64,000 nucleotides of DNA, taken from the IMG/VR virus record IMGVR_UViG_3300032334_001937, positions 32,001-96,000 of that record. One strand, 5' to 3'. This DNA comes from a virus. Shown in pieces: positions 1 to 64,000 of the stretch. The notes beneath the pieces are model-generated. The model saw only the letters and a program-made list of their open reading frames with translations, did no database searches and was not told the origin of the DNA. Both the position numbers and the translations under genes were made by a program. Numbering within the stretch: the first letter of the stretch is position 1; the number at the start of each line of letters is the position of its first letter.

Positions 1-68
1 GAAGGATCTGTTGTATAATGAAGTGGATGGTTAACTTGATCAACCGTAATGCTTAGGTTGTCACTCAT
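1..68 (-). CDS. DUF3310-like (T7 gp1.7-like) protein, N-terminal part, runs off window start
   Basis: Read manually from ATG at 68: MSDNLSITVDQVNHPLHYTTDP, matching the D-x-VNHP-x-HY N-terminal motif of the family. Confidence 0.6.
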   Translation of the reverse strand, partial: MSDNLSITVDQVNHPLHYTTDP

Positions 69-183
69 CATCTTCCTCCCAATCAAATGCTTCTGGCATT
101 CCCTTTAATGTAAATACAGCATAAGTTAATCCAACAGCACATACTGCTGCAACAAATGTTACAAACTTATGAAACTTATTCAT
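61..183 (-). CDS. 40-aa small membrane protein
   Basis: Read manually: MNKFHKFVTFVAAVCAVGLTYAVFTLKGMPEAFDWEEDDE; one hydrophobic helix and an acidic tail; overlaps neighbours in coupled fashion. Confidence 0.55.
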   Translation of the reverse strand: MNKFHKFVTFVAAVCAVGLTYAVFTLKGMPEAFDWEEDDE

Positions 184-335
184 CTTTTTGACTTCCTTAG
201 TCCAAATTTAGCAAGGTATACATAGATAGTTTCTACGCTTGTACCGCACTCTTTTGCAATATCTTGTGGAGACTTTTTATCCATAAGGAACCTCTTACGA
301 AGCCAAGTCTCGCTAGTATATAGTTTAGCAGCCAT
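180..335 (-). CDS. small helix-turn-helix protein
   Basis: Likely start MAAKLYT at 335; SPQDIAKECGTSVETIYVYL is HTH-like; similar to 63129..63332. Confidence 0.6.
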   Translation of the reverse strand: MAAKLYTSETWLRKRFLMDKKSPQDIAKECGTSVETIYVYLAKFGLRKSKR

Positions 336-339
336 AGTG

Positions 340-936
340 TTATTTGTCAACCCCAATAGCCTTACCCCAGTTATTGATAGCCCAGTGCCCAATACCGCAA
401 GCATCTGCCACATCATTATCAGTAATAGCTTTATCATAGATTGTATTTATAAACTTAATAGTTCTTTCTTTGCGTAGGTTACGCTCATAAGTTTTGTACC
501 ATGAAACAGACTTACCAGGGTGCTGTGCACGAATATAAAGTTGTTCATCTTTTGATATCTTCTTGTTTCCAATATAGTTTTGCCACGTAATAGGAGATAC
601 TTTTCCAAAGGTATCAATACCAGATAGGCCTGCTGCACCAAGAAGTGCACCCTGTACAAGAGCAAGATCGGCAGCAGTCTTAGGGCTATTCATGAAAACC
701 GTATGCTCAATAACTATGGCATCAACCATGTTGAACTGATCAAATAATCCCTTTGTTTTCTTGCATGCGTCTGCTACCTTTTCATATATATCATTACCGC
801 TAAAATTAATCTTTCCAATTGTTCCAAGGTTTTTAAATGAATAAAAAGCAAAAGCAAGACTATTAGTGCTAGCATCTATTGCACAAATATTATTTGGTTG
901 CACTGGTCCGCCCCACTTAGTCTTGTTCATATTCAA
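340..936 (-). CDS. ruvC: RuvC-like Holliday junction resolvase
   Basis: ICAIDASTNSLAFA, IVIEHTVF and DNDVADACGI motifs of the RuvC/RNase H fold. Confidence 0.75.
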   Translation of the reverse strand: MNMNKTKWGGPVQPNNICAIDASTNSLAFAFYSFKNLGTIGKINFSGNDIYEKVADACKKTKGLFDQFNMVDAIVIEHTVFMNSPKTAADLALVQGALLGAAGLSGIDTFGKVSPITWQNYIGNKKISKDEQLYIRAQHPGKSVSWYKTYERNLRKERTIKFINTIYDKAITDNDVADACGIGHWAINNWGKAIGVDK

Positions 937-1207
937 TAAAACCTTTTAACTCTTTTAACATCTTATCAACTGATTTTTTACTAATATTACAATTAGAACA
1001 GAAGCCTGAGTCGTTGTAGATTGAAAGATCAACTCCACAACCACCCAAGCATTTTCTGATCTTACCTATTCTCTTTTGTCTACGAGTTGCTTGATAGCGC
1101 TCTGCTATCTTTTCTTTTGTAGCTTCGTCTCTACAAGATTCACTGCAGTAAATCTGGTAAGAAACTTTTGGTGTGAAATAATTATCACATCTGCTACAAA
1201 GTTTCAC
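917..1207 (-). CDS. Cys-rich zinc-finger protein
   Basis: CxxC...YCSxxC and CxxxC...CxxC motifs. Confidence 0.6.
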   Translation of the reverse strand: MKLCSRCDNYFTPKVSYQIYCSESCRDEATKEKIAERYQATRRQKRIGKIRKCLGGCGVDLSIYNDSGFCSNCNISKKSVDKMLKELKGFIEYEQD

Positions 1208-2027
1208 TCAATTCCTCCAGAGAAGCAATCTTAATAGTTCCATCTCCAGCTTCAGCACATGCTGCCTTTACTGGACATGTTTTACAAATCTTTGAATTAC
1301 CACGATAGTTCTTTGTTGGGATGGTTTGATCATTCCATGCCTTGCGAACTTCTCTCATCCAATTAAAAGCATAGTCAACCCACTGGCGATAACCATCATT
1401 TACTTCTATTGGAATAATCATCAAGTCATGGTTATTTTTATTCTCATAAATAAGTGCACCCTTTTGCTTGCCAAGAATCTTCATATAAATCAACAGCTGA
1501 ACTAGGTGTCCAGCCTTTGGCTTATTTGTTTTCTTACGATACTCAAAAGCTTCACTCATCATTGTCTTAATTTCTCCAATGATTTCTTCACCCTCCCAAT
1601 TAAGCATTACGTCTCCGTAACCAAAGATTGGTGGGTCATTTGCAATAACCTTAAACTCTGTTGTCTTTTCACCCTTATCATTTACATATGGAACAGCAAC
1701 ACCAGAAGCAAGCATTGCTCCTTGAATTCTGTCGTGTCCCATAGTTCCTGCACTCATATTAGCAACACCATATGCGTCTGTGTAATCATCAAAAACATTA
1801 CCATTAAATGCAAGATACCAGTATCGTGGACACTGGCCATGCTGATATGCAATTGTTGATGGAGCAAATGTTTTCTTTGTGGTCATCTTTGGACCACGAC
1901 TAACTGTATATCCAGAATTAATCTTAGCTATCATATCCTCAGCATTGAAGATTGTATTTTGCTTAGTGATTGCTTCTTTCTTTTCTGCTTCTTTTAACAT
2001 AACCTGCTTTAGTAAACTTTTTGTCAT
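1194..2027 (-). CDS. Cas4-like / PD-(D/E)xK exonuclease
   Basis: CPRYWY, GYGD...IGEIKT, QLLIY and C-terminal CxxCxxxxxC Fe-S cluster motif. Confidence 0.8.
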   Translation of the reverse strand: MTKSLLKQVMLKEAEKKEAITKQNTIFNAEDMIAKINSGYTVSRGPKMTTKKTFAPSTIAYQHGQCPRYWYLAFNGNVFDDYTDAYGVANMSAGTMGHDRIQGAMLASGVAVPYVNDKGEKTTEFKVIANDPPIFGYGDVMLNWEGEEIIGEIKTMMSEAFEYRKKTNKPKAGHLVQLLIYMKILGKQKGALIYENKNNHDLMIIPIEVNDGYRQWVDYAFNWMREVRKAWNDQTIPTKNYRGNSKICKTCPVKAACAEAGDGTIKIASLEELSETL

Positions 2028-2061
2028 TTTTTATTCCCCTTGTTTATATAAGTATAGCAGG

Positions 2062-2376
2062 TTAGCGCATTATATACTTGAGTGCTGACACCAAGTTATT
2101 GATAGATTCCGCTGCTGTGTAATAAATGTTCTTCTTTGCACGATCATTCTTATCTACATTAGCCATCCAAGTAGCCTTAAAAGCCATCTTTGCTGCAATG
2201 GCCTGTAGTCTAACAATCTCAATACTTGCTACTTGGGTTGGAATATCTGGCTTAATAATTACCTTTGCAATAAATATTAGGGCAGCAGTTAGCTCTTCGT
2301 CTTGCATATAATCTGCAATCTCTGTCAAACCATTTACCATATCTAGTGTTGTTTGCTGTGGTCCTATTTCAGTCAT
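2062..2376 (-). CDS. hypothetical protein
   Basis: 104-aa ORF packed in the operon with an SD-like GGGGGA upstream. Confidence 0.6.
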   Translation of the reverse strand: MTEIGPQQTTLDMVNGLTEIADYMQDEELTAALIFIAKVIIKPDIPTQVASIEIVRLQAIAAKMAFKATWMANVDKNDRAKKNIYYTAAESINNLVSALKYIMR

Positions 2377-2662
2377 TTTGTTCCCCCTCTGTTAGTTGCT
2401 CTAATAGTTCTACTTCAATTACTGCTAATCTTACCTTGGCATTACCATCGCCTAAAATAATAAAAATTGCTGGATCGTTATGATTTTTAATAGCATCTGT
2501 AACTGCTTTAGCCCAGATATCTTTATTTATCGTTATACCCTTTGGATACTCCTTAAAGTCTACAGTAAAGTTTCTCCAAGTTGCATCACCTTTATGTGTG
2601 CCACGTCCAGAGTTCTTGTGCTGTTTAGCTCCAAGTCTTTTTGACTCACTTCTTTCGCTCAT
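2369..2662 (-). CDS. Hjc-like PD-(D/E)xK nuclease / Holliday junction resolvase
   Basis: NSGRG..KGDA...VDFKE motif. Confidence 0.6.
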   Translation of the reverse strand: MSERSESKRLGAKQHKNSGRGTHKGDATWRNFTVDFKEYPKGITINKDIWAKAVTDAIKNHNDPAIFIILGDGNAKVRLAVIEVELLEQLTEGEQND

Positions 2663-2825
2663 AGTCCTTCTTTGTTAAAATTAGTGGAACCCTTGATATA
2701 TGTTTTTGTGAGCACATCCAAGTAAGGTCAGCAGTTTCAATCCAAAGGCGAAGTGACCTAACTTCTTCTTTACACGATTGACAATTAAACTTACCGTTAA
2801 AAACTTTAAACTTTTCGTTAGACAT
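2646..2825 (-). CDS. 59-aa zinc-ribbon protein (below ORF-track cutoff)
   Basis: Read manually: MSNEKFKVFNGKFNCQSCKEEVRSLRLWIETADLTWMCSQKHISRVPLILTKKDYERKK; CxxC...CxxxH; fills the gap between recA and the next gene. Confidence 0.6.
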   Translation of the reverse strand: MSNEKFKVFNGKFNCQSCKEEVRSLRLWIETADLTWMCSQKHISRVPLILTKKDYERKK

Positions 2826-3831
2826 TTAACAACTTACTTCTAAGAGATTCTTGTAAATCAAGATCTTCTCTAACACGATTGATAAAACCTTCACGACCTT
2901 GAACCTTTGTTCCATCTTCAAGTTTATACCAGGCACCTGTGCGCTCTACAAGACCTGCTAGTTCAGCAGTGTCAACAAGATCACCGATACCATCAATACC
3001 AACATTATCGCCTCTAAAATAAAAGTCGTATTCACCGCTTTGGAAACCAGCAGATGTTTTAGAGAATTGTAACTCCCACTTAACCTTACGACCAATTTTT
3101 TCTTCAATCAGTTTATCTCCTACCTGAATCTTTCCCTTAATCGCTTGATTATCTGACTCAGAGGAAAACAACTTAATAACAGTTGAGGAATAAAACTTAG
3201 TAGCCTGACCACCAGAAGGCTGCTGGCTAGTATACATAGCACTAATATTGTTACGAGACTGAGAAATAAGAACAAGCAAAGTTGGCTTAACTTTATTGTT
3301 TGCATAGTTAAGCATCTTCCACGCATTACTAAAGTCTCTAGACTCAGCACCAATTTGCTTGGTATTCTCAAGTTGCTTAAGTTCATCTGTGTCCTTCTCA
3401 AAATAAATAGCAGGCAGCAGGGATGTAATACTGTCTACAACAATTATATCAACACCAGCATTCATTAGGCTTGTGCCAACATCTACCATCTCATTAATGG
3501 TTCTTGCTTGTGAATAAATAAGCTTTGTTGAATCTACCCCAAGCTTTTCAGCCCATGCAGAATCATATGACATTTCAGCATCAATCCATGCACAAACCTT
3601 GCCTTCTTTTTGTGCTTGACCAATCATTTGAAGGCACAGAGAAGACTTAGCAGAAGACTTAGAACCCCAGATAAGAACCTGACGACCATAAGGCAAACCA
3701 CCCTTTAAAGCCCTGTTAAGGCCAAAGCTAGGTGTTCCTGCATAGTCAACTTTTTGCCCTGTAGCATCTCCAAGACGCTTACGAATGCGTGGATCTAACT
3801 GTGCTAATACTTCTTCCATTGTTACTGACAT
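2818..3831 (-). CDS. recA: RecA/UvsX-like recombinase
   Basis: GGLPYGR, variant Walker A GSKSSAKS, WIDAE, IVVDSI, GGQATKFYSS, GAWY. Confidence 0.9.
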   Translation of the reverse strand: MSVTMEEVLAQLDPRIRKRLGDATGQKVDYAGTPSFGLNRALKGGLPYGRQVLIWGSKSSAKSSLCLQMIGQAQKEGKVCAWIDAEMSYDSAWAEKLGVDSTKLIYSQARTINEMVDVGTSLMNAGVDIIVVDSITSLLPAIYFEKDTDELKQLENTKQIGAESRDFSNAWKMLNYANNKVKPTLLVLISQSRNNISAMYTSQQPSGGQATKFYSSTVIKLFSSESDNQAIKGKIQVGDKLIEEKIGRKVKWELQFSKTSAGFQSGEYDFYFRGDNVGIDGIGDLVDTAELAGLVERTGAWYKLEDGTKVQGREGFINRVREDLDLQESLRSKLLNV

Positions 3832-4148
3832 TAAAATTTTACCCCGTGTTTTTCTGGTCTAGTCTTGTTAAACTCTGATTTTTGCTTAAGAATATAGTCA
3901 AGTGATTCTCTAGTATACCCTGCTTCAACCATTCCTGCATAAAGATCTAGCGTACGAATAATAATATCTGCAAATTCTTTAGCAATCTCTTCTTCGCCTT
4001 TATCTTTACGCACTGCCTCCATTACTTCAACAACTTCAGATACAATCATCATTAGTTGTTTAGCAACAAAGATATCGTCAATATCATCTGGCCAAAAACC
4101 TTTTTCAACTGCTACCTTGTGCAAATCAATTGCTAGCTGATCAAACAT
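3831..4148 (-). CDS. MazG-like nucleotide pyrophosphohydrolase
   Basis: SEVVEVMEAVRK...EFADIIIR acidic helical motif, C-terminal NKTRPEKHG. Confidence 0.75.
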   Translation of the reverse strand: MFDQLAIDLHKVAVEKGFWPDDIDDIFVAKQLMMIVSEVVEVMEAVRKDKGEEEIAKEFADIIIRTLDLYAGMVEAGYTRESLDYILKQKSEFNKTRPEKHGVKF

Positions 4149-7100
4149 TTACTACATCCTCCAATATAACTGTTCCGTCTTTAGTTTTACCCAAAGAAAC
4201 TTTATAAACATTTCCCTCTTCAATTGTCATGTATGCCTTAGAAAATGCTGTGGGGAATACAAGAACTGAATGAAGTTCTCTAGCAGCATCTGCTACTACA
4301 AGGTTTGCCATCTTCTTTCCAGCTTTTGTCATTCTTGGCTTAAAAGAAACCACAAACTGCTCTTCACCTTTATACGGCAACTGCTTATAATTTAAAAACT
4401 TTACTAAAGCATCTTTTGATTCTTTAATACTATCAGCAGGAATTGCATTTACAATTCTGTTATCACTAACAAGAATCAAATAAGTTTTACCAGTTTCAAT
4501 TGTTGTGTTCTCATCATCAAAGATTCCAACACTACCAGTCTTATCAAGAAATTCAACTCTTGACCATCCCTTACCACGCTTGACTGATTTAATCATTCCA
4601 AGCATAACAAATGATCCAGTCTCTTCATAATCTTCTGATTCTTGAATATAGGCATAGTAGTGTTGAGGTACCTGCATATTAAACTCAGGAAGGTTTAAAT
4701 ACTCGTAGAGATTTTCTTTAATCTCTTGATCATTACGTGGGCTGTCTTCAAATGTTGCTGCACCGATGATTCGTAATGCTTGAAGAGCACGAGAGTTAAC
4801 TCCGTTTCCTTTAGTAAAAGTAAACTCCTCAAGTTCAGCATATGATTTAAAAGGTCTAGCAGCCATGTATCTTTCAGCAATCTTGTCTGAGATAAACTTA
4901 ATGCCCGACAAACCAAAGCGTATACCCTTACCTTCAATCTTAAAATCAATATCTGATTCGTTAATATGAGGTAGCTTGACGTTAATTCCCATTCTTTTTG
5001 CTTCAATAAGGTACTCAGTACGTGCATCTTTATCCTTTTCATTCTTTAATAGTGAATACATAAACTCTAGTGGATAGTGGTACTTTAACCATGCTGTCCA
5101 ATATGAAAGTGTTGAATATGCTACTGCATGGGATTTGTTAAATGAATACCCTGCGTGAGCCTCAAAGTCATGCCATAAATCTAAAGCTTGGTTTGGCGAA
5201 ATATACGCAGACGCTCCCGCAACAAATCTATCCTTAAACTCATCAAACTCTTTAGCATCTTTTTTCTTTCCAATGATCTTTCTAACTTTATCTGCTTCCG
5301 ACATGGACATACCGCCAAGGTGTACGCATGCTTGCATAACCTGTTCCTGGTAAAGAATACAGCCATAGGTTTCCTCCGTAAATGATTTAAGAATCTGGTG
5401 CTTGTAGTCTGGATTCTGGCGACCATGCTTAATAGCAATATAGTCTTTTCCAATTGTATTCATCGCACCTGGACGAACCAATGCGTTAGATGCAGCAAGT
5501 TCTTCAAGATTCTTTACACGCATCTTAATAAGAAGGTTTGTGTATGGTGCTGCTTCACACTGAAATACTCCCTTTGTATATCCATCTGAGAGCATTGTAT
5601 ACACATTAGCATCATCCATATTAATCTTTAATAAATCAATCTTTGTTCCTTCACGGTCTTTAATAATATCAATACAGTCTTTAAGTACCGTCAAAGTTTT
5701 TAAACCCAATGCATCAATCTTAATCAAGCCAATGTTTTCAGCTTCTCCCATGTCTACAGCAACAACAGGAATTCGCTCATCTTGTCCAGCAACTGATCTT
5801 GTTTCCATTGGAGCATATCTAAAGATTGGGTCCTTAGATGTTACAACACCTGCAGCGTGAATTCCTGTACCCTTAATGCGACCACGAAGTTGTTCTCCGT
5901 ATAATTCTACTTCTGGATATTTTTCTCTAAACCACTGTGCACTCTTTGATACGCAGTATTCATCCCAATTATCAATTTGTTTGTTTACTTTGTTTGCATC
6001 AGCAAGTGGAATGTTTAAAACACGAGACACATCCTTAACAATGTTCTTGTCTTTAAACTGCATGAATGTTGCAATAGAAGCAACATGGCGATATTGTCTA
6101 ACTAGATAATCTTTTACTTCATCACGACGGTTGTCTTGAATGTCAGAGTCAATATCAGGAAAGTCATTGCGGTCTGGATTAATAAATCGGAAGAACAAAA
6201 GACCGTGCTTAATTGGGTCAATGTCTGTAATACCAAGTGCATAACAAAGCAATGAACCTGCTGCAGATCCACGACCAGGACCTACCATGATTCCTTCTTT
6301 CTTGGCCCAGTTAAGCATGTTGCGAACAACTAGGAAGTAAGGACCAAAGTTCTTTTCACTAATAATTTTTAATTCTTCATCAAGACGATCAAGATATTCT
6401 TGATTACTTTCTAGTCCACGCTCAGTCAAACCTTCAAGTGCAAGAGTCTTAAGTTCATTCATTGGCTTCTTGTATTGAACTGGAAGCAAATCAAGACCAG
6501 ACTTAATATCATAGTCTTCAACTTTGTCTGCAATCTCTAGTGAACTTGTGAACATCTCTTCGTCTGTATGTCCTTGTTCTGCCATTGCAGTCTTCATCTC
6601 TTCGTAAGAAAGAAGATGAATATCAAAGGTACGGAAAGACATTTGACGGTCTGCACCATATAGATAATCTAGGCGTTCCATCATGTTATCAATCTTCTTT
6701 GACTTTTCAAAGGTTGATTCCTTTAAAACTTTACCGTGGGTATTTAACAGAAGCATCATCTCCTGAATTTCTTTTTGACTTGTATCAGAATGATGACAGT
6801 CTGGTGTGACAACAACCTTTACATCAAATGCTTTTGCCAATGCAACAAGCTCATCATTAATGTTTTTTGGGTTATGTGGCATTAGTTCAATGTAGAAGTC
6901 ATCCTTAAAGCGATTCTTAAACCATTGAACTTTTTCTTTTGCAAATGCATACTCTTCATTTTCAATAGCCTTTGCAATAAGACCACCTTGACAAGCAGAC
7001 AAGGCAATAAGGCCATCTCCGTATTGATCTAATGCTTCAAAATCAATGCGTGGCTTGCGGTAAAAACCATCTGTCCATGCAATTTCATTTAACTTGTTAA

Positions 7101-7416
7101 GGTTTTCTAAACCTTGTTGGTTCTTAGCAAGAAGGACTATATGGAAGTAGTTAACATCAAGTGGACCTACCCTTTCGGACTTATCCCTTTTATCGTGTCT
7201 ATCTAATGCCAAATAGCCTTCTATGCCAAGAATTGGTTTGATGCCTTTTGCTTTTGCAATACGGTGCAGTTCCCTATGCCCAGATAAAGTACCGTGGTCA
7301 GTAATGGCAATTGCTGTCATTCCTAACTCAACTGCACGGTCAACGTATTCTTCTGGAGTAGCAACACCATCCATCAAGGAGTAGTGTGTATGGACATGCA
7401 AACCTACGTAATTCAC
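4141..7416 (-). CDS. dnaE: DNA polymerase III alpha subunit (family C)
   Basis: PHP motifs LHVHTHYSLMDG and TDHG; GPGRGSAAGS, PDIDSD, GIHAAGVV, KIDALGL, YSFNKSHA. Confidence 0.95.
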   Translation of the reverse strand: MNYVGLHVHTHYSLMDGVATPEEYVDRAVELGMTAIAITDHGTLSGHRELHRIAKAKGIKPILGIEGYLALDRHDKRDKSERVGPLDVNYFHIVLLAKNQQGLENLNKLNEIAWTDGFYRKPRIDFEALDQYGDGLIALSACQGGLIAKAIENEEYAFAKEKVQWFKNRFKDDFYIELMPHNPKNINDELVALAKAFDVKVVVTPDCHHSDTSQKEIQEMMLLLNTHGKVLKESTFEKSKKIDNMMERLDYLYGADRQMSFRTFDIHLLSYEEMKTAMAEQGHTDEEMFTSSLEIADKVEDYDIKSGLDLLPVQYKKPMNELKTLALEGLTERGLESNQEYLDRLDEELKIISEKNFGPYFLVVRNMLNWAKKEGIMVGPGRGSAAGSLLCYALGITDIDPIKHGLLFFRFINPDRNDFPDIDSDIQDNRRDEVKDYLVRQYRHVASIATFMQFKDKNIVKDVSRVLNIPLADANKVNKQIDNWDEYCVSKSAQWFREKYPEVELYGEQLRGRIKGTGIHAAGVVTSKDPIFRYAPMETRSVAGQDERIPVVAVDMGEAENIGLIKIDALGLKTLTVLKDCIDIIKDREGTKIDLLKINMDDANVYTMLSDGYTKGVFQCEAAPYTNLLIKMRVKNLEELAASNALVRPGAMNTIGKDYIAIKHGRQNPDYKHQILKSFTEETYGCILYQEQVMQACVHLGGMSMSEADKVRKIIGKKKDAKEFDEFKDRFVAGASAYISPNQALDLWHDFEAHAGYSFNKSHAVAYSTLSYWTAWLKYHYPLEFMYSLLKNEKDKDARTEYLIEAKRMGINVKLPHINESDIDFKIEGKGIRFGLSGIKFISDKIAERYMAARPFKSYAELEEFTFTKGNGVNSRALQALRIIGAATFEDSPRNDQEIKENLYEYLNLPEFNMQVPQHYYAYIQESEDYEETGSFVMLGMIKSVKRGKGWSRVEFLDKTGSVGIFDDENTTIETGKTYLILVSDNRIVNAIPADSIKESKDALVKFLNYKQLPYKGEEQFVVSFKPRMTKAGKKMANLVVADAARELHSVLVFPTAFSKAYMTIEEGNVYKVSLGKTKDGTVILEDVVNV

Positions 7417-7424
7417 CTAGAGTA

Positions 7425-8078
7425 TTACCAGTCCATGTTTGTGGATGTAGTACCTGGTGTATCAAAGCCTAGATAAAAGGCTTCTTGTTCAGCGTAAGGA
7501 ATCTTGTTGAGTGCCTTCTCTAGTGGGAAGGGTTCAATTGTTGCCCAATCAAATGGTTCCTTATCTGGACCACCTGGAATAAGTGTGTATGATGTTTCAG
7601 TTCCCTGACCATTACGCTTCACCTTCCAAGTAAGATTTGAAATACTGCCTGTCTCCAGTGCGTATTCACGAATAGTATTAAATGCAGATTGCTTGCTAAC
7701 ACCCATTGACCAAATAGCCACGTATGGTGCTTCAATGCCGTCATCTACAAGTACGTTGCAATAGAAACGAAGACGTGCTCTCCAGCCTGCCTTCATATCC
7801 TTGCGATGCATTTCTTCTGCCCAGTCACGACCTTCTGTATCCATTGTATCTACAGCCTTACGCTTATAGTCCTTTGGATTTGTGTGTTCTGAAACAACGA
7901 GTGCAAGACCACGATCTTCATTGTAGTTTGCTGAGTCTTCATCAAGTTCCTCAATGAAACGGATCTTTACTGATTGTCCATCAGCTAGCTTAAGCCAACG
8001 AACCTTTGTGCCTGTGCCTTCATACTTGGGCTTATCTACCAATGCGTTGATATTTTTTAGTCCCTTTACAATAGCCAT
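7425..8078 (-). CDS. single-stranded DNA-binding protein (gp32-like)
   Basis: WLKLADGQSVKIRF, KRNGQGTETSY, acidic/aromatic C terminus; lies between polymerase and primase. Confidence 0.65.
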   Translation of the reverse strand: MAIVKGLKNINALVDKPKYEGTGTKVRWLKLADGQSVKIRFIEELDEDSANYNEDRGLALVVSEHTNPKDYKRKAVDTMDTEGRDWAEEMHRKDMKAGWRARLRFYCNVLVDDGIEAPYVAIWSMGVSKQSAFNTIREYALETGSISNLTWKVKRNGQGTETSYTLIPGGPDKEPFDWATIEPFPLEKALNKIPYAEQEAFYLGFDTPGTTSTNMDW

Positions 8079-8109
8079 TTTATTTTTCTCCTATATGTTT
8101 GTTATGTTT

Positions 8110-9033
8110 TTATTTTAGCATGGCGATGATTGAATTGTCAAACTGGAACTCCAACTTTTTAATTGCCTCATCATCCATATCGCCTATATCTTTATATTTT
8201 TTATCTAACTGTATTACTGTGATAAGGTGACCTAGTTTCTCAACTAGTTTATCTTTCATGATAGAGCCAGCCTCATCGTTGTCTGCAACAAGCACAACAT
8301 TATTGAAGTACTTTGCTAATAGTTTAATCTGCGATGCAGAAACATTAGCCCCCAGTGTTGCAACTGCTGGGAAACCCACTTGATCAAGCCTAATAGCATC
8401 AAATGATGATTCAACTACATAGACTGTTGTTGATGTTTTAACTCTGTGCAAGTTAAACAAAATCTTACTTTTTAGTAAACCTGGAGTATTCTTGAAGTCT
8501 TTGCCCTCAATAGTTCTAGCAACAAACCCAATGCACATCCCATCTGGAGTAGCCATAGGTATTGTTACTGAGTCTTGCTTTTCAGAATAACCTAGATTAA
8601 ATTTTATCACAGAATCTTTTGTTATGCTACGACCCTCAAAATATCTCATTGCTCTTGGTGATTCAATAGCCTGATTATTAAGTCTTTTAATTAGTAGTTC
8701 ATCATATTGAACAAAGTCTGCAGGAGCATAAAGCGCTTTATCAATTATAGAAGAAAGGTTTGATTCTTGCTCTTTGCTTTTAATATAGCGAACTGCCTCA
8801 AAGTATGTTCTGTTTGACATAAACATAATTAGTTCAGTTAGATTCTTGGTTATTTGACAACCAAAGCAAAAGAATAGCCCAGACTCTTTGGAAACTTCTC
8901 CAGCAGGAGTTCTATTATTGTTGTGATACGGACAAAAGATAATAAAGTCAGAGCCAAACTCAGCTTCAATGTCAATGCCTGCTCCATTAAGAACACGACG
9001 AATCTGATCTTCTGTATATATACTTTTATCCAT
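8110..9033 (-). CDS. dnaG: DNA primase (CHC2 zinc finger + TOPRIM)
   Basis: CPYH...FFCFGC, VVESSFDAI, ADNDEAG, KDIGD. Confidence 0.9.
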   Translation of the reverse strand: MDKSIYTEDQIRRVLNGAGIDIEAEFGSDFIIFCPYHNNNRTPAGEVSKESGLFFCFGCQITKNLTELIMFMSNRTYFEAVRYIKSKEQESNLSSIIDKALYAPADFVQYDELLIKRLNNQAIESPRAMRYFEGRSITKDSVIKFNLGYSEKQDSVTIPMATPDGMCIGFVARTIEGKDFKNTPGLLKSKILFNLHRVKTSTTVYVVESSFDAIRLDQVGFPAVATLGANVSASQIKLLAKYFNNVVLVADNDEAGSIMKDKLVEKLGHLITVIQLDKKYKDIGDMDDEAIKKLEFQFDNSIIAMLK

Positions 9034-9595
9034 TTGTCACTTCTTCAATCGTAGAATTAAAAGCACATCCCATACTATATCTTATTCCAGACTTTACATA
9101 ATCTACAGAGTGAAGCTCATCCATTTGATAAAATGCAAAATCTCCAGTTGCTGGCTTATACTTGTAATCTCTTTCTGGAAAAGAAAGTTCTCCACCCTCA
9201 TAATCATCGTTTATGTAGAGCATACAGACAAACCCATTAGAGTTTTCTGTTTTAGAATCTTTATGAGTAGCCATTGGACGATAAGGTTTTAGTTTAGAAA
9301 CTGCAAGAAATGGTTGATATGGGTCTGCATTTAAAAGATTAATTTTTTTAGCATAATCATTCATTGTTAAAGATAAAGCATTAAAGAATAAATTACGTAG
9401 TTCAATTGCCTCTATACTATCTGTGTTAGCAAAATAATTTGGCAGCTCCATGGTTTCATGTGGTCTGCGTTCAACCTTTTGAAATGAATAACAATTTGTA
9501 TCAATCTTATCAATTAAATTAATCCAATGCTGTGTGTCAATATCAACTGAGTATATACTAAGAAAATCATTATTAACCTTATGCACCAAAGACAT
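9026..9595 (-). CDS. 2OG-Fe(II) oxygenase, prolyl-4-hydroxylase-like
   Basis: HKD...YINDDYEGGELSF...LHSV...GIRYS. Confidence 0.85.
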   Translation of the reverse strand: MSLVHKVNNDFLSIYSVDIDTQHWINLIDKIDTNCYSFQKVERRPHETMELPNYFANTDSIEAIELRNLFFNALSLTMNDYAKKINLLNADPYQPFLAVSKLKPYRPMATHKDSKTENSNGFVCMLYINDDYEGGELSFPERDYKYKPATGDFAFYQMDELHSVDYVKSGIRYSMGCAFNSTIEEVTNG

Positions 9596-10815
9596 TACTT
9601 ATCCTCAAAATCCTTGTAGCGATAATAACCTTTATCAAAGTCGCACTGAACCAAGAAATCACCCATAAAACCATTACGGTTCTTTCTAAAAGCACACTCA
9701 ATAATATCGCTATTAGTTCCACGACCAAGGGCTAATACCCAGTCAGCATCATATGCAATCTGTCTAGACCATGCGGTTTGTGCAAGTGTTGGCACTGTTG
9801 ATAAATCTTTCACATCATCAGGTGTAGCAGATGAGATAGCAATAATCGGTACTTCTTCACTAATAGCCATGAGCTTAAGTTCACGAGAAAGATTTTTCAT
9901 CTTTACCGTTTCATTATCAGCCTTTTGATTTGGATTCATCAACTGAAGATAATCCACAACAACAAAGTCTGGTTTGTACTGATCCAGTTTTCCACGAATA
10001 ACTGAAGGAGTTACTTCTCCACCAGAATCATTAGAAATAATGTGAAAAGGTGGGCGACCATCAATTCTATCTGTATGCCACTTTTTCATCATATCAAGTT
10101 CAACTTCACCATTTGATAATTTGCGATGTGACCAAAGACCTTCACCCATAATAGTAAATACACGGTTGCGAACTTCTGTCTCACTCATTTCAAGAGAGAT
10201 AATAAGGGGTGTCTTACCCTGTTTCCAAGCCTGTACAGCAAAGTATAAAGCCATCCATGACTTTCCGATACCTGGGTATGCTAAAAAGACTCCTAGCTGT
10301 CCTGGCATAATTCCAGATGGTAGGTAGTTATCAAACCCTGGCAAACCTGTTTTAATTCCTCTATGACCTAAAGCCTGCTGCTCTTTAACATTTTCAAAAT
10401 ATGCAATAGCAGAATCAATATCTGTGGCATCAATATCACGAATTGCTGAAGTGTTTTTCTTTAACTGCGAAGTCTTTGTAATGAGCTCTTCAAGAGCCAT
10501 TGATCCTTGACCATTTTGAACTTCACCTGCTGCAGATCGTAAAATGTCTTTAAGGCTATCGTTTAAGTATTCTATTTGAAGTTCTTCAAGGTGATGCTTA
10601 GTTGCACCAATTCCTTGTACTGGTTGAAAATCTCTAAACTTTTCTACAACCAATGATGTTGGAGGAACTGTTCCATTATTTTCAGCATAAAGCCTAATAA
10701 AGTTCCATACATCATTGTGTGTACGAAGCAGTGTCTCTACATTTGCTTGTAGCAAAACGTGAAGTTGTTTATCTGCTAGGACTGCGGAGATTACTTTTGC
10801 TTCTGTATTATTCAC
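9595..10815 (-). CDS. dnaB: replicative DNA helicase
   Basis: AYPGIGKS Walker A, SLEMS, VVVDYLQLM, QIAYDADWV, KNRNG. Confidence 0.92.
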   Translation of the reverse strand: MNNTEAKVISAVLADKQLHVLLQANVETLLRTHNDVWNFIRLYAENNGTVPPTSLVVEKFRDFQPVQGIGATKHHLEELQIEYLNDSLKDILRSAAGEVQNGQGSMALEELITKTSQLKKNTSAIRDIDATDIDSAIAYFENVKEQQALGHRGIKTGLPGFDNYLPSGIMPGQLGVFLAYPGIGKSWMALYFAVQAWKQGKTPLIISLEMSETEVRNRVFTIMGEGLWSHRKLSNGEVELDMMKKWHTDRIDGRPPFHIISNDSGGEVTPSVIRGKLDQYKPDFVVVDYLQLMNPNQKADNETVKMKNLSRELKLMAISEEVPIIAISSATPDDVKDLSTVPTLAQTAWSRQIAYDADWVLALGRGTNSDIIECAFRKNRNGFMGDFLVQCDFDKGYYRYKDFEDK

Positions 10816-11116
10816 TCAGCCACTCCTTTGCTTTCCTTCTTAGTTCTGCTCTTTGTTTGATATCTTCTTCTACTTCTAGTTTACCATTAAGAATTTTTTC
10901 TGCATTGTAAGCAAAATAATTCCATGTGGGATCTTGTGCAACATTAAAATAATACTCTAACAAGTCATAGCATTGTGAAATGCCATATGATTCTACAAGA
11001 GCATCTGCTGCCCACTGTTCAACATTTAAATTCATATTAGACTTACGCTCATAGCGTTGTGTATAAAATTTGTTGAATCTACTGAGCAAAGCCATTCGGT
11101 CTTTGCGGTCAGCCAT
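10808..11116 (-). CDS. hypothetical protein (possible helicase loader/initiator partner)
   Basis: 102-aa ORF translationally coupled to dnaB; function inferred from position only. Confidence 0.5.
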   Translation of the reverse strand: MADRKDRMALLSRFNKFYTQRYERKSNMNLNVEQWAADALVESYGISQCYDLLEYYFNVAQDPTWNYFAYNAEKILNGKLEVEEDIKQRAELRRKAKEWLSE

Positions 11117-11325
11117 TAGCCTTCAGAAGCCTCTTCTTGTGCTTCCTTAATCTTCTCTGTAAGCTTATCTTCTACAAACTTATAGACACGATCAAAAGCT
11201 TGTTCAATGTTTTCTCCATCACGCTTGCTATCAATAACACCCAAATCAAGTCTTAGTGACTGGAAATTTCCCAGATTAAGAGTATATCCAAGTGTTACGT
11301 TTACCTTTGTTGAATCGTTTTCCAT
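11116..11325 (-). CDS. hypothetical phage protein
   Basis: TLNLGNFQSLRLD motif familiar from actinophage small proteins. Confidence 0.55.
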   Translation of the reverse strand: MENDSTKVNVTLGYTLNLGNFQSLRLDLGVIDSKRDGENIEQAFDRVYKFVEDKLTEKIKEAQEEASEG

Positions 11326-11343
11326 TACCCACCCATTCCTATT

Positions 11344-11886
11344 TTAAATGCTCTCTGACCAAGTTGGAATAAATCTTCCATCTTCTGTCTTCGTATATGT
11401 AAGTATACCGTCTCCCATTCGCCTTGTCAATTCTTGACTAGTAGGAGTCATGTTATTTGTTATTAATTTATCTTTTCTTGGTTGACCAATATGTATACTT
11501 GCAAGTATAGCACGTATCTCTTTTACTTGTGATTCTGAGTAATATGCTCTTACTTGCCATCCTGGTTCCCCGCCTTTTCTTGAACCTGTTGGTCCAGGAA
11601 TAGTTCCGTTTTTAATTAATCTTGGTAAATACTTTCTATGTCTATTGACAAGAATTGCAGTTTCTGTTATAGTGTAGGCTCTTTCACGATTACGTCTAAA
11701 GTCAGTACGCAAACAAGTTTCAAGTCTATCTTTTGTGATATTATAAAAAGAAGTCATTCCAGTTGATCTAGAGTTATGATGAACCCTAACTAGATCACCA
11801 TTTAAAAACCAAACCTTTTGGTTTCCTTTTATTACAGACTCGTTATTGTACTCTTCGCTCTGTATTTTTCGTTTAGCAGTAGCCAT
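11344..11886 (-). CDS. MerR/excisionase-like HTH DNA-binding protein
   Basis: YTITETAILVNRHRKYLPRLIKNGTIP...RAYYSESQV winged-HTH pattern. Confidence 0.6.
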   Translation of the reverse strand: MATAKRKIQSEEYNNESVIKGNQKVWFLNGDLVRVHHNSRSTGMTSFYNITKDRLETCLRTDFRRNRERAYTITETAILVNRHRKYLPRLIKNGTIPGPTGSRKGGEPGWQVRAYYSESQVKEIRAILASIHIGQPRKDKLITNNMTPTSQELTRRMGDGILTYTKTEDGRFIPTWSESI

Positions 11887-12023
11887 CTGCCCTCCCTACT
11901 TTCTTGCGGGGGATGATAAAATTTTCTCTCACCACAGCGCACACAGTAGGTCTCAATATGCATTTGAGAAGTATATTGTCTATCAATAAAAATTCTACCA
12001 GTGCATCGTTTACAGGTTAACAT
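11832..12023 (-). CDS. small zinc-ribbon protein
   Basis: CKRC...CVRCG. Confidence 0.55.
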   Translation of the reverse strand: MLTCKRCTGRIFIDRQYTSQMHIETYCVRCGERKFYHPPQESREGRWLLLNEKYRAKSTITSL

Positions 12024-12025
12024 TT

Positions 12026-12208
12026 TTAATCTTCTAAACTAGCCGAATATTCTTGAATTGCTTTTTCTTTTTCTTCTTTTTCCTGTGATAACTGTGTTAG
12101 GTCTGCCCTAAGAATAGCAATTTGTGTTTCATAGTTTGAAACAATTTCGCCAATTCGTTGCTGCAAAGCTGTAATTACTAGGTCTGCTTTATCCATTATC
12201 TTCTCCAT
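12026..12208 (-). CDS. small coiled-coil protein
   Basis: Heptad-rich 60-aa ORF. Confidence 0.55.
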   Translation of the reverse strand: MEKIMDKADLVITALQQRIGEIVSNYETQIAILRADLTQLSQEKEEKEKAIQEYSASLED

Positions 12209-12419
12209 TTAAAGTATTAATTTCTTGATTTAGTACCTTTTGTTTATCATTGATAGAATCTATTTGCATTTCAATATCCTTTATATTTCCTGGATTTGTT
12301 ACACTTCCTGATCCCATCTCTAATAAAGAAATTTTTAGGTTATACTTGCTATATTCTAAATTTTTTAAATGCTGATTAATAATTGATATTTTTTCATCAT
12401 TTGTTAATTCATACGCCAT
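12189..12419 (-). CDS. small coiled-coil protein
   Basis: 76-aa ORF with an AGGAG SD and its own extended -10 at 12435-12443. Confidence 0.6.
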   Translation of the reverse strand: MAYELTNDEKISIINQHLKNLEYSKYNLKISLLEMGSGSVTNPGNIKDIEMQIDSINDKQKVLNQEINTLNGEDNG

Positions 12420-12446
12420 AGCTTCTCCTTATTAAGTATATCATAA

Positions 12447-12662
12447 TTACCATTTACCTAGAGGGCATTGTGCATTATTTAACTTTGTTTTAATAAACAT
12501 AAAACAACCACATTGTTTGCATTGTCTACTAAGATTAATAAACTCTGGACAAGATTCACATATATTATATCTTTTTTCTGCAACTTCATGTACAGCATAT
12601 TGTGTATTAGGGTTTAATATATCCCATGGTTTTACACTTTTTTCTTCCATAAATTCCCCCAC
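12447..12662 (-). CDS. six-Cys small protein (DUF6171-like)
   Basis: RYNICESCPEF...CKQCGCFM..KTKL..AQCPLGKW; paralog at 62391..62588. Confidence 0.65.
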   Translation of the reverse strand: MGEFMEEKSVKPWDILNPNTQYAVHEVAEKRYNICESCPEFINLSRQCKQCGCFMFIKTKLNNAQCPLGKW

Positions 12663-12700
12663 AATTAATTTTATACTATCTATTCTATCATAGATACTTT

Positions 12701-12852
12701 TTAGAATCTTGTATCTCTGAAGTACGGTGGTACAAAGTAAGGAGGTGTAACAAAGTCTGGAGGTACAACAAAGTATGGTGGCACAAAGTACGGTGGTACA
12801 AAGTAAGGGAAGTACGGACCGAAGCTTGGTGGGAAGAACGGGAAGAACGGTG
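12701..12852 (-). repeat. Pro/Phe/Tyr coding repeat, copy 1
   Basis: 12786-12852 matches 51847-51913 at 66/67 nt; 12701-12742 matches 51828-51869 at 39/42 nt. Confidence 0.9.
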
Positions 12853-14758
12853 TAACTGCACTACCGCAGCAACTCCATCCATTTGGAACATCAGTATATA
12901 TGTCAGATCCTCCAAGGCGTGTAAGTCCAAGTTCAGAGCATGTAGCATTTGTAGGATTTGTAATTGTTCCTGGGCAAGGGTTTGGTGTAGTAAAAGTTGG
13001 TGGAATTACAAATGTTGGCGGAATAACAAAAGTTGGTGGTGTTGAACCAAATGTTGGCGGAGTTGCTGGAATATAAGAAGTAATGGTTCCTGATGAATAT
13101 TGGCTTCCAGCTCCATATTGATTAGTTCCTTTAGCATAACCAATAAAAATATATGGTGGTGGTGTTGCATCATTTGTAGTTACTGTATAAGAAAGAGTAT
13201 TTGATGCTCCTGAACTTACTGCCTTTAAAACAGTATAAGTTCCCATAGTTGTTCCAGCGTAAATAGAAAGATCGTATGTTGTTACTGGACCTCCAAAATA
13301 TTCTGTAGCTGTCAAAGTAATTGCTGATCCTGCTGCACCAGTTCCACTAAGCACTGGAACCATTATAGGAAGTGAAGGTGGTGCATATTCATAATCATCA
13401 GCATAATATGTGGCTGACCAACCATATGAATTGTATGCAGTAATTTTATAAGTAGCAATATCTCCAGCTACATATGATGGAGACCAAGAGTCTGTTGTTG
13501 AACTTGTAGTATGAGTTACACTAGATTTATATGCCATGCTTTCATTGTATAAAGTCCACTCATATTTATATTGAGTTGGAGAATTTCCCCAGGATCCAGC
13601 ATAGGCAGTTAATGTTCCACCAGAATTTGTAATTTCTTCTTTTGTGCCTGTTGTGTATGGACGCAAATAACTAACTGGAGTTACCCCAACAGTATAAAAA
13701 TCAAAAGAATAAGAGGGAACTGTTTGTGAGGACATTGTGCTTGATTTAGTATCTGATCCTCCTGATAAACCACTTGTTGTATTATATGGTGTAACTGTTA
13801 CGCTTATTGTGTCTCCTGTATTTACTGAGCCTAAAGATATAGAAGTTCCTGTAGTTGTTGTATTTTGAGCTGTTCCACCATTAATAGAATAACTAATTTT
13901 ATATTGGTTTGCATTTGTTGAAGCGCTCCATTGAACTAAAAATGATCCACCAGTTCCAGCATACCCATATACACTTGCGTGTCCAGTTACATAAACTGTA
14001 CTTGAATAATCAATACTTGCAGTAACAGATCCAGCACTTGTATAAGTTTGCGGTGATGTTGGAGAAGTTGTATAATTTAATGTATTACTATCTGCCTCAA
14101 GCAACCATGAAATTACAATTGAAGAAACGTTTGTAAGATTTGACCAAGCCAAAGTAAATGTTCCTGCATTTGCTGACGATGAATATGTGCCTACGTTTGG
14201 AGAAAGCTGACCAGTTCCAGAAGGTATTGGAGTTACGATTAAACCAGTCAGATCTGATGGTGTGCCAATACTAATTGGCAATCCATTACTATCTTCTGTA
14301 GTAGATTCACCATTAATATTTGCTGTTGCTGTTACAGAAAATCTATAATATTGTGTTGTTGCAATAAAATCTGATTCATAAATAGTTAATGTTTTAGTTT
14401 GTCCATTTGATATAGATGCAGAAGTTCCAATGTCTGTCCAATCTACTCCATCAGCTGATATCTGAAAAATATAGGTTTGACTAATTGTTCCTCCACCAGA
14501 ATAAGTCCAGGTTCCGTTTGTTCCAGTCAAAACAAGCCTTTGAATATTTGATACAGTTGTCCAAGGTCCAGCACTGATGGTTGGTACTGTATTAATTTGT
14601 GGACCAGATCCTCCAGACTTTGGCCAAAATGCTCTCCATCCAGAATTTCCTTTTACAAATGCTTTTGTTACAGCATGCCAAGATCCATCAGAACCTTTAA
14701 CAAAAAACTTGGAAACTTTACTCCAAGAACCACCTGCTCCCTTTACAAAATACCCCAT
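12701..14758 (-). CDS. Ig/FN3-like virion accessory fibre protein with C-terminal Pro/Phe/Tyr repeat tag
   Basis: N-terminal triple FVKG..G.W repeat, Thr/Ser/Gly-rich beta domains, PPTF repeats, small Cys motif, tail PFFPFFPPSFGPYFPYFVPPYF...RDTRF; last gene of the tail operon. Confidence 0.7.
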   Translation of the reverse strand: MGYFVKGAGGSWSKVSKFFVKGSDGSWHAVTKAFVKGNSGWRAFWPKSGGSGPQINTVPTISAGPWTTVSNIQRLVLTGTNGTWTYSGGGTISQTYIFQISADGVDWTDIGTSASISNGQTKTLTIYESDFIATTQYYRFSVTATANINGESTTEDSNGLPISIGTPSDLTGLIVTPIPSGTGQLSPNVGTYSSSANAGTFTLAWSNLTNVSSIVISWLLEADSNTLNYTTSPTSPQTYTSAGSVTASIDYSSTVYVTGHASVYGYAGTGGSFLVQWSASTNANQYKISYSINGGTAQNTTTTGTSISLGSVNTGDTISVTVTPYNTTSGLSGGSDTKSSTMSSQTVPSYSFDFYTVGVTPVSYLRPYTTGTKEEITNSGGTLTAYAGSWGNSPTQYKYEWTLYNESMAYKSSVTHTTSSTTDSWSPSYVAGDIATYKITAYNSYGWSATYYADDYEYAPPSLPIMVPVLSGTGAAGSAITLTATEYFGGPVTTYDLSIYAGTTMGTYTVLKAVSSGASNTLSYTVTTNDATPPPYIFIGYAKGTNQYGAGSQYSSGTITSYIPATPPTFGSTPPTFVIPPTFVIPPTFTTPNPCPGTITNPTNATCSELGLTRLGGSDIYTDVPNGWSCCGSAVTPFFPFFPPSFGPYFPYFVPPYFVPPYFVVPPDFVTPPYFVPPYFRDTRF

Positions 14759-17700
14759 TTAGTACACCACAAATAGATCCCCAATAACACCAGTATTACT
14801 TGTTGGTGTTCCAGTACCGATAGGGTCAGTAGTTCTTCCATAATAAACCGCCATACCTCTTAAAAGTTCTCCAGTGTATTCACTTTGAACAACTGTTCTC
14901 TGTCTTCCATAAGGACCAAGTGGAGATAAGTCTTCTCCTCCAGATTCTATTCTTCCATCACCAAGTCTATAGTTAGTTGATGGATTTTTTCTATATGCAA
15001 TATCTGCATTACCTTGAAAGTTAATTCCATAAATTTGTACGCCAGTACTAGATAAAATAATTGTAGATGCAGAATCATATGGAGAATCGTTTTGATCTGC
15101 AAGAGTTGATGCTTGTAGTTTAACGCTACCATTATTGACTGTAATTGCACCTACTGCATCATTTGGTCCTGATGTAATAATAATTCCTGGTTTATTTCCA
15201 GTTATTGGCTCTAGGCTAATAGCAACACTTTCAGACGCTTTAATTTGAATACCTGTAGATGTTGCAGACAAGAAAGGTTTTGTTTCTGAACCAGTATAAG
15301 TTCCAGTAAATATTCCAATACCACTCTTTGTTGCCTCATATCTATCTTTAAACCCTGATCCTGCTGAAAGATAAGGTGCATTTGTTGGACCAGAAGATGC
15401 TATCTCTTTGCCTGTTGACCAAGGCTCCGTTGCACTTGGAGCTGTTAAATAAATGTTTCCATTTCTTGGAACTAAATAAGAAACAGCACTATTACCTGCA
15501 GTAGAAAGAGACATGTATCCATGCTCTCCATTCATACTCATTGTTCCTAATGCTCCTACGCTTGATACGGTACCTGCAATAGTTGCATTAGTTGCGTATA
15601 GTGCTCCACCTAAAGTTACTCTAAATGGGTTTGATGTAGAGGTTGGTCCATAAGTACCCGCCCAAAATACGTTATCTGTTGTTGAATTTCCTGGACTATT
15701 AATACCAGCCTTTGAATCAGAAACCAGTGGGTGAGACACTGCGATAAAGCCATTGGTTGAGTCAATTTCAATATTACCTTTACCAGAAATTGAAGTCTTA
15801 TAAATCCTATTACTATCAACTGTCCAACCGCCTATATCAGCAGCGTTTGTAGTAAAGATGGCACCATTGGCCAAAGGAGTTGTCAACATGGCTGTATAGC
15901 CACCTGAAGCGTTGTGGGCTGCTATTCCTGATGAGTTAAAGACAGTCCTTATACCGCTGCTTACTGTACCTCCAGATCCAAGGGCATATAATGATCCACC
16001 ATTTAGTTTGACATTTCCAGTAAATTCACCACCAGTTGCATATAGTGTTCCAGTTAGTGTTGCACCTGTAGCAGTTAGTGTTCCATCATTTTTAACTGCA
16101 AATAATCCACCAGCACTAATTAGGTTGCTAGAAGGATCACCATTACCTATGATGGTAATTTCTCTTGCTGTTACTTCACCTGTTGGAGTTACTGTAAATT
16201 TTGCAGATGAGTTACCACCGCTTGTAGAACTTCCTGCCCAAAACGAATATGTGCCAGATGCTGAAAGTCCTGTATATTTTGTTGGTGGTCCTGATAAATC
16301 ATTTTCAATTTTATATTCAGAAATTTTCCAGTCAGCTATCTGTGCTTGCTTTGTAATAAATGTTGGTGTTCCAGCTGATGCATCTGAAACAATCTGTGTT
16401 GATGGTGAAGTATTGGTTGCGTCATATGCAAAAATACCAGAGCTTTTAAATATAGTTCTTTTTCCTGATGTTGCACTATTACCTGCGTAAATAACTCCAT
16501 TAGCACCAAATGTAATTGGACTTTCAAAAGATGTAATCTGTGCTGGGTCAAGTGGTGTTGTTGTTCCTTCTGCAGAATAATTTGATGTGTTACCAAAGTC
16601 ATCATAATATCTAATTTTAATATATACAGTTGTGTAGTCAGTATCTGTAATAACTGCAGGACTTAATCCAGCATAAACTACATAGGTATCGTCTGTTGGG
16701 TCTCCAGACCAAGCTGTATGCTTTGCATATACCTCTGCAAAAACAGCACCTGTTGGCAATGTAAAGTTAACTGAATAAGCATTAGATAAAGGAACTGTTG
16801 TAAATGTTGGAGTAACCCCTGAGAGCGGATTTGATCTTGCTGCTACGTTAAATGAAACTCCAGAAGACTTATTGTCATTTATATCAATACTTTTTAATAG
16901 TCCAGAGAAAGAACTGTAGTGCTCTCCAAATTGATCAAATAAATCTTTTTTGGTGATGATTGTTGTCTGGCTTGTTCCACCTCCAGTTGGGAAGCGATAA
17001 AAATATCCTACTAAGTTATTTGGTGCAGTTAATTGTATCTGAACTCTTACCGCAGCATCTGAAGATGGAAGTGTGTAAGCAACCACAACATCGTCATTTA
17101 CCCAAGATCCAGATACTGAAGCAACTTCACTTGGTGGTGTATTGTCAACTGATACTGGACTGGTTGGAGTAACAGCAGCAGCTGTAGAATAGGCTGTTGT
17201 TAGTCCACCATCTGAAGTAAATCTTGCTTTTACCCAACGCTTATTAAAGTTATGGGCAATAATATTAGCTGGATTAACTGTTCCTAAATAAGCTCTTGAA
17301 TATGTTACACCTGTTGGTTCTGTAGAGCTTGTTGATTCGTACTCAACAATTTCAATTGAGTTATAGGCACTTTGGGTTGGAGTAGTGTATGCAACACTAT
17401 ACCCTGCATTAATTGCCGTTACAGTAATTACTGGAACTGGTAAATCTAAAACATAAGTCGGAATAGTTCCAGCACATATTGTTTGGCTAATATTATTTAG
17501 GGGATCTGCAACAAGAACACATATTCCTGTTATTGCTGCTCTAAATATTCCAAATGTTTGAACATTTAATGTTTTTGTTAGGGTAACGGTTTGTGCTGTT
17601 TGTGTTTTATTTGCAGGGAATGTATTAAGAGCTGTGCGTTTTGTAATGCCATCTGCCGTTAATTCAAGAATAAATTGAGAAACTGTGCTATTAAGTTTGT

Positions 17701-18073
17701 TGGTGTAGTCCCAATTAAACTGTACAACTAAATCTTCTCCAACCCAACTAGCGGTTACATTGGTTGGGTCTGTTGGAATAATTACTACTGGGCCTTGTCC
17801 AGGATAAATAGATTCGGGCATTCCGTTAATTGGTGGAAGGTATGTATCTTTTGTATTATCTTTACTCTTACTTACATTTGATCCTGATTGATTCCCTGGA
17901 GTTGTTCCGCCAGCAACTAAAGATTTTCCATCAAGACCAACAATATCAATTTCTGCACCTTGACGTGATTTTGTTTGATTTATTTTATCCCAAGCAACTC
18001 TTGGATCATCTGCACTGATTGGGACTGTTGGATTCTTTGCAACAGATTTGCTACTTTGATATTTTGATTTCAC
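14759..18073 (-). CDS. minor tail / tail fibre protein with FN3-like domains
   Basis: 1104 aa, FN3-like segments, repeated FWAG...F.VT..G and IGGW.V motifs typical of phage tail proteins. Confidence 0.7.
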   Translation of the reverse strand: MKSKYQSSKSVAKNPTVPISADDPRVAWDKINQTKSRQGAEIDIVGLDGKSLVAGGTTPGNQSGSNVSKSKDNTKDTYLPPINGMPESIYPGQGPVVIIPTDPTNVTASWVGEDLVVQFNWDYTNKLNSTVSQFILELTADGITKRTALNTFPANKTQTAQTVTLTKTLNVQTFGIFRAAITGICVLVADPLNNISQTICAGTIPTYVLDLPVPVITVTAINAGYSVAYTTPTQSAYNSIEIVEYESTSSTEPTGVTYSRAYLGTVNPANIIAHNFNKRWVKARFTSDGGLTTAYSTAAAVTPTSPVSVDNTPPSEVASVSGSWVNDDVVVAYTLPSSDAAVRVQIQLTAPNNLVGYFYRFPTGGGTSQTTIITKKDLFDQFGEHYSSFSGLLKSIDINDNKSSGVSFNVAARSNPLSGVTPTFTTVPLSNAYSVNFTLPTGAVFAEVYAKHTAWSGDPTDDTYVVYAGLSPAVITDTDYTTVYIKIRYYDDFGNTSNYSAEGTTTPLDPAQITSFESPITFGANGVIYAGNSATSGKRTIFKSSGIFAYDATNTSPSTQIVSDASAGTPTFITKQAQIADWKISEYKIENDLSGPPTKYTGLSASGTYSFWAGSSTSGGNSSAKFTVTPTGEVTAREITIIGNGDPSSNLISAGGLFAVKNDGTLTATGATLTGTLYATGGEFTGNVKLNGGSLYALGSGGTVSSGIRTVFNSSGIAAHNASGGYTAMLTTPLANGAIFTTNAADIGGWTVDSNRIYKTSISGKGNIEIDSTNGFIAVSHPLVSDSKAGINSPGNSTTDNVFWAGTYGPTSTSNPFRVTLGGALYATNATIAGTVSSVGALGTMSMNGEHGYMSLSTAGNSAVSYLVPRNGNIYLTAPSATEPWSTGKEIASSGPTNAPYLSAGSGFKDRYEATKSGIGIFTGTYTGSETKPFLSATSTGIQIKASESVAISLEPITGNKPGIIITSGPNDAVGAITVNNGSVKLQASTLADQNDSPYDSASTIILSSTGVQIYGINFQGNADIAYRKNPSTNYRLGDGRIESGGEDLSPLGPYGRQRTVVQSEYTGELLRGMAVYYGRTTDPIGTGTPTSNTGVIGDLFVVY

Positions 18074-18086
18074 TGTAGCGCCTTAA

Positions 18087-18593
18087 TTATTTTGGACCTA
18101 TTGCTTGCCAATTTAAATAACAGTGACCGCTTAAAGCAGATACTGGTAAAGCATCTCCTCTATTTATCCTATAACTAAACTTATCTCTTGTAACATTATA
18201 AACATTAACAACAATATTGTGATCTGTACTAACAACACTTGTAAATCCAAACTGAATAGTTGCAGTAACAATTGGAATTGAGCTAAAAGCTGTTGCCCCA
18301 GTTGCTTCATCTCCGTAATCAATATCACCGTAATATATGTTTGCAGTACTTAATGAAGCATTATCACCAGAAAAATCTATGCGAGTTCTTCCATAAAGAA
18401 TCTTTTCGGAGCCAGGGTTGTACTCATGACCAACTGCATCTTCTGTGTTCCAGTTAGGAGTACCCGTTCCAACAACCCCAAAATTATTTGTAATAGTATT
18501 AATACTGTCGCTGTGCTGATTAACAACATTAATAAGTTGATGCCAAGCAGCAAGGTCAATAATATTTGGATCTGATATTTTTACATATGGCAT
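18087..18593 (-). CDS. minor tail protein (H-type-lectin/gp53-like C terminus)
   Basis: AFSSIPIVTAT...LNWQAIG pattern; tail operon position. Confidence 0.55.
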   Translation of the reverse strand: MPYVKISDPNIIDLAAWHQLINVVNQHSDSINTITNNFGVVGTGTPNWNTEDAVGHEYNPGSEKILYGRTRIDFSGDNASLSTANIYYGDIDYGDEATGATAFSSIPIVTATIQFGFTSVVSTDHNIVVNVYNVTRDKFSYRINRGDALPVSALSGHCYLNWQAIGPK

Positions 18594-18628
18594 TCTGTTC
18601 TCCTATTTTATTAATTATACCACAGGGC

Positions 18629-21600
18629 CTAGTAGATCCTGTTAAGTGTTAACTGTGTGTCAAGTCCTTGATCAAAAGTATGATTAACTGAGCTTACAAT
18701 ATATTTTTGATTAGATATTCCATTTAGTGAGTATGTCAGGGTTACTACATCTCCCACTTGAATTAGTGGATTGCCAAATACATTTAGCGATACCGTTTTT
18801 GAAAAACCTTCAATGCCCATAGATATAACCTTGAGCATTCTTTGTCCTGCCTGCTTTGACTGAATCCATTCTGAATCTAGTTGTGCTGTTTCTAGTATGT
18901 TGGCTGGATCAATTACTACCTCTAAAATTTCTGGATCTGAAGGGGCAACAATTTCATGTGTCCAAAGATTAAGATTGATTGTAACTTGATTAAGCTCATC
19001 TGCTTCTTTTCTCAAAAAAACAAGATTAGACGAGTTATTTGCAATTGCCATCTTTGCTCTAAATCCTGTATTAATTGGTGTTGAGTATGACAGTGAGTAT
19101 TCATCAACTAGTTTCTTTTGATATTGTTTTTGATCACTTTGATCGGTTCCTGGGAAATAATACCACATATACTCAATTGGTAAAATGTCAACTGAAACTG
19201 CTGCAGGGGTTGTATATTGAACATCATAATAATTAATACCAGATATCTCTGGTGTTGTTTGCATCATGTATGTTGAGTAATCACCATACAAGTTTTGATG
19301 TTGTACAAGACCATTTAAGAATTCTCTATCTTGATAATAATAGCTTACGCTTCTTTCTTTAAGTGGTTTTTCAGTTGCATGAATTTCTCTAAGCGATGTT
19401 GTGCTTATTGGATTTGGAGAAACATCTCCAGTATACTCATACAGTGCAGGAATTGCTGTTGGAGTAGCGGTAGTCAAAAATCCAAACTTAGTACTATAAC
19501 CAATATTGTCATTAAAGTATGGTTTTTGTCTCATTCCAGTTTTCTTATTTACTTCAGTTGTTTTCCATCCAGATCCTCCTGGATTTGTAACTGTGTTATA
19601 ATCATCTGATTTAGTTTCATTCCAACCAGTAACCTCAATATTATTTATGAATACTGAAAGTATTCTTTTCTCATCTCCTGATGAACCATTTTCTCCATCC
19701 TCTCCATCTGAAAGATAATGAACAACCTTTAGGTTAAATGGGTTATCTGTTGTATAACTATATGTTGCAGGATCTGTGGTTGTATCCTTTTTAATGATTT
19801 TTGAAAAATTATTTACAACGCTATTGCAAATACCTGTTACATCTGCAAAATATTCATTTTCTGATCCATTAAAAATATGCAATAAATATCTATATTTTGG
19901 CGGGTTGTAATAGGCAACTGTCTTAGGGTCAAGTCTATTAAACCTTTGGAGCTCTACATAATATGTTCCGCCAGTGTCTGTCTCACTTGGCATATTAAAA
20001 AATAAACCAGATGCAATTTTAAAGTTGGTATCTGGCATATCAAACTTTACTGAATATGTCTGATAATATTGTTCGGTTTCATTTGTTGGATAAATAATTA
20101 CATATTGATCTGTTAATCCACTAACTTTTATCTTATCAATGCTTGGTAGTGCTGGATCTTGATCATAGTCGTCAACAATTGAGGTGTATCCAGTAGAGCT
20201 ACCAACTGTCCATCCATCTCTATCAATAAGTTTTTCTGATAAACCTTTACTGTCTAAATCAGTAATTCTTGAGTGAGCAGATGGAACTGTTCCAAACATA
20301 CCTCTTTGTACATTTGTTATGTTTCCTAATGTACGAATTAATACATCATAGTCAGAAGATATGGTTGCTTCTCCTCCAGATATATATGCTCCTTCTTGTG
20401 TACCCTCAATTTCAAACCAAGTGCTTGATGCATCAATAATGGTTCCAGATATATTGAATATTTGCGGATTAACTGCAGTAATATTTACTCTGTCTCCAAC
20501 GCTAAAATTATTTGCTGCTGTATAAACAATTGTTCCTCCATTTGAATTTACATCTGTGATTGTGGCATAAGATACCTTTAGCTCAACAGCATATTCTCTA
20601 ATAAAATTATTAATCTCTGCCTGCAACTGTAGATCATTTTTTACTGAAACCTTTTTGCTGGTGCCTGGATTTTCATCATCAATATATGGATCTGTTGATT
20701 TTGAAATTACATACTCTTTGTATAGAACTGAAACAATTTCATTCTCAATAAATGCATATCCATTTGCATCACGATTAAATGTATGAAAAATATTTTGTAG
20801 GTCGTTAACATTCATGCTAAATGAATTACTATCTTTTGCCATATCACTATACAAATAGTTAAATCCAACAGAGTCTATACTTTGTTGTTGCCATACTACG
20901 TCGTTAGACGCTGTATACAAAAATGATGATGAGTCTTTAATTGTAGGGTTTTTTACATTTTGCAAAGATGGAGATTGCTTTACCTTTGGTGACTGATACC
21001 TTAAAGAAACTTTTCCTGGCTTTGCTTTATTTGAAACTGAAAAACCATTCTTCTTAATATCATTATCATTTAATGAGAATGAGGATGTAGTTGTTGTAAG
21101 AATATCCTGTAGGCTTAAAAATTCCATTACTCCATACTCATTAATGTATGCCCCAATTTGATATGCTACAAAAATTTTGTTAAGTGTATCTAAGATTGTT
21201 GAGTCTTTTGAGTTACAGTAAAAATAAGAAATATCCATAGGTAGTGTTTTGCTATTGCAAACTTTATATAATGAATCATAGTTATAATCAGTAAACCCAA
21301 CAAGATCCAAAATGTTTGTAATAATGTCAAATACTGACTTTAAATTAGCAACATAATCTGGAGCTGGAGTAGACTGTAGATATCTAGTAATGTCTAGACA
21401 CTGAATAGATACTGTGTCTATGTCATTTTCGTCCCATGTATCAGAATAGAATACTCCGCCTGGTATATATTTGTTTGTAGAAACAGCATTAGATGGCTTA
21501 GAATATTCAAAAATATTAAATCCAACATAGAGCTTAATATTTTTTCTTAATATGTTTGCAAGAAGTGTTGATGATTGATCACTTTGACTTGAAAAAATGC

Positions 21601-23014
21601 TAACTAGCTGACCATTATTTACTAATGGTATTCCAGAAAGTGTAACGTTGCAAGAATTTGAGTTAACTGAAGATATTGGCAAAGCACTGTTTTGTGTATC
21701 TAGCATTTTTTCTATTGATAAAGATTGCACAAAATCTGAAATATCAACTTCAAGTCTTGGAGATACTTCAATAACCTGCATTCTATTAAGGTCATTGACT
21801 AAATCAAGACTGGTGTAAGAGCTAACTTCAGTTCTTGGAGTAGTAGATTTTTGTTTTACTGTTATTTTACTGAACGATGTTGCGTTACTTATTGTTCCAG
21901 TGCTAGTAAACTTTGGCAAAGTTGATGGTACCCATTTAGTTTTTGTCCACATTGTTCCTGTCCAGTACAGCGTTAAAACTCCAGTAGTAAAGCTTTCTGA
22001 GTTTACTGGGAAAGTTACATCACTATTGTTATCAACTTGGATTAACTGTCCATCCAAATAAATATTGATTATTGGGACTGAAAGTAAAGTATTAAACTTA
22101 ATAACTATTTTATTTGTTAAGATTGACTTTTCATATATACCAGAGATACTTGGAAGATATTCAAGTACAGAGTCAATTGGCTCTGAAACAAAATATTTAT
22201 ATGGAGCAATGTCTGAAGCTACAACACTTTTTAATCCTGGTACTGGGGATGAAGCAAAGAAAAAAGATGGCATATGTACAATTGGGCTAATTGGAGAATA
22301 ATTTACGCCAGAGTAGCCATTGATAATAGATGAGTTAATCTTTCTATAGTTAGCTGGTGGAGTACAGCTTGAGTTACCAGACTGAATGTATGATTCCCCT
22401 GGTCTAAAATGTGTAAAAGCACTATCTGTTGGCCACAAGCTTCCGCTTGTATGATCTGAATAAGATGTTTCAAAAATATGAGGTACAGTAAAATATACAA
22501 CAGGATTAATATCTGTTCCACTTAAAGCATTAACATTAATTGTATATGTAAAAGAAGACATGCCAGAACCTCTTGGGGTTGTGCCAATAGAGGTAATAAT
22601 TTTTGTCCAGCCCAAAGAAGTTGCTTCTTCTTGGCTTGTTCCATATTGATTTATTTCGCTTTCAGCAAAAGCTGTTACCATTACTGGGATTGCATTATTA
22701 GTTTTTACATAAGTAACTATTTTATACGCATGACCTTCATTTACAGAAACAGTATATGCCACTGATCCTTTTCCGTCAGCCATTGTAAATTTTTTAGTTG
22801 TAAAATTTTTCTTTTCTTCATCATTTGAAGCAGTAACAGTTCCAGAAGATAGCGTTGGTGTATACTCAGTTGATCCTGCAGCAACAGTAATATATGGTGG
22901 ATTAAATAAATTATGATTCCACTCAGCAGAAACTACAGGAACTAAACCAATAGAGCCTGAATCTTTAAATATATCGTTGCTTTCGCTTTGAGTTAATGTT
23001 CCCACCTTTAACAT
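18629..23014 (-). CDS. large minor tail (hub/tip) protein
   Basis: 1461 aa two genes after the TMP; C-terminal GNPLIQVGDVVTL...VSSVNH hub-like motif. Confidence 0.7.
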   Translation of the reverse strand: MLKVGTLTQSESNDIFKDSGSIGLVPVVSAEWNHNLFNPPYITVAAGSTEYTPTLSSGTVTASNDEEKKNFTTKKFTMADGKGSVAYTVSVNEGHAYKIVTYVKTNNAIPVMVTAFAESEINQYGTSQEEATSLGWTKIITSIGTTPRGSGMSSFTYTINVNALSGTDINPVVYFTVPHIFETSYSDHTSGSLWPTDSAFTHFRPGESYIQSGNSSCTPPANYRKINSSIINGYSGVNYSPISPIVHMPSFFFASSPVPGLKSVVASDIAPYKYFVSEPIDSVLEYLPSISGIYEKSILTNKIVIKFNTLLSVPIINIYLDGQLIQVDNNSDVTFPVNSESFTTGVLTLYWTGTMWTKTKWVPSTLPKFTSTGTISNATSFSKITVKQKSTTPRTEVSSYTSLDLVNDLNRMQVIEVSPRLEVDISDFVQSLSIEKMLDTQNSALPISSVNSNSCNVTLSGIPLVNNGQLVSIFSSQSDQSSTLLANILRKNIKLYVGFNIFEYSKPSNAVSTNKYIPGGVFYSDTWDENDIDTVSIQCLDITRYLQSTPAPDYVANLKSVFDIITNILDLVGFTDYNYDSLYKVCNSKTLPMDISYFYCNSKDSTILDTLNKIFVAYQIGAYINEYGVMEFLSLQDILTTTTSSFSLNDNDIKKNGFSVSNKAKPGKVSLRYQSPKVKQSPSLQNVKNPTIKDSSSFLYTASNDVVWQQQSIDSVGFNYLYSDMAKDSNSFSMNVNDLQNIFHTFNRDANGYAFIENEIVSVLYKEYVISKSTDPYIDDENPGTSKKVSVKNDLQLQAEINNFIREYAVELKVSYATITDVNSNGGTIVYTAANNFSVGDRVNITAVNPQIFNISGTIIDASSTWFEIEGTQEGAYISGGEATISSDYDVLIRTLGNITNVQRGMFGTVPSAHSRITDLDSKGLSEKLIDRDGWTVGSSTGYTSIVDDYDQDPALPSIDKIKVSGLTDQYVIIYPTNETEQYYQTYSVKFDMPDTNFKIASGLFFNMPSETDTGGTYYVELQRFNRLDPKTVAYYNPPKYRYLLHIFNGSENEYFADVTGICNSVVNNFSKIIKKDTTTDPATYSYTTDNPFNLKVVHYLSDGEDGENGSSGDEKRILSVFINNIEVTGWNETKSDDYNTVTNPGGSGWKTTEVNKKTGMRQKPYFNDNIGYSTKFGFLTTATPTAIPALYEYTGDVSPNPISTTSLREIHATEKPLKERSVSYYYQDREFLNGLVQHQNLYGDYSTYMMQTTPEISGINYYDVQYTTPAAVSVDILPIEYMWYYFPGTDQSDQKQYQKKLVDEYSLSYSTPINTGFRAKMAIANNSSNLVFLRKEADELNQVTINLNLWTHEIVAPSDPEILEVVIDPANILETAQLDSEWIQSKQAGQRMLKVISMGIEGFSKTVSLNVFGNPLIQVGDVVTLTYSLNGISNQKYIVSSVNHTFDQGLDTQLTLNRIY

Positions 23015-23520
23015 TAGATCTCCGTAAACTCAATATTTATATCTACATAATCTGATAAAGATGTTCTCTTTGATAAAGTTTTTGCAAATGTTGTGATAAA
23101 AGCACTGTATGTTCTATATCCAGTTGCATCAGTTATTGTTGCTTCTGTCTGTGCAGTCTTAAAGTTATGCCCTGATTCATTTGGGACTGAACCAGCAGCA
23201 GGATCTGAAGCAAGCTTTGACTCAACAACCTTTAAATATATCGGCACACCAGCATTGGCATTATAAAATGATTCCATCCAGGCAGCACCGTAGTTACCAT
23301 CAGCTGTTTCTGATGATCTTGTTGGCAAGAATGTCCAGGCTGTTGATATTCTATGCTTTTTAGCAATAACATATTTTCTCATAGTACCGTTAGCCATACG
23401 TGTTGTTTGCTCAATTAAATCTACATCTATTTGTATTGGTTGTCTATTATGGTCAGTAAGCTTATACCAGGTTGACCCATTAAGGGAAACCTGTATACCC
23501 GCTTGAATTTTATATGCCAT
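23014..23520 (-). CDS. distal tail protein-like
   Basis: Immediately after the TMP; RMANGTMRKYVIAKK motif. Confidence 0.6.
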   Translation of the reverse strand: MAYKIQAGIQVSLNGSTWYKLTDHNRQPIQIDVDLIEQTTRMANGTMRKYVIAKKHRISTAWTFLPTRSSETADGNYGAAWMESFYNANAGVPIYLKVVESKLASDPAAGSVPNESGHNFKTAQTEATITDATGYRTYSAFITTFAKTLSKRTSLSDYVDINIEFTEI

Positions 23521-26500
23521 TACATCATCACCTTATTTGTTTTGTTATTTTGTCTTTGTACCCTATCTAATCTTACCATAATCTCATCTGCAATTTCTTT
23601 CTTATTGAGGTCTGTTCCATTAATAATAAAGTGGTTTGTCATTCCTCCATCATTATAAGTTTTATTTTGATCTGCTGGAATAATACGTTCACCCTTGTGA
23701 ACCATTGCAAGAGTATCAGCAGGTACATAATCTGTTCCAACATCATATGAAGGAATATTAAATTTAACCATTCCACCTTTAGCAAATCCAAATTTTGATT
23801 TTGCTGCATCAATTATTTTTCCAAAATTGGGTCCAGAGTAACCTATTGTTCCTTTTGAAGTTATTTCTCCTCCGCCCTGAATAATTGTATTAAATTTTTC
23901 TGGATTAAATTCAGGATAAACAGTTTTATATTGATCTGGCAAGAAAAGCTCTGCTCTTCTATTTTTAGCCATATTTGTAGCGTTTGTATTTGGTGCTAAT
24001 GGTTCATATGTTCCAAATCCTATTGGCATAAATTTTATACCCTTTGCAAATTTAGAAAGATATGATGCTGTTGCTTTTGCTCTATTTAATGAAAGCAAGT
24101 CATTATCTACTCCACCACGTGAATCTGCATGTCCTTGAACAACTATAGACTTTATGTTATTATCAATTAATTGAGAAGCTAGTTTTTGAAGTTCTAGCCT
24201 TTGTTTTTTATTTAAATCATATGAATTAGTACTAAAGTTAGATCTTATTGGCGGAACTTTAATTTTAATTATTTCTTTATGCGCTTCTTGCCAGGCAGCT
24301 GCTGGACCCATCATTGTTCCGCCTTGATAGGTAGGTTTTACTTCACCTTGGAAATTTTTGGAATAATTAGTGACTTGTCCACCTCTTGCAAACTTAGGTT
24401 TATTAATATTTTGGAATGCATTTGGTTGATTCCATCTTGGTCCAGCTGTTCCAAAATGAGGTATATGTGGTGAAGGCAATGTTCTTTTTGCTTCAAATAC
24501 ATACTCATCTAATAACTTAGAAGCACTTGGTCCAACCCACTGTTGACTTGCTCCTTCTCCAATAAAATGACCACCTTCTGCTGGTATTTTAATTGCTAAA
24601 GGATTAATTGCTTTTAAAACAAATTCTGTATAAGCAGCAACATACTGTTCTTTAGCTGTTGCATCTTTGAAGTATCCACCAAGACCAAGGTCCATTAAGT
24701 TTTTTATTCCACGGACATCTTTGCCTAATATAACTTTTGCTATAGCACCAGCCTGTCCACCTCCTGTACCTCCTTGTGTTGCTATGACTTTAGCCCAGTC
24801 TAAATTGTCAGTAAATGATTTATGCATATCTGGTATCCAGGATTGACCTACATTTAACCCCTTATCAAATTCTTTAAATGGAGCTGCTTCTGGTGAATCA
24901 TATCTTGGTTCTGGTTTTCCAGATGCCTTAATTAAATCTACTGCATTTTCTTTCCATCTTGAGGTAAAATGTGACCAAGGAGCATCTTGGGTCATAGAGT
25001 TATATCCGAATTTATCCATCCAAGCTTTTCCATTTTGCAAAGCCTTATTTGGAACTGTTTTATGTCCTACAATATCAGCCATGTCCTTAAGGCTAAGACC
25101 TCTATAGACAACTTGATCTTCTCCCATTGGTTTTCTAGTTAATAATGAATTAATTACTCCCCAATCATCTTTTTGAGCATACATTGGTTTTTGAGTATAT
25201 AAATCAAGTGCATTAATTCCACCAGGTGGGGTGTCTGTTTTTCTTGATAATTTTAATAGCTTTAGAGCATCAGCTATTGTTGTTTTTGAATTTTCTATCA
25301 TAGATGGAGCATCTTCTGGTTTTGCCCAGGTGTGGTCCTTAAAGAATTTACCACTTTCAAGATCTTTTATTTTGGTTCTATGATCTGCTATCATTTGCTG
25401 ATATTTTTTAATTGATGAAACTGTATCTTCAGAAAGCTTTGATGTTTTAACGGCTTGTGCTTCTGCAAATGCTTTATTTTGCTGTATAACTCTTTGCATT
25501 ACATAACTATTACCCATTGATGGACGATACTGAGGAAGCTTAGGAACAAAGTTATCATCCATAGCAGCATGGACAGTAACTTTAGGAACAATGGCTGATT
25601 TTGTACCCATTCCTAATTTACCTGCAAGTCCTACAGCAGGCAATACTCCAAGCACATCTGCAGCAACGCCTAAGCCTTTATGTCCAAATATTTCAGGGCT
25701 TGTATTATTTTTTAAATTAAATGCTGATGTATAGCCAGATAGACCTTGTGCAGCTAGTAACGCAATTCTATCTTTTTCTGTTTGAGAAACTGCTGACTTA
25801 TAAGAAGAAACTCTTGGGTCAATTTTTGATGCACCCATACCCATCATTCCAGATAGGTATGAGGAAAACATATTTACTGGGTTAAATCTACTAAAGAAGT
25901 TTCCGTTTTTCTTTCCAACTGGTCCACCTGTAGCAAACTTCTTTGCATTTAGTTGATCAAAGAAACCTACGCCATATTTATCAACAGCACTTGCATTAAC
26001 AACATATTCTTTATTAGATAGCATTGCTGGAATAGAATCAGATGTTGTACTTCCTGGTCCAGAAATAAAACCGCCATCTGCTTTTTTAGTTGTATTTCTA
26101 TTGACTGGCTTTCCCTTTACACTTAATGTTTGAGGATTCCATTGCTGAATCACGCCAGCACCGTCTACAGCATACTGCTTTCCATTCCATTCAAATACAT
26201 AAACAGAGTCACCAGTACTTGTTCTTGTTACTCCACTTCGTTGCTGCAATGCCTTATCAGCTGCAGCGCCAACAGTCTTACCGTCTATAGCCCGTGTAGG
26301 TGTCATAGATCCAGCACCAGACACAACTACTACTGGAAGAGGATTACTTTTATCAAAATTAAACATTCTTGATATGCGATCAAGTGCACCCTTAATGTCT
26401 ATTGTTGGGGTTGCAACTGGAGCTGGTCCAGCAGATGCAATGATGTTATCTTTTTTATCTTTATCTGCCTGTAGTTTATCAACTTCATCTTGCTTTGCAG

Positions 26501-29500
26501 CAATTTGCTTTTCTAGAGCTGTTAGTGCATTTTGATTATTATAGTCTACTGTGTTATTAGCTTGTTGTTGTCTTAGCTGTTCTGCTAAAACATAATTTCC
26601 ATGGATCTTTGCATCTAAAATTTCTGCATCAAGGCTTGCCTGTTTTTGCAAGTAATCTTGCTGATTCTTTAACTCTGCTGTTGCATCTTGCTGAGCCTGC
26701 AATTTTTTCTGAAGAACTTTAAGCTCTGCCTTTGCAATTTCTAAAGCACTCTTGCTATTTGCCTTTTCTGCTGCCTTTAGATTAGCAACCTTTGCTGCAT
26801 AGTCTGCTCTGTCTTTTGCATTTTGTTTTTGTATGTCAGCATTTGTTTTTTCAAGGTCTTTTTTAACTGCATCTAAAATCTGCTTTTGTCTTGCTTCTTC
26901 AGTTTGACCTGGAGTCATAGGAACACTTTGTGCTGCCTTCAAGAATATCTGAGCCTCAGCAAAGCTTGCACCCAATGCTCTAAGTTTTGTTAGCTGTGCA
27001 CCAAGGGCTATGTCTGATTTATTTGCTGCAATAATTAAATACTGATATGCCTGAGCTGTTCCGCCAAGAGCCTTAGATAATGCGTTGGCCATGCGGATTG
27101 CATCTTCATAAGATGTTTTTGAATCTAGAATTCTGCTTGCAACTAATAGCGCTGCATCCGCTACTCTCTTTTGCTGCTTTGTCAAACCATCATATGCAAC
27201 ATCAAGGTTTGATAATGGTCTAGCAGCATTTCTTAATTTAGATATCCATGTACCAGTTGCAGTAGTTGAATTCTTTGTGCTTGTTGTAACAGAATCTATT
27301 GCCTTCTTTAAGTACTCAGTCTTTCCAGCATATGTAAGAAGAGTTGTAATTAAGTCTTTTACCTTTGATGGATCCATTCCATTTGCTACCTGTGCAGCAA
27401 CAAACTGTCTTACTGTTCCAACAACACTGCTCTCACTGCTCATTCCCTTTAGGCTGTCAGCTACAAGCTTTAGAGGATTATCACTCTTTAACTTATTAAT
27501 TGCATTAACACGTTTTTGAAGTTCACTTAATTCTTTATTTGTATCTTTGACTGATGTTGCAAATACGTGAATCTTTGCAGTCTGATCAAGCATTGTTCCA
27601 CCGAACATGCTAATTACATCAGCACTTGCTGTATAAGTTGCTTTTACAGTTGCTTCATGCTTTCTATGCATTTCCACTAATGATGTTATTCCAGCAGTAA
27701 CAAGTCCTATTGCAGCTCCAGCTGCAGCTCCCCATACACCAAACATTGCTCCCATAGCTGCCATATTTGCTGTTGATTGAGCTAATGCTTTTCCTGTAAA
27801 CTCTGGCAAAGCACTAAGAGCCATGCTTCCAACCATAAGTCCAGCACCAGCTGCCATGCCTCTGCCACTTAAACCAAATCTAGATTTTCCAGCATCTTTT
27901 GTTTTGTTTCCATTTTCTTTTCCAGCAGCTAATTTTTCTTGTTCAGTTAATGCAGCAACAATTGGAAGTGACATTGCATTCTCTGGCATGCTTGGTCCAA
28001 TTTGAGCTGGCCCCTGTGTTCTTGTTGCTACTCTTCTTTTCTTTAGTGCCTCTTTAGCTCCAACATCTACTGACTGTACAGCTTCTACACCAATCTTTTT
28101 ACCTGCTGCTGTTACAATCTTTTCATCAGCAATCATGCCTTCTGCAAGACCACCATCAATATACTTTCCAGTACGTTTTGATGCTTGAGAGTTTGAAGCA
28201 GTTTCTGCACCCTGTGCAACTCCCTTAGTAGCTCTTCTTCCAGTTTCTATTGCAACCTTTTCTGCAAATTTTATTAAACGATCATGTGCATTTGCAATAA
28301 TTGCTTTAGTTCTTACTTCAATTTCTTTTACACTTGCTGTAATTCCTGGCATGATGTGTGCTGCTTGAGCTCCAGTATATTCTTTTAGTGAATTTTCCTG
28401 TGCTCTTTTTCTTGCACGATTTAAAGCTATTCGTTGTGAAAGATATGACTTGCGCTCTTCTGGCATGTCTTTTGGTGGTAATGTTCCTAGCTCAGGCAAA
28501 ACATCTGGCAAAGTGTTTGGAACATTTTTCATTTGAAATTCGGGCTTAGTACCAGTTTCACTTGATTTACTTGGTCTTTCACCTTTTCTAAAAGCAAAAG
28601 GATTTAATCTTACTGCAAGAGCTTGTGCTTTTTCTCTAAAATCAATATAAGATTTTCCTAAGCTTGTTCTTGGAACAGAAGATCCAGTACCGCTTCCAAC
28701 CATTGCAACAGTTCTTATATCATCTATTGCGCTATTAATTGCTGCAGCTGCTTGTTTACCGCCAATATTAATTGTTTCAGCTTCTTTTCTCATTGCTGGA
28801 ACAACAATATTTTCAAGGTCTAAATCTGTTACTAAAGTTTTTCCTGATTTTTCTAATGCACTTATAGAAGACTCTATAAGTTTTTTGCCTGCAACTTCAA
28901 AATCTTTATGTAACGTTGGATCCTCAACACTTACTCCCATTGAGTCTGCCATTACTGCAAGAAGTGGAGATGCTGCTGCACCACCAGACTGACGAAGTGA
29001 TGCAATAACATCCTGCATGCTTGCTCCAGTTGAACTTCCTAGCTGTTGGTTAATCCAATCTTGTAAATATATGGTTGCATTTCTATATGCTTTAATCTCA
29101 ATGTCTTCAAGTGGTCCTGTTGTCCCGCCCTTTAGTTTTGTTCCACGACCTGTTGGGAATCCAGGTAGGTTATCTGCAACTAAAGAATTAATTAGATCTG
29201 GATGTTTTGAAACAACTGCTGCTGGGATGATTGCTTCACCATTAGAAATTCTTGCAATGATAGAATCTGAAGTTCCAGTTCCTGGGCCAGTCACAACTCC
29301 TGGTGTTCCAGTTGCAAACTTCTTGAGGGCTGGAGCCTTCATCATTCCAGGATTGCTCATAGCAAAAGTTTTTGCTGCAACTATTGCTCTTTCATATGCC
29401 ACTCTTAATTGATTGACTGCCCCTGCTTCTACAGTAAATTGCTGAGTAAGGGTTGCATGTGCCTGCTCAAGTGAGTGTGCTGCTGCTGCAGCATCAAGCT

Positions 29501-31310
29501 GTTCGCTTGTTAAATATTGTGTTTGTTCTCCAAGATTTTGGCTTTGGCCAGTAAGTCTTTGATATCCTGTTCTTAATGTAAGGAAAAGTTTCATTATGTT
29601 TGCAACACCGTTTGCAAGCAAACCAAATGTCATCAAAAGAATTGGACCAAGACCACCAATAACTCCAGCGGTAATTGCTACAAACTTTTTAGTGCCATCA
29701 GATAAGTTATTAAACTTATCAAGTACTTTAGTAACAAAATCAATAACTGGAGTAAATGCTTTCATGAACACTTCTCCTACTGGAGCAAGAGATGCTTTAA
29801 GCTTTGCAACTGCTGCTTGAAATTTAATTAATGCAGATGCTGATGTTACACCTAATTCTTTTTCGGTAAGGCTTGCAAGATTCCCTGCTGACTGACCTGC
29901 TAAATCAAGAACTCTTGATGCCTGATTTCCTGACTGAATAACATTCTTCATCAATGTTGAAATACGTGCAAACTGGAATTTACCAAACATTGTTTCAATT
30001 GCTCTTGCTCTAGCAAGTGGATCTAATCTATCAAGTTCTTTAGCAAACTCAACAACTGTTGCCTTAAGATTACCCTTGTTTTTATTTACAATTCCATTTA
30101 TATTAATTCCCATACTTGCAAGCATTTCATTTGCTTTTTTGCTTGGGTTAATTAAAGAGGCTAAGCCAGACTTTAGTGCGTTAGCACCTTCTGATGCATT
30201 AACTCCTCCTTCTTTCATTGCAGTAAGGAAGAAAGCTAAGTCTTTTACATCTCCACCAAGTGACTGAATTACTGGAGCTACCTTTGGAATAGCTGTTGTA
30301 ATATCATCAAGAGATGTTACAGTTTGGTTTTCTACTGCGTTAAGGAAGTCAATTGTTGTAGCAAGCTCTGTTGAAGAAATCTTAAAAGCATTTTGAAGAG
30401 ATATAGTTGTTTCAAGTGCTTGCTGTTGTTCAATTTGTCCAAGGATAGCAAGCTTAGTTGCTGCATCTGTTTGTGCAATTAAGTCTGCATTCTTAAAACC
30501 TGCTGCAGCTGCTTGAGAAGCAAGCTCTACTGTCTTAGATACTTCAACGCCATACTTTGTATACCCGTCAGCAAGTGCTCTGATATTCTTTAATGCAGCT
30601 TCTGTTTCTACTTGATTAGTACCAAGATCGCCATATACTTTTCTAAATCTAATTACTTCTGTTTCTAATGTCTTAAAAGACTTGGCTGCTGCCTGACCAA
30701 ATGCAGCAAGTGGTAGAGTAAAACCAACCATAAGCTGACGACCAGCCCACTGAGTATTTTTACCAAAGTTAAGAAGACTTGTTGATCCTTGTTTTATTAA
30801 CTGATTAAAGATTGCTTGCTTTTGAGCTGCTATCTGAGTTTGTGTACTCAGATTATTCATGTCAAGAGTTAATGGTCTGATAGCAATTGCCTTCATTGCT
30901 CCAGTTGCATCACGACCCATCTTGATGTATTGGGTCTGTAATGTCTTTACACGTTCTTCGGCTACCTTGCCAATTGTGTCAAATTCACTCTTAAATGCTT
31001 TACCAAATGTTTTTGTTGCTGCCCCAGCATATCTGAAGTACTCACGCATTGAGAGCTTATTGCCCTCAAGCGATGTAGTAAATGATTCTGCTGTTGTTTT
31101 TACTGTGCGGAGTTCTGCAGAGAAAGCACCAATAGCATTTACACTATTGACAAAATTTCTCTGCAGATCCCTCTGAGCAAGTGCTGCTGCTTCACTACTT
31201 TTAGCAACAGATGAGTGAAACTGAGATATCTGACGTTGTAGGGCCTTTAGTTGGTCCAATGCTGCAGACGTATCAATATTTACGCCAATATTAGCATTTA
31301 CATCAGACAT
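23520..31310 (-). CDS. tape measure protein with C-terminal cargo domains (ART-like, OmpA-like)
   Basis: 2596 aa, Ala-rich helical, TMP core (EGANALKSGLASL), GPGTGTSDSI..SNGE motifs; follows the tail chaperones. Confidence 0.9.
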   Translation of the reverse strand: MSDVNANIGVNIDTSAALDQLKALQRQISQFHSSVAKSSEAAALAQRDLQRNFVNSVNAIGAFSAELRTVKTTAESFTTSLEGNKLSMREYFRYAGAATKTFGKAFKSEFDTIGKVAEERVKTLQTQYIKMGRDATGAMKAIAIRPLTLDMNNLSTQTQIAAQKQAIFNQLIKQGSTSLLNFGKNTQWAGRQLMVGFTLPLAAFGQAAAKSFKTLETEVIRFRKVYGDLGTNQVETEAALKNIRALADGYTKYGVEVSKTVELASQAAAAGFKNADLIAQTDAATKLAILGQIEQQQALETTISLQNAFKISSTELATTIDFLNAVENQTVTSLDDITTAIPKVAPVIQSLGGDVKDLAFFLTAMKEGGVNASEGANALKSGLASLINPSKKANEMLASMGININGIVNKNKGNLKATVVEFAKELDRLDPLARARAIETMFGKFQFARISTLMKNVIQSGNQASRVLDLAGQSAGNLASLTEKELGVTSASALIKFQAAVAKLKASLAPVGEVFMKAFTPVIDFVTKVLDKFNNLSDGTKKFVAITAGVIGGLGPILLMTFGLLANGVANIMKLFLTLRTGYQRLTGQSQNLGEQTQYLTSEQLDAAAAAHSLEQAHATLTQQFTVEAGAVNQLRVAYERAIVAAKTFAMSNPGMMKAPALKKFATGTPGVVTGPGTGTSDSIIARISNGEAIIPAAVVSKHPDLINSLVADNLPGFPTGRGTKLKGGTTGPLEDIEIKAYRNATIYLQDWINQQLGSSTGASMQDVIASLRQSGGAAASPLLAVMADSMGVSVEDPTLHKDFEVAGKKLIESSISALEKSGKTLVTDLDLENIVVPAMRKEAETINIGGKQAAAAINSAIDDIRTVAMVGSGTGSSVPRTSLGKSYIDFREKAQALAVRLNPFAFRKGERPSKSSETGTKPEFQMKNVPNTLPDVLPELGTLPPKDMPEERKSYLSQRIALNRARKRAQENSLKEYTGAQAAHIMPGITASVKEIEVRTKAIIANAHDRLIKFAEKVAIETGRRATKGVAQGAETASNSQASKRTGKYIDGGLAEGMIADEKIVTAAGKKIGVEAVQSVDVGAKEALKKRRVATRTQGPAQIGPSMPENAMSLPIVAALTEQEKLAAGKENGNKTKDAGKSRFGLSGRGMAAGAGLMVGSMALSALPEFTGKALAQSTANMAAMGAMFGVWGAAAGAAIGLVTAGITSLVEMHRKHEATVKATYTASADVISMFGGTMLDQTAKIHVFATSVKDTNKELSELQKRVNAINKLKSDNPLKLVADSLKGMSSESSVVGTVRQFVAAQVANGMDPSKVKDLITTLLTYAGKTEYLKKAIDSVTTSTKNSTTATGTWISKLRNAARPLSNLDVAYDGLTKQQKRVADAALLVASRILDSKTSYEDAIRMANALSKALGGTAQAYQYLIIAANKSDIALGAQLTKLRALGASFAEAQIFLKAAQSVPMTPGQTEEARQKQILDAVKKDLEKTNADIQKQNAKDRADYAAKVANLKAAEKANSKSALEIAKAELKVLQKKLQAQQDATAELKNQQDYLQKQASLDAEILDAKIHGNYVLAEQLRQQQANNTVDYNNQNALTALEKQIAAKQDEVDKLQADKDKKDNIIASAGPAPVATPTIDIKGALDRISRMFNFDKSNPLPVVVVSGAGSMTPTRAIDGKTVGAAADKALQQRSGVTRTSTGDSVYVFEWNGKQYAVDGAGVIQQWNPQTLSVKGKPVNRNTTKKADGGFISGPGSTTSDSIPAMLSNKEYVVNASAVDKYGVGFFDQLNAKKFATGGPVGKKNGNFFSRFNPVNMFSSYLSGMMGMGASKIDPRVSSYKSAVSQTEKDRIALLAAQGLSGYTSAFNLKNNTSPEIFGHKGLGVAADVLGVLPAVGLAGKLGMGTKSAIVPKVTVHAAMDDNFVPKLPQYRPSMGNSYVMQRVIQQNKAFAEAQAVKTSKLSEDTVSSIKKYQQMIADHRTKIKDLESGKFFKDHTWAKPEDAPSMIENSKTTIADALKLLKLSRKTDTPPGGINALDLYTQKPMYAQKDDWGVINSLLTRKPMGEDQVVYRGLSLKDMADIVGHKTVPNKALQNGKAWMDKFGYNSMTQDAPWSHFTSRWKENAVDLIKASGKPEPRYDSPEAAPFKEFDKGLNVGQSWIPDMHKSFTDNLDWAKVIATQGGTGGGQAGAIAKVILGKDVRGIKNLMDLGLGGYFKDATAKEQYVAAYTEFVLKAINPLAIKIPAEGGHFIGEGASQQWVGPSASKLLDEYVFEAKRTLPSPHIPHFGTAGPRWNQPNAFQNINKPKFARGGQVTNYSKNFQGEVKPTYQGGTMMGPAAAWQEAHKEIIKIKVPPIRSNFSTNSYDLNKKQRLELQKLASQLIDNNIKSIVVQGHADSRGGVDNDLLSLNRAKATASYLSKFAKGIKFMPIGFGTYEPLAPNTNATNMAKNRRAELFLPDQYKTVYPEFNPEKFNTIIQGGGEITSKGTIGYSGPNFGKIIDAAKSKFGFAKGGMVKFNIPSYDVGTDYVPADTLAMVHKGERIIPADQNKTYNDGGMTNHFIINGTDLNKKEIADEIMVRLDRVQRQNNKTNKVMM

Positions 31311-31332
31311 GTATCACCTCTTTTAAGTTTTA

Positions 31333-31653
31333 TTATTCAGCTGGTAAAACGTTGACCAGTGAACCAAGCTCAATGCCTGATGCTGCTTCAACAATTTTAT
31401 AAACAGTTGGAAGGTCAAGAATTTCTTCCAATGTTGCCAAATCTTTTGCCAGTTCTGGCTTGTACTGCTCCATAGCAATTTGAACACACTCAATCAAAAT
31501 ATTCATTGATTTTTCGTTGTTGTCTGCGACAGTAGCTATACCCTCAAACTTCTTCATAAATGGGCGGAGCAAAGAAATTTTTAGAGGCTTAACCTCAATC
31601 TTTGTACCGTCCATAAGAATAAGTTCATTACCCTCATGTACTTTCGTTGCCAT
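31333..31653 (-). CDS. tail assembly chaperone, short form
   Basis: Directly upstream of the TMP; paralogous to the N half of 31685..32389. Confidence 0.7.
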   Translation of the reverse strand: MATKVHEGNELILMDGTKIEVKPLKISLLRPFMKKFEGIATVADNNEKSMNILIECVQIAMEQYKPELAKDLATLEEILDLPTVYKIVEAASGIELGSLVNVLPAE

Positions 31654-31684
31654 TATTTTATTCCTCCTATATAGGCTTAGTCAA

Positions 31685-32389
31685 TTATAGCATAGCGGAG
31701 GGGTCTCTAGCGTCTTCATAATCAAGACCAAGACCAATACCAAACCCTGCTTTCTGTGCATTTACTCCTTGTAAAGCAAGAACATCATTACTATCAGAAG
31801 TTGCCCCACCACTAAATACTCTAGCCTTCATATCTTCCCATTGCTTTTGACCTTGCTCTTGTTCACCTTCAAGATCAACCCCTTGCATTGCTGCTAAAAA
31901 TTTCTTTTCTTCATAGTCTAATTCTCTTTTACTTGCTAGGGTTGCCAATAACTCTGGCATAGATAAAGATAATTCTAGTTCATGATAATCTTTCCATATA
32001 CCCAGTAAAAATACTTCTGACTCTAATTTAGCCAAGTCTAAGTCTGCCCATGTCATTCCGCTGCTAGTTGCTTGACTCTTTACGGTTTCTTGAGAATCTT
32101 CATTTATCTTAATTCCCGCAGCAACATCAAGAACCAAATATACATTTGGCAAATCAAGATTATCTTCAACATCATCTTTTGTTTTTGATATTTCAGGAAA
32201 GTACTGCTTCATTGATATTCTAACGCATTCAACTAAAAGGTCTATTGACTCATCATCAGTTTCTGCAGTTTGCACTTTTTGAAAAGCGTCCATGAACTCA
32301 CGAAGGTACTTAATTTTTAAAGGCATTGCCTCTATTTCAGTTCCATCAATAAGTTTAATTATTTTATTATTGTAAACAGTTGTAGCCAT
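31685..32389 (-). CDS. tail assembly chaperone, long form
   Basis: Likely start MATTVYNN at 32389; lies between the major tail gene and TMP; N-domain paralog of 31333..31653 plus a C-domain. Confidence 0.7.
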   Translation of the reverse strand: MATTVYNNKIIKLIDGTEIEAMPLKIKYLREFMDAFQKVQTAETDDESIDLLVECVRISMKQYFPEISKTKDDVEDNLDLPNVYLVLDVAAGIKINEDSQETVKSQATSSGMTWADLDLAKLESEVFLLGIWKDYHELELSLSMPELLATLASKRELDYEEKKFLAAMQGVDLEGEQEQGQKQWEDMKARVFSGGATSDSNDVLALQGVNAQKAGFGIGLGLDYEDARDPSAML

Positions 32390-32422
32390 ATACTTCAATT
32401 TTAGCATATAGAAACAACAAAA

Positions 32423-32442
32423 CCCACTATTTTCATAGTGGG
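32423..32442 (-). terminator. intrinsic terminator after the major tail gene
   Basis: CCCACTAT-N4-ATAGTGGG hairpin followed on the minus strand by TTTTGTTGTTT. Confidence 0.75.
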
Positions 32443-32464
32443 CTCAGTCGTATAATTTATTAAA

Positions 32465-33103
32465 TTATGAAGCAGGTGTGAAGGTACGATCTACGATCTT
32501 ACCGTATGAACCTGAAACGTCTTCTGGAAGAAGACGGAAGTTAACTGCGAACATTGAAGCTTCGTTACGCTTTGCAGATACTGTAACATTTTCAATTGAA
32601 AGTGCACGGTATGCTGTGTAAACACGCTCTACTGTTGTTGAATCAACGCAATCACCAGTTCCTGGACCGACTGCGATAACTCCACGCTCTACTGGGCATT
32701 CGCCAATATCGCCTGCAGAAAGATCAAGTACACGGCCAGCTGATGTTGACTTTGTACCTGAAAGCTTTGAATCCTTATATGCAAGTGCAAGAAGAAGGTT
32801 CTCTAGTGTAGCTTCTGCGAAAGAAGTTGCAAGAGAAACCTGCATGCCCTGCTTATAAAGCTTTGCAACGTCAAGAATCTGGTCTACCTGGACTTCACCG
32901 AAATCTGGTTGGAACTGCAATTCAAGACCATTTGTTGTATAGCCTACGTTTGTGTAATCTGCGTCATTTGTAAGGGTATCCTTATAAGACTTAGAAGACT
33001 CAAATGCTGTAAGGCTTGCTGCATCAAGAGTTGTATCTGCAACGAAAAGTGCTGCTGCACCAACGATGATGTTGGTTGATGTACCACGACTATAGTTAGC
33101 CAT
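32465..33103 (-). CDS. major tail (tube) protein
   Basis: NIIVGAAALFV, VGYTTNGLEL, LAEATLENL-like motif; strong SD GAGGTG. Confidence 0.8.
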   Translation of the reverse strand: MANYSRGTSTNIIVGAAALFVADTTLDAASLTAFESSKSYKDTLTNDADYTNVGYTTNGLELQFQPDFGEVQVDQILDVAKLYKQGMQVSLATSFAEATLENLLLALAYKDSKLSGTKSTSAGRVLDLSAGDIGECPVERGVIAVGPGTGDCVDSTTVERVYTAYRALSIENVTVSAKRNEASMFAVNFRLLPEDVSGSYGKIVDRTFTPAS

Positions 33104-33181
33104 ATTTTCACCTCTTTTTTCTAAATAGGGTTATTAAGTTGTTTGGCGTTGTGTTTCCTCAAACCCAGTATAACAGCATTT

Positions 33182-33715
33182 TTAATTGTATAAAGTAGTA
33201 TTAGTATGGTAGTCGTACTCAACGATTATCTTGTTTTTCCAGTTAAATTTGACTGATGCCAGCTCTAGCAGATCCCTGGTCTCGTCAATCTGGAATACCC
33301 TAAAATTGTGGAAAAATACATTTAAAGGTGGAAGATCAGCATTATTCTGACTTAGCCAGGTGTTCACATCTTGAGCTGCAGCATCCTCACGGTCTAGGGC
33401 CTCTGTTATTACTCTTGAAATATTTATGCCCTTGATATCACTTGTAGCATGAATTGTATAGACTAATTGCTCTTTTTTATTCCAGTAACTTGTGTCTGAT
33501 CCATAGCGAATGAGTCTATCCCAAAATATCATGAATGGAGCACCATCTACAGATATCTCTGTAAATAGGTCATCTAGGTTTGTTGACTGTACTGGAAATA
33601 TTGGATCAATTCCTTCAATTCCAGTTAATAGGTCAAATTCTTGTAATTGTGCAAGAATATATTTATTAACCAATACTGGTGGAAATGCTGTCTGTAGTGA
33701 TACGCTTTCTGCCAT
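33182..33715 (-). CDS. tail terminator / head-tail joining protein
   Basis: Size and position immediately upstream of the major tail gene. Confidence 0.5.
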   Translation of the reverse strand: MAESVSLQTAFPPVLVNKYILAQLQEFDLLTGIEGIDPIFPVQSTNLDDLFTEISVDGAPFMIFWDRLIRYGSDTSYWNKKEQLVYTIHATSDIKGINISRVITEALDREDAAAQDVNTWLSQNNADLPPLNVFFHNFRVFQIDETRDLLELASVKFNWKNKIIVEYDYHTNTTLYN

Positions 33716-33719
33716 GATA

Positions 33720-34397
33720 TTATGCTACTCCAATTTTTGCGTTTACTATCCATTTGAATCCAGTATCAACTCCTGTTGATCTACCGTTCCTTGCTCCAGA
33801 GGCAAAGTTCTTTTTGTATATTACTGGATTTTTAATATAATCATAAAGACCTGAAGACTTTAAAAATGATTGCTTAAAATATCTATTAAAAAATTGATCT
33901 GTTATTTTTTGTAAAGATCCTTGAACAAATTCTCCACCTGGGTTATCAACAACTATTTCTTTATCTGTAAAAATTGTTTCCCCATTGATTTCAAAAACAA
34001 GCTTGTCTGCTTTTTTAGGAGATATGGTTACTGGTATTCCTTCTTCCATAATTCGTGCCTTATCGTAAAATGGTGTTCTTGATCCATTTGATACTGTGGT
34101 TGATTGTTTAAAAGTTGATCTAAAGGATAAACCAAGATTACTAACAGTATAATCAAAGTTGTAAAGTCTTGCATTAGGGCTTCCTGTTTGATACCACTCA
34201 TAAATATGATGCAATGCTTTTGGGTTTGATCGTGCTTCGGAATCAACATATTGTTTTAATACCTCAACAACGTTCATGCCAAGATTATTCAGGAATAAAG
34301 TTTTTCCACGATTAGCTCCATCTAAAAATCCAACAGAATACTCATAGATGTTTAACAGTTTCTTTTCAAGTTCTTTGGTACTTAATGATACTTTCAT
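33720..34397 (-). CDS. neck / tail completion protein
   Basis: Position in the head-tail connector block. Confidence 0.5.
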   Translation of the reverse strand: MKVSLSTKELEKKLLNIYEYSVGFLDGANRGKTLFLNNLGMNVVEVLKQYVDSEARSNPKALHHIYEWYQTGSPNARLYNFDYTVSNLGLSFRSTFKQSTTVSNGSRTPFYDKARIMEEGIPVTISPKKADKLVFEINGETIFTDKEIVVDNPGGEFVQGSLQKITDQFFNRYFKQSFLKSSGLYDYIKNPVIYKKNFASGARNGRSTGVDTGFKWIVNAKIGVA

Positions 34398-34861
34398 TGA
34401 TCACCAACTGTTTGATTTTCTGACCTACGCCACATCATATAATAATATTCAATATTTTGAAGACCGCCTACAAATGGCTCAAGGGTTGCAACTTCAAATA
34501 TTGTTCCTCTTCCTTTTCTAGGTCCTGCTGTTTCTCTATAGACTATGTTATCTCCAGGAAGCCTTACATTTGTAACTAAAATGTTTGTTATATTATTGTT
34601 ATCATTTTTAGTAGAGGTTCTAATATCTACTCTTGATCTTGCCATTAATTTTCCATCTTGTTGCAAAAATACCTCTGGACTAATTTCTTCTTGAGTTCTT
34701 TTTGTAATAGACTGTGCATTGCAGGCAATAGTTCTATCAAAGATCCATTCTTTTACTGCTTTGCCATATTCATTTTGAGTAATCACTGCATAGTAAACAT
34801 CAGCAAGCATTGGATACATAAAGTCTGTTGACTCACATGGATTTGATGATGCACCATACAT
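34394..34861 (-). CDS. head closure (stopper) protein
   Basis: QNEYGKAVKEW motif and position. Confidence 0.55.
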   Translation of the reverse strand: MYGASSNPCESTDFMYPMLADVYYAVITQNEYGKAVKEWIFDRTIACNAQSITKRTQEEISPEVFLQQDGKLMARSRVDIRTSTKNDNNNITNILVTNVRLPGDNIVYRETAGPRKGRGTIFEVATLEPFVGGLQNIEYYYMMWRRSENQTVGDQ

Positions 34862-35841
34862 TACAACAGTCCTGGTGTACGCAAGTTTGTTACATATTTA
34901 TCAAGAATAATGTCAACAAGAATATTTCCTGTACCAAAGAACTTAGATGGGTCATACTTAAGGCTAAACTGATCTGTTTGATACTCAGTTATATATGCTT
35001 TGTAGTGATCCATTCTTCCACACTTAAGGTCTTCAATCATCATTCCTACTGCATCACGAACATCGTTTGGAATAACCTTATACCCTGCTTCATAAACAAA
35101 TACATAATCAAAACCTTCGGGAAATGACACTGCTGGGTTTCTTGTATTAATCCACATATTGTCAAAATTCTCATATGGAGCATATGTATAAAATGAATCA
35201 GATCCAGCATCTCTATATTTTAGTGGTTTACGCTCATTGCGATTCTTTGGTTCATACTGACTTGAGTCTGTTGGAACCTTAACGATAGATGTTCTATCTT
35301 TTGTAATTACATAGTCAAACCCTGCAAGTGCTGGAGTTGTAGCCTTTGAATCAAATACCATTATGCCATTTTCATAGACTTCATCAATCTTATAAATAGT
35401 TTCCCAGAATGGCATATAGTCTGTTCCTTGACCAACAACCTCAAGGACTTTCTTCTCAAATGTAAAACCACGGCTAATAAGTGAGTCAACAATAGCTCTT
35501 GCAATACGTTCATTATATGTTGCTTCTGCAATTTCTGATGCTGTTGTACCCAATGTTTTTGGATCAACATATGGTCTAACAATACTAAGAATATCTTGTA
35601 CTAAAATGTGTTCTTCTGCATCATTATTAATTTCATAAATTTGTACAGAATAATCATGATCATAGGTAATAAAATCACCTGTCAAAGTAAAAGTAATTTG
35701 TGAATTATTGTCTGATGTAATAACCTCAGATGCCTCAACGGTTTTTGGAGCATTTTCAATTGTAAAAAGATAGTCCGTGTTTGGTTCTGGAACATCATAC
35801 TTAACATCAATAGGATATGGTGGGAGTCTAAGAATGATCAT
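34861..35841 (-). CDS. head-tail adaptor protein
   Basis: YEAGYKVIPNDVRDAV...TGNILVDIILDKY, typical of adaptors. Confidence 0.65.
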   Translation of the reverse strand: MIILRLPPYPIDVKYDVPEPNTDYLFTIENAPKTVEASEVITSDNNSQITFTLTGDFITYDHDYSVQIYEINNDAEEHILVQDILSIVRPYVDPKTLGTTASEIAEATYNERIARAIVDSLISRGFTFEKKVLEVVGQGTDYMPFWETIYKIDEVYENGIMVFDSKATTPALAGFDYVITKDRTSIVKVPTDSSQYEPKNRNERKPLKYRDAGSDSFYTYAPYENFDNMWINTRNPAVSFPEGFDYVFVYEAGYKVIPNDVRDAVGMMIEDLKCGRMDHYKAYITEYQTDQFSLKYDPSKFFGTGNILVDIILDKYVTNLRTPGLL

Positions 35842-35843
35842 AA

Positions 35844-36185
35844 TTATTTACCGTAGTGTTTTGCTACCTCTTGGGGTGTCGCTATGCGAACCTTATTGTG
35901 GGTAAGCCACTTTTCGGAAACCTCCTTGGTTACAATATTATAGCCTTTTACGACTTCTCCAACACCATTCCAGAAAATATTACGTTCTGAAAAAAGTGCT
36001 ACTTTTTCGTCCTTTGGCTTTTCTACCTTTGGTTCCGCTATTGATTCTTCTCTGGGTGTCCAACTAGCAATTACCTCAAGCATATGAGCCTTAGTCTTTA
36101 CCCCAAATAAATCAATGTTATTTTTCTTTGCATAAGACTTTATTTCCATAACAGTCTTTTTAGACAAATCTTCAATAATAGACAT
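35844..36185 (-). CDS. Rho-N/HeH-like domain protein
   Basis: LSKKTVMEIKSYAKKNNI...KAHMLEVI. Confidence 0.55.
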   Translation of the reverse strand: MSIIEDLSKKTVMEIKSYAKKNNIDLFGVKTKAHMLEVIASWTPREESIAEPKVEKPKDEKVALFSERNIFWNGVGEVVKGYNIVTKEVSEKWLTHNKVRIATPQEVAKHYGK

Positions 36186-36213
36186 TAATTCCTCCTATGT
36201 CATTATACCAGAA

Positions 36214-36456
36214 TTAGCGCCGTCTTCTTCCTCTACCAAAATTATTTTGTGATGGTAAACGAATTCCATTTGGTGTTCCAGATGGATTGACTGCGTTTGG
36301 ACCTGATGTATCACCCATGTTTGCATTACCAAATGTTCCCATGGTATTAACTTGCAAACCACCTGGACCCATAATGATTACTCCTGGGTTTCCAAGTGTA
36401 ACAATAGCACCTTCTGCAACATGTGTATGATCTTGTGGTGTTCCTGGATATGACAT
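36214..36456 (-). CDS. 80-aa paralog of the major capsid N-terminal arm with Arg-rich tail
   Basis: Aligns by eye to the capsid N terminus; has its own AGGAG SD. Confidence 0.7.
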   Translation of the reverse strand: MSYPGTPQDHTHVAEGAIVTLGNPGVIIMGPGGLQVNTMGTFGNANMGDTSGPNAVNPSGTPNGIRLPSQNNFGRGRRRR

Positions 36457-36524
36457 TTATTCTCCTTATAAATGACTAAAGGGGGACAGATTTTACTCCA
36501 TCCCCCAAGTCAATCGTTTTGCGA

Positions 36525-37637
36525 TTATGAGTTGTTTGCTGCTGTTGCGAATGCAACTGCGTCAAGTTCTTCCCACTGAAGACCAAAGCGGACGAATACT
36601 GTGTATTCAATTGTGTCCTTCTTTGGCTGGTAGAAACGGTTTACAGTGATATCACGCTGGAATCCCCATACACGGTTCTGAGGGAATGTAAGATCTACAT
36701 AACCTGCAGGGTAGTAAGGAACTTCCTGAACTTCAACACCGAGAACACGTGTTGTACGTGCTCCACCAAATGTCTGAGCGTTTCCATCATAGTATGCCTG
36801 ACGGTTAGCCTCAGTACCACCAAGACGTGGTGTAAATGCTTCTGCAATTGCATCAGCAAGTGTACCGTTGTTCTTGACAATACCCTGGAATGCGTCTGTA
36901 CCAGCATAGAACTTAAGATTGTTCTTAATTGCACGGTACTTACGTGGCATTGCAAGGATGATATCCTGAAGGATTGGGGTTGTCCAGTTGTTATTAGCAA
37001 CTGTTACGAGAGACTCGTGTGAATCTCCGCCCTGTACCTTTGAAACAAAGCCTTCCATGATTGAAAGGAAGTTTCCTGTTGAACCGTCACCGTTGATCGC
37101 AAGATCTTCAATGTCGTTAGCAAAAGCTGTTGTCATCAAACGTACGAGATGGTCTTCAAGAGCTCCACCTTCTACGTTATCTTCAAGTGCTTCTGTTGAT
37201 ACTTCCCAGTCAAGACGAATCTTCTTAGTAGTCAATTCAACCTTTGAGAAAGTTGCGCCTGCATTTGTAAATGTAGGGTCTGCCTGTGCTGCTGCACGAA
37301 TTACACGCTCACCAACGTTAACCTTTTCAAGTTCCATTGTGTTGGCTCTCATAGTAACTCTACGTCCATCCTTAGCGAGAACTGTAGCATCCCACACATA
37401 ATCAATGAAGCGACGAGCTTGTTCAGGCAATAGGATACCACCTGGTGTACCTACAGGGTTAACTGCGTTTGCACCAAATGTTCCGTAATTTGCACCATCA
37501 ATGTTACCCATAACGCCTTCACGACCATTAACAATGGCTGCTGCGTCTGCGGTAGAACCAGATGCTACTGCACCCTCACCTGTGTGGGTGTGGCCCTGTG
37601 TAGTTCCTGGATAGTTTTTTACGATATCTTCTGACAT
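36525..37637 (-). CDS. major capsid protein (HK97 fold)
   Basis: GGILLPEQARRFID, STEALEDNVEG, DIEDLAINGD; SD AGGAGGTG before ATG 37637. Confidence 0.9.
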   Translation of the reverse strand: MSEDIVKNYPGTTQGHTHTGEGAVASGSTADAAAIVNGREGVMGNIDGANYGTFGANAVNPVGTPGGILLPEQARRFIDYVWDATVLAKDGRRVTMRANTMELEKVNVGERVIRAAAQADPTFTNAGATFSKVELTTKKIRLDWEVSTEALEDNVEGGALEDHLVRLMTTAFANDIEDLAINGDGSTGNFLSIMEGFVSKVQGGDSHESLVTVANNNWTTPILQDIILAMPRKYRAIKNNLKFYAGTDAFQGIVKNNGTLADAIAEAFTPRLGGTEANRQAYYDGNAQTFGGARTTRVLGVEVQEVPYYPAGYVDLTFPQNRVWGFQRDITVNRFYQPKKDTIEYTVFVRFGLQWEELDAVAFATAANNS

Positions 37638-37664
37638 ATTGTTCACCTCCTAGTGATTTTTATG

Positions 37665-39044
37665 TTAGTTATATAGGTCGGAGAATTTGAGGAAACGTCC
37701 GCCCCATAGGGATTTTTGAACTGGACTTTCATCCAATTCCTGCACGATCTCGCCTAGATCGCCAGACTTGCGGAAAGCTGTGTCCTTTTCTACGGAATCA
37801 ACTCGCTTTCCAATTTCATTAAAAGTACCCTTGATCTGATTTACATCAGTTGTTGTGGCATCAAGAGACTTCTTCATATTAGCAACTTCATCACTAAGTG
37901 ACTTAATTGTTGCTGTTAAATCGCTAAAGGCATTAGTAACAGATTCTTTGATATCAGAAATTGCAACTGCAATTACTTCGTCTGACTTAGGAGCCATTGG
38001 CTTCTTGTCTTCTGCTTCTTCATCCCCTGGCTTTTCAGTCGCAGCATCTGCAGCAGTTTCTTCATCAGATGGCTTTGCAGCTTTTTCTGTTGAATCTTCT
38101 TCAGTTGCATCAGACTTCTTGTCGCACTTGCATGCATCCATAGCCTTTCCACAATCTGGACATGTTGAAGCCTTTGTGACTTCCTGGGTATTAGCATCTG
38201 CCTCTGGAGCGACCTCTGACTTTGCTACTTCTACTGCTGCTTCTGTTTCAATAACTTCTGCAACTGCATCTGTGTTTTCTGTCATGGATTGTACCTCCTT
38301 GTTAATCTTAGAAGTATTAATGCCTTTAGCACTATCAACTAAGAATTTTATCATGTTTGTTTTTTCTGAGTCATTCTTTTCTACAAAACCAATGTTTTTC
38401 ATTTCGTTACCACTTACTGGGCTAACGTATGTTTCTTCATCAGAAGTTAGAACAATTCCTGTTTCTTCATCATAGAAAACATTTTCTACAACTACATCTG
38501 CAAGGTCTCCCTTAATTGTGTCTACTCCGTCAACCTTTTCAACTGACATAATGCTTGCGAACTGATTTGCTGGGGAGTCTACAAGACTCAACTCAACAAG
38601 ATCATAGTCCTTAATAACTCTAATTGTTTTATCTAGTTCTTCGTTATATGCGTCATCCCACTTATTCATTCTACCGCCGATAGAAAAACCAGTGTATGTT
38701 CCATCAAGAACTTTTTCCCATGCATCTGCTGCACCTTTTGAAATGTATGTAGAAACATAAATGCCTTTGTAAAACTTCTTTGACTCTGGATCAAAATACT
38801 TTTCTTCTTTAAAAGAAATCATCTTGCCAACTGCTGAAGGTTGATGCATTTCACGAATATTTCCACGGAACTTTGCAAAAGCGCTCATTGATGCTTCTGT
38901 TGTAACAATGTCATATTGCTTGTCAACATTGTCAAGGGAGGCAAAGCCAGACACAATTCTTTTCTCAATATCTACTTTTCCAAAGGGCATTGATAAGCGA
39001 ACATTGTCGCCGTCAGTGGTCCAAAAAGCCTTATTTATGTTCAT
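37665..39044 (-). CDS. prohead protease fused to scaffold
   Basis: VSGFAS, IREMHQ, GFSIGG, ELSLVDSPAN; acidic coiled-coil C half; likely start at 39044. Confidence 0.85.
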   Translation of the reverse strand: MNINKAFWTTDGDNVRLSMPFGKVDIEKRIVSGFASLDNVDKQYDIVTTEASMSAFAKFRGNIREMHQPSAVGKMISFKEEKYFDPESKKFYKGIYVSTYISKGAADAWEKVLDGTYTGFSIGGRMNKWDDAYNEELDKTIRVIKDYDLVELSLVDSPANQFASIMSVEKVDGVDTIKGDLADVVVENVFYDEETGIVLTSDEETYVSPVSGNEMKNIGFVEKNDSEKTNMIKFLVDSAKGINTSKINKEVQSMTENTDAVAEVIETEAAVEVAKSEVAPEADANTQEVTKASTCPDCGKAMDACKCDKKSDATEEDSTEKAAKPSDEETAADAATEKPGDEEAEDKKPMAPKSDEVIAVAISDIKESVTNAFSDLTATIKSLSDEVANMKKSLDATTTDVNQIKGTFNEIGKRVDSVEKDTAFRKSGDLGEIVQELDESPVQKSLWGGRFLKFSDLYN

Positions 39045-39085
39045 ATCGTAATCCATTATACCAAACTTTTATGTAGATTTCTCAA

Positions 39086-40720
39086 TTATTGAGACGCTCT
39101 ACCTTCACCCTTCGGATTACGTCCAGAGACTGTTGCAGGGCCATCTGATTGGTTATTTGTTCTTTCTGCATCTCTAGAACGATTGCCATTTGCTCTTGCA
39201 TCGGCAGCCTGCCTTGGACTTAACTCAAGAGGAGTATCTCCATGCTCTGCCTGTGGAAGATCAAGGATTTCACGAGCTTCATTAGGAAGCATAATCTGAT
39301 TCTTAACATAACGCTCAAGAATCTGTGACTGTGCAATCTCATCTGTAAGAGTAAGTTCGTTAAACTTAAACTGAAGAATATCTGTTCTTTCCTTAATAAT
39401 TTTGCTAATTACCTTCTCAAGATGCTGTTGTTCTGGACGAGAAACCTGCTCTTTAAATGTGCGATCTTGTGCTAATGCTGCAGCGATTGCTCCTGATTCT
39501 GAACCACCAAGCTTAGAAATTGGAACTTGATGAGCGATCAAAATATCATCACGATTCTGCTTACGGTATTCCTTAAATGAACCATCCTGAATTCCATTCT
39601 CAATTGGTTTCATATCAAACTCAACCTTAGAATGATCGTTATCACCAGGTAGTGGGATATACAAAGTTCTGTGTGACTGAGATTTTAGTCCTGTCTGTAG
39701 GAATCGGAACATCTTATCTTCAGCATCAGCCGATAGCTTGGCACCCTTAAGAGTAATTACATATCTTGGTACCGCTTTGTTTTCAAAATAATCAATGTTG
39801 TATTGTGAAGCAAGCTGGTCACCAATAAGTGATGGCAGCGCTGCGATAATATCTGGGACACCATAATAAGTGTTTAGTGGAGAGTAATCCTTGAAATGAA
39901 TAATTTCATTTGGACGATTATCTGCTGTCAGTGGGTTACGGTTAGTTGCTCCAAAATTACGGAAGTAAACAACCTTTGGCCCAATGATTTGAACATATCC
40001 ATCACGGATACGACGCACACGCATTGTTGTTGATGGAATGTGACCAATGTAACCAATCTCACCACTTACAGTTCTACCAACTTCCATATATCCATTACCA
40101 GTTGCCTGTAGGTCTGTATAAATTTTTTCCATTGTGCGAGTAAAACTGTCATCATCATTTAGTGATTCAAGCCAATCACGAAGTTCTAGTTTTGCTCTTT
40201 CAATGCGGTTACGTGCACGTGCTGTAGCAGCCTGATCTGAATTATTTTCAAGACTCATCATTGTGCGGTCTGTTACATCAAAACGATATCCAAGACCAAC
40301 AACATTTTCTACCTTTGCATCAATGGCAGCATGATTAGCAAAAGATGTATCATAAAAGTTAGCTAGTTCATACATATTGTATGGAGGAGTAATTACATCA
40401 AAAAGACCATAGCCATTTCGGTATACCAAACCAGGATTAATTGCTTTAGAGCCAGAATCCTTTAAGCCTTTTGGATCTGCATTTGCCGAATCAAGATATG
40501 GAACACTAAGAAGATCAATGTTTGCATTTGTTGCAAGATAGCCTTCTTGTGTCATTGCTTTGTTTACTTGTCTTGAAATACGACGCTTAACATTATCTTC
40601 AAGTCCCGTTAAAGATTTTAATTCTTCCCATGATTTATTAAATGGGTCACTGTTTTTAAATTGACTTTCTGGTTTTTCTGTTGTGCCAAGTCTGGCTTCT
40701 AGATAATCTTCGTTATTCAT
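39086..40720 (-). CDS. portal protein
   Basis: TGNGYMEV, EIIHFK, YYGVPD, YFENKAVP, PNEAREIL; likely start MNNEDYL. Confidence 0.9.
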   Translation of the reverse strand: MNNEDYLEARLGTTEKPESQFKNSDPFNKSWEELKSLTGLEDNVKRRISRQVNKAMTQEGYLATNANIDLLSVPYLDSANADPKGLKDSGSKAINPGLVYRNGYGLFDVITPPYNMYELANFYDTSFANHAAIDAKVENVVGLGYRFDVTDRTMMSLENNSDQAATARARNRIERAKLELRDWLESLNDDDSFTRTMEKIYTDLQATGNGYMEVGRTVSGEIGYIGHIPSTTMRVRRIRDGYVQIIGPKVVYFRNFGATNRNPLTADNRPNEIIHFKDYSPLNTYYGVPDIIAALPSLIGDQLASQYNIDYFENKAVPRYVITLKGAKLSADAEDKMFRFLQTGLKSQSHRTLYIPLPGDNDHSKVEFDMKPIENGIQDGSFKEYRKQNRDDILIAHQVPISKLGGSESGAIAAALAQDRTFKEQVSRPEQQHLEKVISKIIKERTDILQFKFNELTLTDEIAQSQILERYVKNQIMLPNEAREILDLPQAEHGDTPLELSPRQAADARANGNRSRDAERTNNQSDGPATVSGRNPKGEGRASQ

Positions 40721-41108
40721 CAAACGCTGCCCCGCCTGCTTTATTAAGAGTTTGCTGTGCTGCATGCCATGCGCCAAGATCGTTCATGGAAGGAATTAAT
40801 CCAGCTTTCATGCGATCTATTTGCTCAGAATGCTCTTCATCAGTGATTCTTGTAAGACCAGGAACAAAAACTGCTTCTCCATCACCTTCATCACCATAAT
40901 GCTTAGCTGCTGCCTTAAGTTCTGCAATTTTAGTTAGATCATTACGCATTGACTCAATGTTTAGTACATTCCCACTGCCGTCCGTAAACCACTTGCCATT
41001 TGACTTCTTGTACACATATAGACCCCAGTTATACTTCTTTTCAATAACTTGTCTACGTACATTTTTGACAATTGGTTCGCCAGTTTCAGGGTTGATTAAA
41101 GAATCCAT
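40713..41108 (-). CDS. hypothetical protein upstream of portal
   Basis: Overlaps the portal start; leaderless start at 41108, 7 nt after TGGTATACT. Confidence 0.6.
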   Translation of the reverse strand: MDSLINPETGEPIVKNVRRQVIEKKYNWGLYVYKKSNGKWFTDGSGNVLNIESMRNDLTKIAELKAAAKHYGDEGDGEAVFVPGLTRITDEEHSEQIDRMKAGLIPSMNDLGAWHAAQQTLNKAGGAAFDE

Positions 41109-41161
41109 AACCATCAGTATACCATATTCCCCACTAAATAAGTATTTAAAGAACCACTATT

Positions 41162-43195
41162 TTAGTAAAACTTAATTTCGCAGGCATCTGTTGAGCAATA
41201 TGCCTCACCTGCTGCTTCAAGGTTTTCTACTCCATCATAAATAGCGGACCAGTCAATTTTACCAATCTTGCCAACATATGAGTTATATTCTTCACGTGTG
41301 ATTTCTGTATATGGCTGCTGAGGATAAGTTTTATTTCCCATTGGAAGAAAAGAAACTGCCTTTAGCTGACCCTCATACATATTAAGTGCTGGAGCGACAA
41401 ACTTCTTTTCTTCTTCCTTGTCAAATGAGAGTGTTACAGAAACACCATTATCTGACCAGTACTTCTGAGCGGTTGCTGCCAAACCAATCTTTTCAAATAG
41501 GCTAACCTGCTTCTCAGAACGTTTATGTCCTGATGCTACTGGGAAATATACTACTTGAGTATTTGCTGATACTAGATCTGGTTCAACTTTATATCCCGCT
41601 GCTTTAAACAAATGAAGCATTGGATCAGTATCTCCAAAACGAATAGCACGAAGATAGAATTCTCCACCAGGTCCCCAGTGAACTCCAGGTGTAGCACCAG
41701 AAAGAAGCGATACAGATCCTGATGGCTTAACTGTTGTCACACGAACTGATTCACGAACACAAAGCCATTCTGAATACTGATGATCATATTTACGAATTGT
41801 TGAGTAACCCTCATCCATCCATTCACGAGTTGTTGGCAAACCATGTTCGTCAGCAAAAGCAGCAATTCCTGTAAGGGATGTACCAATGCGACGATTGCGT
41901 TGCATAATTCCGTTTGTAACTGGCCAATGTGTTGGCATAAGAGTAACAGTCTTTCCATACAAATATGCAAACTTAAGAGTCTTCAAAAAGTCTTCTTTTG
42001 ACTCATGGCGATTAAGGTGAACCTCTACAAGGGTACAAAGTTCATACGATTCAAGTGGCTGCTCTGCACATGGATTAAATCCCATAATACGAGCATCTTT
42101 ATAATCTGGAGCATCTGCAAGGCGACCATAGTCACGTGCAACCCCTAGCCAGATAAAACCTGGCTCTCCGTTGTCTGCAATTAAATCTACATAATCTTCA
42201 TACTTAGTTCCAACTTCAGCAGCAATAGAGTTATTACTCATCCATGCCCAACCTGGTTTTTCTGGATCATAGGAGTTTCTTTCTGGGAAGACTTCTGGAT
42301 TTTTAAGATTAATAAAGCCATCATCTTCTGGTGTACCCAAAGCAAGAGTTGCAGAACGACGAACATTTCCAGAAACAACACATGTTCCAATAAGGTTTAC
42401 GATATCTACAATTGCACGGCTATCAAGCATATCTCCTGCTCTAGAGCCCACAACATTGCGAATGCGTGTATGGAGATCAATAAGTGGCGCTGGACCGCTT
42501 GCAACGCCTCCAAAGCCCTTAATAGGGGCTCCTAGAGGGCGGATAAGGTCATAGTTAAACTCTTGAATTGGTTGGTTCTGGCGTAAAAATGAATTAATCA
42601 AAAGGCGTACAGATTCTACCCATCCTTCACGGGTATCTGGAATTTCATAGGTAGATACTGGTTCATTAGGAGCATAAATAGACATTTGCTTATCTTGTCC
42701 AAGAGTATCAAATCCTACTCCAATACCCAGCATTAATGCATCCATAACCCAAGCAAATAATGCACCTGGATCATTGCGGTCAATGTCACGAGTAGAAACC
42801 ATTGCACAGTTTTGGAGGGAAGCAGAGTTACGCTTTTCCATAGTCATAGGTGTACCGAATGCCCAAAGACCACGACCTGGTGGTGTCCACTTCAATTCAA
42901 ACATTCTCTGGAAAGCTTCCTGAGCAGACTTCTGTGCCTTGTTATCATTCCATGGAAGACGATTGTCTTTAGCATGGTTCTTCTGAACTGAATACATACC
43001 CTCAATTACACGACGGCAAACTTCATGCCAGCGTTCCTTAGTTCCATCTTCCTTAACACGAGAATATGTACGAATAAATGTAATCTCTCCAAGTGAGTTA
43101 GATCCTGCATCTTGAAATCCAAAAGGACTTGGAGCGTTGTTATATTTATTTACAAATTCATCGGAAAGACGAAAAGAGAATACTGTATCTGACAT
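41162..43195 (-). CDS. nrdJ: class II (adenosylcobalamin) ribonucleoside-triphosphate reductase
   Basis: PPGRGLW, SLQNCA, GNVRRSA, FNPCAEQ, TTVKPSG, C-terminal CSTDAC; no beta-subunit gene nearby. Confidence 0.9.
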   Translation of the reverse strand: MSDTVFSFRLSDEFVNKYNNAPSPFGFQDAGSNSLGEITFIRTYSRVKEDGTKERWHEVCRRVIEGMYSVQKNHAKDNRLPWNDNKAQKSAQEAFQRMFELKWTPPGRGLWAFGTPMTMEKRNSASLQNCAMVSTRDIDRNDPGALFAWVMDALMLGIGVGFDTLGQDKQMSIYAPNEPVSTYEIPDTREGWVESVRLLINSFLRQNQPIQEFNYDLIRPLGAPIKGFGGVASGPAPLIDLHTRIRNVVGSRAGDMLDSRAIVDIVNLIGTCVVSGNVRRSATLALGTPEDDGFINLKNPEVFPERNSYDPEKPGWAWMSNNSIAAEVGTKYEDYVDLIADNGEPGFIWLGVARDYGRLADAPDYKDARIMGFNPCAEQPLESYELCTLVEVHLNRHESKEDFLKTLKFAYLYGKTVTLMPTHWPVTNGIMQRNRRIGTSLTGIAAFADEHGLPTTREWMDEGYSTIRKYDHQYSEWLCVRESVRVTTVKPSGSVSLLSGATPGVHWGPGGEFYLRAIRFGDTDPMLHLFKAAGYKVEPDLVSANTQVVYFPVASGHKRSEKQVSLFEKIGLAATAQKYWSDNGVSVTLSFDKEEEKKFVAPALNMYEGQLKAVSFLPMGNKTYPQQPYTEITREEYNSYVGKIGKIDWSAIYDGVENLEAAGEAYCSTDACEIKFY

Positions 43196-43280
43196 TTATT
43201 TACCTTTCATAGCAAAAATAAGTTAAGTACTTTGTAAATTCCAAAGTAGTTCCTAAGTATAGCACAGTTTAAAAAGAAAA

Positions 43281-43301
43281 ACACGCTCACAAAGAGCGTG
43301 T
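43281..43301 (-). terminator. intrinsic terminator ending the oxygenase operon
   Basis: ACACGCTC-N5-GAGCGTGT hairpin followed on the minus strand by TTTTCTTTTT. Confidence 0.8.
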
Positions 43302-43351
43302 CAATCTATAGTTTATAGTTAGTACTTTTGCAAAACAAAAGTAGTCTTACA

Positions 43352-43981
43352 TTATGAGATCCAGTGGTTTGGAACCATATACTTTAGTCCACTCTTAACA
43401 AGGTGTGCTGTATGATGGTAAGGTGGTGATGGCGGAAATACAATAATGCTTCCTGCTTTTGGTTTTACAGCAAATGTATAATTTCCAGTTCTTTCTGCTT
43501 CAGCAAAATCTGGGGTTGGTCCTGCTTGCTGCAAAATTCCATCAGGAGAAGAAATAGTAAATGATATTTCTCCGCCCTCATAATCATCATTAAGGTACAT
43601 GACAAAAGAAACCTTTAGTCTTTCATCTCCTTCTTGCTGATCAAAGTGAGCGCCCATAAATGTACCAGGTTCATATCTTTTTATTGGGTACATAGGAAAT
43701 AGCTTTGGCTCATCTGTAATTCCTTGTGCAGCTGCATAGTCTTTTGCTACAACATCAAAGGCATCTCTAATTGTATTATAGATATAGTTATTTTTTTCAT
43801 CATCATTCTCTGGAGTATAGATGGTCTTGTCTGTTCCATACACATAGTGCTGTCCACTACAGGCCATCCATTCACCCCAGGGATCTTCATTATCTTTGTC
43901 AATTGCCTCAACAAGTTTTTGAGGGTCTTGAATTACGTTTGTGTAATAGTAGACCTTTTCTTCAAGTATTTCTCTTTCCAT
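43352..43981 (-). CDS. 2OG-Fe(II) oxygenase, P4H-like (Lys type)
   Basis: HFD...YLNDDYEGGEI...HTAH...GLKY. Confidence 0.85.
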   Translation of the reverse strand: MEREILEEKVYYYTNVIQDPQKLVEAIDKDNEDPWGEWMACSGQHYVYGTDKTIYTPENDDEKNNYIYNTIRDAFDVVAKDYAAAQGITDEPKLFPMYPIKRYEPGTFMGAHFDQQEGDERLKVSFVMYLNDDYEGGEISFTISSPDGILQQAGPTPDFAEAERTGNYTFAVKPKAGSIIVFPPSPPYHHTAHLVKSGLKYMVPNHWIS

Positions 43982-43992
43982 TTTATATCTCC

Positions 43993-44652
43993 TTAGTATC
44001 TATTCTTTTCGTAGTGATCTTTTTCTCTAATGAAACCTACTATGACATATCTTATTGGTCCATCACCAACAAATCTTACTCCGTGTTCATATTTTTCAGT
44101 TCCTGGAAAAACCAATAAAGAACCTGGTTTTGGCTTTAGTTCTATGTCAAGATGTTCAAAGAAAAGTTCTCCATCTACATAGTCATCATTTAAATAAAGA
44201 ATTGTTGCATAGCGAATTGAGGGGTCTGTGTGCTGATCTGTATGTGATTTTAATTGAACCTTTTCCTGCATTCTTTGCATAGTTCCAAATCCACCAAGCT
44301 CTAAGCTGTCATCTAATTGTTTAACTAAAGAGTTTACTCTAGTATGAATTGTTCCAGTTACTTCATATTCAGTAATCTGCAAATTTTTATCATTCCAGTT
44401 TTTAGTAATTTCAAACTTACCTTCTGCAACTAAGTTATCAACATCATCTCTTCCAAACTTTTCAAGACAAAATCTTTTTAAGTTTTTTACATACTCTATT
44501 GACCAGTCTTCTTCTGGTCTTGTATTAATAATATCCCATAAAGATGCAAGTTCTTCTTTAGACAAAAAATCCTCTACAAGCAAAATTTCATCGTCAATAT
44601 CTGTACATTTAAAGTTATTTTTTTCAAATGACTCTTTTAAAAAATTAGACAT
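43993..44652 (-). CDS. 2OG-Fe(II) oxygenase, P4H-like (Arg type)
   Basis: HTD...YLNDDYVDGEL...HGV...IRY. Confidence 0.85.
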   Translation of the reverse strand: MSNFLKESFEKNNFKCTDIDDEILLVEDFLSKEELASLWDIINTRPEEDWSIEYVKNLKRFCLEKFGRDDVDNLVAEGKFEITKNWNDKNLQITEYEVTGTIHTRVNSLVKQLDDSLELGGFGTMQRMQEKVQLKSHTDQHTDPSIRYATILYLNDDYVDGELFFEHLDIELKPKPGSLLVFPGTEKYEHGVRFVGDGPIRYVIVGFIREKDHYEKNRY

Positions 44653-45403
44653 TATTCTCCAGATCCTCTATCTTGTACCTATTACCACTAGCATCTATTT
44701 TATACCCTTGTTTGATGAGCTCTTGCCATTCTGCTCTTTCAATCTCTTGCTTTGCCCTAGTTTCTTTCATTTCTGCTGCCCAAGCATCTCTTACCTCTTG
44801 TGGGTATGCAGATTCTTCTCTATCATCCCAGAAAGATCCGATTGTATATCTAATACCCTTGGTGATTAAAGAAACTTCATGCATATTATTAAAACCACCA
44901 TCAAATACTGCAAGCATTCCAACTTTAGGCTTAATTTCTATATCTTGATCTGGAAATTTTAAAAGTCCACCCTCAAAATCATCATTAAGGTATAAAAATC
45001 CTGCATATCTGCTTCTTGTAAATGCTCCAGAATTTCCATGCTCGTCTGTGTTGTCGGAGTGAATTCTTGCATATGCTCCTGGCTCCCATTTTTGAGTATG
45101 ATATCCAATCTTACAAATTGTTTTTGGATCAAGGTCGTGTACTGAAGCAATGGCTTCTGGCATAACTTTCTCAATATCAGAAAACATTGTAGGTGAAAGT
45201 CCAGCATCTAAAACTTCTTGATCATTATCTTGTGGAGTTACAGAAGAATATGATTCATAAAAAGATATTGGCATCCAAGAAAGCTTGCCGTTATGTGCTT
45301 GAGCATCTAGTGCTTGAATCATTTTTTTACAGTTTTCTTCAGAAATAAAGTTTTCGTAAACAACTATATCCTTTGTGATTCTTTTTTTATTATCTAGGTT
45401 CAT
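44645..45403 (-). CDS. 2OG-Fe(II) oxygenase, P4H-like (Arg type)
   Basis: HSD...YLNDDFEGG...HEV...GIRY. Confidence 0.85.
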   Translation of the reverse strand: MNLDNKKRITKDIVVYENFISEENCKKMIQALDAQAHNGKLSWMPISFYESYSSVTPQDNDQEVLDAGLSPTMFSDIEKVMPEAIASVHDLDPKTICKIGYHTQKWEPGAYARIHSDNTDEHGNSGAFTRSRYAGFLYLNDDFEGGLLKFPDQDIEIKPKVGMLAVFDGGFNNMHEVSLITKGIRYTIGSFWDDREESAYPQEVRDAWAAEMKETRAKQEIERAEWQELIKQGYKIDASGNRYKIEDLENNV

Positions 45404-46260
45404 CTTATTCTTCTCTCTTTGTCGGCATTAATTTTATTTGGATTCTTTTTTCTAAATTCTTCCATAATCTCTGACCATTCTTTGGCCCACTCTTCTTTTC
45501 CATAGTCAGCTTCTCTTTTGAGCCACATCTTGTCGCCAACTTCATACTTCATCCAGTACATTCTGGATAGATATTTTTTTGCTCCTCTTGGTGGGAGCAC
45601 TCCATGAATATAAACCTGATCATTTTTAGTCAATACATCTGGGTGGCCAGAAGGGAAAAGTAAGTAATCTCCAGCCTCTGGCTTATACATGTAGGCTTCA
45701 CCATCAACAATAAAATCAATCTCTCCACCCTCATAGTCATCATTAAAGTAAGCTAAAGCAGTTATAGCAAATTTATATCCTGGTGTTACCATTGGTTCTC
45801 TTACGTAGTCGGAATGATATGTCATTGCTACTGGATCTTCTATATCTTCTCTATATCTTGCTATTGACGGCCCATTGGTTTTCCATAATTTTACAGTATC
45901 ACCTTCATGGGTTGTGACCATTGCATCTTTATCAAAATCAACACTATTTCTAGATATATAGTCTTCAGTTGCTAAATAAAAGTTTTCAAAAAGTTCTACC
46001 ATTGCAGCTTTTTGCTCTTCGTCTTTTTCTGTTGCTGCTTCTACACTTTTAATTTCTTCTATGCTCATGGCACCTGGGCAACCTTTAAATAATGGATTAA
46101 GGTACTCTCCAAAACCAGACCATTGTGACCAAGGGCTAAGTATTGCATCTTTATCTTCATCTTTTAGGATTGAGAATGTTTTTGAAATATCTTTAAACAG
46201 ATTTTTATAAACAAATATCTTAGGATATATTTCAATACAGTCTAAAACCTTTTCTTTCAC
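45400..46260 (-). CDS. 2OG-Fe(II) oxygenase, P4H-like (Lys type)
   Basis: HSD...YFNDDYEGGEI...HGV...KKY. Confidence 0.85.
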   Translation of the reverse strand: MKEKVLDCIEIYPKIFVYKNLFKDISKTFSILKDEDKDAILSPWSQWSGFGEYLNPLFKGCPGAMSIEEIKSVEAATEKDEEQKAAMVELFENFYLATEDYISRNSVDFDKDAMVTTHEGDTVKLWKTNGPSIARYREDIEDPVAMTYHSDYVREPMVTPGYKFAITALAYFNDDYEGGEIDFIVDGEAYMYKPEAGDYLLFPSGHPDVLTKNDQVYIHGVLPPRGAKKYLSRMYWMKYEVGDKMWLKREADYGKEEWAKEWSEIMEEFRKKNPNKINADKERRIR

Positions 46261-46931
46261 GGCTTTCTATCTCCCGTATGCTCTGTAATTTCCCAGAAGA
46301 ACGGGCATGTATATCTAATACCACTCTTGATCTCTGTTACTCCATGGATATAGTTTTTATCCCCTGGGAAGAAATATGCTGCACCCTTTTTGGGCTTGAA
46401 CTGTACACCCTGTAATGGGAAGTATAGCTCTCCGCCTTCGTAGTCTTCATTCAAATAGAATAGGCTTGAAAGATCATAGTTTGGGAAATCATTAGGCAAG
46501 CCAGCATCTGGTCCCTCATGAAGTTCTTTATCTGCGTGAGGTTTTTGAAATTGTCCTGGAAGCCATCTAACAATAGTTGTTCCAGTAGGTGTAACCTTTA
46601 CCTTGTAGAACTCTTCAACAATTGGCTTTAGTCTTTGAAACAATCCTGCAATTACAGGAGCAATAGCTGGATCATTTTTATCTAATGTTGGACTAGTCGC
46701 TACTCTGTCTTTCCAATAATCTGAATCGTATACAACAGTTCCGTTTTCATTTACGTGACTCTGTGTTACATCCCAAATAGTTATAGACTTTGCAGCCTTT
46801 TCTAAAAAATCAATTTCTTCTTGTGTCATAAAGTTTTCTAGTTCAATAATCATTTCTTTTCCATTGCCAAACCAGCCCGAAGGGGTCATTGATGGTTTTC
46901 TAACTACTACTGAGGCATCCATATTATCCAT
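46257..46931 (-). CDS. 2OG-Fe(II) oxygenase, P4H-like (Arg type)
   Basis: HAD...YLNEDYEGGEL...HGV...GIRY; leaderless promoter 6 nt upstream. Confidence 0.85.
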   Translation of the reverse strand: MDNMDASVVVRKPSMTPSGWFGNGKEMIIELENFMTQEEIDFLEKAAKSITIWDVTQSHVNENGTVVYDSDYWKDRVATSPTLDKNDPAIAPVIAGLFQRLKPIVEEFYKVKVTPTGTTIVRWLPGQFQKPHADKELHEGPDAGLPNDFPNYDLSSLFYLNEDYEGGELYFPLQGVQFKPKKGAAYFFPGDKNYIHGVTEIKSGIRYTCPFFWEITEHTGDRKP

Positions 46932-46959
46932 AATAGCATTATATCATAGGCAAAAAATC

Positions 46960-47415
46960 CTATAATTCCCTTTCTATTTCTAGTTGTTTTAAAAATCTTT
47001 CTGGATTAAATCTCCAGTTATCTTTTGCAAAAGAAGTTACAATCTTGATACAAACATCTTCATAGTCTTCTTTTTTTAGCTTATTTTTAAGCCCATAAAG
47101 TGCATCAACTGTGTCTATATAGTTTTGCCTAACAAAAGATGGATCTCCCGCATGATTTCTTTTTAGCACTTTTGTTGTAACTTTTCCAGAAGGTTCGTAC
47201 AAAGAAACAGTTAAAAACTCTTTTGCAAAACCAGCATCCTGATACATTTCATATCCTTCTAAAGCTTGGCTTAAGCTATCAAAAGATATAATAGATCTTA
47301 CTGGCTTTTCACCATCTCTGGCAACAGTTATAATGTAATGACTTATTTTACCTAGCTTACAGTTTTCCACATATTCATTGACTATATCTGTGTGTATTGA
47401 GTTTAATTCACTCAT
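46960..47415 (-). CDS. hypothetical protein in modification cluster
   Basis: 151-aa ORF coupled to the upstream gene; no motif recognised. Confidence 0.6.
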   Translation of the reverse strand: MSELNSIHTDIVNEYVENCKLGKISHYIITVARDGEKPVRSIISFDSLSQALEGYEMYQDAGFAKEFLTVSLYEPSGKVTTKVLKRNHAGDPSFVRQNYIDTVDALYGLKNKLKKEDYEDVCIKIVTSFAKDNWRFNPERFLKQLEIEREL

Positions 47416-48128
47416 TATCTACCGTGGCCTGTTTGATCATCTACAAAAAGCTTTAAGGTTTTTACTTCATGAGAACCAAGAGATTCTTGTTTTTCATTAA
47501 CAGCATTTCTGTACCAATCTGTCCACTGACCACCAGAATTTACAACTTGTGCTGCTTCACCATAAGCTTTATTTGCTTCTACTCTTTTTCTATCTTCGTC
47601 CTTATAGTCAAAGATATTAATTACTGTATTGTTTAGGTTAGTCAGTGATATAGGAATCAACGTTGCAATTGGAGTTCCTGCCTTAATAACAACTTTTTTA
47701 TTTGCTACTTTTGCCTTAATTGCTAAGGGTAGTGGGTTATCATAAAAAGATGTACTTATTAAAGAAGACATAGTTTCAAACTCATCACTAAAATAATTTA
47801 CTGGATTAATAGAAAAAATGCTAACGTCTTGATCTGTTTTAAATATTAATCCAGTACTTAAACTTACAGAGGATTGCCCTCTTCCAGAGTATGCTGTTTT
47901 TGGATTAAATATTTCTACACGATCAGGCGTTTGATCATTAACTCCATCCCAAATAAACTCAATGTCTTCTTTGCAGGACAGACTATATCCAATAACATTT
48001 GCCTGTGTTACAGGGAAACATCTATATGCGTGATTTTCAGAAGTTTCATCCATCCAGTCTCTTTTAATTGACATTGAAGATATCTCAAAAATACAGTCTG
48101 GAGTTTTTTCAACTGAAATATTAAACAT
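47415..48128 (-). CDS. DUF6065-like protein (dUTPase-like fold)
   Basis: RDWMDET...HAYRCFPVTQANVIGY and IKAGTPIATLIP motifs. Confidence 0.65.
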   Translation of the reverse strand: MFNISVEKTPDCIFEISSMSIKRDWMDETSENHAYRCFPVTQANVIGYSLSCKEDIEFIWDGVNDQTPDRVEIFNPKTAYSGRGQSSVSLSTGLIFKTDQDVSIFSINPVNYFSDEFETMSSLISTSFYDNPLPLAIKAKVANKKVVIKAGTPIATLIPISLTNLNNTVINIFDYKDEDRKRVEANKAYGEAAQVVNSGGQWTDWYRNAVNEKQESLGSHEVKTLKLFVDDQTGHGR

Positions 48129-48779
48129 TTAGTCTTCTACATACATTTCTGCAGTATGGAACTTTTTGTTGTAGTCAAGCATGGTTACAATAGAATATTT
48201 TGTTCCAGAGTGAACTGGCATTGCCTGGTGTGGATACATAAAGTTTGAAGGGAAGATAAATAGATCTCCTGCTTCTGGCTTTATCTTTAAGTCTTGAAGT
48301 CTAAAGTATAGCTCTCCGCCTTCGTAGTCATCGTTTGGATAAGCAACTAATGATACTGTGCAGTTATAAGAGAACCCATGATCATGGTGCTCCTTAAAGT
48401 GCTGACCTGGACCATACTTAATAAAGTTAAATGCTTCCCAGTACTTTAGCTCTCCCAGATTATAGTCTTTGCAGTAATCCTGTACTGCTGGAGCTTGAAC
48501 ATCATAAACATCTTGCCATAGTGACTGTAGAGCAAGTGACTGTGGGCGTGTATCATGTTCAAGATTTTCCTTCTTAAACTTAAAATCAACACAGTCTCTA
48601 TATTCTGGCATTAGCTGACGGTATCCAACATATGCTGGCAACCAGCTATACTTTGTTTCATCTCCAACTTGGCCTAAGTTAGACTCAAGTCTATTAACAA
48701 CATCAATTTCTTTCTTAATTACATTCTTATAGCAATGAATTCCATTACCAAGATTAACTTTGTCAGTCCAAGTGCTCAT
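48129..48779 (-). CDS. 2OG-Fe(II) oxygenase, P4H-like (Lys type)
   Basis: HHD...YPNDDYEGGEL...PHQA...GTKY; close paralog of 49553..50266. Confidence 0.85.
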   Translation of the reverse strand: MSTWTDKVNLGNGIHCYKNVIKKEIDVVNRLESNLGQVGDETKYSWLPAYVGYRQLMPEYRDCVDFKFKKENLEHDTRPQSLALQSLWQDVYDVQAPAVQDYCKDYNLGELKYWEAFNFIKYGPGQHFKEHHDHGFSYNCTVSLVAYPNDDYEGGELYFRLQDLKIKPEAGDLFIFPSNFMYPHQAMPVHSGTKYSIVTMLDYNKKFHTAEMYVED

Positions 48780-48788
48780 TTTTTCTCC

Positions 48789-49556
48789 TTATTTATATTC
48801 TCTTCTTGTCCAAATTTGATTCTTGTAAACACCACCATCGGGTTTACGATAAAAAGTTGCATTCTCTACCATTTTATCATACATATCTTTTTGATTTAGA
48901 ATTTCAACTTCATTTTCCCAGTTTTCTCTCTTAAACGGTAAGATCTGTACGTATGGAGTTCCAGCTGGGATGGTTCCTTCCCAATCTTGTGCGATAAAGA
49001 ATGGAAGACTTCCAATTAATTCAACCTTATCAGAATCAACAACCCCAGTTGTATTCATGAAAGGAAGATCAAACCTATTCATTGGAGTCATAAATAGTGA
49101 ACTATATCCTTCTGGTAGTCCTAGTGACCATTCTGACTGCCAAGCAAAATGTTCTTTATAGAATCCTTTTGGATGCTCAAACTGTGGCATAGGCGGTCTC
49201 TTAGTACAAAAATCTTTATGCTTTTCATCAACTACCTTAACATCAATTTTTCCATTACTATCTTTAAAAAATTGAATATCACATGGAGTTAGTAAAACAT
49301 AACCAGTTGAAAATCCATCCATAATAGCAGGACATGCTTTCCAGGTAGGAACCTTGCCATAATCATTTGTTGTTCCTTCTTTTGGAAAAGGACAAACCTG
49401 ATTATTTGCTGGAAAGTATTCCCCTGTGTAAGGATTCTTTGCAAATCTATCTGCATCTTTATACCAATCTGGAATTACCTTTTGTGTAGGCAATGGTACA
49501 GAAATACTATCTTTTTTTAACCAAGGACGAAAAGCTTTAAATATTACTTTGTTCAT
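48789..49556 (-). CDS. DUF6065-related / dUTPase-fold protein
   Basis: IPDWYK, TWKACPAIMDGFSTGY, GVVDSD, IPAGTPYVQILPF. Confidence 0.55.
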   Translation of the reverse strand: MNKVIFKAFRPWLKKDSISVPLPTQKVIPDWYKDADRFAKNPYTGEYFPANNQVCPFPKEGTTNDYGKVPTWKACPAIMDGFSTGYVLLTPCDIQFFKDSNGKIDVKVVDEKHKDFCTKRPPMPQFEHPKGFYKEHFAWQSEWSLGLPEGYSSLFMTPMNRFDLPFMNTTGVVDSDKVELIGSLPFFIAQDWEGTIPAGTPYVQILPFKRENWENEVEILNQKDMYDKMVENATFYRKPDGGVYKNQIWTRREYK

Positions 49557-50266
49557 TTATGACTTAACTCATTAATATCTGTCATAATAACAACACAATA
49601 TTTTGTGCCAGATTCCATTGGAAGGGATGCATGCTCATAGATATAGTTTGAAGGGAATACTGCAATATCTCCAACCTTTGGCTTGTATACTAAATTATCA
49701 AGTCTTGGAAACTTTAAGTCTCCTCCAACATAGTCATCATTAATGTAGATAACAGCAGACACTGTGCAGTTATATGCTGGACCGTGATCTGCGTGAATAT
49801 TGAAGTGTGTACCTTCACCCTCATATTTTACAAAATTAAATGCTTCATAGTAAACAACATTAATGCCCCAATAACGTGCATAGTCATCTATACAAACCTT
49901 TAGCTTTTGATAAATCTCTTCATGTAGGTCAACAAGCTCTGCATTTGATTCATCCTTTGGTCCAAGGTCAGATTGCTTGTATTTAAAATCAACACAATCT
50001 CTAGCCTTTTTAATTGGAGTGGTAGAGTTGGTTACTTGAGCTTCATTCCATTTATACTTTTTGCCTCCTGAAAGATTTGACTCAAGCACATTGATATAAC
50101 GCTTTGAGTCTTCTTCAGAAAAAACATTATGGTAAACATTTAGGCCTAATCCTGGATTACTAACAGATATCCCTTTATCAGGCAAGGCTCTTGCTACTCT
50201 GCTAGAAGCAGTCTCTGATCTATCCTTAGTAAACCATGGATTTTCGTTTTCATTATATATATCCAT
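49553..50266 (-). CDS. 2OG-Fe(II) oxygenase, P4H-like (Lys type)
   Basis: HAD...YINDDYVGGDL...EHAS...GTKY. Confidence 0.85.
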   Translation of the reverse strand: MDIYNENENPWFTKDRSETASSRVARALPDKGISVSNPGLGLNVYHNVFSEEDSKRYINVLESNLSGGKKYKWNEAQVTNSTTPIKKARDCVDFKYKQSDLGPKDESNAELVDLHEEIYQKLKVCIDDYARYWGINVVYYEAFNFVKYEGEGTHFNIHADHGPAYNCTVSAVIYINDDYVGGDLKFPRLDNLVYKPKVGDIAVFPSNYIYEHASLPMESGTKYCVVIMTDINELSHK

Positions 50267-50297
50267 TTATCCCCCGTGTAATTTAGCTATATGTAAA

Positions 50298-50329
50298 AGT
50301 ATATCATATAAGAGGAAATACTGTATAAT
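50298..50329. promoter_or_regulatory. back-to-back divergent promoters
   Basis: Minus strand TGATATACT at 50306-50298; plus strand TATAAT at 50324-50329, 6 nt before ATG 50336. Confidence 0.65.
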
Positions 50330-50335
50330 CTTTAT

Positions 50336-51253
50336 ATGAAGACTATATATGTTTCAATAGCAGCATACAATGAGCCACACCTTGACCTTATGCTATCAAA
50401 TTGTTTAGAAAATGCAGAATACCCAGAGCGTGTACATTTTGGAATTTGGTGTCACTATAATGATAATACCAGGCCTAATTTTGATAAATATAAAAATGTA
50501 ATGCATGCATTTACAGATTACCCCGCAATGCTTGGACTTTGTATTGGCAGGTTAAACTCTTTGTCTTTTTATAATGGAGAAGACTATTGCCTTCAACTTG
50601 ATGCTCATATGCTTTTTGAAAAAAATTGGGATACAAAAATAATTAATGCTTTTGAAGAAATAAAAAGGGAACATGAAAAACCAATCATATCAACCTATGT
50701 TCCTTGGTGGTCAATATCAAATAATATAATTAATTATTACAGTAATGATGCAAATGTGTATTGCTCTCCAATGATTATAAATAAAGCTATTGGAAATGGC
50801 GAAGGATACCCAAAACTTACAACAGAACATTTTCCCTGGGATAAAGAGGTTTATAAAGAACATGCACTAGTCACTGGTCATTTTATATTTTCTGAACCAT
50901 CTGTACTTGAAGATGTATCTCCAGATCCACAAGTAATGTTTGGTGGAGATGAAATAACATTAGCATTAAGACTTTGGACAAGAGGCTATAGAATTTTTAC
51001 CATCAAAAATCCAATAGTTTGGCATTTAAATAAATTTGATGGTGATCTATACTCAAAAGATCGTTTAATGAGAGCAGAAACCCCAGGAAGAGAAACAGAG
51101 CTTCATGGCAAAAGAAGTTATACCAGTATGCAAAGAGTAAAAAATATTTTAACTGGTAAAATACTTGGTTATTGGGGAGCTCCAACAATAGAAAAATTAA
51201 AAGAATTTGAAAAAGTAATTGATCTTGATTTTAATAAGTTTTATGAAGGTTAA
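50336..51253 (+). CDS. glycosyltransferase, Skp1 hydroxyproline GlcNAc-transferase (Gnt1/GT60)-like
   Basis: IYVSIAAYNEP...AEYPERVHFGI...GR...YNGEDYCLQLDAHMLFEKNWD...FGGDEITLALRLWTRGY match the GT60-like motif pattern. Confidence 0.75.
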   Translation: MKTIYVSIAAYNEPHLDLMLSNCLENAEYPERVHFGIWCHYNDNTRPNFDKYKNVMHAFTDYPAMLGLCIGRLNSLSFYNGEDYCLQLDAHMLFEKNWDTKIINAFEEIKREHEKPIISTYVPWWSISNNIINYYSNDANVYCSPMIINKAIGNGEGYPKLTTEHFPWDKEVYKEHALVTGHFIFSEPSVLEDVSPDPQVMFGGDEITLALRLWTRGYRIFTIKNPIVWHLNKFDGDLYSKDRLMRAETPGRETELHGKRSYTSMQRVKNILTGKILGYWGAPTIEKLKEFEKVIDLDFNKFYEG

Positions 51254-51819
51254 AGAGCATATTCTTTAGAAGATATCCACATTGGGATAGCATATCTTGT
51301 TTTATTAATTTTATCTATCTCATGAGCAAAAATTTTTCCTTCAGATGGAAAAAATACAAAATCTCCTACTTTTGGATTATACTCAAAATCAGCAAACGGA
51401 AACCTCAATATACCTGTATCCTCTAATGAGTTCAGATATATGATTCCACTGTACATAAACTGTGGATTAATGCCTTTATCTACGTCTTCGTGTAATCGTA
51501 ATACTGATCCTGGACAATGCTTAGAGAACCATAGGTTTGATACTGCTATATCTGTTTTATTATAAAATTTACCTATTTGATTAATTACCCTTGGAAAAAT
51601 TTTATCTTTAAAATAGTGATTAAGATGATTATGCTTGCTAAAGTCTTCAAAAGAGTTTTGAAACAAAAAATCTTTTCCATACTTTAAAGCATATCTTTTA
51701 TTGTTTTGGGTTGATTCAAAAACTTCTAAATTATTTTCAATAAAGTCTATAATGCGAGAAGCCTCATCTTCCGTTATAAAGTTATTTATAACTTGGATGA
51801 GGCCCCCCGACTGACTCAT
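51250..51819 (-). CDS. 2OG-Fe(II) oxygenase, P4H-like (Arg type)
   Basis: HED...IIYLN...AHEI...TRY; starts 8 nt after the stop of the repeat-tailed gene. Confidence 0.8.
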   Translation of the reverse strand: MSQSGGLIQVINNFITEDEASRIIDFIENNLEVFESTQNNKRYALKYGKDFLFQNSFEDFSKHNHLNHYFKDKIFPRVINQIGKFYNKTDIAVSNLWFSKHCPGSVLRLHEDVDKGINPQFMYSGIIYLNSLEDTGILRFPFADFEYNPKVGDFVFFPSEGKIFAHEIDKINKTRYAIPMWISSKEYAL

Positions 51820-51827
51820 GCTACTTC

Positions 51828-52055
51828 TTAGAATCTTGTATCACGGAAGTACGGTGGTACGAAGTAAGGGAAGTACGGACCGAAGCTTGGTGGGAAGAAC
51901 GGGAAGAACGGTGGGAAGAACGGGAAGTACGGGAAGTACGGTGGGAAGAATGGGAAGTACGGTGGGAAGAACGGGAAGTACGGGAAGTACGGTGGGAAGA
52001 ATGGGAAGAATGGAGGGAAGAATGGGAAAAATGGTGGGAAGAATGGAAAGAACGG
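51828..52055 (-). repeat. Pro/Phe/Tyr coding tandem repeat, copy 2
   Basis: Tandem 9- and 12-nt units (plus strand ggaagaacg / ggaagtacg / ggtgggaagaa), all in frame. Confidence 0.9.
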
Positions 52056-52676
52056 TGCAATAGTAGTAACACTAGATGTAGTAGTTGATGCTGAAGTTCC
52101 TAGAGCATTGATAGCAACAATTGTATATGTTTGAGCAGCTGGTGATGCAGCAGAAGGTGTATTATCAGCAGCATCATAGGAAGTTGCTGAACCAGAAATT
52201 CCAGTAAAGTTTCCTCCATCAGATGAAGTAATTGTATATGATGTAATAGCACTACCACCAGTTGCAGGAGCAGTCCAGCTAATCCGATTAAGGTTTGCAG
52301 AAACTGTAGTTGCGCTCACTGACTGTGGTGTTTGTGGTACTGTGGTAATAGCAATTGCAGAAGAAGGATCAGAAGCTTGTGATGTTCCAGCTGCGTTTGT
52401 TGCTGTTACTGTAAAAGTTACAGATGCATTAGCAGTAATACCAGACACAGTAACTGGAGAAGAAGCTCCAGTTCCAGTTTGACCTGTGCTTGCTGTTACT
52501 GTAAAGGATGTTGCAGCAGGGGATAGCACAGGTAAAGAGAAGGAAACAGTTGCTTGACCATCACCATAAGCACGACCTGTTCCTGTATTAGTTGCAGATA
52601 CGCCTGTAGGCTTTAGTGGCTCCAAGAAATCGTTTGATGCCTGGGAGTGTCTTCCTGCTTTTTTACCTGATGCCAT
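51828..52676 (-). CDS. two-FN3-domain protein with 75-aa Pro/Phe/Tyr repeat tail
   Basis: FN3 signatures (PTGVSAT, FTVTATNAAGTS, ISWTAPATGGSAITSY, YTIVAINALG), then (P)P[FY]F repeats ending RDTRF. Confidence 0.8.
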   Translation of the reverse strand: MASGKKAGRHSQASNDFLEPLKPTGVSATNTGTGRAYGDGQATVSFSLPVLSPAATSFTVTASTGQTGTGASSPVTVSGITANASVTFTVTATNAAGTSQASDPSSAIAITTVPQTPQSVSATTVSANLNRISWTAPATGGSAITSYTITSSDGGNFTGISGSATSYDAADNTPSAASPAAQTYTIVAINALGTSASTTTSSVTTIAPFFPFFPPFFPFFPPFFPFFPPYFPYFPFFPPYFPFFPPYFPYFPFFPPFFPFFPPSFGPYFPYFVPPYFRDTRF

Positions 52677-52698
52677 TTTATATCCCCTTAATAGTTTC

Positions 52699-55512
52699 TT
52701 ATGCTGTCAAGTCGCCGTAAACAACCCATGTATTTGTAGCTCTCTTGAAAAGAGTTGCAGATGACCATTGAGTTCTTAGCTTTAGACCTGGTGTTGCGTT
52801 TACTGTAACTCCAGTATCTCCTGCGATTGTTACCTGACCTGTTGAAGTCTGAAGGATATCAATTGATGTTCCGACTGGATAAGCAACTGCTGAGTTTGTT
52901 GGAATTGTGATAGTTGTTCCTGATGAAGATGCTACTTCAACAAGGCTATCTCTTTCTGTAAGTGATGAAAGTGTGTATGATGCTGTCTTCTGTACGATTG
53001 GTGTCCGTGAAGGAACGCCTTCCTTTGTCTGTGTACCGTCTGTAAATGCCACTCCAGATGCTGCAACTGTTACAAGACCTGTAAATGTTGGAGCATTGAT
53101 TGGTGACTTAGCAGCAAGGTCAGATGTTAAACCTGAAATCTTTGACTGTGCAATTGCTGCTGATGCGTTTACATCTGCATCTACGATTGCTCCATCAGCG
53201 ATCATTGCTGAAGTAACTCCACCAGTTGCAATATCAAGTGTTCCTGGTGTAGATTCTGTTAGACCAGAACCTGCTGTTACAGCCTTAGCAGCGTTGTATG
53301 CTACGTAGGTAATATTGCTTGAACCAATTGTGATTGCTGATGTGTTAGAACATACGTAACCGTATCCTGCACCAGCTGTACCTTCAAGTACGAGACAGAA
53401 GTCTCCGCCTGCAAGCTCACCTGATGGAGTATTATCTGCATCAGCTGCACGAGACCATGTTGAAGCATTTACAACGTAGATACCGTTTGTCTTCTGGTCT
53501 GTCTGGTCCTTAACAAGAACACGGTCACCAGCAATTACTGATACTCCGTCAATTGTCTGTGTTCCGCTTAGTGTAATATTTGCTGTTGTAGCAACACGAA
53601 CTGGCTGGTGGAAGTTAATTCCAGAAACTACGTTATCAACGTATGCCTTTGTTGCTGCATGTAGGTCTGCTGATGGAGCACCTGCAAGAGTAAGATCTCC
53701 TGTCATTGTTCCGCCAGACTTTGACAACTTAGCATCAAGCTGTGTTTGAATTGCTGATGTTACACCGTCAACATAGCCAATTTCAGTAGCTGAAACATTT
53801 CCAATTGAAGTAGTACTTGGAAGAACTACAGTTCCTGTAAATGTTGGGTCTGCCTTTGGAGCCTTAAGATCAAGTGCTGTCTGTGTAGCAGTTGAAACTG
53901 GCTTATTTGTATCTGATGTGTTGTCAGCATTTCCAAGACCAACATCTGACTTTGTAATACCAGTTGGTGTATTAATAACTGGTGATGTTAAAGTCTTGTT
54001 TGTAAGAGTTTCTGTCTTAGTTGCAGTTGACTTAGCATCAAGCTGTGTCTGGATTGCAGAAGTAACACCATCAAGGTATCCAATTTCTGTGTCAGAAACA
54101 CCTGAAACTACTGCTTGCTTTCCATTAAGCTGTGTTTGGATAGAAGATGTAACTCCATCAACATATCCAAGCTCTGTTGCAGATACTGTTGAAGATACTG
54201 CTAGCTTTGTCCAGTCAATCGCAGCTGATGCATTAATGTCAGCGTTTACGATTGTGTCATTAGCAATCATTGTGCTTGTGACTGTACCTGTATCTGTTGT
54301 TGCAACAAGGTTAGCTGTATTTGAAATTCCGTGAACAGCAGTTGTATCTGAGTTATGTGTGCCAATTGCATCATCAGCATAAGTCTTTGTTGCTACTGTT
54401 GAGTCAATATCAATTGTAAGTGTGTTTGATGCGTCATCGTAGTTATGCTGTAGTCCAGTACCTGAATTTAATGCACCAGCAATTGAGTCAACTGCAAGTT
54501 CACCAACATACTCTGAGTCAATGGCAAAACGATCATTGTCTGCATCCCAAGAAAGTCCTGTACCAACAAGGCCAGGGTAATCATTTGATACTCCACTAAC
54601 AGCACTTGATACATAATCTTGTGTTGCAAGTGTTCCGCTTGCATCTGGAAGTGTAACTGTTCTATCTGCAGTTGGATCTATTACTGAAAGTGTAGTTTCA
54701 AAACCATCTGCTGTTGCACCTTCAAAAATTACCTGGTTATTTACGTTAATAGCTGTGCTGTTTACTGTAGTTGTAGTACCGTTTACAGTTAGGTTACCAG
54801 AAAGTGTTAAATCTGCTGCATTAACAGTACCTGTAAATGTTGGGTTTGCCTTTGGTGCTTTAAGATCAAGAGCTGTTTGTGCAGCTGATGAAACTGGCTT
54901 ATTTGCGTCAGATGTATTATCTACGTTGCCAAGACCTACTGAAGACTTTGTAAGTGCTGCAACTGCAGTTGATACTGCTCCGTCAGCATAAGTCTTTGTA
55001 GCAAGTGCTGAAGTATCAGCGATTCCATGAATATTAGTTGTATCTGCTTCGTGGTTTGAAAGAGCAGTATTTGAAGCCTTTGCATCAAGAGCAGTTTGTG
55101 TTGCTGTTGAGACTGGCTTATTAGCATCTGAAGTATTGTCTACATTGCCAAGTCCAACGTGTGACTTTGTAACACCAGAAACTGTTCCTGTAAATGTTGG
55201 GTTAGCCTTTGGAGCCTTAAGGTCAAGGCTTGTTGAAAGTGTTGTAAAGAATGCTGGATCATCATTGATTGCTGCTGCAAGTTCATTAAGAGTATTTAAT
55301 GCTCCTGGTGCTCCATCAATAAGGTCATTAATTCCTGCAAGTGCACTTTCAGCATCTGTGAAGTAAGTAAGGTCAGCCCAGTGATTTGTGCCATCACCAA
55401 TCTTAAATTTATTTGTGTCTGATTCCCAGCCGATTTCTCCTGCGTTGAGAATTGGGTTAGCGCCTGACCACTGTGATGCGGTTCCTCTGCGCTGTTGCAT
55501 TCTAGTTGCCAT
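52699..55512 (-). CDS. long fibre protein (Mtd/hyaluronidase-like N terminus, internal repeats)
   Basis: MQQRRGTASQW..ANPIL..GEIGWESDT.KFKIGDG; 3x VGLGNxDNTSDxNKPVS, 3x KAPKAxPTFTG, 3x ExGYxDGVTSxIQTQL. Confidence 0.8.
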   Translation of the reverse strand: MATRMQQRRGTASQWSGANPILNAGEIGWESDTNKFKIGDGTNHWADLTYFTDAESALAGINDLIDGAPGALNTLNELAAAINDDPAFFTTLSTSLDLKAPKANPTFTGTVSGVTKSHVGLGNVDNTSDANKPVSTATQTALDAKASNTALSNHEADTTNIHGIADTSALATKTYADGAVSTAVAALTKSSVGLGNVDNTSDANKPVSSAAQTALDLKAPKANPTFTGTVNAADLTLSGNLTVNGTTTTVNSTAINVNNQVIFEGATADGFETTLSVIDPTADRTVTLPDASGTLATQDYVSSAVSGVSNDYPGLVGTGLSWDADNDRFAIDSEYVGELAVDSIAGALNSGTGLQHNYDDASNTLTIDIDSTVATKTYADDAIGTHNSDTTAVHGISNTANLVATTDTGTVTSTMIANDTIVNADINASAAIDWTKLAVSSTVSATELGYVDGVTSSIQTQLNGKQAVVSGVSDTEIGYLDGVTSAIQTQLDAKSTATKTETLTNKTLTSPVINTPTGITKSDVGLGNADNTSDTNKPVSTATQTALDLKAPKADPTFTGTVVLPSTTSIGNVSATEIGYVDGVTSAIQTQLDAKLSKSGGTMTGDLTLAGAPSADLHAATKAYVDNVVSGINFHQPVRVATTANITLSGTQTIDGVSVIAGDRVLVKDQTDQKTNGIYVVNASTWSRAADADNTPSGELAGGDFCLVLEGTAGAGYGYVCSNTSAITIGSSNITYVAYNAAKAVTAGSGLTESTPGTLDIATGGVTSAMIADGAIVDADVNASAAIAQSKISGLTSDLAAKSPINAPTFTGLVTVAASGVAFTDGTQTKEGVPSRTPIVQKTASYTLSSLTERDSLVEVASSSGTTITIPTNSAVAYPVGTSIDILQTSTGQVTIAGDTGVTVNATPGLKLRTQWSSATLFKRATNTWVVYGDLTA

Positions 55513-55552
55513 TTACTACTCCTTTGGTGTTGTGTATATTATATCAGATAAT

Positions 55553-56011
55553 TTAGTTAAAATTATCCAATGAAATTCCGCCGTCCCATGTTTGGGACCA
55601 GACATTTGTATTATAAACGCCTGCTTCTACAAGCGCTCCTGCTTCGTTATACGTTCCACCCTGTACAAAAATACTTACTATCAAACCAGATCCATCAATT
55701 GAAGTATCGTGAATATGGTCTTGTAGTGTTTGTGAATCTTGAAGTGTTGCTACTGCTACCCAAGCTGAATTTAAATACATATGCAATCTATTTGTGATTG
55801 TATCTATGTACAAAGCGCCTTCATCAGGTGTAGCAGGTGCTTCAGCTAAAACAGGAACGGTTACTGAACCTGTTAAAGCATCTACGTAGTCTTTTGTTGT
55901 TGCATGATCTCCAAGGGTAGGAGTGGCAACAGTAACTGTTCCTCCAAATGTACCGCCGTTTGCAACGACCAGCCCATTCTTTACTTTAAAGTCTTTGTCT
56001 ACTGTTGCCAT
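55553..56011 (-). CDS. short fibre/decoration protein
   Basis: N terminus MATVDKDFKVKNGLVV shared with 56029..57873; HATTKDYVD fibre motif. Confidence 0.65.
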   Translation of the reverse strand: MATVDKDFKVKNGLVVANGGTFGGTVTVATPTLGDHATTKDYVDALTGSVTVPVLAEAPATPDEGALYIDTITNRLHMYLNSAWVAVATLQDSQTLQDHIHDTSIDGSGLIVSIFVQGGTYNEAGALVEAGVYNTNVWSQTWDGGISLDNFN

Positions 56012-56028
56012 CTCTTACTCCTCGTTAA

Positions 56029-57873
56029 TTATGCTAGTAGTGTTCCAACAACAGTTACTGTTGAAGTATTGTTAGTTGGTGTTACACGAAGTCGTACATT
56101 TGCTCCATCAACATCTGCTGTTATAGTTGATGATGAACCATTTGTTCCAACAATTGCGTATTCTGTGATAGCAATATTGTCAGATGTATCAAGTGTGATA
56201 AGAACTTCAGAAAGTTCTGTGTGTGTTCCGTATGCAGTTTTTACAAGGAACTTTGCTGAACGGTAATCTGCCTTAGCAAATGCATAAGCAGTAACTTGTG
56301 AACCACCTGTTGGAGCAGAAACAGTTGCTGCAATCTGCTTAGCAAGTGAGTTAACCTCAACTGCTGTAAAGTTTGGAACTACTGCTTCAAGAGCAGATAC
56401 TGCTCTCTCATTTGTAAAGTAAAGGTTTGTTGAACCTTCATCAAGGTCATCAGTATAAGAATCTGCTACACCGTTTTCTGCGGTAATAGTAAGTCCTGCA
56501 CCTGAGCCTGTGATTGTAATATTTGTGAGTGAGGCACTAGTCAAAAGATCTGCTGCTGAACTCTTAGCACGACCATCTGTGAAGTAGAGGTTGTCTTGTC
56601 CTTCTTCAATATCGTCTGTTGTTAGAAGATCAATCTGATCTCCAATTGTTCCGCCTACAGCGTCAATTGCTCTCTGGTTTGTGAAGTATAGGTTTGAACC
56701 TTCTTCAATGTCAGATGTTGTAAGAGCATTAATTTCATCATCTGTGTAGCCATTAGCATTTTGCTCTGCTGTTGCTGCTGCTCCAGCGATATCGTATGCT
56801 GCTGCGGTTGCGTCAAGTGCTCTTTGATTTGTGAAGTATAAGTTTGTGCCTTCTGCGACATCTGTAGTTGTTTGATCATCTACATAGGCCTTAGTTGCTG
56901 CATCTGTATTTGATGTAGGAGTTCCAAGACCAGTGATCTTGTTTGTTCCCATTGCAATAGCACCAGTCATTGTTCCGCCTGCAAGTGGAAGTTTATTTCC
57001 AATTGCTACTGCAAGACCCTGTGCATCTACGCTATCACCAATTGCTGCTGCTAACTCATTAAGAGTATCAAGAAGTTCTGGTGCACCATCTACAAGATCT
57101 GCAACTGCTGTTGCAATTCTATCTGTAACTGTATTTCCACCAGAACCATCAATTGTATTATCTCCAAGAAGAAGATCTGTGTAATCTTTTGCATCTTCAA
57201 GTGCTGTTGATGCTGCACCTAGTGCATCATAAGTACCTGCAAGGTTTAGGTCTGTAATTTCTTGACCAACATAAGCCTGTGTTGCAAGAATATCTGAGCC
57301 CCACTTAACAGAAGAACCTGCTGCTGGGGTAAGAACGATATGAGAATCAGAGTTGATTGTCATTGCTCCTGCGCCAGTGAAGTTAAGTGTATCTCCGATG
57401 GTCTTGTTTGTTAATGTTTGAGTATCTGTTGTACCAACTACGTTACCAGTTACACCGTGTGCTGATGTATCTGACATATGATCTGAAAGATCTGACGCTA
57501 CTGCACCTGCAGCACCTGCTGCATCGTATGCTGCTGATGTTGCATCAAGTGCACGTTGGTTTGTAAAGTACTGATTTGTACCTTCAGCAATGTCTGTAGT
57601 TGTAAGTGCATCTGCATAATCTTCTGCATCTGAAAGAGCCTGTGCTGCTGCACCAAAGTCATCAAATACTTCAGCCTTAACAGAAAGTTCTCCATTAATA
57701 ACTTGAAGTTGATCTGAATCTACAGATGTTACAAGTGTCTCTCCTCCGATGAGGTCAATAATGTACTGGTCAGAATCATCTTCTCTAAGAATATTCTTTC
57801 CGTTGATTGTACCTGTTGAACCTTCAACTACGAGTCCTGCTTTTACCTTAAAATCTTTTACTACTGTTGCCAT
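56029..57873 (-). CDS. fibre/decoration protein with TTDDIxEGxNLYFT repeats
   Basis: About five EGxxNxYFTNxRA repeats, APELLDTLNELAAA, AATKAYVD. Confidence 0.7.
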   Translation of the reverse strand: MATVVKDFKVKAGLVVEGSTGTINGKNILREDDSDQYIIDLIGGETLVTSVDSDQLQVINGELSVKAEVFDDFGAAAQALSDAEDYADALTTTDIAEGTNQYFTNQRALDATSAAYDAAGAAGAVASDLSDHMSDTSAHGVTGNVVGTTDTQTLTNKTIGDTLNFTGAGAMTINSDSHIVLTPAAGSSVKWGSDILATQAYVGQEITDLNLAGTYDALGAASTALEDAKDYTDLLLGDNTIDGSGGNTVTDRIATAVADLVDGAPELLDTLNELAAAIGDSVDAQGLAVAIGNKLPLAGGTMTGAIAMGTNKITGLGTPTSNTDAATKAYVDDQTTTDVAEGTNLYFTNQRALDATAAAYDIAGAAATAEQNANGYTDDEINALTTSDIEEGSNLYFTNQRAIDAVGGTIGDQIDLLTTDDIEEGQDNLYFTDGRAKSSAADLLTSASLTNITITGSGAGLTITAENGVADSYTDDLDEGSTNLYFTNERAVSALEAVVPNFTAVEVNSLAKQIAATVSAPTGGSQVTAYAFAKADYRSAKFLVKTAYGTHTELSEVLITLDTSDNIAITEYAIVGTNGSSSTITADVDGANVRLRVTPTNNTSTVTVVGTLLA

Positions 57874-57888
57874 TTTTATCTCCTTTAA

Positions 57889-58335
57889 TTAAGCCTTCAA
57901 CCCAATACGTGCATAACGTAGGGTGATAGGGGTTATTCCTTGGGCTGGTGTAACAGTGAGGGCAACCGTGTTACTAACCCTGGAGACGCTAATGGTGCCA
58001 ATATTCCCATCGGTGTCTATTGTGCCATACTCGCTAACAGAAACATCTTCTCCGTCAATCAAGATGGTCATCTCTGTGGCGTAAAATTTATTATCACCAG
58101 CAGAAGTCTTTGCTATGGAGATAATGTACTTTACCATTCTCCATGTTGTTGCATCAAAATTATCAAACACAGTAACATTTGTAATGTCACTAATTGTGTT
58201 ATCGTTGTTACCAGATGAACCAAGATTAGTTGCTTGTCCAGCGGTAGAATCAATTAAATCTACGTAATCTTCCTGAGTAGGACGATCACCAGTTTGAAAC
58301 TTAGTCTTTACGTTTGTGAGCGATGTGTAGGCCAT
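57889..58335 (-). CDS. virion structural protein
   Basis: KFQTGDRPTQEDYVDLIDS N terminus; C-domain similar to the end of 56029..57873. Confidence 0.6.
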   Translation of the reverse strand: MAYTSLTNVKTKFQTGDRPTQEDYVDLIDSTAGQATNLGSSGNNDNTISDITNVTVFDNFDATTWRMVKYIISIAKTSAGDNKFYATEMTILIDGEDVSVSEYGTIDTDGNIGTISVSRVSNTVALTVTPAQGITPITLRYARIGLKA

Positions 58336-58356
58336 GTATGAATTATATCACGTATT

Positions 58357-58581
58357 TTAAAGTATATAGTTAGAAAAGCCAATAATCTGAATACCAATTC
58401 CAGGGATATTATTTATATCGTGACCTGGGATTTGAATGTTTGTTAAACGAATTCTATATGGAAGAGTATCGTTAATTATTGAAAGCCTTGTAGGGCTAGA
58501 GATGAAGGTTTTGTGTTCTCTTACTTCTTCAACTACTCTAGTAATTACAGGGTTTTTAGTAGTAATTACTGTTGTTGCCAT
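58357..58581 (-). CDS. hypothetical small protein
   Basis: 74-aa ORF coupled to the upstream gene. Confidence 0.55.
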   Translation of the reverse strand: MATTVITTKNPVITRVVEEVREHKTFISSPTRLSIINDTLPYRIRLTNIQIPGHDINNIPGIGIQIIGFSNYIL

Positions 58582-59003
58582 TAGTCAGTTACATCCTCAA
58601 GAACTATTACTCGTCCTTGCGCTACCGTCCAAACAATTTCATCTTGTGGAAGAGAAAGTTGAATATCAAAAATATCATTAGTACGCAATGTATAAGTTTC
58701 TGCTGCTGTTAAAGAAACAGTAAACTCTCCTGCACCATCGCCTGCGCCTGGAGCTGGAATTTTAGCCATGATTGTTGTTGCCGTATCTGTAATAAAACCT
58801 GGAACTACTGGATCTGTTGTGGGTCTTTTAATTTTCATACGAATAGTCCAGTCAGCAATAATCAGGGGATCTAGATTATCATCTGTTACATAAACACGAA
58901 ATGCTGCTGTATCACCTTTAACAAAAGTCCATTCAACTTTTGGAGGTGTTGCTCCAACGCTATATTGAGTCTTTTGAACTAATTGGTCTCTATAAGTTGC
59001 CAT
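58581..59003 (-). CDS. BppU-N/Ig-like structural protein
   Basis: VKGDTAAFRVYV...FDIQL...GRVIVLEDVT; paralog of 60580..60975. Confidence 0.55.
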   Translation of the reverse strand: MATYRDQLVQKTQYSVGATPPKVEWTFVKGDTAAFRVYVTDDNLDPLIIADWTIRMKIKRPTTDPVVPGFITDTATTIMAKIPAPGAGDGAGEFTVSLTAAETYTLRTNDIFDIQLSLPQDEIVWTVAQGRVIVLEDVTD

Positions 59004-59087
59004 AGTTCTTTTATTATATCATAATAAGTAATAATACATTTTGTTATCAAATCGTTATAAAGATAATGGACAAAACGGACATTAAAG

Positions 59088-59116
59088 TTGTACTAGGTAG
59101 TAGATTATGTTATACT
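59088..59116 (+). promoter_or_regulatory. sigma70-type promoter for the transglycosylase gene
   Basis: TTGTAC-17 nt-TATACT with extended TG; 5' hairpin ATGAGACC/GGTCTCAT at 59122-59143; SD AGGAGGT. Confidence 0.7.
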
Positions 59117-59166
59117 AGATTATGAGACCAATCAAGGTCTCATTCGTTTCTTAGGAGGTAAAAACT

Positions 59167-59721
59167 ATGAGAGAAACTAAAGCGTGGTTAGGGGTAATGT
59201 TATTGGTGGTGTCGTCTGCTGTGTTTGCAAATAATGCAAATGCAGAAAGTCTTACTACTAAAAATAATTTACTAAACAAATCAGCTCAGAATCAGAATAC
59301 CGCCCACAAAGCGGTTTTTTTCGTTTCTAGAGCAGAAATGTTAAAAAAGTATGAGAATAAGCCAGTTCTTTCAGACAGAGATTTGGCTTTGATGCTAAAG
59401 GCAGTAGGGTTTAAAGGCCAGGACTTGAAAGAGGCTTGGGCAGTAGCAAAGAAAGAGTCTAATGGGCAACCAATCAGATTCAATGGAAACACAAAAACAG
59501 GAGATAGTTCTTATGGGCTATTTCAGATCAACATGATTAGCGATCTAGGTCCAGAGCGTCGTGATAAGTTTAACCTTGACACAAACTTTGACTTATTGAA
59601 TCCTGTCGTTAATGCAAAAATTGCATACCATATGAGCAATGGTGGTAAGAACTGGTCTGCTTGGCATGGCATAACAGCCAAAACCAAGATGTGGATAAAG
59701 AAGTTCCCGCATAACATTTAA
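59167..59721 (+). CDS. signal-peptide lytic transglycosylase (SLT/lysozyme-like)
   Basis: Sec signal ending ANA; AVAKKESN catalytic Glu, SYGLFQIN, NPVVNAKIA, WSAW. Confidence 0.8.
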   Translation: MRETKAWLGVMLLVVSSAVFANNANAESLTTKNNLLNKSAQNQNTAHKAVFFVSRAEMLKKYENKPVLSDRDLALMLKAVGFKGQDLKEAWAVAKKESNGQPIRFNGNTKTGDSSYGLFQINMISDLGPERRDKFNLDTNFDLLNPVVNAKIAYHMSNGGKNWSAWHGITAKTKMWIKKFPHNI

Positions 59722-59732
59722 ATAATAATAAG

Positions 59733-59769
59733 ATACCCCCTGAGCTATATGCTTGGGGGTATTTTTTTT
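59733..59769 (+). terminator. intrinsic terminator between convergent genes
   Basis: ATACCCCC...GGGGGTAT stem followed by a T tract. Confidence 0.8.
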
Positions 59770-60496
59770 ATGACACAGATATATAAAATGCTTTAATTTT
59801 TGCTTCGCAAGGATTATCTGTTCTTATTTGCGGTAAACCGCCAAAAGACTGAAACTCTGAATTATTTATAAAAAGAGTATGTTCTGCAGAAAAATCATAT
59901 TCGTACTGGTACTTAAAAGAACCAATAAAAGAAGTAGGAGAAACTTCTTCATCACTTAACAGTGTTCTCATCCAAACCTCTGTATTATTTGAATATGTAG
60001 TCAATTTTATATCATAACGAATTGTTACAATTGCTCCGATATTAAGGTTTTTAAAATTTATTTTTTGTGCTACTTTGTTCCAAAGCGAAACATGACCTTT
60101 TGGCAAAAATAACTCATTTGTATTTTTTCCTTCTGCATCAACTAAAAGACTTACCCAACCATCTTCTCCTTGATCAATTCCAGTTCTTTGATCTTTAGTT
60201 CTTTTATTTTCATAATAACCCCAGCCAATTTGTTGACCTGAAGGAGATAGTACGCTAGCACCATCTTTGCCATCTTTACCATTTTTTCCATCTTTACCAG
60301 AATCACCTTTATCGCCTTTTGTGCCCTGGTCTCCTTGATCACCCTTATCTCCTTTTGGTCCCGCTGGTCCTTGAGGGCCTTGTGGTCCAGGCACAGGAAG
60401 AAAGGATAGGGTATTGTCTTGGTATTGAGATTGCTCTACTTGTGCAGCATAGTTAGATTTCTTGTATGGCCCATCCATGCTTTTAGATATAGCCAT
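59768..60496 (-). CDS. collagen-like (Gly-X-Y) fibre protein
   Basis: GPQGPQGPAGPKGDKGDQGDQGTKGDKGDSGKDGKNGKDGKDG followed by a globular C-domain. Confidence 0.8.
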   Translation of the reverse strand: MAISKSMDGPYKKSNYAAQVEQSQYQDNTLSFLPVPGPQGPQGPAGPKGDKGDQGDQGTKGDKGDSGKDGKNGKDGKDGASVLSPSGQQIGWGYYENKRTKDQRTGIDQGEDGWVSLLVDAEGKNTNELFLPKGHVSLWNKVAQKINFKNLNIGAIVTIRYDIKLTTYSNNTEVWMRTLLSDEEVSPTSFIGSFKYQYEYDFSAEHTLFINNSEFQSFGGLPQIRTDNPCEAKIKAFYISVS

Positions 60497-60499
60497 GAG

Positions 60500-60583
60500 T
60501 TACTTCTTTACTTTAAAAATAGTCCCATTAATTTTAATAATTGGTGGGAGTTTAGTATTTTTGTCATTAATTTTAATTATCAT
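60500..60583 (-). CDS. 27-aa basic peptide (below ORF-track cutoff)
   Basis: Read manually: MIIKINDKNTKLPPIIKINGTIFKVKK; ATGA overlap with the upstream stop and a GGAGG SD. Confidence 0.45.
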   Translation of the reverse strand: MIIKINDKNTKLPPIIKINGTIFKVKK

Positions 60584-60975
60584 AAACTTCCTCCAGGTGT
60601 AACATCTCCAAGAACACAAATTGTTCCGATTACTGGTGTCCAAGTAATTGTTGAACTACCATCTGGAACCACTGCCTGAAGGTCAAAAGAAAGCTCTGCT
60701 ACTACTGATTTATATTTTGTTCCCCAGTTTGCTGTTACTGAAGCTGGTGCTGTAACTGTAACTACGCTTCCATCAGCTGTTACTGTAAGGTCATCTAAAA
60801 GGTCTGCAATGGGGTCATAGGCCGTTGCTGAATATGTCCAACCCACTGTGTCAAATTCTGTAACTTCGTCGTTTTCAAGAAGAGAAACGGTAAATGAAGC
60901 AGAGTCACCACGAACTACAGTCCACTGAATATTTGCTGGTGTAGCGCCAAATTTCTCTATTGTTGGTGAGCACAT
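60580..60975 (-). CDS. BppU-N/Ig-like structural protein
   Basis: GATPANIQWTVVRGDSASF...FDLQ...GTICVLGDVT; paralog of 58581..59003; leaderless start. Confidence 0.55.
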   Translation of the reverse strand: MCSPTIEKFGATPANIQWTVVRGDSASFTVSLLENDEVTEFDTVGWTYSATAYDPIADLLDDLTVTADGSVVTVTAPASVTANWGTKYKSVVAELSFDLQAVVPDGSSTITWTPVIGTICVLGDVTPGGSL

Positions 60976-60994
60976 ATCATTGATTATACCATAA

Positions 60995-61055
60995 TAAATA
61001 GGACTGACCCCTAGGGGCAGTGGGGTGGGTAGAGAGCAACCTAGGGGTCAATCAT
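60995..61055 (-). ncRNA. candidate small hairpin RNA / terminator with C-rich loop
   Basis: 14-bp stem (61002-61015 / 61040-61053) with a G-U pair only on the minus strand; TGTTATAAT at 61069-61061; U-rich 3' end. Confidence 0.4.
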
Positions 61056-61322
61056 TATAAATTATAACATTCATTTATAAAATAGTTATTAAGCATCGTC
61101 CCCAGTATATTAATTAGTAACAAAAAGTTATAATTGGGAATTTTAAAATATAAAGCCAGAGTGTATTGAAATTGTTATCAAAGAGTTATAAAGAGTTATA
61201 TACCAAATGTCCATTTTGTCTCAATAAGCCAGAGTACTGATAGTGTATACTTAAAATATATAAAGAAAAGAAATAACTAACTAGTAAGGTTTTTAAGATA
61301 TCTTATATATTATATATAGTAG

Positions 61323-61607
61323 TTATTTAGAACGAGCAATATAATCAAGTAATACATCGTACATATGATCTAGTTTATCACTAGTTGCTTTACGTTTTTC
61401 TCTAGCATTTTCTTGCTCAAGTTTAATCTGCTTAATTTCATCACGCATTGAAGATCCGCCGTTAGTTTTGGTTTCCGATCTAATATCTTCTACCGCTTCT
61501 ACTATTGGCTTTACCTGGGCTTGAATATACCAACGAATTGATCCAACTACAATCGCTCCAATTGAAAGCAAAGCAAGAATGAATTGTGCCCAGTCTGTAG
61601 TGGTCAT
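61323..61607 (-). CDS. single-TM membrane protein with coiled coil (holin-like)
   Basis: N-terminal TM helix, NGGSSMRD motif common in actinophage membrane proteins. Confidence 0.55.
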   Translation of the reverse strand: MTTTDWAQFILALLSIGAIVVGSIRWYIQAQVKPIVEAVEDIRSETKTNGGSSMRDEIKQIKLEQENAREKRKATSDKLDHMYDVLLDYIARSK

Positions 61608-61762
61608 TATGAGATTATTATACCATTATTTGAGATTAGATAAATAAATATAAAGTTCGCCCGATTAGACTCCGCCGATTTTAAAAGTCGCCGAAATAGA
61701 GATATCAAACCACCCTTGTACAAACCCTGCATTAAAAATGCTATATGTACACATACTGGTAA

Positions 61763-61791
61763 TTGACTTTTAAAAGGGTTTGCGCTACAAT
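61763..61791 (+). promoter_or_regulatory. sigma70-type leaderless promoter
   Basis: TTGACT-17 nt-TACAAT, 6 nt before ATG 61798. Confidence 0.7.
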
Positions 61792-61797
61792 TGAGTA

Positions 61798-62394
61798 ATG
61801 GTAGATAGCATCAAAGATACACTTAAACTTTTTTTACTGAGCAAATTACGCTTACATCACATGCTATACCGACTACCTGCTATTTCTGAATTTTTAGAAG
61901 AACTTATATCCGAAGCCTTGCAGGAAAACGGATACCCTAATGACTGGAAGCCTAATCGCTCACATGCTGTTTCAAAGGATCTTACACTAGATACTGGCAA
62001 ATCGTTTTCAATTAAGTCGGGGATTTATGATCCAAAAAAGAAGACCCTAAAATTTTCGGGGAGTAGATTAGGAAAACACAACACAATAGAAGCTATGGTA
62101 GAAAGTATAGAGGCAACACACGCAGACTTCTACATATGCCTTGCAAAAGCCTCTGAAGACTGGTCTAGCATCCCAGGAAAGGCAGACCCTAAGACGTACT
62201 ACCTATTTGTCTTTGAATCTGGTAAAATTGATTACAGCGGGGTTTGGGGAGTATCCGAATCCAAGAAGGGTGGTTTTAAATACGTGATTGACAAACCAGG
62301 TTTTCATGCAAAGATTGCACCTTCCATGTCATATCAACTCTGGACTACTGTGGATACATCTATTATTGGCGAACCAGAGAAGTTGATTGTATGA
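61798..62394 (+). CDS. putative PD-(D/E)xK restriction-endonuclease-like protein
   Basis: EFLEELI...SKDL...SFSIKSG resembles the E...D...x-I-K nuclease core. Confidence 0.45.
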   Translation: MVDSIKDTLKLFLLSKLRLHHMLYRLPAISEFLEELISEALQENGYPNDWKPNRSHAVSKDLTLDTGKSFSIKSGIYDPKKKTLKFSGSRLGKHNTIEAMVESIEATHADFYICLAKASEDWSSIPGKADPKTYYLFVFESGKIDYSGVWGVSESKKGGFKYVIDKPGFHAKIAPSMSYQLWTTVDTSIIGEPEKLIV

Positions 62395-62588
62395 GTGATG
62401 TAAGTTTTGGTGATTGGCTTAAACCTTCTACGCCTAGAGCCAGTGAGGATCTCATTGAATCCCGCTTTAAAATTTGCTCTGAGTGTGAGTTTTTTAAGAA
62501 GAATGGATCCCGCTGCAAATTGTGCCATTGCTTTATGAAGCTTAAAACCGAACTATTACATGCTAGGTGTCCAATAGGCAAATGGTAA
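62391..62588 (+). CDS. six-Cys small protein (DUF6171-like)
   Basis: RFKICSECEFF...CKLCHCFM.LKT.L..ARCPIGKW; paralog of 12447..12662. Confidence 0.65.
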   Translation: MSDVSFGDWLKPSTPRASEDLIESRFKICSECEFFKKNGSRCKLCHCFMKLKTELLHARCPIGKW

Positions 62589-63127
62589 TTGATACTGGCT
62601 ATTTTGGAACTTCTTCTAATAAGATACTTAAGATTGATAGCATTGCGTCTAAAGACGAGTTGGATTTTATTGTATCTTCCGTTGCAAATATAGACGTTTG
62701 GGATATTGATAATCAGCCAGATGTTTGGACAAATAGAGTAAGCGATCCAGATAAACTGTTTGAGCATGCAAACCAAGCATATGCGTTAATTGAAGAAATA
62801 CAATTAAGGTTTATGGATGAAGTAACAAAATTTTATAATGTAAAAGTTGAAGACCCTAGACCATCAATTGCTAGATGGTTTGTCGGAAACTCACAAGAAC
62901 CTCATGCGGATAAAACACACTATCCAGACTATGATATTGGATCTGTCATTTATTTAAATAATGAGTATGAAGGTGGTGAGATTTACTTCCCCCAGCATAA
63001 TATAGAGCTTAGGCCAAGCGCAGGAAATGCTATTGCCTTTCCAGGAGATGAGTATTATATGCATGGCGTTAGAGAGATTGTTTCTGGATTTAGGTATACC
63101 CTGCCTATTTTCTGGAAAGTTATATAA
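62567..63127 (+). CDS. 2OG-Fe(II) oxygenase, P4H-like (Arg type)
   Basis: PHADK...YLNNEYEGGEIYF...HGV...GFRYTLPIFW; close paralog of 46257..46931. Confidence 0.85.
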   Translation: MSNRQMVIDTGYFGTSSNKILKIDSIASKDELDFIVSSVANIDVWDIDNQPDVWTNRVSDPDKLFEHANQAYALIEEIQLRFMDEVTKFYNVKVEDPRPSIARWFVGNSQEPHADKTHYPDYDIGSVIYLNNEYEGGEIYFPQHNIELRPSAGNAIAFPGDEYYMHGVREIVSGFRYTLPIFWKVI

Positions 63128-63128
63128 T

Positions 63129-63332
63129 ATGGCTAGAGACTGGCAAAATAAAGACTGGCTTACAAACCAGTATATTACTATGGGACGTAGCGTAGCATGG
63201 ATAGCAGATAGTGTTAATGTTCATTCAGATATGATTAGGTTTTATTTAGATCAATTTTCTATCTACCGTCCTCTGCAAAAATGCAAACATGGTATGATTA
63301 TATGTGAAATATGTAACACTAAAAATTTATAA
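63129..63332 (+). CDS. small HTH protein with C-terminal CxH..CxxC
   Basis: Likely start MARDWQNKDWL; similar to 180..335. Confidence 0.55.
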   Translation: MARDWQNKDWLTNQYITMGRSVAWIADSVNVHSDMIRFYLDQFSIYRPLQKCKHGMIICEICNTKNL

Positions 63333-63349
63333 CAGAAAGTGAGTTAAAT

Positions 63350-63535
63350 ATGAATAAGCAAGAAACCGTAGAGTTTATGGTCAAGAATATTAGCGAAACC
63401 AATAGAATGTTTTGCGAACAAGGTGGAATGGATAAGGCTGAGATTGATAAGATGACTGAAGCTAGTATCCCATCGCTAAATATGATCTGCGATGTTTTGT
63501 ACGATAATATGAAGAAGGAGAACCTAATTGCCTAA
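63350..63535 (+). CDS. hypothetical protein
   Basis: 61-aa ORF in the plus-strand operon. Confidence 0.55.
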   Translation: MNKQETVEFMVKNISETNRMFCEQGGMDKAEIDKMTEASIPSLNMICDVLYDNMKKENLIA

Positions 63536-63737
63536 GTATACATATAGAGTAATTTCAAATGTTGTAGAAGAAACATTTATCCAGAACGCTAACAAGACAA
63601 TCTATGAGATGCTTGGCGATGTTGATTTTGATAGCCTTGAGCTTGTAGTTACCACAAAGGATGAGTCAGAGGCAGAGAATGCCCGTAAGACTGTAACAGA
63701 TATCCGAATGTGGGAATTAGTCAAAACTGAAGACTAA
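63528..63737 (+). CDS. hypothetical protein
   Basis: 69-aa ORF with an AAGGAG SD before a TTG start. Confidence 0.55.
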   Translation: MPKYTYRVISNVVEETFIQNANKTIYEMLGDVDFDSLELVVTTKDESEAENARKTVTDIRMWELVKTED

Positions 63738-63740
63738 GGT

Positions 63741-63833
63741 TTATTCTAGGTCTGTATTTGCTTTTGATCTGTGAGAATCTGGACATGTGCATTCAGCACA
63801 GCATCTAACAGGTGCGGTTGTTTCGTTTGTCAT
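63741..63833 (-). CDS. 30-aa Cys-rich peptide (below ORF-track cutoff)
   Basis: Read manually: MTNETTAPVRCCAECTCPDSHRSKANTDLE; TGGTAAAAT 6 nt upstream of the ATG. Confidence 0.5.
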   Translation of the reverse strand: MTNETTAPVRCCAECTCPDSHRSKANTDLE

Positions 63834-63946
63834 GCTTCCATTTTACCACAAATCTGAAAAATTATATAAAAACTAGTTTTGAGAAAATCTGAATATTTTT
63901 GTCAGATGTATGATACATAAAAATAATACAAAAATACAAAAAGAAT

Positions 63947-63992
63947 AGTGAGCACACAAGCGTGATCCTGTGTGCCCACTTTTGTTTATTTT
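63947..63992 (+). terminator. hairpin with T tract (probable terminator)
   Basis: AGTGAGCACACA...TGTGTGCCCACT followed by TTTGTTTATTTT. Confidence 0.55.
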
Positions 63993-64000
63993 GTACCCTG

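What the first reader, a model, noticed from the sequence alone, without database searches (positions are those of the whole stretch)
12701..12852. The same C-terminal tag (PFFPFFPPSFGPYFPYFVPPYF...RDTRF) on a second virion protein 39 kb away, with near-identical DNA
SEEN: 12786-12852 matches 51847-51913 at 66/67 nt including synonymous positions, and the last 42 nt of the two genes match at 39/42. The rest of the two proteins (685 and 282 aa) shows no comparable identity. One tail expands PFF/PPYF units and the other expands VPPYF units, but both end exactly in YFRDTRF-stop. INFERENCE: this is a portable module kept similar by recent duplication or gene conversion. It would route a second (tail) protein into the same modification pathway, with RDTRF as a conserved recognition, anchoring or processing signal.
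Basis: partly seen in the sequence, partly recalled or inferred. Interest (0 to 1): 0.85.

Follow-up and report, generated by a model that had tools for sequence, protein, structure and literature searches.

The report
Shared end-piece on two phage fibre proteins
Two unrelated tail-fibre-region proteins of an uncultured 112-kb lake phage end in the same proline/aromatic tail and five-residue cap because the DNA was copied between the genes. In related phages the cap differs from phage to phage but tends to match among the fibre proteins of one phage, so it is a selected, swappable end-piece rather than a universal signal.

Summary
In detail: 12786-12852 matches 51847-51913 at 66/67 nt. With one 66-nt gap, 88/92 nt match, including the stop codon and 6 bases beyond it. 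The rest of the two proteins (685 aa and 282 aa) is unrelated.

It is patchy gene conversion between two members of a phage-only family of "Pro/Phe-tailed" fibre-region proteins found on more than 400 viral contigs.
- The sister lineage carries the cap [ST]DPRK on every carrier seen. This phage and one independent assembly carry RDTRF. The five derived base changes are present in both genes here.
- In 10 related genomes with two carriers, a protein's own partner is the best cap match in 7 (permutation p<1e-5).
- Where the shared caps are old, synonymous sites are saturated but the peptide is kept (pN/pS 0-0.27).

RDTRF itself is not conserved. Other phages use Cys-rich caps, a self-cleaving intein-like (Hint) domain, or other short ends. 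The hydroxylase-like gene array is 70-95% identical across phages with unlike caps, so the cap is unlikely to be its recognition signal; the repeat is the likelier shared handle.

No chemistry, location or function has been shown. This scan has already noted the Pro/Phe-tail-plus-hydroxylase family on about ten other genomes. What is new here is the cap co-variation between proteins of one phage.

The parts
12701..14758 (-). 685-aa fibre-like protein. It is the last gene of the tail module, after the tape measure gene, a 1461-aa minor tail protein and a 1104-aa protein.
   Evidence: ORF. Gene order. The 1461-aa neighbour matches PHROG minor tail protein. The N-terminal W..K repeat motif is shared with second carriers in relatives.
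12704..12850 (-). C-terminal Pro/aromatic tail of the 685-aa protein (residues 637-685): PFF and VPPYF units followed by the cap RDTRF.
12786..12852 (.). Conversion block 1, 66/67 nt identical to 51847-51913. It encodes a 22-residue stretch that begins with the FN3-family motif PPSFG and ends with the 685-family units PYFPYFVPPYF.
   Evidence: (D7). The same block is present on lineage-B FN3 orthologues P0022 and P0025 and absent from lineage-B 685-like proteins. This suggests copying from the FN3 gene into the 685-aa gene.
12720..12785 (-). 66-nt segment of VPPYF/VPPDF units found only in the 685-aa gene, bounded by a 14-nt direct repeat (12720-12733 and 12786-12799). It accounts for the only gap between the two copies.
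   Evidence: The homologous VPPDF..VTPPYFVPPYF segment is present in the 78%-identical orthologue L083.
12695..12733 (.). Terminal conversion patch: 14-nt repeat, cap codons (RDTRF), stop codon and 6 nt of 3' flank. It is 36/39 identical to 51822-51860. The first Arg codon is AGA here and CGT in the other gene.
   Evidence: (D10).
12863..13060 (-). Upstream elements of the same protein: PPTF repeats (12983-13060) and a 5-Cys mini-domain (12863-12982) directly before the tail.
   Evidence: The NGW.C motif recurs in second carriers of relatives.
51828..52676 (-). 282-aa protein with a conserved N-terminal peptide, two FN3 domains and a 75-residue Pro/Phe/Tyr tail ending in RDTRF.
   Evidence: Pfam fn3. 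AlphaFold2 gives two beta-sandwich domains at pLDDT above 90 and a tail at pLDDT 43-63 with no secondary structure. More than 400 viral contigs encode relatives.
51831..52055 (-). Tail of the FN3 protein (residues 208-282), built from 9-, 12- and 21-nt DNA units.
   Evidence: (D1).
51822..51913 (.). The 92-nt stretch shared with the 685-aa gene (block 1 plus the terminal patch).
52699..55512 (-). 937-aa tail fibre (Mtd_N domain) directly upstream of the FN3 gene.
   Evidence: Pfam, PHROGs. A homologue lies upstream in 79 of 80 related loci.
43352..51819 (.). Array of eight 2OG-Fe(II) oxygenase (prolyl-hydroxylase-like) genes, a DUF6065 gene, and a PF11397 GlcNAc-transferase gene (50336-51253, + strand), directly downstream of the FN3 gene.
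   Evidence: The array follows the FN3 gene in 71 of about 72 loci that have downstream DNA. The transferase is in 0 of 80 loci but is present in the lineage-B contig L123.

Best explanation
The 152-nt stretch is the 3' end of a tail-fibre-like gene. It encodes an extended, non-globular stalk of (P/PP)[FY]F and VPPYF units that ends in a five-residue cap. The same stalk-plus-cap end sits on the FN3 protein encoded behind the second fibre cluster 39 kb away.

The two ends are alike because of recent, patchy, non-reciprocal recombination (gene conversion). The repetitive tail DNA supplied the homology. One patch moved the FN3-type block into the 685-aa gene. Another spread a newly derived cap, with its stop codon and flank, from one gene to the other. 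The copies are direct repeats around essential genes, so only conversion is viable, not crossing-over.

Across the phage family the stalk is a modular linker and the cap is a swappable end-piece: a short charged peptide, a Cys-rich knot or a self-cleaving Hint domain. Selection tends to keep the cap the same on the fibre-region proteins of one phage.

Inferred: both proteins are anchored to the virion by their N-termini and present the tail outward. The shared repeat makes both proteins potential substrates of the hydroxylase-like array. The matched cap serves a common, phage-specific partner step, such as docking, cross-linking, assembly or processing, rather than enzyme recognition.

My odds: gene conversion of a portable module about 0.9; the cap is under selection to match about 0.7; the tail is a shared substrate of the oxygenases about 0.45.
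For: Conversion in this genome:
- 88/92 nt are identical across one 66-nt gap bounded by 14-nt direct repeats, including the stop codon and 6 nt beyond it.
- The flanks and the protein bodies are unrelated.

Sister lineage B:
- It has [ST]DPRK on 688-aa, 620-aa and 683-693-aa 685-like proteins, on 282-aa FN3 proteins and on two small FN3 proteins.
- This genome and the independent assembly P0001 have RDTRF. The caps differ by 5 nonsynonymous and 0 synonymous changes in 5 codons. The derived state is in both genes here.

Co-variation across genomes:
- Genome-specific caps are shared by two different carriers in G002, G003, G005, G006 and G016 as well as here.
- The own partner is the best match in 7 of 10 genomes, p<1e-5.

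Selection on the cap:
- Shared caps show pS of 0.5-1.0 with pN/pS of 0-0.27. The paired Hint caps give pS 0.74 and pN 0.10 over 172 codons.
- Here the first Arg codon is AGA in one gene and CGT in the other, which is reachable by two synonymous steps.

Stalk as a linker:
- AlphaFold2 gives the tail no structure.
- In relatives the Pro/Phe tract is internal, or is followed by a PT linker and then the cap. 685-family members P0029 and P0030 use PV- or T-rich linkers plus Cys caps.

Context:
- The order fibre, FN3-tail gene, oxygenase array is conserved.
- The tail is phage-specific: there are 7 hits among 185,579 species genomes, all on short contigs of aquatic (mainly lake) MAGs assigned to six different bacterial lineages.
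Against: - Matching is not universal. G015 (Hint cap vs Cys cap), G007 and G021 are discordant.
- In this genome the shared part is short and recent, so hitch-hiking with repeat-driven conversion cannot be excluded for RDTRF itself.
- The two tails here differ in unit composition (4-mer cosine 0.43), so they may not be equivalent substrates.
- The lineage-B carriers come from several contigs that have not been shown to be one genome.
- No independent assembly of the 685-aa gene with RDTRF was found.
- No hydroxylation, glycosylation, virion location or binding partner has been shown.
Confidence: 0.6

Rival explanations
1. The cap is the receptor-binding tip. The Pro/aromatic stalk presents a small terminal knob to the host surface. 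Caps vary between phages because hosts differ, and they match within a phage because both fibres address the same receptor.
For: - The caps sit at the C-terminal, probably distal, end of fibre-region proteins whose N-termini are conserved.
- Cap diversity between phages is extreme.
- The A/B lineage switch is a burst of 5 nonsynonymous and 0 synonymous changes.
Against: - In many relatives the cap is a Hint domain with its catalytic Cys directly after the tail and a terminal His-Asn. Such a domain should cut itself off and cannot be the mature tip.
- A five-residue cap is very small for a binding site.
- No receptor data exist.
Confidence: 0.2
2. The cap is the recognition or processing signal of the adjacent hydroxylase/glycosyltransferase pathway.
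For: - The FN3-tail gene is always next to the oxygenase array.
- The GlcNAc-transferase plus extra oxygenase cassette occurs only in lineages A and B, which have the x-D-x-R-x type caps.
Against: - Oxygenase paralogues are 70-95% identical between phages whose caps are unrelated: Cys-rich, Hint or short.
- RDTRF is absent elsewhere.
- The co-occurrence with the transferase rests on a single clade.
Confidence: 0.1
3. The cap identity is a neutral by-product. Repeat-driven gene conversion sweeps the short 3' end along, and the cap has no function of its own.
For: - The tract here includes non-coding bases after the stop codon.
- Repeat DNA gives ample homology.
- Some genomes are discordant.
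Against: - In other genomes the shared caps have saturated synonymous divergence but conserved peptides.
- [ST]DPRK is kept with synonymous variation across five carrier types.
- The Arg codon is AGA in one gene and CGT in the other.
Confidence: 0.1
4. The duplicated end is an assembly artefact, or it is a diversity-generating retroelement template/variable repeat pair.
For: - Repeats invite misassembly.
- An Mtd_N fibre lies next to one copy.
Against: - The flanks on both sides are unique, and the copies differ by a 66-nt indel and 4 substitutions.
- An independent assembly (P0001) has the same FN3 end.
- Analogous pairs occur in many independent assemblies.
- The complete genome has no reverse transcriptase.
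- Both copies are coding, and the mismatches are not adenine-specific.
Confidence: 0.02

Closest known systems
Mosaic tail-fibre genes and repeat-mediated exchange of receptor-binding modules. Examples are the collagen-like repeats flanking the variable region of Streptococcus thermophilus phage host-specificity genes, and tail-fibre C-terminal exchange among P2, Mu, P1 and lambdoid phages (from my own knowledge, not checked in papers here).
   Same: - The identity is at DNA level and confined to the 3' part of otherwise unrelated fibre genes.
- Low-complexity repeats serve as the recombination substrate.
- The exchanged unit is a C-terminal module.
   Different: - The exchange here is between two genes of one genome, with concerted evolution across many genomes.
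- The repeat is a Gly-free Pro/Phe/Tyr polymer.
- The exchanged end-piece can be as small as five residues.
Chlorovirus PBCV-1 prolyl 4-hydroxylase and that virus's Pro-rich repeat proteins (Eriksson et al. 1999, as cited in PMC7019647).
   Same: One virus encodes both P4H-type enzymes and proteins with Pro-rich repeats that are candidate substrates.
   Different: - This is a phage with eight or more paralogues in an array.
- The repeats are Pro plus aromatic residues.
- Even in PBCV-1 no hydroxyproline was detected in virions (PMC7019647).
- Nothing has been shown here.
Bacterial intein-like (BIL/Hint) domains, e.g. PDB 2LWY.
   Same: - In relatives (G003, G015 and P0004-P0006) the cap is a Hint domain. 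A profile of these caps hits 2LWY at E=2.6e-6 and also hits inteins.
- The catalytic Cys follows the tail directly, and the domain ends in His-Asn.
   Different: This genome has no Hint cap, and Pfam scores in the relatives lie just below the curated cut-off (33 vs 35.8 bits).
C-terminal intramolecular chaperone domains of tailspikes and fibres (endosialidase type, Peptidase_S74), and minicollagens with polyproline plus Cys-rich end domains (from my own knowledge).
   Same: - Both are portable C-terminal end-modules on fibrous proteins, some self-cleaving and some Cys-rich cross-linkers.
- In minicollagens a polyproline stretch adjoins a Cys-rich cap.
   Different: - There is no Pfam match to either family.
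- The tail has no Gly-X-Y repeat.
- The resemblance is architectural only.
Tandem dioxygenase array of Synechococcus phage Syn9
   Same: Multiple 2OG-Fe(II) oxygenase paralogues in tandem in a phage.
   Different: No matched Pro/aromatic-tailed substrate genes, and no shared cap, have been described there to my knowledge.

Membership tests
Intragenomic gene conversion between paralogous 3' modules | Nucleotide identity is well above that needed for the peptide and extends into non-coding flank, while the rest of the genes are unrelated. | tested here: met
   88/92 nt match, including the stop codon and 6 nt beyond. Codon identity is 20/22 against 10-14 expected. BLASTP finds nothing elsewhere.
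Intragenomic gene conversion between paralogous 3' modules | A derived state is shared by the paralogues of one lineage and differs from the state in the sister lineage. | tested here: met
   RDTRF is on both genes here. [ST]DPRK is on all carriers of lineage B.
Diversity-generating retroelement (template/variable repeat) | A reverse transcriptase gene is present in the element or genome. | tested here: not met
   PF00078 gives 0 matches in the complete 112-kb genome, and the search's controls rang.
Diversity-generating retroelement (template/variable repeat) | The differences between the copies are confined to adenines of a non-coding template. | tested here: not met
   Both copies are coding gene ends. 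The mismatches are T/C, AGA/CGT and A/G.
Sortase/exosortase-type C-terminal sorting signal | A short motif, then a helical hydrophobic membrane span, then a basic cluster. | tested here: not met
   There is a Pro every 3-4 residues, and AlphaFold2 predicts no helix. Only the hydrophobic-then-basic order resembles the signal. Sortase genes were not searched for.
Collagen-like triple-helix repeat | Gly at every third residue. | tested here: not met
   The units are PFF, PPFF, PPYF and VPPYF. The whole tail has one Gly.
Hint / bacterial intein-like cap | A Hint-fold domain with an N-terminal Cys and a terminal His-Asn after the tail. | tested here: not met
   It is absent from both proteins of this genome. 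It is present in relatives.
Viral P4H substrate (PBCV-1 type) | Pro-rich repeats and P4H-type enzymes are encoded by the same virus. | tested here: met
   Eight PF13640 paralogues lie next to the FN3-tail gene. The synteny holds in 71 of about 72 loci.
Viral P4H substrate (PBCV-1 type) | Hydroxyproline is demonstrated in the protein. | not testable with these tools
   This needs mass spectrometry of virions or of co-expressed proteins.
C-terminal intramolecular chaperone domain (Peptidase_S74) | A match to the family profile at the C-terminus. | tested here: not met
   No Pfam hit in either protein or in seven second carriers.

The most novel reading that the evidence does not exclude
The cap is a phage-specific C-terminal "address". 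A partner encoded by the same phage reads it, so that several different fibre-region proteins are docked, cross-linked or processed together. Disulfide caps, thioester-forming Hint caps and short charged caps would be alternative chemistries for the same step. This would be a previously unknown assembly code for virion appendages, riding on a hydroxylated Pro/aromatic stalk.
Probability: 0.25. Interest if true: 0.8.

Novelty: new variant of a known kind. Interest (0 to 1): 0.6.

Why it matters
Phage oxygenase arrays have had no known substrate, and the Pro/Phe-tailed proteins are the best candidates. This finding shows that the tail is a transferable module present on more than one fibre protein per phage. 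It also shows that its end-piece evolves in concert within a phage and diverges between phages. That yields clear experiments: cap exchange between the RDTRF and [ST]DPRK lineages, assays with and without the cap, and testing of both carriers as substrates. It also provides a natural example of repeat-driven gene conversion shaping phage appendages.

Tried and rejected
- tblastn of both proteins against 50,697 deposited phage genomes found no match, so there is no cultured relative to lean on.
- An exact degenerate search for the PYFRDTRF-stop end in IMG/VR gave 0 hits. My first own-genome pattern missed the sites because it allowed only CGN Arg codons; the corrected pattern found both.
- PHROGs has nothing for either carrier.
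- The diversity-generating retroelement idea was rejected because there is no reverse transcriptase.
- A parallel single-step origin of the first Arg from lineage-B Ser/Thr codons was rejected, because the Ser codon is TCA.
- The test of block 1 (1/67 mismatches) against the terminal patch (3/25) as separate events is only suggestive (Fisher p=0.06).
- Repeat-unit composition matches within genomes only weakly: the own partner is best in 3 of 10 genomes, p=5e-4.
- Literature searches found no description of such tails.
I therefore could not fetch the 110-kb contig of P0001 to check its 685-aa orthologue, nor link the lineage-B carriers to one genome.
- The genome-collection scan gave only mis-binned MAG contigs and no host clue.

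Full report
**Observation**

The window is bases 32001-96000 of a complete 112,019-bp virus record with direct terminal repeats. Its GC content is 37%.

- 12786-12852 matches 51847-51913 at 66/67 nt.
- The gene ends, 12695-12742 and 51822-51869, match at 44/48.
- BLASTP finds no other similarity between the proteins.
- These are the only two FRDTRF-stop sites in the genome.

Read codon by codon, the FN3 gene's end equals the 685-aa gene's end minus 66 nt (12720-12785). That segment is bounded by two copies of a 14-nt direct repeat. Across this single gap, 88/92 nt agree, including the stop codon and 6 bases after it. Homology stops abruptly on both sides. Codon identity in the 22-codon block is 20/22, against 14.5 expected from the tails' own biased usage (P=0.003) and 10.4 expected from whole-gene usage (P=2e-5).

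**What the carriers are**

The 685-aa gene closes the tail module. It follows the tape measure gene, a 1461-aa protein that matches PHROG minor tail protein, and a 1104-aa protein.

The 282-aa protein has two FN3 domains. AlphaFold2 models both at pLDDT above 90. Residues 207-282 have pLDDT 43-63 and no secondary structure. The gene lies directly behind a 937-aa Mtd_N tail fibre. It lies in front of eight 2OG-Fe(II) oxygenase (PF13640) genes, a DUF6065 gene and a PF11397 GlcNAc-transferase gene.

**The family**

More than 400 IMG/VR contigs encode relatives of the FN3 protein.
- In 79 of 80 fetched loci a homologue of the fibre is upstream.
- In 71 of about 72 loci with downstream DNA the oxygenase array follows.
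- The transferase is in none of the 80 loci.
- All complete orthologues carry a (P/PP)[FY]F tract, but what follows it differs widely. There are many Cys-rich caps, short ends such as FRGY, RFGFRY or PRAT, and a roughly 165-residue domain ending in His-Asn-Lys.
- A profile of that domain hits the bacterial intein-like domain 2LWY (E=2.6e-6) and inteins. Pfam Intein_splicing scores 33 bits against a cut-off of 35.8. Its Cys follows the tail directly.
- The tail-coding pattern occurs in only 7 contigs among 185,579 species genomes. All are short contigs of aquatic (mainly lake) MAGs assigned to six different bacterial lineages, so they are probably mis-binned phage.

**Second carriers and cap co-variation**

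Pattern searches of large related contigs found a second, unrelated tail-bearing protein in many genomes. The regions were fetched, and the caps were read.

|---|---|
| G005 | Both have a ..CGYCWRC.. Cys-rich cap |
| G006 | Both end in FRGY |
| G002 | Both end in PPRFGFRY |
| G003 | Both have the Hint domain behind the same junction |
| G016 | Both have a ..CYAPY.. Cys-rich cap |
| G009 | Both are Cys-rich but only weakly alike |
| G015, G007, G021 | Discordant, or the Pro/Phe tract is internal |

Scoring the last 20 residues, a protein's own partner is the best match in 7 of 10 genomes. Shuffling the partners never reached the observed total in 100,000 trials.

These shared caps are not recent copies.

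| Pair | Synonymous vs nonsynonymous divergence |
|---|---|
| G005 cap | pS 0.76, pN 0.13 |
| G002 cap | 3 synonymous, 0 nonsynonymous differences |
| G016 cap | pS 0.97, pN 0.26 |
| G003 Hint pair (172 codons) | pS 0.74, pN 0.10 |

The cap peptide is therefore maintained by purifying selection in both carriers.

**The sister lineage**

The only IMG/VR relative of the 685-aa protein is L083 (78% identity). It keeps the VPPDF..VTPPYFVPPYF segment but ends in TDPRK. A search for that end found three further contigs.
- A 620-aa 685-like protein ends in TDPRK.
- One contig carries fibre, two small FN3 proteins ending in TDPRK and SDPRK, an oxygenase and the transferase. This is the same cassette as in the present genome.
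- A 282-type FN3 protein ends in SDPRK.

Protein searches added more members.
- FN3 orthologues P0002 and P0022-P0025 end in SDPRK. Two of them carry exactly the block-1 peptide.
- The 685-like proteins P0026-P0028 end in TDPRK or SDPRK.
- P0001, from independent assemblies, ends in RDTRF like the present genome.

The two caps are homologous at DNA level and differ by 5 nonsynonymous and 0 synonymous changes in 5 codons. The derived state is present in both genes here together with a shared 3' flank, so it must have been copied from one gene to the other.

Block 1 contains the FN3-family motif PPSFG, and lineage-B 685-like proteins lack it. That patch therefore most likely moved from the FN3 gene into the 685-aa gene. 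The first Arg codon differs between the two genes (AGA vs CGT), a change reachable through two synonymous steps. This fits an older terminal patch kept under peptide selection. The difference in mismatch density between the patches is only suggestive (p=0.06).

**Interpretation**

Shown:
- The end is a portable module.
- Gene conversion has acted in this genome.
- Caps differ between phages, co-vary within phages and are under purifying selection.
- RDTRF is not conserved outside this lineage.

Inferred:
- The Pro/aromatic tract is an extended stalk or linker. In relatives it can be internal, can be followed by PT linkers, and in the 685 family is replaced by PV- or T-rich linkers.
- The cap is the functional end-piece.

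The oxygenase paralogues are 70-95% identical between phages with unrelated caps. The cap is therefore unlikely to be what those enzymes read. The repeat is the common element, so the second protein is a plausible but unproven co-substrate. In this genome the two tails differ in unit make-up.

The Hint-capped relatives suggest that caps act at an assembly, processing or attachment step and may be removed. The main rival is a receptor-tip role.

**Rejected readings**

- Diversity-generating retroelement: no reverse transcriptase.
- Assembly artefact: an independent assembly and analogous pairs in many other assemblies argue against it.
- Collagen-type helix: there is no Gly periodicity.
- Sorting signal: no helix is possible or predicted.

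**Relation to earlier notes of this scan**

The Pro/Phe-tail plus hydroxylase family, including Hint caps and one case of a shared module on two proteins, has already been noted on about ten other genomes and on this one. I re-tested the synteny and the Hint assignment myself. The new result is the systematic cap co-variation, its selection signature and the reconstruction of the conversion history.

**Limits**

- The sample of two-carrier genomes is small.
- Nothing biochemical is known.

Noticed in passing
L086:808-2073, L116:4063-6090, L040:6001-7296 (relatives); P0004-P0006, P0016, P0019: Many orthologues replace the short cap by a roughly 165-residue Hint / bacterial intein-like domain. 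Its Cys follows the Pro/Phe tail directly, and most copies end in His-Asn. Two co-resident copies in G003 are under purifying selection (pS 0.74, pN 0.10).
   Followed up: partly
window 50336-51819; L123:2-1029: The PF11397 (Skp1-type Hyp GlcNAc-transferase family) gene and the adjoining 189-aa oxygenase form a cassette. It is absent from 80 related loci and present only in this lineage and its [ST]DPRK sister lineage.
   Followed up: partly
window 9026-9595 (-): A further distant 2OG-oxygenase-like gene lies between the primase and DnaB genes, 34 kb from the array. It shares the 39-nt ..NDDYEGGEL.. repeat family D3 and matches the 51250-51819 paralogue at E=4e-7. Pfam does not recognise it.
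   Followed up: partly
window 12447-12662 (-): A 71-aa Cys-rich protein (DUF6171, 27 bits, at the cut-off) is encoded 39 nt downstream of the 685-aa gene. Whether it relates to the tail is unknown.
   Followed up: no
L125-L131 (genome contigs): Pro/Phe-tail coding DNA occurs on short contigs of MAGs labelled Luteolibacter, Bacteroidetes, Lishizhenia, Beijerinckiaceae, Acidimicrobiaceae and Chitinophagaceae. These are most likely phage contigs mis-binned into the MAGs, so they give no host evidence.
   Followed up: no
P0029, P0030 (685-family proteins); L117:14561-16138, L118:4126-6303: Fibre proteins of the same N-terminal family use PV-, T- or PT-rich linkers plus Cys-rich caps instead of, or in addition to, the Pro/Phe tract. 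Linker and cap therefore appear to be independent modules.
   Followed up: partly
window 52699-55512 (-): The Mtd_N tail fibre contains several internal direct-repeat families (D2, D4, D5; 55-130 nt, 60-87% identity). This indicates a repetitive shaft.
   Followed up: no
L111:13016-13891, L120:5554-6447: In G007 and G021 a third protein carries the Pro/Phe tract internally, between FN3-like domains. The tract is therefore not always a terminal tag.
   Followed up: no

Follow-up and report, generated by a model that had tools for sequence, protein, structure and literature searches.

Our data support a link, well beyond chance, between a Pro/Phe/Tyr-rich protein tail and an array of prolyl 4-hydroxylase (P4H)-type oxygenase genes, and tail and array are gained and lost together. 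We observed both in a 64,000-nucleotide stretch of DNA (IMG/VR virus record IMGVR_UViG_3300032334_001937, positions 32,001 to 96,000), called the window here, from an uncultured lake phage, of a freshwater lineage with a probable actinobacterial host. Because the tail gene directly precedes eight hydroxylase genes and a sugar transferase gene, we consider the tail tract the likeliest substrate of the array. This is a prediction, with a chemistry that we infer, and we give it somewhat better than even chances.

The most likely explanation of the locus is an accessory island between a tail-fibre gene and an RNR gene. Its 5' border is a tail-fibre-like gene (52699 to 55512, minus strand; 937 aa) with a match to Mtd_N (E = 9e-12) and to many tail-fibre PHROGs. 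It lies directly upstream of the gene for the candidate substrate, a 282-aa FN3 protein with a Pro/Phe/Tyr C terminus (51828 to 52676, minus strand; fn3, E = 3.5e-9). The eight oxygenase genes are all on the minus strand and match PF13640. OX1 (51250 to 51819; 189 aa; E = 8e-7) is followed by a plus-strand gene for a GT60-family glycosyltransferase (50336 to 51253; 305 aa; PF11397, E = 8.5e-34). Then come, all on the minus strand, the first core oxygenase, OX2 (49553 to 50266; 237 aa; E = 5e-10; collinear orthologues at 63 to 80% identity), DUFa (48789 to 49556), OX3 (48129 to 48779; 216 aa; E = 5e-15; orthologues at 52 to 77%), DUFb (47415 to 48128), a 151-aa protein with no assigned function (46960 to 47415), OX4 (46257 to 46931; 224 aa; E = 3e-9; 52 to 92%), OX5 (45400 to 46260; 286 aa; E = 2e-6; 33 to 48%), OX6 (44645 to 45403; 252 aa; E = 3e-8; 40 to 87%), OX7 (43993 to 44652; 219 aa; E = 3e-10; 63 to 64%) and the last gene of the unit, OX8 (43352 to 43981; 209 aa; E = 6e-11; 55 to 65%). 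A terminator-like hairpin with a 9-bp stem, 5 GC pairs and a T-run (43280 to 43302, minus strand) closes the unit ahead of the RNR gene. Fibre, tail and array form one unit, because the only strong minus-strand terminator-like site (9 pairs) stands behind OX8; three weak sites, of 5 to 6 pairs each, lie within it. The terminator near 43281 and the gene content of the original prediction (an FN3 tail protein, eight oxygenases, a GT60 enzyme, two DUF6065-type proteins and one unknown protein) were both borne out.

Two proteins of this phage, both tail-associated, end in nearly pure Pro/Phe/Tyr tracts. The tail of the FN3 protein is encoded at 51831 to 52055, and a recount of the last 75 residues gave 32 Phe, 28 Pro and 8 Tyr, matching the 68 Pro/Phe/Tyr residues with 28 Pro reported before. 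The second, a virion protein (685 aa; 12701 to 14758, minus strand), is encoded 39 kb from the array and has four PPTF copies, a Cys mini-domain and then a PFF/VPPYF tail of the same type. Both tails end in the cap RDTRF, and they share 66 of 67 nucleotides (12786 to 12852 versus 51847 to 51913). Among tails, a short C-terminal cap is kept (RDTRF, SDPRK). The repeat type in the window is PFF/PPYF, and the consensus in relatives is the hexapeptide xPPxFF. Codon choice in the tail is strongly selected: the ratio of TTC to TTT for Phe is 30:2 there versus 24:111 in the enzyme genes. New here is an intein-like self-processing domain (BIL/Hint) at the end of about half of the related tails; in these, the Hint domain lies downstream of the repeat, in frame, and is confidently folded in the model. 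That the repeat is in frame with the upstream FN3 and, in about half of the relatives, also with Hint, and that its codons are selected, demonstrates that its reading frame is real. The FN3 part is rich in Ser/Thr.

The layout had also been likened to that of a RiPP cluster. We saw no RiPP features in the window. The repeat forms part of a structural FN3 protein, the cluster proteins have no Pfam match to a protease or an RRE-like domain, and we found no RiPP-typical leader/follower logic or cleavage in the window. The short C-terminal caps, and the Hint domains in relatives, do not define a RiPP.

All eight array oxygenases score above the PF13640 cut-off (28.9 to 56.6 bits versus 27). The genome encodes 13 such oxygenases in total, five of them outside the array. 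All 13 keep HxD/E...H with a K/R about 10 residues past the distal His, as well as the Y-x-N-x5-G-G-x3-F motif; their alignment shows an invariant H131 and H184, a near-invariant D133 and a K/R ahead of Y195. Thus, the description of eight HxD...H oxygenases with a YxNxxxxGGxxxF-like motif was correct in family, active-site residues and motif. Against the PDB, the oxygenase profile scored best with the Bacillus anthracis collagen P4H (3itq/5iax, E = 5e-15), P3H1 (E = 2e-12) and the PBCV-1 P4H (5c5t, E = 1e-10), with PHD2, lysyl hydroxylases and TET ranking below these. Judged by profile similarity, the enzymes are closest to collagen-type peptidyl-prolyl hydroxylases. In PBCV-1 and in B. anthracis (collagen-like BclA), a collagen-type P4H acts on Pro-rich repeats of the same genome. 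Those cases differ from ours in having a single enzyme, genes that are not adjacent and no dUTPase-fold partner, and there the repeat unit is PAPK or GPP instead of xPPxFF.

The array oxygenases are 18 to 43% identical to OX3, the alignment reference, and the window paralogues are mostly 30 to 43% identical to one another; OX7 is 51% identical to one oxygenase outside the array. Close relatives carry collinear orthologues of OX2 to OX8 at 47 to 92% identity. A distant genome, G002, has collinear best matches to OX3 to OX6 at 33 to 52% identity and no clear orthologue of OX2, OX7 or OX8. By these comparisons the array is old and ordered, with OX2 to OX8 forming a fixed and collinear group of seven enzymes that diverged anciently. 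There was no tail-oxygenase fusion among 421 oxygenase ORFs. Matching individual oxygenases to given positions, or to hydroxylation of Phe/Tyr, is speculation.

Co-occurrence of the Pro/Phe tail with P4H arrays across phages, one of the checks proposed with the original prediction, held. With the tail alone as the query, we recovered 11 loci, and in all 11 the array comes straight after the tail gene. A DNA pattern for three PPxFxx units found more than 120 stretches in IMG/VR; of the 57 repeat ORFs followed by 1.5 kb or more of sequence, 46 have a same-strand oxygenase within 3 kb. These counts are not independent events, since one broad lineage with shared fibre genes accounts for most linked loci. 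Bacterial genomes served as a control: about 20 of their PPxFF simple repeats lack a nearby oxygenase, and the only two bacterial-genome PPxFF loci with oxygenases are both members of this phage family. The genomes G001 (170 kb) and G008 (205 kb) lack portal and capsid genes related to those of this phage, and fibre-tail-oxygenase modules with GT60 or DUFb occur in each, two of them in G008. We also compared 28 portal relatives (73 to 96% identity) with a closed slot between the fibre and RNR genes. In 25 of these, tail, oxygenases and DUF6065 genes are absent together. Three relatives speak against the link: L165 has a short PPPF tail in the slot and no oxygenases, and L174 and L183 have DUF6065 genes and neither oxygenases nor tail.

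We propose that the oxygenases would be made together with the fibre genes and would hydroxylate several repeat positions in both tail-bearing proteins, with prolines as the first candidates and other side chains possible. Once hydroxylated, the strongly hydrophobic tract could become polar and form an extended rod or an adhesive tip on a fibre-associated protein. Points against this proposal are the 39 kb between the second tail gene and the array, the five oxygenases encoded apart from any tail and the lack of a tail-oxygenase fusion. As an option, OX1 and the GT60 enzyme might then attach a sugar (GlcNAc by family precedent) to a hydroxyl group of the tail-bearing protein. An analogy for the possible product comes from plant extensins and mussel foot protein 1, Pro/Tyr repeats that are hydroxylated and then glycosylated or adhesive, with no homology of the repeats. 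Of the earlier idea that substrate and tailoring enzymes are encoded together, the link between tail and oxygenases stands, and GT60 as a core member does not.

It is also conceivable, although we think it unlikely, that the array produces or modifies a small molecule, a non-ribosomal peptide or a free peptide, or simply consumes 2OG to steer host metabolism, and that a purely structural Pro/Phe tail adjoins it just because both sit in a hypervariable location behind the fibre gene. In favour of such a role, no tail accompanies five of the genome's oxygenases, and genes for PhyH, a luciferase-like monooxygenase and an AurF-like N-oxygenase occur in or near the arrays of relatives. Secondary-metabolite synthesis was proposed for gp41 to gp54 of Syn9, a set of tandem, divergent classical 2OG-Fe(II) dioxygenases (Iyer, Abhiman, de Souza, Aravind, NAR 2010, PMC2938197), and 2OG-related roles have been proposed for cyanophage oxygenases (Sullivan et al. 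2010). The Syn9 array resembles ours in its many divergent dioxygenases in tandem next to tail-fibre-related genes, and both include a dUTPase-fold protein with a conserved Cys (in Syn9, the homologue gp43). However, the Syn9 array also contains two Trp halogenases and a JmjC (MINA-type) enzyme, neither of which has a Pfam match in the window cluster, and no Pro/aromatic repeat protein was noted and no substrate proposed there, whereas the array here is of P4H type only and tied to a candidate protein substrate. Against a small-molecule product, we also found no NRPS, halogenase, transporter or other scaffold-forming gene in the window cluster. The tail protein is the only non-enzyme partner conserved across three backbones, array and tail are lost together, and the profile is closest to peptidyl-prolyl hydroxylases.

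Slightly more doubtful still is that the oxygenases act on other proteins, either host translation or regulatory proteins or the tail fibre, and not on the tail protein. Bacterial PPHD hydroxylates EF-Tu, and OGFOD1/Tpa1 hydroxylate ribosomal protein S23, so P4H-type enzymes with such host-type targets are established; PHD2 and the Pseudomonas PPHD (4iw3) are among the PDB matches of our profile. A fibre homologue precedes the tail gene, and so adjoins the module, in nearly all related loci. However, the 25 close relatives that retain the fibre lack oxygenases and tail together, and thus the oxygenases follow the tail and not the fibre. A single host target would also poorly explain seven conserved, divergent paralogues, and the unit is co-oriented with structural genes.

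The two DUF6065/dUTPase-fold-like proteins claimed previously were recovered by different routes: DUFb by PF19541 (E = 2e-24), and DUFa, which has no Pfam match, by PHROG (phrog_7084, E = 5e-35) and fold. Both fall in the same PHROG and, as paralogues with 21% identity, share an invariant Cys, C75. Among the PDB chains matched by the DUFa structure model (pLDDT 74), the top 22 (Z = 6.0 to 10.0) are all of the dUTPase/dCTP-deaminase fold, namely, dUTPases, dCTP deaminases and two herpesvirus dUTPase-related proteins; the next chains, at ranks 23 (Tlp20) and 24, have Z = 5.6 and 3.9. Foldseek gave E of about 4e-3 for the same fold. The model thus indicates a dUTPase fold for DUFa. We found no PF00692 (dUTPase) match in the whole genome at E ≤ 1, and by this search a canonical dUTPase is absent. 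DUFa has G-V-V-D-S-D and G-T-P-x-A-Q, which we take to be motif-3-like and motif-4-like stretches; the full dUTPase motif set is lacking, with only these stretches in DUFa and no Asp motif in DUFb. DUF6065 genes adjoin RNR genes in haloviruses (HF2) and in cyanophage S-RIM4, which hints at nucleotide chemistry, and one window oxygenase has a weak, sub-cut-off Tet_JBP match. That the dUTPase-fold proteins act on a pyrimidine nucleotide whose base the oxygenases oxidize and the GT glycosylates, beside RNR, is nevertheless very improbable, since the oxygenase matches are to P4H rather than to TET/JBP, AlkB or thymine hydroxylases, the Asp motif is missing from DUFb, GT60 enzymes are polypeptide GlcNAc transferases (also by the Pfam family description), and in G002 the fibre, tail and array with both DUFs are kept together while RNR lies 14 kb away. 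The 151-aa protein is an accessory array member that some relatives have and others lack; it has no Pfam or PHROG match, and an Atlas search gave only viral hypothetical clusters.

The GT60 protein is the part of the predicted system that fared unevenly. Its family assignment was upheld: it scores 118 bits for PF11397 (cut-off, 21), and Q-x-D-A-H-M-L-F-E-K-N-W-D and W-H are invariant in 7 sequences, down to 33% identity. The D-A-H is presumably the GT60 motif (GT-A metal motif D-x-H). No solved relative was found by sequence. An oxygenase adjoins GT60 in every GT60 locus (nine IMG/VR loci and G008), and OX1 has no orthologue in arrays without GT60; OX1 and GT60 are a two-gene accessory cassette. 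The pairing of oxygenase and GT60 thus stands by adjacency. However, GT60 is not core, because it is absent from all 11 loci found by tail alone and is rare elsewhere. GT60 is thus a minority accessory, always accompanied by an oxygenase of its own.

GT60 also includes Thr-specific enzymes. Modification of Hyp with GlcNAc is here an analogy, not a finding, and candidate acceptors would be Hyp, Tyr or Ser/Thr of the FN3 part. In the Skp1 pathway of Dictyostelium and Toxoplasma, the prolyl 4-hydroxylase PhyA is paired with Gnt1 (GT60). The phage system may work like this PhyA-Gnt1 pathway, and we do not claim membership. A P4H-type oxygenase is paired with GT60 in both, here by adjacency only. 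Unlike that pathway, the setting here is non-eukaryotic, no Skp1 match came up when the cluster proteins were scanned with Pfam and PHROG, and the collagen-type P4H match is better than the PHD-type match. Virion glycosylation is also reported from mycobacteriophages, which are actinobacteriophages: phage-encoded glycosyltransferases modify C-terminal extensions of virion proteins, with Ser/Thr-type O-glycans said to be on capsid and tail-tube proteins. Hydroxylases are not known to be involved there, in contrast to the oxygenase array here.

"Hydroxylate, then decorate" with a co-encoded repeat protein has also been predicted for bacterial operons that combine a beta-hydroxylase, PhyH and a sulfotransferase with collagen-like/tail-collar proteins (Iyer et al. 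2010, PMC2938197). These operons are cellular and predicted only, and their repeats are Gly-rich and collagen-like, unlike ours. Relatives of our phage carry a sulfotransferase and an Asp/Asn beta-hydroxylase in the slot between tail gene and array, and others have a methyltransferase or a GT-oxygenase fusion in the same slot. That relatives exchange sulfotransferase, Asp/Asn beta-hydroxylase or methyltransferase genes was not part of the original prediction.

The cluster opens with a fibre-like protein (52699-55512, minus strand), directly followed by the FN3 protein that bears the Pro/Phe/Tyr tail (51828-52676, minus strand). Then come OX1, the GT60 glycosyltransferase, OX2, DUFa, OX3, DUFb, a 151-aa protein and OX4 to OX8, where OX denotes the 2OG-Fe(II) oxygenases and DUFa and DUFb are the two DUF6065 proteins; all are on the minus strand except GT60, which is on the plus strand. 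In the ESM Atlas, the 151-aa protein matched viral hypothetical clusters only. A terminator-like hairpin (43280-43302, minus strand) follows OX8, closing the cluster as predicted, and beyond it lie a class II RNR gene and then the head genes. All the features that the original prediction described as seen were confirmed. What we show is the gene content, catalytic residues, enzyme family, linkage and folds. We lean toward a reading in which both fibre-associated proteins have their Pro/aromatic tails hydroxylated by the array, with OX1 and GT60 as an optional glycosylation add-on; the substrate, the modified residues, the sugar and the biological role are what we infer.

Of the final 75 residues in the FN3 protein, 32 are Phe, 28 Pro and 8 Tyr, which bears out the Pro/Phe/Tyr end described in the original prediction. 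A second virion protein (12701-14758; 685 aa) also bears a tail, with four copies of PPTF, a Cys mini-domain, a PFF/VPPYF tail and the same RDTRF end. The two tail genes are 39 kb apart. They share 39 of 45 bases at the very end, the remainder of the proteins is unrelated, and 66 of 67 nt are identical between 12786-12852 and 51847-51913. Such a pattern suggests that the two genes underwent gene conversion or have a recognition element in common. Codon usage in the tail (51831-52055) was TTC 30 to TTT 2 and TAC 8 to TAT 0, with CCG in 12 of the 28 Pro codons; in the neighbouring enzyme genes (43352-51819) it was TTC 24 to TTT 111, TAC 41 to TAT 97 and CCG in 7 of 125. The bias in the tail suggests selection for how the repeat is translated, or selection against T-runs.

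Among the matches listed, the consensus of the family repeat is the hexapeptide [A/S/G]-P-P-x-F-F. The repeat is in frame with the upstream FN3 and, for 44 of the 96 family members, also with a C-terminal domain of 155-180 aa whose first residue is a Cys immediately after the last repeat. Thus, the reading frame is real. A model of the C-terminal domain (pLDDT 86) matched Tetrahymena BIL2 (6e-7), a C. thermocellum BIL domain, inteins and hedgehog HhC; for the Hint domain of the relatives, Pfam gave only sub-threshold matches, and the fold search settled its identity. Tails ending in this way include L027:3360-3908 (in G002, a related phage genome), L030:1064-1579 and L035:8643-9158, with about 40 more loci. 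Many of these domains end in H-N plus 0 to 5 residues, and some have no H-N. By its modeled fold, the BIL/Hint end suggests that the repeat terminus undergoes self-cleavage, ligation or thioester chemistry, which would be a further covalent step in these relatives. The remaining family members have a Cys-knot end or a short charged cap, which is RDTRF in the window. In the relative L024:2603-3910, a Hint-like domain follows the repeat and precedes a terminal ...IRDTK cap resembling RDTRF, an arrangement that suggests an intein-like insertion within the tail.

The eight HxD...H oxygenases with a common motif were upheld: 8 of 8 exceeded the PF13640 cut-off, and HxD/E...H, the K/R for 2OG and Y-L-N-D-D-Y-E-G-G-E-L-x-F are kept in all 13 oxygenases of the genome. 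The best matches to a profile of these 13 were B. anthracis P4H (5e-15), P3H1 (2e-12) and PBCV-1 P4H (1e-10). No match to OX1 was found in a PDB sequence search. NCBIfam gave far sub-threshold matches only (PKHD-type, AlkB and YhhC at E 0.01). Published readings of phage 2OG-Fe(II) oxygenases are DNA repair, 2OG balance and secondary metabolites (the last in Iyer et al. 2010, PMC2938197). We consider a small-molecule or metabolic role for this array unlikely; in the 13-oxygenase profile, collagen-type prolyl hydroxylases outranked PHD2, lysyl hydroxylases and TET. A complex prediction of OX2 (alignment A3) with an 80-aa tail scored 0.00, in a run without controls, and counts neither way.

In close relatives, the orthologues of OX2 to OX8 are collinear and 47-92% identical. 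The more distant G002 has collinear best matches of 33-52% for OX3 to OX6, and no clear orthologue of OX2, OX7 or OX8 was found there. Within the window, oxygenase paralogues are for the most part 30-43% identical to one another, and OX7 is 51% identical to one oxygenase outside the array. Because the orthologues are collinear across relatives and the paralogues are divergent, the array is, judged by these alignments, not a recent duplication. Five extra PF13640 oxygenases with intact sites lie off the array and remote from any Pro-Phe tail (genome 1131-2530, 4670-5326 and 109494-110114, in L001 and L002; window 62567-63127, plus strand).

A search with just the tail retrieved 11 loci, and in all 11 the FN3-tail gene was directly followed by 7 to 10 oxygenases with DUFa and DUFb; GT60 was found in none of them. 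A DNA pattern of three PPxFxx units matched at least 120 stretches in IMG/VR. Among the matches listed, 57 repeat ORFs had at least 1.5 kb downstream, and a same-strand oxygenase lay within 3 kb in 46 and within 300 bp in 23 of these. The exceptions were unrelated chance matches, second large tail proteins and short Cys-knot ORFs. The expected co-occurrence thus stood for the tail and the oxygenase array and did not stand for the tail and GT60. The alternative that the oxygenases target other proteins is quite unlikely in our judgment. Among 421 oxygenase ORFs, none was fused to a tail.

We also compared gene content across backbones. Close portal relatives (73-96% identity) gave 28 loci closing the slot between the fibre and RNR genes. 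The tail, oxygenases and DUF6065 were jointly absent from 25 of the 28, and 21 of these 25 had only about 150 bp in the slot. At L165:6204-7013, the slot is occupied by an FN3 protein that carries a short tract of five PPPF units plus a Cys-knot, and no oxygenase is present there; this is the sole clear tail without an adjacent array among the relatives. No related portal or capsid gene was found in G001 (170 kb) or G008 (205 kb), two phage genomes bearing the module. G001 carries a fibre, FN3-(APPTFT)n, an oxygenase, GT60 and further oxygenases, and of the two fibre-tail modules in G008, one is accompanied by oxygenases and DUFb, the other by a split GT60 plus an oxygenase. In G002, fibre, tail and array stay together despite an RNR located elsewhere. 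Most loci have fibre genes in common and therefore are not independent events; independent support for the linkage is the few backbones and the pattern of gain and loss. As a control, bacterial genomes totalling 596 Gb contained about 20 simple repeats of PPxFF without an oxygenase nearby, and the only two loci with oxygenases belonged to the same phage family as the window. Two contigs binned to Bacteroidia/Bacteroidetes MAGs (L237 and L242) carry the phage fibre-tail-oxygenase-DUF module and are probably mis-binned phage contigs. Among isolated phages, neither megablast nor tblastn gave a match to the cluster or the tail protein; the low-complexity filter of these searches may hide tails.

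The GT60-like assignment was confirmed by Pfam (E 8.5e-34), and D-A-H...W-H is invariant across GT60 relatives. Among isolated phages, only two Xanthomonas jumbo phages had a relative (27-28% identity), and PDB sequence searches with a single sequence and with a profile found no match. No OX1 orthologue was found in arrays without GT60; therefore, OX1 and GT60 form a separate cassette. The presence of GT60 followed no clean pattern with the Tyr or Ser/Thr content of tails. In G008, GT60 is split into ORFs of 99 and 181 aa (L154:4936-5770), which could reflect a frameshift, a pseudogene or a misassembly. Thr-specific enzymes also belong to the GT60 family, and the tail protein is Ser/Thr-rich in its FN3 part. 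For these two reasons, the Skp1-type Hyp-GlcNAc step, an analogy, is doubtful.

In relatives, the interval from the tail gene to OX2 is variable and holds a sulfotransferase with an Asp/Asn beta-hydroxylase (7 loci), methyltransferase-like genes, a luciferase-like monooxygenase or an AurF-like oxygenase (L024:3929-5872, L084:4350-5072, L051:1482-2087, L018:4074-5612, L048:6981-7775 and L064:9367-10476). In L018, a GT-like domain is fused to the OX2 orthologue. These contents fit a scheme in which a hydroxylated protein is decorated, in line with a prediction for collagen-like proteins of bacteria (Iyer et al. 2010, PMC2938197). More tentatively, a novel lake-phage appendage, tailored after translation, is possible in which a Pro/aromatic hexapeptide rod on fibre-associated proteins would be hydroxylated at several positions by at least seven dedicated P4H-type enzymes and optionally glycosylated by GT60, sulfated or methylated; in many relatives, BIL/Hint would activate its C-terminus for cleavage or covalent attachment.

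The DUFa model (pLDDT 74) had only dUTPase/dCTP-deaminase folds among its top 22 representative chains (Z up to 10), so that DUFa is, by this model, a dUTPase fold, as proposed. DUFa and DUFb have one invariant Cys in common, and no canonical dUTPase was found in this genome. DUF6065 homologues adjoin RNR genes in haloarchaeal virus HF2 (L150, 48119-49003) and cyanophage S-RIM4 (L151, 158324-159118); together with the dUTPase fold, this speaks for nucleotide modification, a reading we regard as very improbable. In Syn9, the homologue gp43 (L152) sits between Trp halogenases and 2OG oxygenases. In the remaining two of the 28 close relatives, L174:3291-7132 and L183:3282-7122, three DUF6065 genes and an uncharacterised 371-aa protein fill the fibre-RNR slot, with no oxygenase or Pro-Phe tail. 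Therefore, DUF6065 can act without oxygenases.

Among precedents, the Syn9 array (Iyer et al. 2010), the P4Hs of PBCV-1 and B. anthracis with their repeat substrates, PhyA-Gnt1 and mycobacteriophage virion glycosylation come closest. In incomplete literature coverage, we found no description of this system and no paper on Pro-Phe tails or their tie to oxygenase arrays. New here are the GT60 cassette and its accessory status, the two apparently gene-converted tails, the BIL/Hint ends, the variability of the slot for tailoring genes, the relatives in which the slot is empty and the codon bias of the tail. In aquatic phages, 2OG-Fe(II) oxygenase genes in multiple copies rank among the most frequent genes without an explanation, and this system offers a concrete, testable candidate protein substrate encoded beside the enzymes. 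If the tailored appendage proposed above is real, the abundant 2OG-oxygenase arrays of phages, a puzzle since 2007-2010, would have their first protein substrate. Hydroxylated and decorated tails would bring extensin- or mussel-glue-like chemistry to virions, with a bearing on adsorption, host range and particle stickiness, and the enzymes could provide peptide hydroxylases of distinct specificities for biotechnology.

The window covers bases 32001-96000 of an IMG/VR record of 112,019 bp with direct terminal repeats. This genome encodes WhiB and shares 45% identity in the portal with Streptomyces BE-cluster phages; therefore, an actinobacterial host is likely. The lineage is very abundant in lakes, with at least 593 portal relatives and at least 120 repeat loci in IMG/VR. 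In an RNA library, a few 150-nt contigs matched OX2, OX8, the tail and the fibre; we did not count them as evidence of expression because their share was too small and DNA carry-over is possible. DNA near-identical to the window was present in lake and freshwater metagenomes from several studies, and one 27-kb lake contig covers 43200-53060 at about 94% identity, including GT60 and the tail gene.
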